Source: Dickeya solani IPO 2222
Lineage (GTDB): Bacteria; Pseudomonadota; Gammaproteobacteria; Enterobacterales; Enterobacteriaceae
NCBI RefSeq assembly: GCF_001644705.1
Contig: NZ_CP015137.1
Location: 4,050,001 to 4,082,000, forward strand
Reading direction: 5' to 3'
DNA length: 32,000 bases
Each line of letters opens with the position of its first letter. Position 1 is the first letter of the stretch. The notes under the pieces were generated by a model. It saw nothing but the letters and a program-made list of their open reading frames with translations, was not told where the DNA came from and did no database searches. Of this stretch, positions 1-32,000 are shown piece by piece. Both the position numbers and the translations under genes were made by a program.

Positions 1-242
1 GTGGCGGACAGAATCGGCGACGTGTCATCAATATTATCGTCATGCCATGAGGCCAGCGCGTTGGCAAAGGCATGGCACTGACGCAACGTAACTAGCGACT
101 CATGTCTCTGCCATCGACCGTTTATTTTGGTGTGGATCTCGCCGGGGCGGTTGATGGCGATTTCCGTCAGGCCTGCCAGTGGCAGAAATTCACCAAATAG
201 CTGATGTTTCATAAAATCAAGCGACAGGTTTTCAGCGCTCAT
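1..242 (-). CDS. virB11: VirB11-type T4SS ATPase, N-terminal part only (continues beyond the window edge)
   Basis: I translated the minus strand from the ATG at 240..242 and it stays open to position 1: MSAENLSLDFMKHQLFGEFLPLAGLTEIAINRPGEIHTKINGRWQRHESLVTLRQCHAFANALASWHDDNIDDTSPILSA. This is typical of a VirB11 N-terminal domain. The start overlaps the virB10 stop. The ORF is missing from the supplied track because it is truncated by the edge. Confidence 0.8.
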   Translation of the reverse strand, partial: MSAENLSLDFMKHQLFGEFLPLAGLTEIAINRPGEIHTKINGRWQRHESLVTLRQCHAFANALASWHDDNIDDTSPILSA

Positions 243-1440
243 ACCACCTCGGTTTCAGACGCAGTTGATAAACGGAAGAGAAATCGATATCCGTGCCGGT
301 CATGATGCCGATCACCTCCCCCTGATTGAGGTACATCGTGGGCGGGATATTGATGCTGTTTTCCAGGGCCGTTTTTGCCATCTCCGAGGCGGCAGCACGC
401 GTATTCTCGGTGTAGTCGGTATTACGGTCTTTCCCCGGCGCTGTATTCGCCGCCGCTGCGGCGACGTCCTGTACCGTACTCAGCATTAACGCGTTGCCGA
501 ACCGCTCCCAGAAATGGGTATCGATCCTGCCGCTAATCCCGGCTTCTCCCAACGGGCCGGTGGCCTAGGTATCGGTCAGCGGAATGTGCAGGCTACCGGG
601 CTCTGGTGTGCGTAACTCCGTCCAGATGACAAACATCCGGCTCCGGCCCTGTTGCAGTGCGCCGGTGCGGTAGATGCCACGGGCGATGGTGCCTGCCGGG
701 AGCAGCTTCACGTGATGACTGGCACTGTAGACATCCTCACTGATAAGGCAGGAAATCCGCCCGCCGACATCGGAAACAAAGCGCTGCATCATCGAGCAGG
801 GAATGTAGCTATCAACCGGCAGGTAGAGGTCGGGATCGAGACCGAGCCGTCGGACGTGGGTGACTGTTACCACGCCGGGAGCGGTGTTTTTTATCTCCAG
901 GTCAGGCGCGGTAGTGGGCTTTTGCTTGTCAGTACCGGAGGCGGTGACGTGGGAAGCCGATGCGGTATCTGACGCCTGACTTAACCCGTCGGCCAGGGCG
1001 GCGGCCTTGTTTAACGCGGGCGGTGCTGGCGGTGGCGGGGCAGCCTGCGTCTGGCGATGATCCGTTGTGGTTTCCGGTCTGTTTTGCTCGAACAGACCGA
1101 ACGGATGACGGTCCATACCGAGGTTTTTACGCGCAGGCGGTATTGCGCCGGTCGGCGGTAGCGGCTGGGTCTCCGTCGCCTGGTCATCGCTGTGTTTGAC
1201 TGCGCCAAAAAAGCGATCCCCACTCCATGCCAGCAACATCAGCACCGCCAGACTGAGCAGGCTGACCCGCCGCGTTCGGCGACTGGCGGGTTTTTTAAAG
1301 CGGGTGACGTCCGGCTGACCGGGCGGTGAGTTGTGCGCTTGTGTCTGGCTTTCTCTCGCGGCTCTGGCGCGTTCACGGGCTTCGGCTTCCCGTTCAGCCA
1401 CGGTTTTTTCCGCTGTATCCGGGATGGGATGGTCTGTCAT
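232..1440 (-). pseudogene. virB10: VirB10 (TrbI family) T4SS channel protein, interrupted by an in-frame TAG at 565..567
   Basis: ORFs 565..1440 and 232..552 are in the same frame (coordinates 1440, 567 and 552 all have residue 0 mod 3). The minus-strand read-through gives ...SLHIPLTDT*ATGPLGEAGISGRIDTHFWERFGNALMLS. The upstream part has the Pro-rich and TM regions, and the downstream part has the conserved VirB10 C-terminal domain (HFWERFG). Confidence 0.8.
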
Positions 1441-2327
1441 TTGGTCTCCAGCGTGACGGCGGGCGAAACGGTGTCACCAGCGCTGACGGCGACGTTGCCG
1501 AATGCGGTATTCTCAATGCCGACCACGGCGCGGCCATAACGCAACGCCAGATGCGGCGACATGGCCCGCACGACCATCACGGTGTAGTTCCCGTGTTTGG
1601 TGATTAGGGGCGTGACGGTCTGCTCCTGCTGGTTAACGACCCGAAACAGTGACGGCAGGATTTTAGTGGGCGAAAAACCGAGGGTGATAAAGCGGCCATC
1701 ATCGTAGGCAAAATCCGGTGCAATCGCCGCCGAGTCCGCTGCGACTCGCTTGGTATAGCGCCAGTTTCGCGGTGTGGTGGCCTGTTCGAAGGCGGCCGCA
1801 ATCTGTTGCTTTTCCTGTGCCTCACGCAGGCGTTGCAGGTGGGTGGCATCGGCCGCCGCTGATTGCCTGCGTGCCTCATCGGGATAGTGAAAACGGATAA
1901 TGAAGGCCTGCGAGGGCGAGTCGTTATCCAGCACGTTAAGCTCCAGGCTGTACTCGCGTTTGGATGTCACCACAAACAGGTTGGTTTTCCACTCTTTGGC
2001 GGTCGGCAGAAACACCTTGTTGACGTTATTGCCGTTGTCCTCCGTTACCGGCTGGGTGACAGGGTTGGGGCTGACGTCCACCCGGTTATCGCTTTTGGTC
2101 ACTCGCCAGCCTTTGGGAAAACCGGTCTGGGCGTCGAGCACCGCTTCATCGTCATCGAACAGGAGCGTGGTGAGGTAGCCGGGGCGGGTGTTGACGACGG
2201 TGGCATTCTGGCTGTCATGGGTGACATGCTGGATGCGGCTGTCATAGGCGCTGCCGCGTGGTATCGCGGCCCCCCAGACGGCGCACGACGCCAGCATCAG
2301 CCCTGTCAGTACGGTGTTTTTCAGCAT
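1437..2327 (-). CDS. virB9: VirB9 T4SS outer-membrane core component
   Basis: The 296-aa product has a signal peptide and VirB9/CagX-type sequence (YLTTLLFDDDE, GWRVTKSDNRV). It shows 4-nt start/stop overlaps with virB8 and virB10 and sits in the conserved gene order. Confidence 0.9.
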   Translation of the reverse strand: MLKNTVLTGLMLASCAVWGAAIPRGSAYDSRIQHVTHDSQNATVVNTRPGYLTTLLFDDDEAVLDAQTGFPKGWRVTKSDNRVDVSPNPVTQPVTEDNGNNVNKVFLPTAKEWKTNLFVVTSKREYSLELNVLDNDSPSQAFIIRFHYPDEARRQSAAADATHLQRLREAQEKQQIAAAFEQATTPRNWRYTKRVAADSAAIAPDFAYDDGRFITLGFSPTKILPSLFRVVNQQEQTVTPLITKHGNYTVMVVRAMSPHLALRYGRAVVGIENTAFGNVAVSAGDTVSPAVTLETK

Positions 2328-3010
2328 TATTCCCCCCCCAGTTCTTTATCGCGCTGGTAGCTGGTGACGATGAACCCCAATGGGTTCACTTCTCGCTGGC
2401 TGTCCGTCAATTGTTTGCGGGGGAGGTAGCGGTAGGTCAGGCGGATGTTCCAGATATCCGTTTTGACCGTGTTATCCGCAATGCGGCGGATTATGCGTTT
2501 AACTCGCAAGGTTGCCAGGTGATCAGGGGCGGTGGCGGGGGCGTGAATGTTGGAAATAATCTCGACAGACACGACGTATTCCGCTTTATTGAAAATGACG
2601 TCAGGGGCCTGATTGCCGTTAAACTCGTCGAGATAATCCCGGTTCACGCTGTCGCTGTTGAAGAGCTGCACGTCGTCATAATCGCGCTGAAGCGCAAAAT
2701 AGTTATAGCCTTCGCGCAGCCGGACGTACTGGGCGGATAGCGCATGGGCCAGCGCGGCTTCGGTAGAGATATCCTTCTCCTTGAGACGGGTCATATATTC
2801 ATAGCGCCCGGTCTGTTTATCCACCGACCATAATTCGATGTCGGTGGTTTTCAGCGGCAGCAGAATAATCAGCGCGGTTATCGTTAGCGCCGCCAGCGCA
2901 AACCCGGTTGCAGCCATTCGCCACGCGCGCTTTTTTTCCCGTTCATCCTTTTCCAGCAGAACCGCTTCAAAGGTGCGGGATGACGCAATGAGGTTTTCGG
3001 TTTCAGACAT
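2327..3010 (-). CDS. virB8: VirB8 T4SS inner-membrane component
   Basis: The 227-aa bitopic protein has an N-terminal TM helix (AATGFALAALTITALIILLPL) followed by a periplasmic domain. It lies between virB7 and virB9. Confidence 0.85.
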   Translation of the reverse strand: MSETENLIASSRTFEAVLLEKDEREKKRAWRMAATGFALAALTITALIILLPLKTTDIELWSVDKQTGRYEYMTRLKEKDISTEAALAHALSAQYVRLREGYNYFALQRDYDDVQLFNSDSVNRDYLDEFNGNQAPDVIFNKAEYVVSVEIISNIHAPATAPDHLATLRVKRIIRRIADNTVKTDIWNIRLTYRYLPRKQLTDSQREVNPLGFIVTSYQRDKELGGE

Positions 3011-3143
3011 GTGTTGTCAGCTCCTGAATAATCGCGGGGGAATTGACCGGTTGAGGATCGCCGGATACCGGTGGGAGGTCGTGTTGATGCCCTGCGCAGC
3101 CCGTGAGGATGCACAGCATCAGAAAGACAATGCTGGATTTCAT
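3003..3143 (-). CDS. virB7: VirB7-like small lipoprotein (46 aa, below the ORF-track cutoff)
   Basis: Manual translation gives MKSSIVFLMLCILTGCAGHQHDLPPVSGDPQPVNSPAIIQELTTHV, with the lipobox LTGC. The stop overlaps the virB8 ATG by 8 nt. The position between virB6 and virB8 is the canonical one. Confidence 0.6.
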   Translation of the reverse strand: MKSSIVFLMLCILTGCAGHQHDLPPVSGDPQPVNSPAIIQELTTHV

Positions 3144-3230
3144 GGAAAGCCCTTGTTAACGGATACAGATATACCGTACCGACGGCGGTTGCCTCGACAC
3201 TCTGTGACGAGTTGGGGAGTGAGAAAGAAA

Positions 3231-4259
3231 TTAGCGATGACGCTGTTGGTTAAGGCGCTTCATACTCTCAATGGCGGCGGCACGCTTTTGCCAGGCGGAG
3301 ATGGCGTTGCCGGTGCCCGTGGCGATGAGTGTCCCGGCGGCATGGCTGCCTTTGGCGGCCAGCCGGGCCGCCGCCGCGCCGGTTTTCATCGCCGGTTTTG
3401 TTGCTTCAGATGACGTGCTCGCCAGACCGCGTAAGCCGCTCATGGTGGCCCCCTGCAAGGTGGCCTGAACGGCGATACCGCCTAATGCACCGGCGATTTT
3501 CGCTGAAAACCAAATAATGACGCCAGAAATAACGCCCGCAACACAACACTGAACACCAAGCGTAATGATATTGGCGCTGTCGGCAAAATTAACCGCCTTA
3601 TCTAAGATACCATCGAGGTAATTAATGACGATCCTGATTGATAACGCTGAAAACATCATCGTCAGGATGATCGTAAAAATAATTTTCAGCCAGTTGTTAA
3701 ACATCGGAATCAGGAACCCATACAACAGGCAGAAAATAAATAATGGCGCGGTCGTCGTCATTAATACAATGATGATTTCGGCTAACAGGTTAACCGTAGC
3801 GCCAAAGAGCAGTGTGACTATAACACCGGCCCAGACCAGAATTTCGGCAATACCGCCGTTGAGTTTTACATAGGCAGAATCATCCTGTTGATAAAGCTTT
3901 TGTCCAATTGTCTGTGCTTTCTCCCAGACGGTATCGAGCAATAACCAGACATTATCATCACCACTAACGCCGTCTTTTAAGCCGTTAATGGCCGCAATGG
4001 CTACATTCAGCCAGCCATCGAGATTTAAAACGAAAGTCATGATTAATAACATTCGCCCTATATCCCACATGACATCTTCGACGGGCGTTTGGCGTTTTCC
4101 GGCCAGGGTTTGATAACCCCGATAAGTGACAAATACAGTGAAGGAACTGACGGCGATGACGCTGACCATATCGCCATAGACGGAGGTTTGCCCCCGCAGT
4201 ATGGCTTGTAGGCCGTCAGTGATCGTGTTGTTCATTCCAACAAACATACCACCTGACAT
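3231..4259 (-). CDS. virB6: VirB6/TrbL-type polytopic T4SS inner-membrane protein
   Basis: The product is a multi-TM protein. The preferred start is the ATG at 4257..4259 (MSGGMFVGMNNTITDGL), preceded by AAAGGGG. The track ORF extends to 4340 and would overlap the upstream lipoprotein gene. Confidence 0.85.
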   Translation of the reverse strand: MSGGMFVGMNNTITDGLQAILRGQTSVYGDMVSVIAVSSFTVFVTYRGYQTLAGKRQTPVEDVMWDIGRMLLIMTFVLNLDGWLNVAIAAINGLKDGVSGDDNVWLLLDTVWEKAQTIGQKLYQQDDSAYVKLNGGIAEILVWAGVIVTLLFGATVNLLAEIIIVLMTTTAPLFIFCLLYGFLIPMFNNWLKIIFTIILTMMFSALSIRIVINYLDGILDKAVNFADSANIITLGVQCCVAGVISGVIIWFSAKIAGALGGIAVQATLQGATMSGLRGLASTSSEATKPAMKTGAAAARLAAKGSHAAGTLIATGTGNAISAWQKRAAAIESMKRLNQQRHR

Positions 4260-4270
4260 AGATTGCCCCT

Positions 4271-4495
4271 TTAGTTCAAATTGGGAACCTTGGCCTTTTC
4301 CTGACGGAGTTCGAATCGCGCTGCTCGCGCATTTTTGCAATCCTGCGAGTCTTCCCCAGATGATTCACACGCCTGATATCGCTGGTTCATTTCATCCGGG
4401 TGCGCTTTGTACCATTGTGTTGATTTGGGGTTGTCACATCCTGTTAGACAGCATGTGCCCAAAATAACCGAAAAAATGCACAGTGACGTCTTCAT
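4271..4495 (-). CDS. EexN-like entry-exclusion lipoprotein
   Basis: The product reads MKTSLCIFSVILGTCCLTGCDNPKSTQWYKAHPDEMNQRYQACESSGEDSQDCKNA, with lipobox LTGC. The WYK-HP-E motif and the position between virB5 and virB6 match pKM101-type Eex lipoproteins. A GAGG lies 7 nt upstream of the ATG at 4495. Confidence 0.65.
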   Translation of the reverse strand: MKTSLCIFSVILGTCCLTGCDNPKSTQWYKAHPDEMNQRYQACESSGEDSQDCKNARAARFELRQEKAKVPNLN

Positions 4496-4506
4496 GCTTA
4501 CCCTCA

Positions 4507-5223
4507 TCAATGATTGAAATCAGGAACCGGCGCGGCAAGTTGCTGTTCATTGAATGCATTTTGCCGTTGCTGCTCCAGCAGTGTTGCCCGCTGTTCCGCC
4601 TGCCTGACAGACATCTCCCACTGGCTGGTCAGGGCGTTCAGTTGCACGCTTTTGGCCGCGACGGCATTCGCCAGGTCCTGTGACTCTTTCGAGTCTCTGG
4701 CATTGGCGATGCGATCAGACAGGTCTGCGATGTCGTTTAACGTGCCCGTCATCCTGTCCTGAACCTCGCGGGTATTCTCAATCGCCAGTGCCTGATTGAG
4801 TAACAGTTGTTTGCAACTGTCCCGATAACGCAGGGATGCGCGGGACGGGTTACAGATATCAAACGATTGGTATTTTTTATATAACCCCTGAAGCGCGGAA
4901 GAATAGGAACCGTCTGGATTGGTCAGCAGGTCATCCAGTGAAATACCGTTCTTGCGAAGCGCGTCGATATCGTCTTTCAGGCTTTTCGCCTCGCGGAGAA
5001 ACCCCTGAATATCCCGTATCCCGGTTGCAGTCGCCAATTGCTGTTTATAGGCATCCAGCTCGTCTTTATAATGGGTAACGGTTTCCTGCCATTGCTTGAG
5101 TTTCTGCATCCATTGATTAATCGACTCGGTATTGTTGACTGCATCAAACACCGGGATACCGGCGCTTATCGCCGGTGCGGACAGCCATAGCGAGAGCGCC
5201 AGAAAGAGATAGCGGGTCTGCAT
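4507..5223 (-). CDS. virB5: VirB5-type minor pilus subunit
   Basis: The preferred start is the ATG at 5221..5223 (MQTRYLFLALSLWLSAPAISAGIPVFD), which gives a signal peptide and follows GGAGG. The protein is helical and coiled-coil rich. The track ORF start at 5319 would overlap virB4. Confidence 0.75.
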   Translation of the reverse strand: MQTRYLFLALSLWLSAPAISAGIPVFDAVNNTESINQWMQKLKQWQETVTHYKDELDAYKQQLATATGIRDIQGFLREAKSLKDDIDALRKNGISLDDLLTNPDGSYSSALQGLYKKYQSFDICNPSRASLRYRDSCKQLLLNQALAIENTREVQDRMTGTLNDIADLSDRIANARDSKESQDLANAVAAKSVQLNALTSQWEMSVRQAEQRATLLEQQRQNAFNEQQLAAPVPDFNH

Positions 5224-5248
5224 GGTGATTGACCTCCGAAGTGAAATC

Positions 5249-7996
5249 TCAGATGGCCTGTTCGAGGAAGGCCGCTTTCCAGTCGAGAGGGGACATGCCC
5301 TCCTGATAAAGCGCATCAAACCGTTTCAGGTTGTCTTCGCTCCCGCTCAGTAATTGGGTGAGGTTGCCGAGGACCGATAAGTCCATTCTTGCCAGGGCGA
5401 CAAAGGGCCGGGTTTCACCGGCGCGCAGCGGTGTTTTCACGATGACCATATAATGCTCTCCCGGGTCCAGATGACGGACGGTGTCATACACGCTGTCGGG
5501 GACGTTCATTTTCTCTACGTAATCCGCCCGGCTGGCTTTGGGATTGGCGAGAAAGAGTTGCGTGCTGCACTGCTCAATAATCGCGGGCGCGATGGGGTGC
5601 CTGACAATTTCATCGGGGGACTGGGTGGCGGGGATAAAAATGCCGTTCAGTTTGCGGATCACCTTGAGCATATTGAGGGAGAATTTGGAAAACTCGACAT
5701 CCGCCAGCCATTTCCAGAATTCATCCATGAACATCACCAACCGGCGACCGTCCAGCAGGCTGGTGACGCGGAACAGCAGGTAAAAGGTGATCGGGCCGCG
5801 TATGTCGTCGTCATCCAGAAATTCTGTTCCATCGATGCCGATGTTATCGCTCTCGCCGATGTTAAAGCTGTCCTCCGCGTTATCGAAAATCCAGCCGAAT
5901 TCGCCGCCCTGCGCCCACTGTTTCAGACGGATGCGCAGCCCGTTGGTTCTGGCCTCGCGGGTCGGCGGCTCGGGCAACACCTCCAGCAGCCGCGTAATAC
6001 CGTAACGGCGCAATTCCGGCGGGTAGTCCTGCATCAGGGTATCCACGGCGGCGCTGATGCGCGCCTCATCGCGCGGGTCGAGCGGTTTGCCGTTGCGACG
6101 GCACAACATGCGGACCAATTGCTTGATAAAGCTGATGTTGCGTCGGGTTGGCGCAAGTGAAAACGGGTTGAACCCGGCAGGCGTACCGGTGCGGATGCGA
6201 AAGTAACGCCCGCCCATCTGGCGGATCGACATCTCGGCGGCGCGGTCTTTATCAAAGTAAACGGTGGTCAGCCGTTTACCGGGGGCCGCAGCGGAAAATG
6301 TCGCAGGATTGCGGTACTTCTGCATCAGGTGTTGCATCATCGTCATCAGCAGGGTCTTCCCTGAGCCGGTTTTGCCGATGATGGCGGTATTCCCCGGCGT
6401 TTTCTCGTTGAAGTCATCCCGCCCGACCTGGCTGTCGTGCAGGTTCAGGTAATAACCCCCGCCGCCGGGCGATGTCAGAATGGCGATGGCGTCGCCCCAC
6501 GGGTTACCGCTGCGCTTGTGAGGGTGAAAGTTATGCAGGCTGCCCAGATCCGCGTAGTTCTGGCTGCTGACGACCACCAGCCGGGGGCGAAAGGTATACA
6601 TGCCGGGCAGTTGAGCCAGATACGCGGCAGGTAACGACAGCGTGGACAGCGAGGTCATGATACCGAGGTCGGTAAACGGCTGGGCCAGCGCGTGGGTCTC
6701 CCTGACCACCTGATCGGCACTGGCCGAGGACACCAGCAGGGAAAAATGGTATTTGCCGCAGGACACATGCCCGGACTGGAGCAAATCGCGCAAGACAATC
6801 AGCTCTTCACGCTGTGACATAGCGTCATCGTCGGTTGCATTCAGCCGTTTTTCCGCCAGCCGGATATGGTGTTGTGCTTCATCCCGCGCCATGCAGGTGA
6901 ACGACTGCGTCAGTACGTACTCGCTTTCGGCATACAACAGCGCATCCAGCAGGCCGGTCGCGGTCTCCGGCGAATAGTCCTTGATTTCCAGACTGCGAAA
7001 GAAGCGGGAGCCGCCGACGGTCTGGCATTCGGCAGTATCGGTGGTAAAAAACACATCCGGTGTACTGAGCGTGAGGTAAAACGGTGAACGGGTCACCGCC
7101 ACCGGCTGCCATTGGCCGGTGATCAGGCGATGGTAGAACGCCAGTTGCGAGGAGTAGACCCGTCCTTTCTCCTCATACGTTCCCAAAGGGGTCGCCATAT
7201 AGCGTGACAGTGCGCTGCCGAGTGCGGCGTGGTGCTCCAGCATGACCTTCAGCGCGTCATCCAGCGCGGCTTGCCTTTTTCCGGCGGGCTGTGTCTTCAT
7301 GGCCTTTTTCTCCAGCGCGGAGAAGGGCGCATAACAGACGGTGAAAAACAGCCGATGCCGCCAGAGCGGCTTCGCGTTGAGTGCCCGGTAATAGCGCGCC
7401 GCGACCTCGTCTGAAAACGGAATACCCGAGGCCGCGTCGAACGCATCCTGATAGGTCTCCCGGATACGGTGAATATAGAACGTGACCGGCAGCCCTTCAT
7501 ACGAGCGGATCAGGTTGTTGAGATGGCTTGCCATCAGCGTCAGGTGATGTTCATCCTCACATTCAAACAGGGTGCCGCCCAGCTCCCAGGAGGCGACGAA
7601 ATCACCGCGGCGGTTTCTGATGACGTGCGGGTGAAGGTGGGAAGAGTAAGGGATGTATTTATCCAGCGTGATGCGCGCGTTTAATTTCATCTTGTCGGTA
7701 AACTCCGAAATATCGACGGCGTCATACTGGTTTGCCAGTATCGCCGTCGCGCCGAAATAGCGATTGGTGGCAAACCGGCCACGGGTTTTAAACGCCAGCC
7801 ACAACAGCCCGAAATAATGGATATCGGCTCGGGCCTTCGCCCGCATTTCCAGCCAGGCCGGGATCAGCAGCAGTGCAAGGTAATAGCGGGTGTAAACCGA
7901 CAGCAGGACGATGGCCCCGCTGACGAGAACGAACGGGACGAGGGGAATGCCCATAATGGCGGCGGGCCGGGTGAGCGCTTTATTCAGGGTGGTCAT
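5249..7996 (-). CDS. virB4: VirB3-VirB4 fusion T4SS ATPase
   Basis: The product is 915 aa. The first ~100 aa look like VirB3 (LTRPAAIMGIPLVPFVLVSGAIVLL, two TM helices). The rest is VirB4, with Walker A GKTGSGKT and Walker B region RRLVMFMDEFW. Confidence 0.9.
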   Translation of the reverse strand: MTTLNKALTRPAAIMGIPLVPFVLVSGAIVLLSVYTRYYLALLLIPAWLEMRAKARADIHYFGLLWLAFKTRGRFATNRYFGATAILANQYDAVDISEFTDKMKLNARITLDKYIPYSSHLHPHVIRNRRGDFVASWELGGTLFECEDEHHLTLMASHLNNLIRSYEGLPVTFYIHRIRETYQDAFDAASGIPFSDEVAARYYRALNAKPLWRHRLFFTVCYAPFSALEKKAMKTQPAGKRQAALDDALKVMLEHHAALGSALSRYMATPLGTYEEKGRVYSSQLAFYHRLITGQWQPVAVTRSPFYLTLSTPDVFFTTDTAECQTVGGSRFFRSLEIKDYSPETATGLLDALLYAESEYVLTQSFTCMARDEAQHHIRLAEKRLNATDDDAMSQREELIVLRDLLQSGHVSCGKYHFSLLVSSASADQVVRETHALAQPFTDLGIMTSLSTLSLPAAYLAQLPGMYTFRPRLVVVSSQNYADLGSLHNFHPHKRSGNPWGDAIAILTSPGGGGYYLNLHDSQVGRDDFNEKTPGNTAIIGKTGSGKTLLMTMMQHLMQKYRNPATFSAAAPGKRLTTVYFDKDRAAEMSIRQMGGRYFRIRTGTPAGFNPFSLAPTRRNISFIKQLVRMLCRRNGKPLDPRDEARISAAVDTLMQDYPPELRRYGITRLLEVLPEPPTREARTNGLRIRLKQWAQGGEFGWIFDNAEDSFNIGESDNIGIDGTEFLDDDDIRGPITFYLLFRVTSLLDGRRLVMFMDEFWKWLADVEFSKFSLNMLKVIRKLNGIFIPATQSPDEIVRHPIAPAIIEQCSTQLFLANPKASRADYVEKMNVPDSVYDTVRHLDPGEHYMVIVKTPLRAGETRPFVALARMDLSVLGNLTQLLSGSEDNLKRFDALYQEGMSPLDWKAAFLEQAI

Positions 7997-8005
7997 CGTT
8001 TTCCC

Positions 8006-8287
8006 CTAGGATGCCCAGTACGCGCCAAAGCCGGATGCGCCGACGATCAGGATGGCCCCGATAATGACGTTGCGCATGTCATGCAGGCTTTTACCGTCAA
8101 ACAGCACCTTGTAACCCACCCACATGGTGGCCAGCGTGATGGTGACGGCGGCCAGCCCCAGCAGGCCGGTGGAGGTGTTACTCAGCGTGTCGTTGGCTTT
8201 GGTAAATCCGCTGCCTGCCGCCAGCGTTTGGGTGGAAATGAAGGCGGGAAAAAAGGCCGGTAAGTCGTTACGTTTTTGCATCGTCAT
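8006..8287 (-). CDS. virB2: VirB2/TrbC-type pilin
   Basis: The 93-aa product has a long leader followed by two hydrophobic helices (GLLGLAAVTITLATMWVGYKVLF, VIIGAILIVGASGFGAYW). It lies between virB1 and virB3/4. Confidence 0.7.
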   Translation of the reverse strand: MTMQKRNDLPAFFPAFISTQTLAAGSGFTKANDTLSNTSTGLLGLAAVTITLATMWVGYKVLFDGKSLHDMRNVIIGAILIVGASGFGAYWAS

Positions 8288-8300
8288 CTCTCCTCATGGT

Positions 8301-8948
8301 TCACAGGGGGGATATATCGCCGCGAAGGACGGCATTGGGGTAGCGCAGGGTGGTCGAAACCGGTGTGGGGGTGTCGGCAAGCTCACCGCGCAGCACGGTG
8401 GACGGATAATGCATCGCTGACGTGGCCTGGCTGGTGCTGCTACGCGCGCGGTCTTCCCGCGTTGACGGGACGGCATAGCCAATACGCTGGAGATAGCTGG
8501 TCTGGTTAAAGGCGGATTCGGGCTGCTGACCAGAAGTGAAATTACCGGCGTAGTAGCAACTGAGTGCGCGTTGCAGCGTGCCGCCGCGCTGATAGCAGTC
8601 GGTAAGGATGCGCTCAAAAACAGACAGATTGGTACACGGGTCTAACAACGCTAGGGCCGTCACGCCGTAATGCCGGAAGTTGGTGCTGGTGATTTGCATC
8701 AGCCCGACCGAATAGCGGCGGCCCCTGGCCTCTATCCGGTTGATGATGTTGACGGCCATTTCATCGTTGGTGGGCTGATGAGAAATGACACCGGCGCTGC
8801 CGGGGGTTCTCTCTTGCTTTGGTACAATCTCAGCGATGGCGTAAGGATTAAAGCCGGATTCCACCTTTGCCACATCAAACGCGGTGGACGGGTGAATGCT
8901 GGCGGCACACTGCATCGCCGCCGCCAGAAAAGCTGTCGGGGAAAGCAT
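8301..8948 (-). CDS. virB1: VirB1-type lytic transglycosylase
   Basis: SLT-type motifs are present (VESGFNPYAI, YSVGLMQITSTNF, YYAGNF). The preferred start is the ATG at 8946..8948 (MLSPTAFLAAAMQCAA), preceded by GAGG. The track start at 8987 lacks a Shine-Dalgarno sequence. Confidence 0.8.
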   Translation of the reverse strand: MLSPTAFLAAAMQCAASIHPSTAFDVAKVESGFNPYAIAEIVPKQERTPGSAGVISHQPTNDEMAVNIINRIEARGRRYSVGLMQITSTNFRHYGVTALALLDPCTNLSVFERILTDCYQRGGTLQRALSCYYAGNFTSGQQPESAFNQTSYLQRIGYAVPSTREDRARSSTSQATSAMHYPSTVLRGELADTPTPVSTTLRYPNAVLRGDISPL

Positions 8949-9017
8949 GATTGCCTCGGTGATGTCATTCGGGTTACAGATTGCCATCAGGCCGTTCGAT
9001 GGCGGGGGAACGATGCG

Positions 9018-9251
9018 TTACGGCTGGGCGCTCATCGTGCCGGGCTCGGGTGGTGCGTCGCTGTCGTCACGGGGTTCGAGCAGCACCAGCTTACCGGAGA
9101 CGGCGAGGCCGGGTGTCAGGACGATGTTCAATCCGGGTTTACCATGATGGGCGAAGGCCACGCCGACCTTGGTCCAGAACGTGTTTTTTTCTCCGCGTGA
9201 ATCGGGCGGGCTTTCCTGCGTGACAAACACGTGATAGGTAGGTTTTCGCAT
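9018..9251 (-). CDS. Small hypothetical protein at the head of the virB operon
   Basis: The internal ATG at 9249..9251 gives MRKPTYHVFVTQESPPDSRGEKNTFWTKVGVAFAHHGKPGLNIVLTPGLAVSGKLVLLEPRDDSD... (77 aa). Codon composition matches the operon. I could not assign a family. Confidence 0.45.
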   Translation of the reverse strand: MRKPTYHVFVTQESPPDSRGEKNTFWTKVGVAFAHHGKPGLNIVLTPGLAVSGKLVLLEPRDDSDAPPEPGTMSAQP

Positions 9252-9775
9252 GGTATTTCCTTTAATCAACAAGAGTGATGAGTTAAATAGAGAGGTCACA
9301 TCCCGATTCTGCATTCCGGTTTCAACGGGTCAGCGAGAACATTCAGCGGCACCCTGAATTGTGGTTACGTGACAGCCCGACCCAACTTGTTAAAGAGCAA
9401 TACCGGCCCCGGACGACTACACGTCCATAAAGCTCGCCAGGGGAAGGTGGCCGGGTTAGCGTGCAATAGTTCATTCGGGTGGGAAATGGGAAAATCAAAA
9501 AGGAAATAAGAGAGAAAATGAGTGGCGTGATAATTACTTGACGGAATGAGTGTATTAGATTTGTTTTAATTGAAGCTATTGTAGCTCATGGATATACCTA
9601 ATCTGACAGATAGCTCAGTGCCAGAAGCAGATGTTGATCATATCAGGATGTCTGAAACGCATTACCAGTTAACAGACGGCATACCTTGCTTAACTTAATC
9701 GTTTGTGCAGACATGCCAGTACCCTTTTTTTTCTCAAAATAACTATTCGGTGCTCAGAGTATAATGTGCGTAGGG

Positions 9776-9799
9776 CTGCCTTATCGTAAAATAAGGCAG
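9776..9799 (-). terminator. Stem-loop just downstream of the NAD(P)H oxidoreductase gene
   Basis: A perfect 9-bp stem (ctgccttat / ataaggcag) with a 6-nt loop lies 18 nt past the stop at 9817. There is no strong U-tract, so terminator function is uncertain. Confidence 0.4.
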
Positions 9800-9816
9800 T
9801 GTTGCATTACTTTGAA

Positions 9817-10332
9817 TTACGCCAGTACCGAACGGTAATTTACGACCTGTGCTGCAATGTCTTCGTCACTGAGATTTGGGCTACTGCCTGTAATAAAGGA
9901 TTTGAGAGATTGCATACTGGTGTATTTCGCGATCGTTTCAAATGACAGCAAGTATTCCCCAACCGTATGCCCTATATCTCCGTCAGTCTGATAGGCTGAT
10001 TCAGGGCCACCGAGCGAAACGGCCAGCATGAGTTCTTTGCCGACCAATGCGTCACCTCCACTGCCATAGGCCCAGCCATAGGTCAGCACATCGTCAAGCC
10101 ATTGCTTGAGCAGGGAGGGTGTGCTGTACCATTGCATTGGGAACTGCAGTACAATTCGTTGAGAGTTTTCAAGCGTTGCCTGTTCAGCTGCAACGCCAAT
10201 TTTTCCGTCAGGATAAATATCGTACATATAGCGAACGTCCACGCCTGAGATATTTTCCATGCCTTTAGCCAGTGCTGAATTTACGCGTGACTGCGTAATA
10301 TTAGGGTGAAAAACTAATACAGTTGTCTTCAT
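9817..10332 (-). CDS. Flavodoxin-like-fold NAD(P)H (quinone) oxidoreductase (general stress protein 14 / YwrO / KefF-like)
   Basis: The product reads MKTTVLVFHPNITQSRVNSALAKG...QFPMQWYSTPSLLKQWLDDVLTYGWAYG, which is the family signature. The start at 10332 follows AGGA. Confidence 0.8.
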   Translation of the reverse strand: MKTTVLVFHPNITQSRVNSALAKGMENISGVDVRYMYDIYPDGKIGVAAEQATLENSQRIVLQFPMQWYSTPSLLKQWLDDVLTYGWAYGSGGDALVGKELMLAVSLGGPESAYQTDGDIGHTVGEYLLSFETIAKYTSMQSLKSFITGSSPNLSDEDIAAQVVNYRSVLA

Positions 10333-10351
10333 TTGTTGTTCCTGTGTTGGT

Positions 10352-11317
<966 letters not shown>

Positions 11318-11376
11318 GCTGAATTCCTCATCTTAACTGAGAGTTAACGATATGATTTGGGGGATAACCCGATGAA

Positions 11377-12243
11377 TTATGTTGCCGCGGGGGCCGAGCC
11401 AAAGCGGCTTTCTGGCAATCCAGCAAAAAATGGTGACCGGATACTGAAAAGTGCACCGTCATATGCGGTTGGTTCAGTAAGTCCAACACGTGCACTGGTG
11501 CAAAAAAGCGTGTTCAGTGACGAACCGCCGAGCACCGGGCAGGTAGTCTGGATGGCAGGAGCAGACAGAATACTGTGCGCTTCCCCCTCTGGGCTGTAAC
11601 GAACAACCCGACTGCCGCCCCATTCGGCGTTCCACAGATAACCCTGTGCATCAATGCAGGAACCATCAGGTGCGCCGCCACCTTCGACTTCAGTAAAAAT
11701 TCGCTGATTGCGGAACGTATGATAATCACAGCAAAAAATGCGCCCCTGCATGGAATCGCTGTAATACATGGTGCCTCCATCTGGGCTAAAGCAGATGCTG
11801 TTAGGGATGGTCACAGCAGGCAGGTTCAGTGTCTCCGTTTCCAGAGTGGCAGCGTTCAGCCTGTGAAATTTGCCAATGGCCTGCACAGGATTGCCGTCGT
11901 GCATCGTGCTAAATACGAAGTTTCCTGCGCGATCGCAGCGGCCGTCATTAATACGCGTACCTGGTGCACCGGGTGAGGCGGCAACCATGGTAAACATCCC
12001 GCTCTGAAGATCGTAATAACCCAGGCAGGATTCGAAACCCATCAGCAGTAGGTGTTCTTCATCGGTCAGCGCAAATGAGCCGAGGCGTTCCGGTAAGGGC
12101 CAACGGCTGATTTCTTCACTGTCTTCCTGGATGGCGAGTAATTCACTCCCCTCAATATCTGTCCAGTACAGGCGACGTGTCCTTTCGCACCAGAGGGGAC
12201 ACTCTCCCAGTTCATTGCTGGCATAAGCTGCAATAGTAAGCAT
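11377..12243 (-). CDS. SMP-30/gluconolactonase/LRE family protein
   Basis: ECPLWCERTRRLYWTDIEG, RINDGRCDRAGNF and PDGSCIDAQGYLWNAEWGG are typical beta-propeller lactonase motifs. Confidence 0.85.
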   Translation of the reverse strand: MLTIAAYASNELGECPLWCERTRRLYWTDIEGSELLAIQEDSEEISRWPLPERLGSFALTDEEHLLLMGFESCLGYYDLQSGMFTMVAASPGAPGTRINDGRCDRAGNFVFSTMHDGNPVQAIGKFHRLNAATLETETLNLPAVTIPNSICFSPDGGTMYYSDSMQGRIFCCDYHTFRNQRIFTEVEGGGAPDGSCIDAQGYLWNAEWGGSRVVRYSPEGEAHSILSAPAIQTTCPVLGGSSLNTLFCTSARVGLTEPTAYDGALFSIRSPFFAGLPESRFGSAPAAT

Positions 12244-12325
12244 TGTTTATTACCTTAGAGAGGCGGGGATTCCCTGCCTTAAAGTGGATAAGTTTCTGAC
12301 GCCACGGGCGTATGAGTTTTCTCTG

Positions 12326-12799
12326 TCAGCTCAGAAAACGTTGTGACAGGCGATCGCCAAAGAGCATGACGGCAAGCCCGGCCAGCATGACCAGCATTCC
12401 CCCCAGCCTGAGCAACGAAACCGGCCTTCGTATGGCGCCCAGCAGACCAAAATGGTCAATCATCTGTGATGAAAGTAACTGTCCGACAATCGCCAACCCG
12501 AGCAGGGCTGAAAATCCGATTTTTGGCGCGAGTACGACATAGCTGAATAGAGCGCAGGCCCCGATCAGGCCTCCCGCCAGACTCCACAACGGTTGTGACG
12601 GAATTGCCGCAAGCGAAGTAAATAATCCCCCGCGCAGCAGTGAATAAATCCCAAGGCTGAACGCTCCGGCAGCGAAGGAAAACAACGCGGCGGTGACGGG
12701 ATCGCCCCCGAGCCCTCGTGCCAGTTGGCTGTTCAGGGTGGTCTGCAGGGTGATCCCGAGACCTGCTGCAAAAGCGATTGCGTAATAAATCATGCTCAT
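12326..12799 (-). CDS. DMT-superfamily membrane protein (DUF606 / YdcZ-like)
   Basis: The 157-aa protein is very hydrophobic with about 5 TM helices, and its N-terminus GLGITLQTTLNSQLAR resembles YdcZ. Confidence 0.7.
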   Translation of the reverse strand: MSMIYYAIAFAAGLGITLQTTLNSQLARGLGGDPVTAALFSFAAGAFSLGIYSLLRGGLFTSLAAIPSQPLWSLAGGLIGACALFSYVVLAPKIGFSALLGLAIVGQLLSSQMIDHFGLLGAIRRPVSLLRLGGMLVMLAGLAVMLFGDRLSQRFLS

Positions 12800-12810
12800 G
12801 CGTTTACCTG

Positions 12811-14208
12811 TCAGTGTGCCTGCTCCAGGGGCAGGAAGGTTTCCGCAAAAATGTCAGGCTCATATCCGGCGGCGGCAAACAGATGCTCACGCGATTCATC
12901 AATGGCTGCACGAAGACGCGTGCTGTCCACGCCCAGGACTTTGCCGTTCTGCTTGACGATGCGTCCGCCGATCATGACGGTATCGATGTTGCTGCGCTCC
13001 GTCGCATGTACCACCGTGCCAAAGGCATTCCCGGACGGGTAGAGGTTGATGTCGCCGGCGTTAATCAGGATCAGGTCAGCCTGTTTGCCTGGCGTCAGGC
13101 TGCCAACTTTGTCCTGCAACCCTGCACAGGCCGCACCGTCGACGGTCGCTGCTTTAAGGAGCTGTGCTGCCGGAAGCGATTTGAGCGAATTTGCGGAATT
13201 GCAGCAGTGCTGCTGATGCATGCCCATTACCCGCTGCAGGTAAAATGCCACGCGCATTTCCATAAACATGTCGGCACTGTAGGACGTTTCGTTATCAACG
13301 CTCAGGCCTGGGTTGATGCCGTGACGCTGCGCAGCATGAATGGCAAACATACCGTCTTCGATGCCATAGTGCGCATCGGAGCGGGGACAGACGTTCACGC
13401 GAACACCAGCTTCCCGCAAGATCTTCCATCCCTCGTCAGGCAGCGCCGTGCAGTGATTGAAAATATTATCTGGGCCAAGAAGCCCCTGCTGATGCAGCGA
13501 TTCAAGCTCAGAGGCCATTTCAGCGCCAAAGAATTCAGTGACGATTGGCAGCCCCAGCCTGCGGGCCTCGGCCCACAACTCTGGCTCCAACTGAGCCATG
13601 ACACCAAGAGTAACAAGCCCTTCGGGGTTGTTTTTGAAATACTTTTCCTGCAGGCGTTGCCAGTTGCCCGGCCAGTGCGCTCTGTCCCATTCGCCTGATA
13701 CCGGCGCACCGGAGGCATGGACCGCGCGAATGCCCGAATCAATCAGGGCCTCTACGGCGGCGTCCGAATGCGCAGCGGTGCGGCTGTTGTGTGAATTATC
13801 AATCACGGTGGTTATACCCGCGTCAATAGCTCCCAGGGCAGTCAGCAGGTTACCAACGTAGATATCGGCAGGGCGGTAGTATTTGGCGAAAGAGAAGTGC
13901 GTGGCGTTGCTGTAGTCGTCCAGACAGGTGGCATTAGGGTTGATGCGGCGCAACTGACCTTCCCATGAGTGACGATGAGAATCCACCATCCCCGGTATGG
14001 CAATCATGTTCGTGGCATCTATTACGCGCGCATCCTGTACGTCCAGGTTCTGACCTACGGCGGTAATGGTTGAACCACTGATAAGGATGTCGCCGCGTTC
14101 AATGTTACCCACGCTGTCATCCATACTCAGTATCGTTGCGCCTCGAATCAACGTCACCGGTGGGTTTACAGTCTGGTTATTAACAATGTTTCTGATGTAA
14201 TCGGTCAT
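12811..14208 (-). CDS. Amidohydrolase-superfamily metal-dependent hydrolase (deaminase-like)
   Basis: The 465-aa product has the HxH metal motif in GMVDSHRHSWEG and later His/Asp ligands (NHCTAL, SVDNE). Its substrate is unknown. Confidence 0.85.
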   Translation of the reverse strand: MTDYIRNIVNNQTVNPPVTLIRGATILSMDDSVGNIERGDILISGSTITAVGQNLDVQDARVIDATNMIAIPGMVDSHRHSWEGQLRRINPNATCLDDYSNATHFSFAKYYRPADIYVGNLLTALGAIDAGITTVIDNSHNSRTAAHSDAAVEALIDSGIRAVHASGAPVSGEWDRAHWPGNWQRLQEKYFKNNPEGLVTLGVMAQLEPELWAEARRLGLPIVTEFFGAEMASELESLHQQGLLGPDNIFNHCTALPDEGWKILREAGVRVNVCPRSDAHYGIEDGMFAIHAAQRHGINPGLSVDNETSYSADMFMEMRVAFYLQRVMGMHQQHCCNSANSLKSLPAAQLLKAATVDGAACAGLQDKVGSLTPGKQADLILINAGDINLYPSGNAFGTVVHATERSNIDTVMIGGRIVKQNGKVLGVDSTRLRAAIDESREHLFAAAGYEPDIFAETFLPLEQAH

Positions 14209-14289
14209 TTAAACTGCCTCTTTCCTGATAATCAGGAAAACGATACGTCACGCAATTAATGCAAAAAAGATGCTTATACCGTTTTCATA

Positions 14290-14306
14290 ATTCATAATCT
14301 GCGAAT
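14290..14306. promoter_or_regulatory. Candidate LysR-type binding box (T-N11-A inside an ATTC-N9-GAAT dyad)
   Basis: The sequence attcataatctgcgaat lies in the 131-bp divergent intergenic region between the amidohydrolase operon and the LysR gene. Confidence 0.4.
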
Positions 14307-14339
14307 AATAGAGTTCACTGTCTGTCGGAGAGAGGGAAA

Positions 14340-15224
14340 ATGGATCGTATTCAGGCGATGCAGGTCTTTATACGAGTGGCTGAAGCCGGAAGCTTCGTGC
14401 GGGCGGCAGAAGCGCTTTCACTGCCTTCTTCAACGGTTACCAGCACGATTAAAAGTCTTGAGAAATATCTGCAGGTGCGCCTGCTTAACCGGACAACGAG
14501 GCGGGCCAGCCTTACCCCAGAAGGTTTGCAGTATCTCGGTGAGTGCAGGGAAATTCTCTCATTAATCGAACATGCGGAATCCGGCCTGAAGGATTCCGTC
14601 AGGCGACCACAGGGGCGTCTGCGAGTTGATATGCCGGGTGGGGTAGCCCATTTCATTGTTATGCCAAACCTGAAAGACTTTTACCGGCTTTATCCTGATA
14701 TTTACCTGATGATTGGGGTAAGCGATCGACAGGTCAATCTCGTCCAGGAGGGCGTGGACTGCGTAATCAGGACGGGGGAGCTGAATAACTCTACGCTTGT
14801 GGCCCGTCCGCTTGGCCGTTTTCGGTGGATCACTTGTGCCTCACCGGACTATCTCAGGGAGTATGGGATTCCTGATAGCCCTGAGGAGTTGTCACAGCAT
14901 CGGGCCATTCACTACTTTTCCGGCTCTGCCAGGCGTGCGGATGAACTGCATTTCCTGCGTGGTACCGAGACTTTATCCGTGCCAGTAAAGGGAAATGCAG
15001 CCGTTAACGAAACGGGACTCTATATTAAAATGTGTCTTGAAGGTTTTGGGCTGGCACAGCTTGCTGAAAGCATCGTCTTTGAGAATCTTCAGGAAGGGAG
15101 ACTTGTTGAGGTTATGGCTGACTGGCAGCCGCCATCAGTCCCGGTCACATTACTTTATCCGCATCAGCGTTTTCTTTCTCCGGCAGTTCGCGCGTTTGCT
15201 GACTGGATTGCCAGGATTCTTTAA
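14340..15224 (+). CDS. LysR-family transcriptional regulator
   Basis: The N-terminal HTH (MDRIQAMQVFIRVAEAGSFVRAAEALSLPSSTVTSTIKSLEKYLQVRLLNRTTR) is followed by a LysR substrate-binding domain. The gene is divergent from the five-gene operon. Confidence 0.9.
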   Translation: MDRIQAMQVFIRVAEAGSFVRAAEALSLPSSTVTSTIKSLEKYLQVRLLNRTTRRASLTPEGLQYLGECREILSLIEHAESGLKDSVRRPQGRLRVDMPGGVAHFIVMPNLKDFYRLYPDIYLMIGVSDRQVNLVQEGVDCVIRTGELNNSTLVARPLGRFRWITCASPDYLREYGIPDSPEELSQHRAIHYFSGSARRADELHFLRGTETLSVPVKGNAAVNETGLYIKMCLEGFGLAQLAESIVFENLQEGRLVEVMADWQPPSVPVTLLYPHQRFLSPAVRAFADWIARIL

Positions 15225-15444
15225 AGCGCTTATGCCAATTATGCTAACGTCCGCTTTAACCTGCGTGTTGAATCCATCGTTTGAACTCACAGCTCATTGC
15301 TGACTGTCAGGTTAATCGTGTTCTAACAAAGAACACTTCCAGAGCAAGTTTGAGCCAACAATGATAAGTAATAATGGCAGCAGTTTCCTATTCAGTCTTT
15401 CACTGCATAAAATATGCATAGTAATTGATTCAGATAATAAAAAG

Positions 15445-15472
15445 CGCGCAGAGAAAAATATTTCTCTGCGCG
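15445..15472 (-). terminator. Rho-independent terminator downstream of the traR-like gene
   Basis: A 12-bp perfect stem (cgcgcagagaaa / tttctctgcgcg) has a 4-nt loop. On the minus strand it is followed by CTTTTTATTAT. Confidence 0.75.
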
Positions 15473-15487
15473 TATATCTACATATTA

Positions 15488-15697
15488 TCAGCGTTGACGG
15501 CGTTCAATAATAGTCTGGCATTCTGTACAGGTTGTCACGCCCGCCAGCGTTTGCCGCCGTTTTTCGGGAATAGGTTCACCGCACAAACGACAGTAATGTA
15601 ATGAGGGCGTAGTTGCTGGCTTGAAACGGTTCTGTTCAATCATCTCTTCCAGGCGTTGCTCATTAAATTCCTGATCGCGATCGATCTCATCCGGCAT
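15488..15697 (-). CDS. TraR/DksA-family C4 zinc-finger protein
   Basis: The 69-aa product carries CRLCGEPIP...CTECQ (a CxxC-N17-CxxC pattern), typical of phage and ICE TraR proteins. Confidence 0.8.
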   Translation of the reverse strand: MPDEIDRDQEFNEQRLEEMIEQNRFKPATTPSLHYCRLCGEPIPEKRRQTLAGVTTCTECQTIIERRQR

Positions 15698-16271
15698 GTG
15701 ATGTCCTCCTGTTCAGTGCTTCCTTTTCGCAAAGGGTGATACGGTTCCAGACAACGGTGAGCGAAGGCCCTTCCTCCCGCGACGATAACGCTTCAGTGAC
15801 CTGCATCATCACTTCCAGTGCGTCAGGCGTTTCAAGGTTTTCAGCGCGATTCTTCTGCCATAACCGCCAGATTTCGGCATCAATGGCTTCATCGGGGATG
15901 GGCGTTCGGCCATAAGGGATGGTGACACCCAATAATCGGCGGCGAGTGCAGACCTCGTTTGAGGTGAGGCCAAAAAAGTGGTGCAGCAGGGCGATGGATC
16001 CTCCCAGTCTGATGGCCCGGTTAATCTGTTGTTGGCGCAGCGCTTCCTTGCGGGATAACGCCAGAATCTGCTGTAGGACGTCATGGCGGACAGTCACTGC
16101 CATAAATTGCGCCGATACCCGGCTGACAATAAACAGTTCGTCGAGGGATAGATGATTGAGGGCATTTAATTCGTCAAAGGTGAATCCTAACGTTTCACAA
16201 TAATGAAAATTACCGTCCTTGAGCGCAGCAAGGGCGTGTGTTAATACCGCGTAATTCAGAGAGGGGATCAT
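15687..16271 (-). CDS. DUF2857-like protein (family seen in SPI-7/PAPI-1-type islands)
   Basis: MIPSLNYAVLTHALAALKDGNFHYCETLGFTFDELNALN...RLGGSIALLHHFFGLTSNEVCTRRRLLGV matches my recollection of the DUF2857 pattern. This was not verified by a search. Confidence 0.55.
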   Translation of the reverse strand: MIPSLNYAVLTHALAALKDGNFHYCETLGFTFDELNALNHLSLDELFIVSRVSAQFMAVTVRHDVLQQILALSRKEALRQQQINRAIRLGGSIALLHHFFGLTSNEVCTRRRLLGVTIPYGRTPIPDEAIDAEIWRLWQKNRAENLETPDALEVMMQVTEALSSREEGPSLTVVWNRITLCEKEALNRRTSHAG

Positions 16272-16287
16272 AAGACGATATCCTCCA

Positions 16288-16482
16288 TCAGCGCGTTAAG
16301 CGGTTAGCTAATTTGAAGTTAATCCATTCGTCAATTTCAGATTCGAGCCAGGCGACGCTGGCAGGACCAATCTTTATTGAGGCCGGAAAGGTTCCGTCTT
16401 TCATATACAAATAGATTTGCGAGCGCTTCAGGCCGGTTTTTTCTTCCACTTGTCTCAGACGTAATAACTGATGCGATGTCAT
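16288..16482 (-). CDS. alpA: AlpA-family transcriptional regulator / excisionase-like protein
   Basis: The product reads MTSHQLLRLRQVEEKTGLKRSQIYLYMKDGTFPASIKIGPASVAWLESEIDEWI. The start at 16482 follows GGAGG. Confidence 0.8.
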   Translation of the reverse strand: MTSHQLLRLRQVEEKTGLKRSQIYLYMKDGTFPASIKIGPASVAWLESEIDEWINFKLANRLTR

Positions 16483-17157
16483 AAGTTCCTCCAGTGCAGA
16501 ATGGTGTATGCCCGGAGAAGACAAAAAAACACAGCGAGGGACGGAGTGAAAGTTGATGAGCCCGTATTACGGATATCACCATCCTTAATACGGGTTTTTA
16601 GACAGTATCGCGGAATTGTTTTTCTATAATTCAGCGTTTATTTAACCAGAAGAAGTCTTTCATGTGGTTCGGTGCAATTTTTCCGATGACTGCTGGGCGC
16701 TGATTTCTCCCCTGCTGTCACTGATGTCAATGGAAAACCCTTTACAACCGGTTTAATCGATAGTTTAAAATTGGAATAATACATTTTATTCTCAATATAT
16801 TATTTCAGGTCATTGGTTGACTGGGATACCAGCGCGTTGGAGGGGTAACACTATTTCAGCCAGTTAATTCAAGGTGCTGGAGCGGGAACTGTAATCTCGG
16901 TCAGTGCCGGTACGACAAGGGTTGTAGGCGGTTGTATTGTTGCCACCCTAGTCATATTGATCTGACAAGGAATGTTTATTGACTGGTCGGCCATTATCGC
17001 CAGTCTGGCAGGTGCGGAAGTCGGGTTGAGTACACGCTGGGGGAGCCTGACGCTGAACTCGTTACTGGTGACCAGCATGTCCTATTGACTGATGAAAGCC
17101 TGTACCCGCTATACGCTGAGAACCGCTGGTTGCCAAATTAAAAGACAGAGCCTAATC

Positions 17158-17415
17158 CTAACCACTCCTTTTGCTGCGAAATAACTCAAGCACGTCTTGC
17201 GCAAACTGATCATCCACTATATAGAAATAGCATTCCGGTACGTCTAGTACGCGAGCAAACTCGCACACCAGCTCGAAGGTCGGCTTGTGCGTACCGTTTT
17301 CATAGTGAGACAAGCGTGAGTAAGCCGTAGCTTCTTCAAGCCCGGCCAGTACACCCAGTTTTTCCTGAGTGAGTTTAGCGTGTAAGCGTGCTTCTTTGAG
17401 TCTTTTGGGGATCAT
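17158..17415 (-). CDS. XRE/cI-type HTH repressor, paralog A
   Basis: The HTH reads RLKEARLHAKLTQEKLGVLAGLEEATAYSRLSHYENGTHKP. The protein is clearly paralogous to the product of 17529..17807. Confidence 0.8.
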   Translation of the reverse strand: MIPKRLKEARLHAKLTQEKLGVLAGLEEATAYSRLSHYENGTHKPTFELVCEFARVLDVPECYFYIVDDQFAQDVLELFRSKRSG

Positions 17416-17444
17416 GCCGTGCTCCCAATGAGGATTTCACGGAG

Positions 17445-17491
17445 ATCTTTAGCATTGCTCAATAGAATTTATCTTTAGAGTTCATAAAGAT
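17445..17491. promoter_or_regulatory. Operator pair upstream of XRE paralog A
   Basis: ATCTTTAGAGTTCATAAAGAT (17471..17491) is a perfect ATCTTTA-N7-TAAAGAT dyad. A half-site-bearing copy, ATCTTTAGCATTGC, starts at 17445. The 47-bp layout is the same as at 17839..17885. Confidence 0.6.
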
Positions 17492-17528
17492 GGTGATTTG
17501 TATTTATAGGGATCGCTAATTATTTCAA

Positions 17529-17807
17529 TTAATTAGATTTGTTTTTTCTCCACTGAACCAACTCGCCAGCATGCAACTTCAGCATGGCTTCAGCAAAGCT
17601 GTCATCCAGCGTGTAGAAGTATCCTTCCGGTACATCCAGTATTTTGGCAAACGTGCATATCAGCTCAAATTTTGGTTTGTGCCTGCCATTCTCATAGTGT
17701 GACATTCTTGAGTAGCCCGTCTCCTCAGAAATCCCGGCGGCTATCGCCAGTTCTTCCTGTGAAATCTTTGCACGTTCTCTTGCGGCTCTTAGACGCTGCG
17801 GAACCAT
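17529..17807 (-). CDS. XRE/cI-type HTH repressor, paralog B
   Basis: The HTH reads RLRAARERAKISQEELAIAAGISEETGYSRMSHYENGRHKP. The gene is divergent from the ner-like gene. Confidence 0.8.
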   Translation of the reverse strand: MVPQRLRAARERAKISQEELAIAAGISEETGYSRMSHYENGRHKPKFELICTFAKILDVPEGYFYTLDDSFAEAMLKLHAGELVQWRKNKSN

Positions 17808-17838
17808 AACGTTTCCTGTTATTGGTTATATTGACATC

Positions 17839-17885
17839 ATCTTTAGCATTCCTTAAGATGAATCATCTTTAGACTTACTAAAGAT
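17839..17885. promoter_or_regulatory. Operator pair in the divergent XRE-B / ner-like promoter region
   Basis: ATCTTTAGACTTACTAAAGAT (17865..17885) is a perfect 8-bp-arm palindrome. ATCTTTAGCATTCCTTAAGAT (17839..17859) is a near-palindrome. Confidence 0.6.
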
Positions 17886-17940
17886 AACATTCATCCACTT
17901 ATCCTTATCGGACTTCAAGTCTTTGAATGAGGTAAATCAA

Positions 17941-18228
17941 ATGGTTAAAATCGATTGGCATTCTGCCGACATTATCGCCAGGCTTCACAAACGGGGAACC
18001 ACGATGGCCGCCGTGTCGCGGGCGGCGGGGTTGAATTCCTCAACGCTGGGTAATGCGCTTATCCGTCCGTGGCCTAAAGGGGAGCAACTGATTGCCGAGG
18101 CGCTGGGAGTGCCGGCCTATGAGATTTGGCCGAGCCGTTATTTTGACGAACAGGGGCGGTTAATCCCACGGGCTCCCCGTTCTCAGCTTCGGCATACTCA
18201 GGAAAAACACCCTCCTGCCGACAGTTAG
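17941..18228 (+). CDS. Ner/Nlp(SfsB)-family DNA-binding protein
   Basis: MVKIDWHSADIIARLHKRGTTMAAVSRAAGLNSSTLGNALIRPWPKGEQLIAEALGVPAYEIWPSRY closely parallels Mu Ner and E. coli Nlp. The ATG at 17941 is preceded by GAGG. Confidence 0.8.
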   Translation: MVKIDWHSADIIARLHKRGTTMAAVSRAAGLNSSTLGNALIRPWPKGEQLIAEALGVPAYEIWPSRYFDEQGRLIPRAPRSQLRHTQEKHPPADS

Positions 18229-18505
18229 CCACGCCTGTGCCGGGCCGGGTTGAGAAAGGAAGCAATAGGCGTGTCTCTTTAATGCCTGAGTCAACACCTG
18301 TCAGTGTGATTTCTGTTCAGCCTTATTCTGTTTTATCTCTGTATTCTGTGGCCCGATGCTATCGGGCCAGTCTTCATTCATGAGGCACGGATATACCCGT
18401 CGGTTTTCGTCGAACTCAATAAGTCGAGGAGTGGATGACGGAGGAAATGCAGGATAGGGGGAATGACTTTGATAGTACCGGTTTGTGCCATCAGCTCTAA
18501 TTGCG

Positions 18506-18751
18506 TCAGAGTTTAGCGGCAGCAAAAAGTTGTTCCAGACTCCACTCAAGCGCATCCGCAATGCGTAACAAATTCAGCAGGGTAACGTTGCGTTCACCTC
18601 GCTCGATTCGGCCCATGTGGCTGCGATCAATACCTGTAGCACTTGCCAGATTTTCCTGCGACAAACCAAGAAATTCTCTCCGCTGACGGATGGTTTGTCC
18701 CAAAAGTGGCAAGGCGTGAGCAGGATCGTTTTTTCCGGAAACTCGTTGCAT
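18506..18751 (-). CDS. XRE-family HTH protein (antitoxin-like)
   Basis: GQTIRQRREFLGLSQENLASATGIDRSHMGRIERGERNVTLLNLLRIADAL is a classic HTH_3 sequence. Confidence 0.7.
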   Translation of the reverse strand: MQRVSGKNDPAHALPLLGQTIRQRREFLGLSQENLASATGIDRSHMGRIERGERNVTLLNLLRIADALEWSLEQLFAAAKL

Positions 18752-19217
18752 CTGGTCATCATCTTTAATGAACGAAGGATTGAAGGGGAGCGGAGTTGTT
18801 GAATAAATCGAACTTTTGCAGGGTGCAGGATCAGATCACGCATCATCCTGACTACATCTGATATCCCGTGGTAAAGCAGAAGTTCAGAATCACCAACAGG
18901 AACACCCACCACAAAACGCCCATCAAGCGCGGCTCCATCACTTTCTGCTGGCTGATGCTACTGTCATGCATGGTATGAAATCACCACACCGCCGTCATGG
19001 GTCGACCACCGCGTTATTCTGACCTTGCCAATCTCTACTGCACTGATGATTAAACGCGAGTTCCGACCCACATTTCGTGAAATCGGTAACAAACATGGAT
19101 TATTACCATGATTCATATCGAAATTAATTTTCAATCATACCTGTTATTCATCGTCAAAATCTTTCAAAAAGCGGGCTGATTTCAGCGCTAAGTCAAACTT
19201 TCAGAACAAATGCAAAA

Positions 19218-19308
19218 TCTGCGCAATTTCTTGCTCACTTTCCAGCATAAATCCCTGTTTGCGCAATGGATGCCGTTTTTTCAGGAGGTCTGCGCAATTC
19301 CTTGCTCA
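19218..19308. promoter_or_regulatory. Three copies of a TGCGCAA-containing motif, a candidate enhancer (UAS) for the hcp promoter
   Basis: TCTGCGCAATTTCTTGCTCA lies at 19218..19237 and TCTGCGCAATTCCTTGCTCA at 19289..19308 (19 of 20 positions identical). The palindrome TTGCGCAA lies between them at 19258..19265. Confidence 0.45.
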
Positions 19309-19369
19309 AATTTGGCTTAGGGAAAATTTGACTTAAGTGAATTATGTTTAAAAACAATAATATATAAAT

Positions 19370-19385
19370 TGGCATGAGAATTGCT
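19370..19385 (+). promoter_or_regulatory. Candidate sigma-54 (-24/-12) promoter for hcp
   Basis: TGGCATgagaaTTGCT fits TGGCAC-N5-TTGCW, with exactly 10 nt between the GG and the GC. It ends 50 nt upstream of the hcp ATG. Confidence 0.6.
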
Positions 19386-19434
19386 CCAGGAACCCTGAAG
19401 TTACACTAACCGTTCAACAACAAGGAGCAAGACT

Positions 19435-19953
19435 ATGCCAACTCCATGCTATATCAGCATCGAAGGGAAAACCCAGGGCAACATCACCGCCGGTGCCTTC
19501 ACCTCCGACTCCGTCGGCAACATCTACGTGCAGGGCCACGAAGACGAGATGCTGGTGCAGGAATTCAACCACGTCGTGACCGTACCGACCGACCCGCAGT
19601 CCGGCCAGCCGTCCGGTCAGCGCGTGCACAAACCGTTCAAGTTCACCGTCGCGCTGAACAAGGCCGTACCGCTGCTGTATAACGCGCTGGCCTCCGGCGA
19701 AATGCTGCCGACCGTGACCCTGAAGTGGTTCCGCACCTCGGTCGAAGGCAAGCAGGAGCATTTCTTCACCACCACCCTGACCGACGCCACCATCGTCGAC
19801 ATCAACAACCAGATGCCGCACTGCCAGGACCCGTCCAAGCAGGATTACACCCAGCTGATCGAAGTGTCGCTGGCCTACCGCAAGGTGGACTGGGAGCACA
19901 CCGTTGCCGGTACTTCCGGCTCCGACGACTGGCGCGCGCCGATCGAAGCGTAA
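19435..19953 (+). CDS. hcp: T6SS tube protein Hcp (TssD)
   Basis: The 172-aa product reads MPTPCYISIEGKTQGNITAGAFTSDSVGNIYVQGHEDEMLVQEFNHVV...KPFKFTVALNKAVPLLYNAL, a canonical Hcp sequence. The RBS is AAGGAG. Confidence 0.95.
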   Translation: MPTPCYISIEGKTQGNITAGAFTSDSVGNIYVQGHEDEMLVQEFNHVVTVPTDPQSGQPSGQRVHKPFKFTVALNKAVPLLYNALASGEMLPTVTLKWFRTSVEGKQEHFFTTTLTDATIVDINNQMPHCQDPSKQDYTQLIEVSLAYRKVDWEHTVAGTSGSDDWRAPIEA

Positions 19954-19962
19954 TCACGCCGT

Positions 19963-20034
19963 CACCCGGACTCCGGTCCGGGTGTTGTCGTTTTCAGCCT
20001 GCCCTGAGCGATGGAGGCGGTCATCGCTCAGGGC
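19963..20034 (+). terminator. Two stem-loops between hcp and vgrG (possible partial terminator or attenuator)
   Basis: The first hairpin is cacccgga/tccgggtg at 19963..19984, followed by ttgtcgttttc. The second has a 13-bp perfect stem, gccctgagcgatg/catcgctcagggc, at 20001..20034. Confidence 0.5.
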
Positions 20035-20065
20035 GGACGCAGACAGGGAATAAGGAGGAAGCCAG

Positions 20066-21928
20066 GTGGCCAACAGTACCGGATTGCAGTTTACCGTGAA
20101 GGTCGGCGCGTTGCCGGACACCACCTTCGCGGTGGTGGATTTTGAACTCGGCGAGGCGCTGAATCAGCCGTTCGCCTTGTCACTGAACCTGGCAAGCGCG
20201 TTACCCGGCATCGACTTCGGCGCGGTGCTGGACCAGCCGTGCGAGCTGCTGGTGTGGTACGAAGGCGAGCTGCAGCGCCGGGTCAGCGGCATCGTCAGCC
20301 GCTTTGCCCAGGGCGACACCGGTTTTCGCCGCACCCGCTATCAGGCCGAGGTGCGACCGGCGCTGTGGCGGCTCGGTCTGCGCACCAACGCCCGACTCTT
20401 CCAGACCCAAAAACCGGACGCCATTATCGGTACCCTGCTGGAAGAAGCCGGGATTACCGATTACGCCTTCGTCCTGCGCCACGACCACGCGGTGCGCGAG
20501 TACTGCGTGCAGTACCGCGAAAGCGACCTGGCGTTCATCAACCGGCTGGCGGCAGAAGAAGGGCTGTTCTACTTCCACGAGTTTGAAGCCGGTAAGCACC
20601 GGGTGGTGTTTGCCGATGACGCCGGCGCGCTGACCAAGGGCCCCGAGCTGTTCTTCAATCTTGCCACGCAAGGTTTGTCGGAAGGGGCGTACGTGCGCCG
20701 TTTCCGCTACGCCGAGGCGGTGAGCACCGCCGAGGTGGCGCTGAAGGATTACAGCTTCAAAACCCCGGCCTACGGACTGCTGCACAACAAAATGAGCAGC
20801 GAGCTGGACCACCAGCGCGAGTCCTACCAGCACTTCGACTACCCCGGCCGCTTCAAGCAGGACCCGAGCGGCAAGGCGTTTACCGGCTACCGGCTGGACG
20901 CGCTGCGTGCCGGGGCGATGACCGGCAGCGGCGAGTCCAACGCCGCCGAACTGATGCCAGGTGGCACCTTTACCCTGACCGAGCACCCGAACCCGGCGTT
21001 CAACCTGGCCTGGCAGGTGGTGGCGGTCACCCACAGCGGGCAGCAGCCGCAGGCGCTGGAAGAAGAGAGCGGTGGCGAGCCGACCACGCTCAGCAACAGC
21101 TTTGAGGTGGTGAAAGGCACCACCACCTGGCGCGCGGCCATGCCGTACAAGCCGATGGTGGACGGCCCGCAGATTGCCACCGTGGTTGGACCGGCGGGCG
21201 AAGAGATTTACTGCGACGAATTTGGCCGGGTGAAACTGCAGTTCCCGTGGGACCGTTACGGTGCCAGCGACGACCAGAGCTCCTGCTGGGTGCGGGTCAG
21301 TCAGGGCTGGGCCGGCGGGCAGTACGGGTTAATCGCCATTCCGCGCATCGGCCATGAAGTGGTGGTGAGCTTTCTGGAGGGCGACCCGGACCAGCCGATA
21401 GTGACCGGGCGGACCTTCCATGCCACCAACCCGTCGCCGTACCCGCTGCCGGCGAACAAGACCCGCACCTCGCTGCGCACCACGACCCACAAGGGGGCCG
21501 GGTTCAACGAGCTGCGCTTCGAAGACCAGGCCGGGCAGGAAGAGGTGTTTATCCACGCCCAGAAGGACATGAATACCGTGGTGCTGAATAACCGCAGTAC
21601 AGGGGTGGGGGGCGATCACGCAGAAAACGTCGGGCGGGATCAGGTGGGTGTTGTGGGGCGCCATCAGGTACTGAAAATCGTCGAAAATCAGGCGACTGAT
21701 ATTCAGGGGGCACAGAAAGTTGCGATAGGGGCGGGCCGTGAAACGGACGTGACGGGCAACGATAAATTGACGGTGACGGGAGACATCACGATCACCTCGA
21801 CCGGTGGTGATATCACGCTGTCAACTGCAGGTGGCGGGTCACTGACTATTTTCAAGAGCGGCAATATTGAGATCAAGGGCGTGCACATCGATGTGATCGG
21901 CAGTGAACGTATTGATTTGAATAAATAA
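20066..21928 (+). CDS. vgrG: T6SS spike protein VgrG (TssI), with no C-terminal effector extension
   Basis: The gene has a GTG start after AAGGAGG and encodes 620 aa. gp27/gp5-like motifs are present ([51 protein letters not shown]), and the protein ends in beta-helix repeats. Confidence 0.95.
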
Positions 21929-21945
21929 TCAGCAGGTTGTCCGCG

Positions 21946-22446
21946 ATGGCCATTGGCATGGCGGCTACCGATTATGACACTCCATCATTATTCGAGGCTT
22001 TCATTTTGACGACTCAATCTCCTGCCTACTGCGTTTTTACCGAAGGCTGCATCACACTGCCTGACGGCTACAAGGATCGTACGGTAAATGCATTTGTACC
22101 CGGAAAAGAAGGTGACGCAGCCATTACGGTTACCCGCGACACGCTCAATGAGGGGGAGTCGCTAAACGACTATATCGATCGACAACTGGCACTGATGTCG
22201 CAGCATCTCAAGGGGTGGAAAACACAGCCGCGTGAGGCGATCTGGCTAGGTCAGCAGGTGCTGGAAGGTGAAGGTGTCCAGGCGAGTTATCTCCGCGATG
22301 GTCAGCGTATCTGGCAGCAGCAGGCGGTATTTGCGCTGGATAGCGCACACATTCTTGTTTTCACCCTGTCGAAAACCGCCGTGTTATCTGATGTCGATGT
22401 ATCCCGGTTCAATGCCCTGCTGGGGAGCTTTACGTTTAACCAGTAA
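21946..22446 (+). CDS. DUF1795 (Eag/DcrB-like) T6SS effector adaptor
   Basis: FTEGCITLPDGYKDRTVNAFVP...GESLNDYIDRQLALMSQHLKGWK is the typical DUF1795 pattern, and the gene lies directly upstream of the prePAAR Rhs gene. The start is uncertain. An in-frame TTG at 22006 after GAGG would give about 146 aa, a more typical length. Confidence 0.8.
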   Translation: MAIGMAATDYDTPSLFEAFILTTQSPAYCVFTEGCITLPDGYKDRTVNAFVPGKEGDAAITVTRDTLNEGESLNDYIDRQLALMSQHLKGWKTQPREAIWLGQQVLEGEGVQASYLRDGQRIWQQQAVFALDSAHILVFTLSKTAVLSDVDVSRFNALLGSFTFNQ

Positions 22447-22463
22447 CGATAAGGAACATTGTT

Positions 22464-25400
22464 ATGTTTGAAGCGGCGCGCGTTGGGGATGGGATTGGGC
22501 ACTCGGGGGCTTTGGCTGGCATGATTGCCGGCACCATTGTCGGTGGGCTGATTGCGGCCGTTGGGGGCATTGCTGCCGGCGCGCTGTTTATGGCGGGGAT
22601 TGCCTCCTCCTGCCTGGGGGTTGGCGTGTTACTGGTTGGCCTCAGTTTTGCGGTTGGCTGGGGGACCGGTGTGCTGGCAGAAAAAGCCCGCGACAGCATA
22701 GCGGAGTCCGGTGCCAGCAGCATGTCGAAGGCAGGCACGCTCCTCACCGGTTCCCCGAATGTGTTTATTAATAGTCTGGCCGCGGTTATCGCCACCCAGA
22801 GTATGGCGGCCTGTAATAAAGATGGCCCTTCCATGCAGGTCGCTCAGGGTTCTTCCGGGGTATTCATCAACGGCCAGCCTGCATCCCGTCTGGGCGATAA
22901 AATCAACTGTGGTGCTTCCATAACAGAAGGCTCATCAAATGTTTATATTGGCGGTGAAACCCAAACGACACTGCCGATTAAGCCCGAAGTTCCCGCATGG
23001 CTCTATAAGGTCTCGGATTTAACGCTGCTTTTCGCCGGATTGGCTGGTGGTGCCGGTGGGGCATTTAGCAAGGTTGGAAAACTGGGACGCCTTCTGCAAA
23101 AACTTCCCGGGATCAATAAAATCCAGCGTATTGCCTGCCGTTATGGTGTGCTCATGACGGCTGTCGCCGCCGGGGGGATCATTGCCCGTCCGATCGATGT
23201 GGTAAGCGGGCAAAAATTTTTGGCGGGTGAGGATGAGCTGGATTTCGTCCTGCCTTCCCGTTTGTCCGTGTACTGGCAGCGCTGCTGGCGTAGCGGTAAC
23301 CCCGGTGACAGCGTACTGGGAACGGGCTGGAGCCTGTTCTGGGAAACGACGCTGACGCACTATCAGGATGGGCTGGTCTGGCGCGCGCCGTCGGGCGACC
23401 TGATTTCATTTCCTTTTGTGCCTGCCGGGCAGCGAACCTACTGCCCACCCGAAAAACGCTGGCTGGAGCATCATCAGGATGACAGCTGGTCCGTGTATGG
23501 CATCGATGGTGAAGTGTGGTATTACACCGCTTTGTCCTCACAAGGTAAGGCGGTGTTGTCACGTATCGCCGACCCGTGTGGCAATGACGTCCTCTTTTCC
23601 TGGAATGCGGACGGCACGCTTCAGACACTGAAGGACAGTGCTGACAGGCAGGTGACATGCCGGTATCGTGATGGGCGGCTGGAGAGCGTCTGGCTGGATG
23701 CGTCGACGTGTCTGGTGCACTATACCTACAACGCGCAAGGGCAACTGATCACCGTCACCGGGCGGGGCGGTAGCGTGCGCCGCCGTTTTACCTGGCAGGA
23801 TGATGGGTTGATGTCCAGCCATGAAGACGCCAACGGCCTGCTCAGCGAATATACGTGGCGGGAGATAGCGGATTTGCCCCGCGTGGTGGCATACCGCAAC
23901 AGTGCGGGCGAGCAGCTTACGCTGGAGTATGACTTTCCGGGGCGGCGCAGAACGGCGCGCCGGGATGACGGTTGCTGTGCACAATGGGAACTGGACGAAG
24001 ACGATCAGGTCGTCCGCTTTACCGATTACGATGGGCGGGAAACGGTACAGCGTTACAGCGATGGCGAGCTGTGCGAGGTCATTCTGCCCGGCGGTGCGAG
24101 TCGCAAGACCACGTGGGACAGCTACGGTCGTCTGCTCAGTGAGACTGACCCGCTGGGCCGGGAAACCCAATACCAGTGGTACCGGCTGACGGATAACGTG
24201 ACGCAAGTGACGTATGCGGATGGCAGCAGCGAGCTGAATCTGTACGACGACCTTAACCGGCTGGTGGAGGAAACGGACGCACTGGGGAACCCGACGCGTT
24301 ATCACTACCCCGGTGCGCAGGAGAGCCTGCCGGACAGCGTGACCGATGCGCTGGGCGGAACGGTGACACTGGCCTGGGACAGGCAGGGGCTGCTGACGGC
24401 ACGTACCGACTGTTCGGGGCAATGCACTACCTTTGAGTATGACCGCTATGGACAGTTGCTGACCTCTGTCGATGCGGAAGGTAATCGTACCCGTCGTGAA
24501 TGGGATGCGCATGGGCAACTGGCGGGCGTTATCTACCCGGACGGCCGCCGGGATACGCTGCGCTGGAATGAGCGTGGTCAGTTACAGGCGTGGCGCGATG
24601 CGCAGAACAGCGAGGTACGCTGGCAGTATAACGCGCTGGGCCAGCCGGTGAGTGTGACAGACCGGCTCCGCCGGGTAAAACGCTGGCATTATGACGTGCG
24701 TGGGCAGTTGCTGCGGCTGGAGAACGGTAACGGCGCGGAATACCGCTTTGGGTATGATGCAGTAGGTCGCCTGGTGAACGAGCGACGGGTGGACGGCGTT
24801 GAACTGACGTTCCGCTACGACGAGGCGGGCCACCTTTGTCAGCGATCGCAGCGTGGTCAGGCGGCGAATGATGAAGCCATACCGCACGTTTACCAGCATG
24901 ATGTCGCCGGGCAACTGGTTCGCCGCGCCCATGCCCATGCCGTGTTTCATTATCAGCATGATGACCGGGGACGGCTGGTTTCGCTGAAACGCGAGCCCAG
25001 TGAGGCAGGTCTTGCGCTGGGTATCAGCGCGGATGAGGTCAGGCTGAGTTATGATGCGGCGGGCTATCTGTCGGGTGAGCACGGCAGTGGGGGAGAGATT
25101 GCCTACCGGCGGGATGCTCTGGGGAATGTGAGCACCCTGTCACTGCCGGATGGCGACGAACTGCACTGGCTGCGTTACGGTTCAGGGCATGTCAGCGCGG
25201 TGAAATTCAATCATCAGGTGGTGAGTGAGTTTACCCGTGACCGGCTGCATCGGGAGATAACACGCACACAGGGACGACGCGAACAGCAACGAACGTATGA
25301 CAGTCTGGGCCGTCTGACGTCACAGCGCAGCGCGTTGTGGGAAGTGGCGGAGCCGGAGCAGCGGATATTGTCGCGGGCGCTGAGCTATACGGCATCCGGT

Positions 25401-26651
25401 GAACTGGCTTCGGTCAGGGATAGACTGCGGGGTGACGTCGAGTACGATTACGACGCCGAAGGGCGTCTGGTGAAACGGGCAGATGTACACTGGCAGGTTC
25501 ACCACCGGGCGTACGGGTATGATGGAGCCGATAACCTGCGGGACGCGGAAGACCGGCATGGTATCTTTCCGTTAGCCGATAACCGGCTGCTGCACTGGCG
25601 CAATCTGTGGAACCAGTATGATGGTCAGGGGAACCTGACGCGGCGGCGTGAAGGCGCAACAGAGCAGTATTATCAGTATGATGCGGATAACCGTCTGGTC
25701 GCGGCGCGTGGCCGGGGGCCGCAGGGCGAGTTCGTGGCGCGATATGGTTATGACGCGCTGGGAAGGCGAACCGGTAAAACGGTGACCTGGTGTGAGAGCG
25801 GGAAGCAGGAAGAAACACACTTTCTGTGGGAAGGCTACCGGTTGTTGCAGGTCAGGCAGCCTGACCGGAAAGAGAGTTACGTGTATGACCCAACGGTATG
25901 GTGGTCGCCGTTAGCACGTATCACACAGCAATCAGGATCGCGTGAGGGCGACATCCGCTGGTTCATCACGGACCGGAATGGTGCCCCGCTGGAGATGACG
26001 GATGCGGATGGCTCGGTCCGCTGGAGCGGCGACTATGGCAGCTTTGGCCGGCTGCTCGGACAGACACAGGACAGTGAAGGGCTGCGCGACGGCAAGACAG
26101 TGGAGCCGCAGCCGCTACGCTACGCGGGGCAGTACGCGGATGACGAAACCGGGCTGCACTACAACCTGTTCCGCTATTACGACCCGACGGTAGGCCGGTT
26201 TACCACACAGGACCCGATAGGGCTGGCGGGCGGGATCAATCTTTATCAGTATGCGCCTAACCCGTTATCTTGGGTTGATCCGTTTGGACTAACAGGGACA
26301 TATATTTTTACTGATGAAGTTACATCGTATATTGGTAAAGGGCCAGAGTCTCGAATGAATAGCTCCATGAACTATCGTATAGGTGGTAAATCTAATGCTA
26401 CACAATTCGCACATATGGATTTTGGTGACAATAAATTAGGTTTTATGGTCGAGCACCGATTGATGGAGAAATATAATGCCCGTTACTCCCCTGATTTTGC
26501 GAATAGTGAACGTATAAACTCACCAGGTAAAAAACTATATGATGCTGCAGATGCTAAAACTCAGAAGAAGGTTGATCAGCTAGCTAATAAACTAGACGAG
26601 AAATTTAAAGCATCTAAAAAATCCAAATCATCTAAAGCATCTACATGCTAA
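22464..26651 (+). CDS. rhs: prePAAR-TM-PAAR-Rhs polymorphic T6SS toxin with a variable C-terminal toxin domain
   Basis: The N-terminus MFEAARVGDGIGH carries the prePAAR motif AARxxDxxxH. It is followed by Gly-rich TM helices, a PAAR region and many YD repeats. The core ends with PLRYAGQYADDETGLHYNLFRYYDPTVGRFTTQDPIGLAGGINLYQYAPNPLSWVDPFGL, followed by a 119-aa AT-rich tail. Confidence 0.95.
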   Translation: MFEAARVGDGIGHSGALAGMIAGTIVGGLIAAVGGIAAGALFMAGIASSCLGVGVLLVGLSFAVGWGTGVLAEKARDSIAESGASSMSKAGTLLTGSPNVFINSLAAVIATQSMAACNKDGPSMQVAQGSSGVFINGQPASRLGDKINCGASITEGSSNVYIGGETQTTLPIKPEVPAWLYKVSDLTLLFAGLAGGAGGAFSKVGKLGRLLQKLPGINKIQRIACRYGVLMTAVAAGGIIARPIDVVSGQKFLAGEDELDFVLPSRLSVYWQRCWRSGNPGDSVLGTGWSLFWETTLTHYQDGLVWRAPSGDLISFPFVPAGQRTYCPPEKRWLEHHQDDSWSVYGIDGEVWYYTALSSQGKAVLSRIADPCGNDVLFSWNADGTLQTLKDSADRQVTCRYRDGRLESVWLDASTCLVHYTYNAQGQLITVTGRGGSVRRRFTWQDDGLMSSHEDANGLLSEYTWREIADLPRVVAYRNSAGEQLTLEYDFPGRRRTARRDDGCCAQWELDEDDQVVRFTDYDGRETVQRYSDGELCEVILPGGASRKTTWDSYGRLLSETDPLGRETQYQWYRLTDNVTQVTYADGSSELNLYDDLNRLVEETDALGNPTRYHYPGAQESLPDSVTDALGGTVTLAWDRQGLLTARTDCSGQCTTFEYDRYGQLLTSVDAEGNRTRREWDAHGQLAGVIYPDGRRDTLRWNERGQLQAWRDAQNSEVRWQYNALGQPVSVTDRLRRVKRWHYDVRGQLLRLENGNGAEYRFGYDAVGRLVNERRVDGVELTFRYDEAGHLCQRSQRGQAANDEAIPHVYQHDVAGQLVRRAHAHAVFHYQHDDRGRLVSLKREPSEAGLALGISADEVRLSYDAAGYLSGEHGSGGEIAYRRDALGNVSTLSLPDGDELHWLRYGSGHVSAVKFNHQVVSEFTRDRLHREITRTQGRREQQRTYDSLGRLTSQRSALWEVAEPEQRILSRALSYTASGELASVRDRLRGDVEYDYDAEGRLVKRADVHWQVHHRAYGYDGADNLRDAEDRHGIFPLADNRLLHWRNLWNQYDGQGNLTRRREGATEQYYQYDADNRLVAARGRGPQGEFVARYGYDALGRRTGKTVTWCESGKQEETHFLWEGYRLLQVRQPDRKESYVYDPTVWWSPLARITQQSGSREGDIRWFITDRNGAPLEMTDADGSVRWSGDYGSFGRLLGQTQDSEGLRDGKTVEPQPLRYAGQYADDETGLHYNLFRYYDPTVGRFTTQDPIGLAGGINLYQYAPNPLSWVDPFGLTGTYIFTDEVTSYIGKGPESRMNSSMNYRIGGKSNATQFAHMDFGDNKLGFMVEHRLMEKYNARYSPDFANSERINSPGKKLYDAADAKTQKKVDQLANKLDEKFKASKKSKSSKASTC

Positions 26652-27508
26652 GGGGTAATGCCGTGAAAACTGTTTTTTATAATGAAAACACACAAGAGCT
26701 TGAAATACCGTTTGATGTTCTTTCTAAGGGGGTTTCCTATGCTGAAAAAAATGAATTTAATAGTATTAAAATAATTAATCCAATAGAAAAGGGCAGCGTT
26801 GGGCTTGACTTAACCCCATTGGCTGGAAATAACAGTATATCTTCTGTTTATATCGCCGATGATGTCAATTTAAATAAGGTTGATTTATCGCCGCTATATG
26901 AAATGAATGCAATAAAAAAAATAACAATGCAATATTTAAAGGGAAAAATAGAGTTCTCTAAATTTTCTGCATTGGAAACTCTTTATATAACAAAAGCAGA
27001 CAGTGAAATAGATATATTAAATGTTAACGGATTAAAAGATCTTTTGTTGGTTTCTACAAAAAATATTGATTGTGGTTTTATATCTAATCTGAAAGAGTTG
27101 GAGTCTATTAGAATTAGTAGTGCTAAGCTCAAGAGCTTGTCAGGAATAGAATCTCTCTGTGAGCTGAAAACTCTAAGAATAACTTACTGTCCAAGTTTAT
27201 TAGATATTTCAGGTGTAAATAAAATAAAAAATCTATCTCATCTTTATGTCGAGAAGTGTAAGGGTTTGACCGATTTTTCCTTTCTTTCTGGCAATGAATC
27301 CATTAGAGATTTATTTTTGTCAGATGTTGATTCTCTCGCTTTTATTCCTTCAATGAAATCCATTGAAAATATTAAATTTTGGAATCTAAAGGATGGTGAT
27401 ATGAATTTCCTTTTTGATGCGCCAACGCTTAAGAAAGTTGATTTTCATCCTATGAAAAAAAACTATACTCACAAAAAAGATGAAATAAATAATATCATAG
27501 GAAAATGA
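26645..27508 (+). CDS. Leucine-rich-repeat protein, presumed cognate immunity protein
   Basis: The gene starts at the ATG at 26645, overlapping the rhs stop by 7 nt, or at an in-frame GTG at 26663 after AAGGGG. LRR-type periodicity is visible (LKELESIRISSAKLKSLSGIESLCELKTLRITYCPSLLDISGVNKIKNLSHLYVEKCKGLTDFSFL). It shares the AT-rich composition of the toxin tail. Confidence 0.7.
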   Translation: MLRGNAVKTVFYNENTQELEIPFDVLSKGVSYAEKNEFNSIKIINPIEKGSVGLDLTPLAGNNSISSVYIADDVNLNKVDLSPLYEMNAIKKITMQYLKGKIEFSKFSALETLYITKADSEIDILNVNGLKDLLLVSTKNIDCGFISNLKELESIRISSAKLKSLSGIESLCELKTLRITYCPSLLDISGVNKIKNLSHLYVEKCKGLTDFSFLSGNESIRDLFLSDVDSLAFIPSMKSIENIKFWNLKDGDMNFLFDAPTLKKVDFHPMKKNYTHKKDEINNIIGK

Positions 27509-27534
27509 TGTTTAATCATTGGAAATAAAAATCA

Positions 27535-27810
27535 AGGGTGAATATAAAACGCTTTCGGTTAGTGATAATTTACGATGTGACGTCGAGTACGATTACGAAG
27601 GGCGTTTAGTGAAACGGGCAGATGTACACTGGCAGGTGCACCACCGGGCGTATGGGTATGATGCGGCAGATAACCTGCGGGACGCGGAAGCTGGCATGGT
27701 GTCTTCTCGTTAGCCGAAACCGGCTGCTGTACTGGCGCAATCTGTGGAACCAGTATGATGATGGTCAGAAGAACCTGACGCGTCGGCGTGAAGGTGACAC
27801 GGAACAATGT
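27535..27810 (+). pseudogene. Orphan degenerate rhs core fragment
   Basis: The DNA and protein match the main rhs gene at about 25410..25670: DVEYDY(DA)EGRLVKRADVHWQVHHRAYGYD.ADNLRDAE...NRLL.WRNLWNQYD. The fragment has a 6-nt deletion and frameshifts, which split it between track ORFs 27519..27713 and 27622..27852. It has no N-terminus and no toxin tip. Confidence 0.8.
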
Positions 27811-28114
27811 TTGATCATTCAACAGCAGAGCAGCATGTTGATGATGAAGTAGCTACATTGTTGTTATTTGTTCCAATTAAATATCCAAAATCAGGTCGAT
27901 TAAATGAAAAAAAATTAAAGGAGTGGGTAGAAAAACGAAGAACTGCATCGTAGAAAATTATTTCTTTTAAGAAAGACTTGCTAATGCAATAAGGTGGATA
28001 AACTAGGCTGTGTCCCTTAATTAATTTTCACTGCCATCACCTGTCAACGTTGTGTGATTTTCCATCTCGCAGGTAATTAGGGATACAGCCTGAATTGAAT
28101 GAGAAAATGTCATA

Positions 28115-29041
28115 TTAATTAGATGCCGAAATGGATGTTGGCGAGCCGCGCTCCAGCGCAGTTTTTAGTGTGTCGCCGCTTAGATGGTCGGTGATACCAT
28201 CAGTTGATGCCCATTGCTCAAAAATGGACAACAGCTTATAGGGCTGCCTGATTAATGGGCTAATGGCCTCATTATGTTTACAGGCGAGCCAGAATAATCG
28301 GGATAGCGGCGTGGATATCCGCGTGGAAGACGATGCGGATGTTTGGTTTTTGGTCGGCATGTCGATTAACTTTTCCAGTTCAGTATGCCGGATGACAAAG
28401 CAGGCATCTTGAGGTAGGTCATGAATTGGAAAATAATCCTTTCGGAAGTCTGGATTCATGCCTTGTGGTAAAATTTTTTCATGAATATCGGTCGATATTT
28501 TTTCAGGAAGTCGCATGATTTTCTGATTGATCCTTTCCTGCCATGTGAGCTTTTCGAATACCTGAAATATCTCTCCTGAAAGGATTACCGATATACCGTA
28601 ATTGATCTCATTCGCACCGATGTGTGGCAATGGAATGTGTAGGGAGCGGGCAAGCAAGCGTTGTACCATAACGTACTCATATCCCGCTAAAAGTGTGTCA
28701 ATAATGGGCTGAGTGGGAGTAATGTATTTTCCCTCGGTACTGAGAATAAGATCTCGTTTGCCAAGGAAACTGCTTCGATCAAGCAAACAGAGCCGGTCGA
28801 TGAGTGAGTGCCCGACTGGCCGTAATTTCAATTTATTATCTAATGTTCGTATTTTTCGTAAAACAATCGGTGACTGGAAGTAGATGGAAAGGCTGATGTC
28901 TCCATATAAAGAATGGCGATAAATATCACTGTCTGTCAATTCTATTTTTGTTGTTTTCTTCGTTATTCTGATAGCCTCTTGTATCGTCATCCATTCAGGC
29001 ATACTGCTTTTAGTGTTTAAAAGGAAGGTTTGTTTTTGCAT
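28115..29041 (-). CDS. Hypothetical 308-aa protein, family unknown
   Basis: This is a long intact ORF in a moderately AT-rich region with no competing ORFs. The N-terminus WMTIQEAIRITKKTTKIELTDSDIYRH could be a small HTH. I recognised no catalytic motif. Confidence 0.55.
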   Translation of the reverse strand: MQKQTFLLNTKSSMPEWMTIQEAIRITKKTTKIELTDSDIYRHSLYGDISLSIYFQSPIVLRKIRTLDNKLKLRPVGHSLIDRLCLLDRSSFLGKRDLILSTEGKYITPTQPIIDTLLAGYEYVMVQRLLARSLHIPLPHIGANEINYGISVILSGEIFQVFEKLTWQERINQKIMRLPEKISTDIHEKILPQGMNPDFRKDYFPIHDLPQDACFVIRHTELEKLIDMPTKNQTSASSSTRISTPLSRLFWLACKHNEAISPLIRQPYKLLSIFEQWASTDGITDHLSGDTLKTALERGSPTSISASN

Positions 29042-30056
29042 GATGTAATCTCCTTCAGCATGACAACCTTTCCTGTGTGTAGAGAGTAACGGGTGATTAA
29101 TAAACTTGCTGGGTATAAAGTTAACGTTCCATATGTAAATTTATAGAGCGAAAAAGGTTTATTTAGAATGACCAGCTTTATCTATTTTTAGGTTTTTTTA
29201 AGAAAGAAAATAACAAATCCACAAGGAATGGGGGAATCTGTATCACAAGTGGGCTACCGCCTGCCGTGGCAGCAGCACTACAGCACCTGGGTTATGCACT
29301 CTTTAGTTTTATGAATGGATGTCATCAAATAGTTTCACTGGCATTGACAGCCCAGAACTGCTCTGTCAGATTGAATTTATAGAATGAAATTTTTACTTAA
29401 AGTGATGCAGTCTGTCATAAAAATATATGTCCTGTTGTTATTGTTGGTCATTACGTGTTAATTCCGGTGTTTTTGAGTGTATGGAAAGGGTAATTGGCAT
29501 CCTCCCAGTATGAACAGGAGGCCCAGTCGTAATTGGCGGGGCGTTTTCGTTTGCCATCATTTGCTGCGTCAGGTTGTATGGATGTTTGCCGTTTTTGACA
29601 CTGACGCCGAAGGTATTGCGGTCATGAAGGATACGTCACCGATATGCCGCCCGGTCTGATGACCGGATTGACGCCATAGGCTGTTTGCACCGAGGGGCAG
29701 ACGGTAGAGCAGGCCCGCCCGTCGTAGGGATGATGACCTTGACTGTATCAGGAGAGGAGCCGGTAAAGCCGTTGTGCGGGGAAGCCGGGTCAGCCATTGC
29801 GCCTTTCGGATCGGTCGGCCTATGCGTCCTTGAGCACGTTGTGGATCCTTGCAGGAGCCGGGCTTTATGGCCGCAACCGGAAGAGGCAAACAATTTCCCC
29901 GGCGCAAGCGCCTTCCTCGCGCAGCAAATTCTTTACCTCTTCCGGTCCTTCACGGTGTTGCGGTCGCAAGCGATGCGGCCAGCCCGACTCCTGCCGTTCG
30001 GATCACAACAAAGGACGCGACAGGCGCGACCTTGAAAATCCGAAAGGAGCAACATC

Positions 30057-30368
30057 ATGGCTAACATCGGCACCTTCACCGCACAAAACAACGGCTTCAC
30101 TGGCACCGTCCGCACCCTGACTTTGAATGTCAAGGCCAGGTTCATCCCCTGCGACAAAAGCAGCGAGCACGCCCCTGACTTTCGCATTCAGACCCTCGGT
30201 GGTTATGACATCGGCGCAGCCTGGCGGAAAATCAGCCAGGCCGAACGGCCTTATCTGTCGGTGACGCTCGACGATCCTTCCTTCCCGGCAACCCTCTATG
30301 CTCGCCTTATCGAAGACGAGAATGGCAAGCACCAGTTGATCTGGTCGCGCAGCAAACCGTCGGCCTGA
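30057..30368 (+). CDS. DUF736 domain protein (common on ICEs and plasmids)
   Basis: [31 protein letters not shown]...APDFRI...[39 protein letters not shown] matches the DUF736 signature as I recall it. The RBS is AAGGAG. Confidence 0.8.
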
Positions 30369-30381
30369 CAGCCAGACACCT

Positions 30382-30405
30382 CGCCCCGCCAGTCACGGCG
30401 GGGCG
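30382..30405 (+). terminator. GC-rich hairpin after the DUF736 gene
   Basis: cgccccgcc / ggcggggcg forms a 9-bp stem with a 6-nt loop, 14 nt past the stop. The U-tract is weak. Confidence 0.45.
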
Positions 30406-30471
30406 CACACTGTTTGCTCCGGCAATAAGCCTGTGGCTCATTGCGTTTTCGTGGCTCTTGAGATAGTCAAT

Positions 30472-30511
30472 GCTGTATGTCCCCTGCATCAATGCACAGG
30501 GGACATACAGC
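30472..30511. terminator. Strong hairpin between the convergent DUF736 and integrase genes
   Basis: A 15-bp perfect inverted repeat (gctgtatgtcccctg / caggggacatacagc) has a 10-nt loop. On the plus strand TTTTT follows at 30518..30522. It lies 13 nt from the integrase stop. Confidence 0.65.
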
Positions 30512-30523
30512 GAATACTTTTTG

Positions 30524-31806
30524 CTAACCGATGATAAAGTTTACTGCGCGCTCCCTGCATTCTCGCGCATAAAGATAGGGCGCAACGTATCCTTCCCGGT
30601 TCATGTCCAGATAATCCGACCACCATTGCATCATCGCTTTTCGGGCATCGAGATATTCCGCTTTATGAATGTAAGCCGCTCGAACGCTATTGCGTTCCTG
30701 ATGACTCATTTGACGCTCAACCGCATCCTGCGCCCACAGTCCAGATTCCATCAGGGCACTACAGGCCATTGCCCGGAACCCGTGGCCGCAGATTTCATCT
30801 TTTGTGTTATAACCCATCAGGCGCAACGCCTTGTTGACCGTGTTTTCGCACATTGGCTTATACGGATTATGGTCACCGGGAAATATTAGCTCCTGGTGCC
30901 CGGATATTTCCCGTATCTGTTTCAGAATAGTGATGGACTGACGGCAAAGGGGAACGATATGCGGCGTGCGCATTTTGGCACCACGCCCGGAATAACGCAC
31001 GCCGGGGATGGCTTTGCGGGTAGCGGGAATAGTCCAGATGTGGTTTCTGAAATCAATTTCCGACCAGCGAGCGAAGCGCAATTCGCTGGAGCGGATGAAC
31101 AGATGCAGGGTGAGCGATACAGCCAGCCGGGTTAATTCCCGTCCTTGCCGGTAGTCCTCAATGCGCGTCAACAGTTCCGGTAGTTGATCCAGCGGCAGGG
31201 CAGGGCAGTGACGTTTAACTGGCGGGGTGATAATACCGTCCAGATTGGCCGCCGGATTGTGTTCTATCAGTTCCTGATGCACGGCATAGCGCATGATGTT
31301 GCACAGGTGCTGCCGGGTACGGGCTGCCACTTCCAGTAAACCTTTTTTCTCAATCCCTTTCAGCAGGCCGATGAAATGGCGGGGTTTCAGCTCCGTGACG
31401 GGCTGGTGCCCGATAACCGGAAGAGATGGTTGTTCATACTGGCAAGCAGACGGGCGGCGTGGTTCTCTGACCATGTCCGGTTGCTCTTGTGCCAGTCCAG
31501 CGCTACGTCCCTGAATGATTTTTCTGGTGAGCGGGACGCTTTTTCCGCCGCCCGTTGGTGCGCGGGGTTGATATTCTGCGCCAGCAGTTTACGGATGCCG
31601 TCACGCTGTTGACGCGCATCGGCCAGCGATACATCGGGGTAGGTACCTAAACCGAGGCGGGATTCTTTTCTATTGATACGATATTTGAGATACCAGAGAC
31701 GTGAACCGCCTGGATTAACTAAAAGGTACAGACCGTGAGAATCGGAAACTTTGAAGGGTTTTGCGGATGGTTTTAAGTTGCGGATTTTTGAGTCGTTAAG
31801 AGACAT
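30524..31806 (-). pseudogene. int: P4-type tyrosine integrase, split by a 1-nt frameshift
   Basis: The N-terminal ORF is 31387..31806 (MSLNDSKIRNLKPSAKPFKVSDSHGLYLLVNPGGSRLWYLKYR) and the catalytic C-terminal ORF is 30524..31474 (HGFRAM...R, Y region). They are in different frames. The sequences would join as ...NNHLF|PVIGHQPVTEL if one C were restored in the run at 31417..31421. Confidence 0.85.
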
Positions 31807-31967
31807 GTGGGGGTCACTCCGTCATCGAACCAACTTGACCCCAAATCTGACCACCAAATTCTCCCGATGCGGAGGGAAAACTGAAAATGCATCGGGAAGA
31901 TATTTCACACTAACTTATTGAACCCCAATCACATAAGGATTCGCAGAGCGGCATGAAAACAAGAATT

Positions 31968-32000
31968 TGGCTCCTCTGACTGGACTCGAACCAGTGACAT
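31968..32000 (-). tRNA. tRNA-Asn, 3' portion only (the 5' part is beyond the window)
   Basis: The reverse complement, ATGTCACTGGTTCGAGTCCAGTCAGAGGAGCCA, is identical to the variable loop, T-arm, acceptor stem and CCA of enterobacterial tRNA-Asn as I recall it. Confidence 0.85.

Follow-up and report, generated by a model that had tools for sequence, protein, structure and literature searches.

The Rhs gene of this Dickeya solani locus (22464..26651, 1395 aa) ends in a short tip that is blank in current databases. This raises the question of what the tip does, how it came to stand there, and whether the gene next to it provides immunity. We addressed these points within a window of 32,000 nt, the whole stretch of DNA analysed, to which all coordinates refer; all features described lie on its forward (+) strand. 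Taken as a whole, we consider it probable that the tip is a GIY-YIG-like DNase carried as cargo by a T6SS Rhs effector, matched by a leucine-rich repeat (LRR) immunity protein and acquired as a swapped-in cassette.

A swapped tip on a conserved Rhs core

The gene content upstream of the tip provided the context for this reading. The locus encodes the T6SS tube protein Hcp (19435..19953; Pfam T6SS_HCP, E=3.3e-32), the VgrG spike protein (20066..21928; Pfam Phage_GPD, E=1.9e-92, with Gp5_trimer_C and Phage_base_V), and a DcrB/DUF1795-type (Eag-like) protein (21937..22446; Pfam DcrB, E=8.1e-33), which, from its position before the prePAAR-Rhs gene, presumably serves as the chaperone of a prePAAR effector. 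The Rhs gene itself begins with a prePAAR-PAAR-DUF6531-Rhs/YD shell (22464..26291; Pfam prePAAR_I, PAAR_motif, DUF6531, RHS_repeat x16, and RHS). The NCBIfam domain Rhs_assc_core covers residues 1202-1276, and the C-terminal cleavage motif DPIGL...DPFGL runs from 26211, where DPIGL starts, to 26291, where DPFGL ends. This Hcp-VgrG-DcrB-prePAAR/PAAR-Rhs architecture indicates that the Rhs protein is a T6SS-delivered class I prePAAR effector with the tip as its toxic cargo. No tRNA gene that could mark an island boundary occurs within the window, and the region gave no megablast match to complete E. coli genomes.

The tip occupies positions 26292..26651 with its stop codon (coding 26292-26648, residues 1277-1395, 119 aa) and has the sequence TGTYIFTDEVTSYIGKGPESRMNSSMNYR...GFMVEHRLMEKYNARYS...KASKKSKSSKASTC. 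It comprises a GIY-YIG-like domain (tip residues 1 to ~75), two further helices, and a tail rich in Lys and Ser with a terminal Cys. The GC content falls from 0.601 in the Rhs core to 0.361 in the tip and 0.298 in the downstream gene. A preliminary description of this DNA had given the limits, sequence and length of the tip and the positions of the DPIGL and DPFGL motifs as we find them, and had read the AT-rich stretch as a displaced cassette. Comparison within the genus bears out the latter claim as well. D. dianthicola, D. dadantii, D. chrysanthemi, and D. zeae have Rhs proteins in the same 90% cluster; these match the D. solani protein at 97-98% identity and with no gap across residues 1-1276, but carry at least four other unrelated tips, all beginning exactly at residue 1277. 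Including that of D. solani, at least five tips are found on a near-identical Dickeya core. The tip is a cassette that was swapped in at an exact breakpoint after DPFGL.

Just 3' of the downstream LRR gene lies a decayed orphan Rhs core fragment (27554..27811) whose reading frame is broken. It forms a direct repeat of 25409-25671 (81-98% identity, spacing ~2140 nt), and it is a relic of tip-replacement recombination. The tip and the LRR gene also occur as a pair in Pectobacterium and Trabulsiella, with identities of 87-98% for the tip and 67-97% for the LRR protein.

Likeness of the tip to GIY-YIG nucleases

The preliminary description had likened the tip to the N-terminal GIY-YIG domain of UvrC, and had proposed profile searches as well as an AlphaFold model compared by Foldseek as ways of checking this. 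The profile searches gave a split answer that depended on the depth of the query. The tip by itself matched nothing at E<=1 in Pfam (GIY-YIG PF01541 and Tox-URI2 PF15653 included) or NCBIfam, and nothing in the PDB by single-sequence phmmer. We then relied on a family alignment of 52 sequences and a shallower profile of 11. As members we accepted only the top-scoring proteins covering the tip columns, re-screened with a tip-only HMM; a search with an alignment containing the Rhs core returned 67,697 matches at E<=1e-3, which are Rhs cores and not a count of tips. When grouped at 50% identity, the tips seen fall into ~60 clusters, and almost all of them sit on Rhs/YD cores. Its distant members are mostly metagenomic.

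None of the 52 members matched PF01541 or PF15653 at E<=1. Two of them matched PF22945 (LEM-3_GIY-YIG) with E~0.005, below the cut-off of that model; PF22945 is the top Pfam family by member count. Against the PDB, four of the six matches of the 11-sequence profile were GIY-YIG structures (E~0.5), rising to seven of nine with the 52-sequence profile, led by Thermotoga maritima UvrC (1ycz, E=0.0034) and a second GIY-YIG structure (9u75, E=0.011), with the motifs in register. Aligned by hhalign to 25 UvrC N-domains annotated with PF01541, the tip family reached a probability of 69.7% (P=4.2e-5, 66 columns) and a score of 33.4, as compared to a mean of 10.7 (sd 2.7, maximum 21.3) for 40 column shuffles; reversal controls also fell far below the real score. 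Alignments to other URI-looking Rhs tips, our groups B-E, were weaker than to UvrC (P from 7.5e-4 to 2.6e-3). The tips of these groups are themselves barely recognised by Pfam.

The predicted fold points in the same direction. An AlphaFold2 model built from the 52-sequence alignment (pLDDT 93.6, pTM 0.85) displayed the order β-β-α-β-α, with strands at tip residues 2-7, 12-16, and 38-43 and helices at 19-30 and 47-60. Its top five Foldseek matches in the PDB were all the GIY-YIG domain of T. maritima UvrC (probability 0.84-0.90, E~0.13), with 28% identity, a TM of 0.53 relative to the target, and an rmsd of 3.5 Å. The next-ranked match had a probability of 0.03. In BFVD the top matches were almost all GIY-YIG/Seg homing endonucleases of phages, with E from 6e-3 and probabilities up to 0.98. 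This likeness appeared only once the model was built from the 52-sequence alignment: a first model from 13 sequences (pLDDT 85) had no Foldseek match below E=2. Both the likeness to UvrC and its structural check have turned out in favour of the preliminary description, and several lines of evidence, each of them modest, agree in supporting a GIY-YIG domain.

The conservation pattern of the family provided insights into the putative active site. Seven residues are invariant in the 52 members (Y13, G15, G17, R21, S25, E54, and N71), while G2, Y4, and K16 are conserved in at least 90% of them. The equivalent of the GIY motif, G2-T3-Y4 (26295..26303), lies on strand β1 directly after the Rhs cleavage site and aligns with G17-V18-Y19 of T. 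maritima UvrC. The YIG motif, Y13-I14-G15-K16 (26328..26339), lies on strand β2 and aligns with UvrC Y29-I-G-K32, the spacing from Tyr to Tyr being 9 in the tip and 10 in UvrC. The predicted catalytic Arg, R21 (26352..26354), is placed on helix α1 and aligned by HMMER to UvrC R39, and the predicted metal-binding Glu, E54 (26451..26453), is placed on helix α2 within M-V-E and aligned to UvrC E76. The G-T-Y, the Y-I-G-K, the nearby Arg, and the Glu of V-E-H had all been singled out beforehand from the single sequence, and of their residues G2, Y4, Y13, G15, K16, R21, and E54 are conserved across the family. The conserved Asn had been sought within the Y-N-x-R-Y block, which is kept only among close relatives; the invariant Asn is instead N71 (26502..26504), aligned to an Asn of the GIY-YIG structure 9u75. 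By spacing, UvrC N88 lines up with S66 of the tip. N71 probably corresponds to the Asn that GIY-YIG enzymes conserve, its match to N88 being a putative one. Judging from the alignments, the family-invariant Y13, G15, R21, E54, and N71, together with Y4 and K16, appear to coincide with the GIY-YIG catalytic set.

One canonical feature is missing from the tip. The Tyr or His four residues past the Arg (Y43 in UvrC, His in I-TevI) is replaced by an invariant Ser, S25 (26364-26366). Since this position varies across the GIY-YIG superfamily, we regard S25 as a deviation and not as a reason for exclusion.

Could the likeness be that of a small β-β-α-β-α fold reached by chance or convergence, in a tip with an unrelated toxic activity? 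The lack of matches to any curated HMM and the first AlphaFold2 model without Foldseek matches speak for this, as do the Foldseek E-values of 0.006-0.2 and an hhalign probability of 70% rather than above 95%. Yet independent methods converge on one superfamily, the significance grows with a deeper profile, and the shuffled and reversed controls score far lower. Furthermore, the invariant residues are exactly the catalytic ones, and their order, spacing, and secondary-structure elements are right. We consequently hold a chance resemblance to be unlikely.

A GIY-YIG fold directed at RNA (for instance tRNA or rRNA) is an equally improbable alternative, in which the LRR immunity protein would work in the manner of the ribonuclease inhibitor of eukaryotes. 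Among LRR proteins that inhibit nucleases, the best known acts against RNases, and the invariant Ser in place of the canonical Tyr/His could go with an altered chemistry. In addition to the immunity protein of the tip being an LRR protein, a preprint on Stenotrophomonas likens the LRR immunity described there to ribonuclease inhibitors (bioRxiv 10.64898/2026.07.13.738213). Against an RNA target stand the neighbours of the tip in sequence and structure (UvrC and the homing endonucleases of phages), all of which are endonucleases acting on DNA, and the full Tyr/Tyr/Arg/Glu/Asn set that the tip retains. To our knowledge, there is no characterised RNA-specific GIY-YIG enzyme. A GIY-YIG-type nuclease acting on DNA is the reading we prefer.

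The LRR gene next to the tip

The gene that follows the tip encodes an LRR protein of 281 aa (26663..27508; Pfam LRR_EndoS, E=6.7e-9, and LRR_4). Its longest open reading frame starts at ATG 26645, overlapping the Rhs stop codon, and this was the start assumed in the preliminary description. The GTG at 26663, which leaves a gap of 11 nt to the toxin stop, is the more likely start codon, because homologues begin there and AAGGGG precedes it. In RefSeq/NCBI, this protein and many members of its family bear the name "toxin".

LRR orthologues lie directly 3' of homologous tips in nine of ten genome loci and two of four metagenome loci. Tip-LRR pairs were found in Pectobacterium, Trabulsiella, four Pseudomonas species, Lysinibacillus, Aquabacterium, and two metagenome contigs. 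Across these loci the tip identity drops to ~40% and the LRR match still has E-values of 1e-54 to 1e-62. Behind two homologous tips stands another gene instead, one for an ankyrin-repeat protein (locus L011) and one for a 111-aa protein (L014). Imm-LRR is a described class of immunity proteins, and the arrangement seen here is that of this class: an LRR gene immediately 3' of a polymorphic toxin and conserved together with its tip. It is likewise that of an Rhs toxin/immunity cassette, with a tip that starts from the DPxGL motif and varies on a conserved core, and a co-varying gene next to it. The co-occurrence of tip and LRR protein from Proteobacteria to Firmicutes suggests that the LRR protein is most likely the cognate immunity of the tip, in which case the RefSeq name "toxin" stands corrected. 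That the LRR protein is instead a co-delivered or accessory factor, with immunity encoded elsewhere, is very unlikely: the name "toxin" and the two tips lacking an LRR neighbour would fit such a role, but the gene is located where immunity genes canonically lie (11 nt past the toxin stop, or overlapping it), shares the GC content of the cassette, encodes no domain related to secretion, and varies together with the tip in different phyla, and Imm-LRR is already a recognised immunity class.

Proposed mode of action and known relatives

Based on these findings, we postulate that the tip sits inside the Rhs shell and that self-cleavage after DPFGL, as in known Rhs effectors, would free a 119-aa protein starting with TGTY. 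Its first ~75 residues would form a minimal and divergent GIY-YIG (URI) nuclease domain of the order β1-β2-α1-β3-α2, a step that the fold and profile comparisons support, with a predicted active site of Y4, Y13, K16, R21, E54, and N71 around one divalent metal. The tip would most likely nick or cut the DNA of the recipient cell, and its basic helical tail (tip residues ~78-119) probably contributes non-specific nucleic-acid binding. The ~281-aa LRR protein may bind and block the tip in the producer and its kin, as the gene pairing suggests. As for origin, the tip and immunity genes arrived by recombination at the DPxGL boundary as one AT-rich cassette, displacing an earlier tip and leaving the orphan core fragment behind.

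These findings give the Rhs tip of a potato pathogen a predicted mechanism, that of a metal-dependent GIY-YIG DNase, along with named catalytic residues. A 2025 survey reports that the majority of Dickeya Rhs tips lack a functional prediction. The conserved pair of toxin and LRR inhibitor is also a potential structural model for a DNase blocked by a repeat scaffold. More tentatively, and with somewhat less than even confidence, these tips may represent an unnamed clade of minimal GIY-YIG toxins, in which the catalytic domain begins at the first residue after cleavage, an invariant Ser replaces the Tyr/His, and one dedicated family of ~285-aa LRR inhibitors has co-evolved with the toxin across Proteobacteria, Bacteroidota, and Firmicutes. 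If so, toxin and LRR inhibitor would together form a bacterial DNase counterpart of RNase A with its ribonuclease inhibitor.

GIY-YIG toxin tips as such have precedents, as the preliminary description had stated. Tox-URI1 and Tox-URI2 are nuclease domains of the URI (GIY-YIG) fold that form the C-terminal ends of polymorphic toxins, Rhs proteins included, with T6SS among their export routes (Zhang et al. 2012, PMC3482391). Compared by signature only, the Dickeya tip displays Y, YIG, R, E, and N in the same order as Tox-URI1 (Y, YxG, R, [RK]xxE, N; PMC3482391) but has F-M-V-E where Tox-URI1 has [RK]xxE. Tox-URI2 has the signature Y, KxG, [EQ] (PMC3482391), and its Pfam model PF15653 matches 0/52 members of the Dickeya tip family. 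The immunity partners given for Tox-URI are Imm9/12/14/26/39/44/51, none of them LRR (PMC3482391), unlike the partner of the Dickeya tip. Salmonella surveys likewise report PAAR-RhsA-GIY-YIG candidate effectors of the SPI-6 T6SS with a predicted GIY-YIG DNase tip (PMC10469887, PMC11669294); InterPro IPR000305 detects those tips, and their immunity is CdiI-like, whereas the Dickeya tip matches no curated model and has an LRR protein as its partner.

The pairing with an LRR protein had been thought perhaps uncharacterised. It does rest on prediction, but the Stenotrophomonas preprint already predicts, in silico with AlphaFold3, LRR immunity for the PAAR-Rhs tips of an Rhs-Ct group named "C6 UvrC-like endonuclease" (bioRxiv 10.64898/2026.07.13.738213). 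This is the same pairing of a UvrC-like tip and an LRR protein as in Dickeya, likened by description only, and no Stenotrophomonas proteins were found among the homologues of the tip or the LRR protein. The D. solani tip probably belongs to an unannotated, divergent GIY-YIG-type family. Toxins of this kind have been predicted before, the system as such is not of a new kind, and the general understanding of Rhs/T6SS effectors is unchanged by it.

The best match of the tip in both profile and structure remains the N-terminal GIY-YIG domain of T. maritima UvrC (PDB 1YCZ, 1YD0-1YD5), with G-x-Y, Y-I-G-K, R, and E in register and 28% identity over 74 columns. The two differ in context, UvrC being a repair nuclease domain within a multidomain protein and the tip the end of an Rhs toxin, and also in detail: Y43 is a Ser in the tip, and the region after α2 and the C-terminal helices are unlike. 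Within the genus, RhsA and RhsB of Dickeya dadantii 3937, studied by Koskiniemi and colleagues in 2013, are reportedly hcp-vgrG-linked Rhs DNase toxins that degrade target-cell DNA, and their tips are said to have other nuclease folds (HNH/NS_2-type). They have the genus and the hcp-vgrG-rhs-immunity layout in common with the D. solani locus, while the tip cassette is different.

Cassette exchange at the end of the Rhs core

The genes at 19435-27508 make up a T6SS effector module of standard layout that opens with Hcp, VgrG, and a DcrB/DUF1795 (Eag-type) chaperone. These are followed by a 1395-aa Rhs protein (22464-26651, plus strand) displaying prePAAR, PAAR, DUF6531, 16 RHS repeats, and an Rhs-associated core domain, which is recorded identically in CP051457.1 and many further D. 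solani assemblies. The Rhs core ends with DPIGL...DPFGL (26211-26291), and the tip that follows (26292-26648, residues 1277-1395) reads exactly as in the preliminary description, which regarded it as a horizontally swapped cassette. Both the swap and its exact boundary were borne out. GC content is 0.601 across the core but drops to 0.361 for the tip and 0.298 for the downstream leucine-rich-repeat (LRR) gene. Proteins of the same 90%-identity cluster from D. dianthicola, D. dadantii, D. chrysanthemi, and D. zeae are 97-98% identical over residues 1-1276 with zero gaps; in all of them the cleavage motif ends at 1276, and beyond it they carry four other tips, unrelated to one another. Just 3' of the LRR gene, positions 27554-27811 repeat Rhs core DNA (81-98% identical to 25409-25671) with the reading frame disrupted, a scar typical of tip replacement.

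The cassette also occurs in Pectobacterium sp. PL152 (tip 98% identical, LRR 97%) and Trabulsiella odontotermitis (87% and 67%), in both cases AT-rich within a GC-richer core. The homologous cassettes of Pseudomonas and Aquabacterium have a GC content near that of their host core. In Pectobacterium (L003, 4228-5269), the LRR gene and core relic are likewise present, and beyond them stands an orphan tip (VDPLGL|NDNPLIGLDL…) with a small ORF 3' of it, a module retained there and lost from D. solani. P0194, a D. dadantii Rhs protein with the core encoded at 22464-26291, carries one of the four alternative tips, which resembles a more canonical URI/GIY-YIG domain (SVYGLF…YYVGIT…RRAAEH…RGYEQHY); thus, two unrelated GIY-YIG-like cassettes circulate on one Dickeya core.

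Probable GIY-YIG affinity of the tip

Searches with the tip gave no relevant match in Pfam or NCBIfam at E<=1, and phmmer gave none against PDB sequences. A word-indexed search found only 12 close relatives, while an exhaustive profile search retrieved many more Rhs proteins with tips aligning to that of D. solani. After a tip-only HMM re-screen, the family set comprised 52 full-length tips, 26-87% identical to the query. Counting from residue 1277, Y13, G15, G17, R21, S25, E54, and N71 are invariant, and G2, Y4, K16, V53, S77, and G79 are at least 90% conserved. The GIY-YIG-like domain starts at the first residue past the cleavage site, without a linker; behind it comes a basic helical tail, usually Cys-ended (Cys is among the last 1-3 residues in most members).

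The match to PDB sequences became more significant as the profile deepened. Four of six matches were GIY-YIG proteins (E~0.5) with 11 sequences, and seven of nine with 52, including the N-terminal domain of T. maritima UvrC (E=0.0034) and the GIY-YIG protein 9u75 (E=0.011), with G-x-Y, Y-I-G-K, R, and E in register. Two family members also matched Pfam LEM-3_GIY-YIG (E~0.005). Aligned by hhalign to a profile of 25 UvrC N-domains, every one with PF01541, the family reached a probability of 69.7% (P=4.2e-5, 66 columns) and a score of 33.4, against 21.8 for the reversed profile and a mean of 10.7 (sd 2.7, maximum 21.3) for 40 column-shuffled controls.

AlphaFold2 with the 52-sequence alignment (pLDDT 93.6, pTM 0.85) predicted the order β(2-7), β(12-16), α(19-30), β(38-43), α(47-60), and two C-terminal helices. 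Foldseek ranked five GIY-YIG structures of T. maritima UvrC highest in the PDB (E 0.13-0.21, probability 0.84-0.90, target-normalised TM 0.53, rmsd 3.5 Å, 28% identity); the next had a probability of 0.03. In BFVD, the named top matches were nearly all GIY-YIG/Seg-type homing endonucleases (E from 6e-3, probability up to 0.98). An earlier 13-sequence model (pLDDT 85) gave no Foldseek match; thus, the structural result rests on the deeper alignment. Any one of these statistics is not decisive by itself. Collectively, the sequence profiles, the profile-profile alignment, the fold prediction, and the nature of the invariant residues agree, which makes it very probable that the tip has a GIY-YIG fold, as the preliminary description had read it.

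The family departs from canonical members in some positions. UvrC has Y43 four residues past the Arg, where the tip family has the invariant S25, and the D. solani tip lacks the [RK]xxE signature of Tox-URI1. The Y-N-x-R-Y block, previously taken for a GIY-YIG element, proved to be conserved in the close subfamily only, the family-wide Asn being N71. The Lys/Ser-rich tail KASKKSKSSKASTC (26607-26648) is ~8 residues longer than in the Trabulsiella, Yersinia, and Pseudomonas homologues (…KASKGC). Its DNA has two copies of AAAGCATCTA at a spacing of ~27 nt, which point to a small duplication.

The LRR gene as putative immunity partner

The gene downstream of the tip does encode an LRR protein, with several LRR models matching (LRR_EndoS, 6.7e-9; Pfam). 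Its start was first placed at 26645 (26645-27508, plus strand); we favour the GTG at 26663 (281 aa), a start that homologues support and that a good Shine-Dalgarno motif (AAGGGG) precedes, and public records annotate both 287-aa and 281-aa starts. Orthologues lie directly 3' of homologous tips in Pectobacterium, Trabulsiella, Lysinibacillus sphaericus, an Aquabacterium MAG, and five Pseudomonas species, one of them represented by a truncated contig. Two metagenome contigs have one 3' of tips just ~40-50% identical (HMM E 1e-54 and 1e-62). After the very divergent tip of protein P0109, the next protein is weakly LRR-like, and at locus L014 a homologous tip is followed by a 111-aa protein that is not LRR. 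Position, shared composition, co-variation, and synteny indicate that the LRR protein is the likely cognate immunity protein, which would bind the tip.

Many orthologues are named 'toxin' by RefSeq/PGAP (in Dickeya, Pectobacterium, Pseudomonas, and one Salmonella enterica cluster of 707 member sequences), a name that is probably wrong since position and synteny indicate an immunity protein. In a Polyangiaceae MAG (L011, 551-961 and 1237-2400), a homologous tip, whose ORF was called starting at an internal Met, precedes an ankyrin-repeat protein instead of LRR, which may be an immunity replacement. A second Rhs fragment nearby bears a further divergent GKG-R-S-E-N tip.

Precedents, proposed action, and genomic setting

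In Zhang et al. 2012 (PMC3482391), two toxin clades with a URI fold were already listed for Rhs/T6SS toxins, together with an Imm-LRR class. Salmonella surveys reported PAAR-RhsA-GIY-YIG candidates (PMC10469887, PMC11669294), whose tips, unlike ours, are InterPro-detectable and partnered by CdiI-like immunity. For Dickeya and Pectobacterium, a 2025 survey of Rhs tips included GIY-YIG_SF among predicted DNase tip domains, with most Dickeya tips unassigned, and a 2026 Stenotrophomonas preprint (bioRxiv 10.64898/2026.07.13.738213) predicted, by AlphaFold3 only, that a 'UvrC-like' Rhs tip has an LRR protein as its immunity. Therefore, this kind of toxin is already known. Other URI-like Rhs tips look no nearer to the D. 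solani family than UvrC does. The suggestion that this short variant and its LRR pairing might be uncharacterised holds insofar as the family falls outside every curated model queried and our literature search found no experimental study of it, but a like pairing had been predicted for Stenotrophomonas. The D. solani tip provides a useful, testable annotation and a neat toxin/LRR pair, unsurprising to specialists.

Beyond the module architecture, swap, family conservation, and fold/profile similarity demonstrated here, established knowledge of Rhs effectors suggests that the Rhs shell would enclose the tip, with self-cleavage at DPFGL and delivery via VgrG/PAAR. By analogy with GIY-YIG enzymes, the tip would carry out a one-metal endonucleolytic attack on the DNA of the target cell, and the LRR protein would neutralise it in the producer and its kin.

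Upstream of the module, VirB-type type IV secretion genes occupy the minus strand (1-8000), among them a VirB3/VirB4 fusion (5249-7996) and TrbL/VirB6 (3231-4340). A 308-aa minus-strand ORF (28115-29041; GC 0.43, no Pfam match), a DUF736 gene (30057-30368), and a tyrosine integrase (30524-31474) lie downstream of the cassette. No tRNA gene was found in the window. AlpA- and HTH-type genes are present upstream, and the hcp-vgrG-rhs module may lie within or next to an integrative element.
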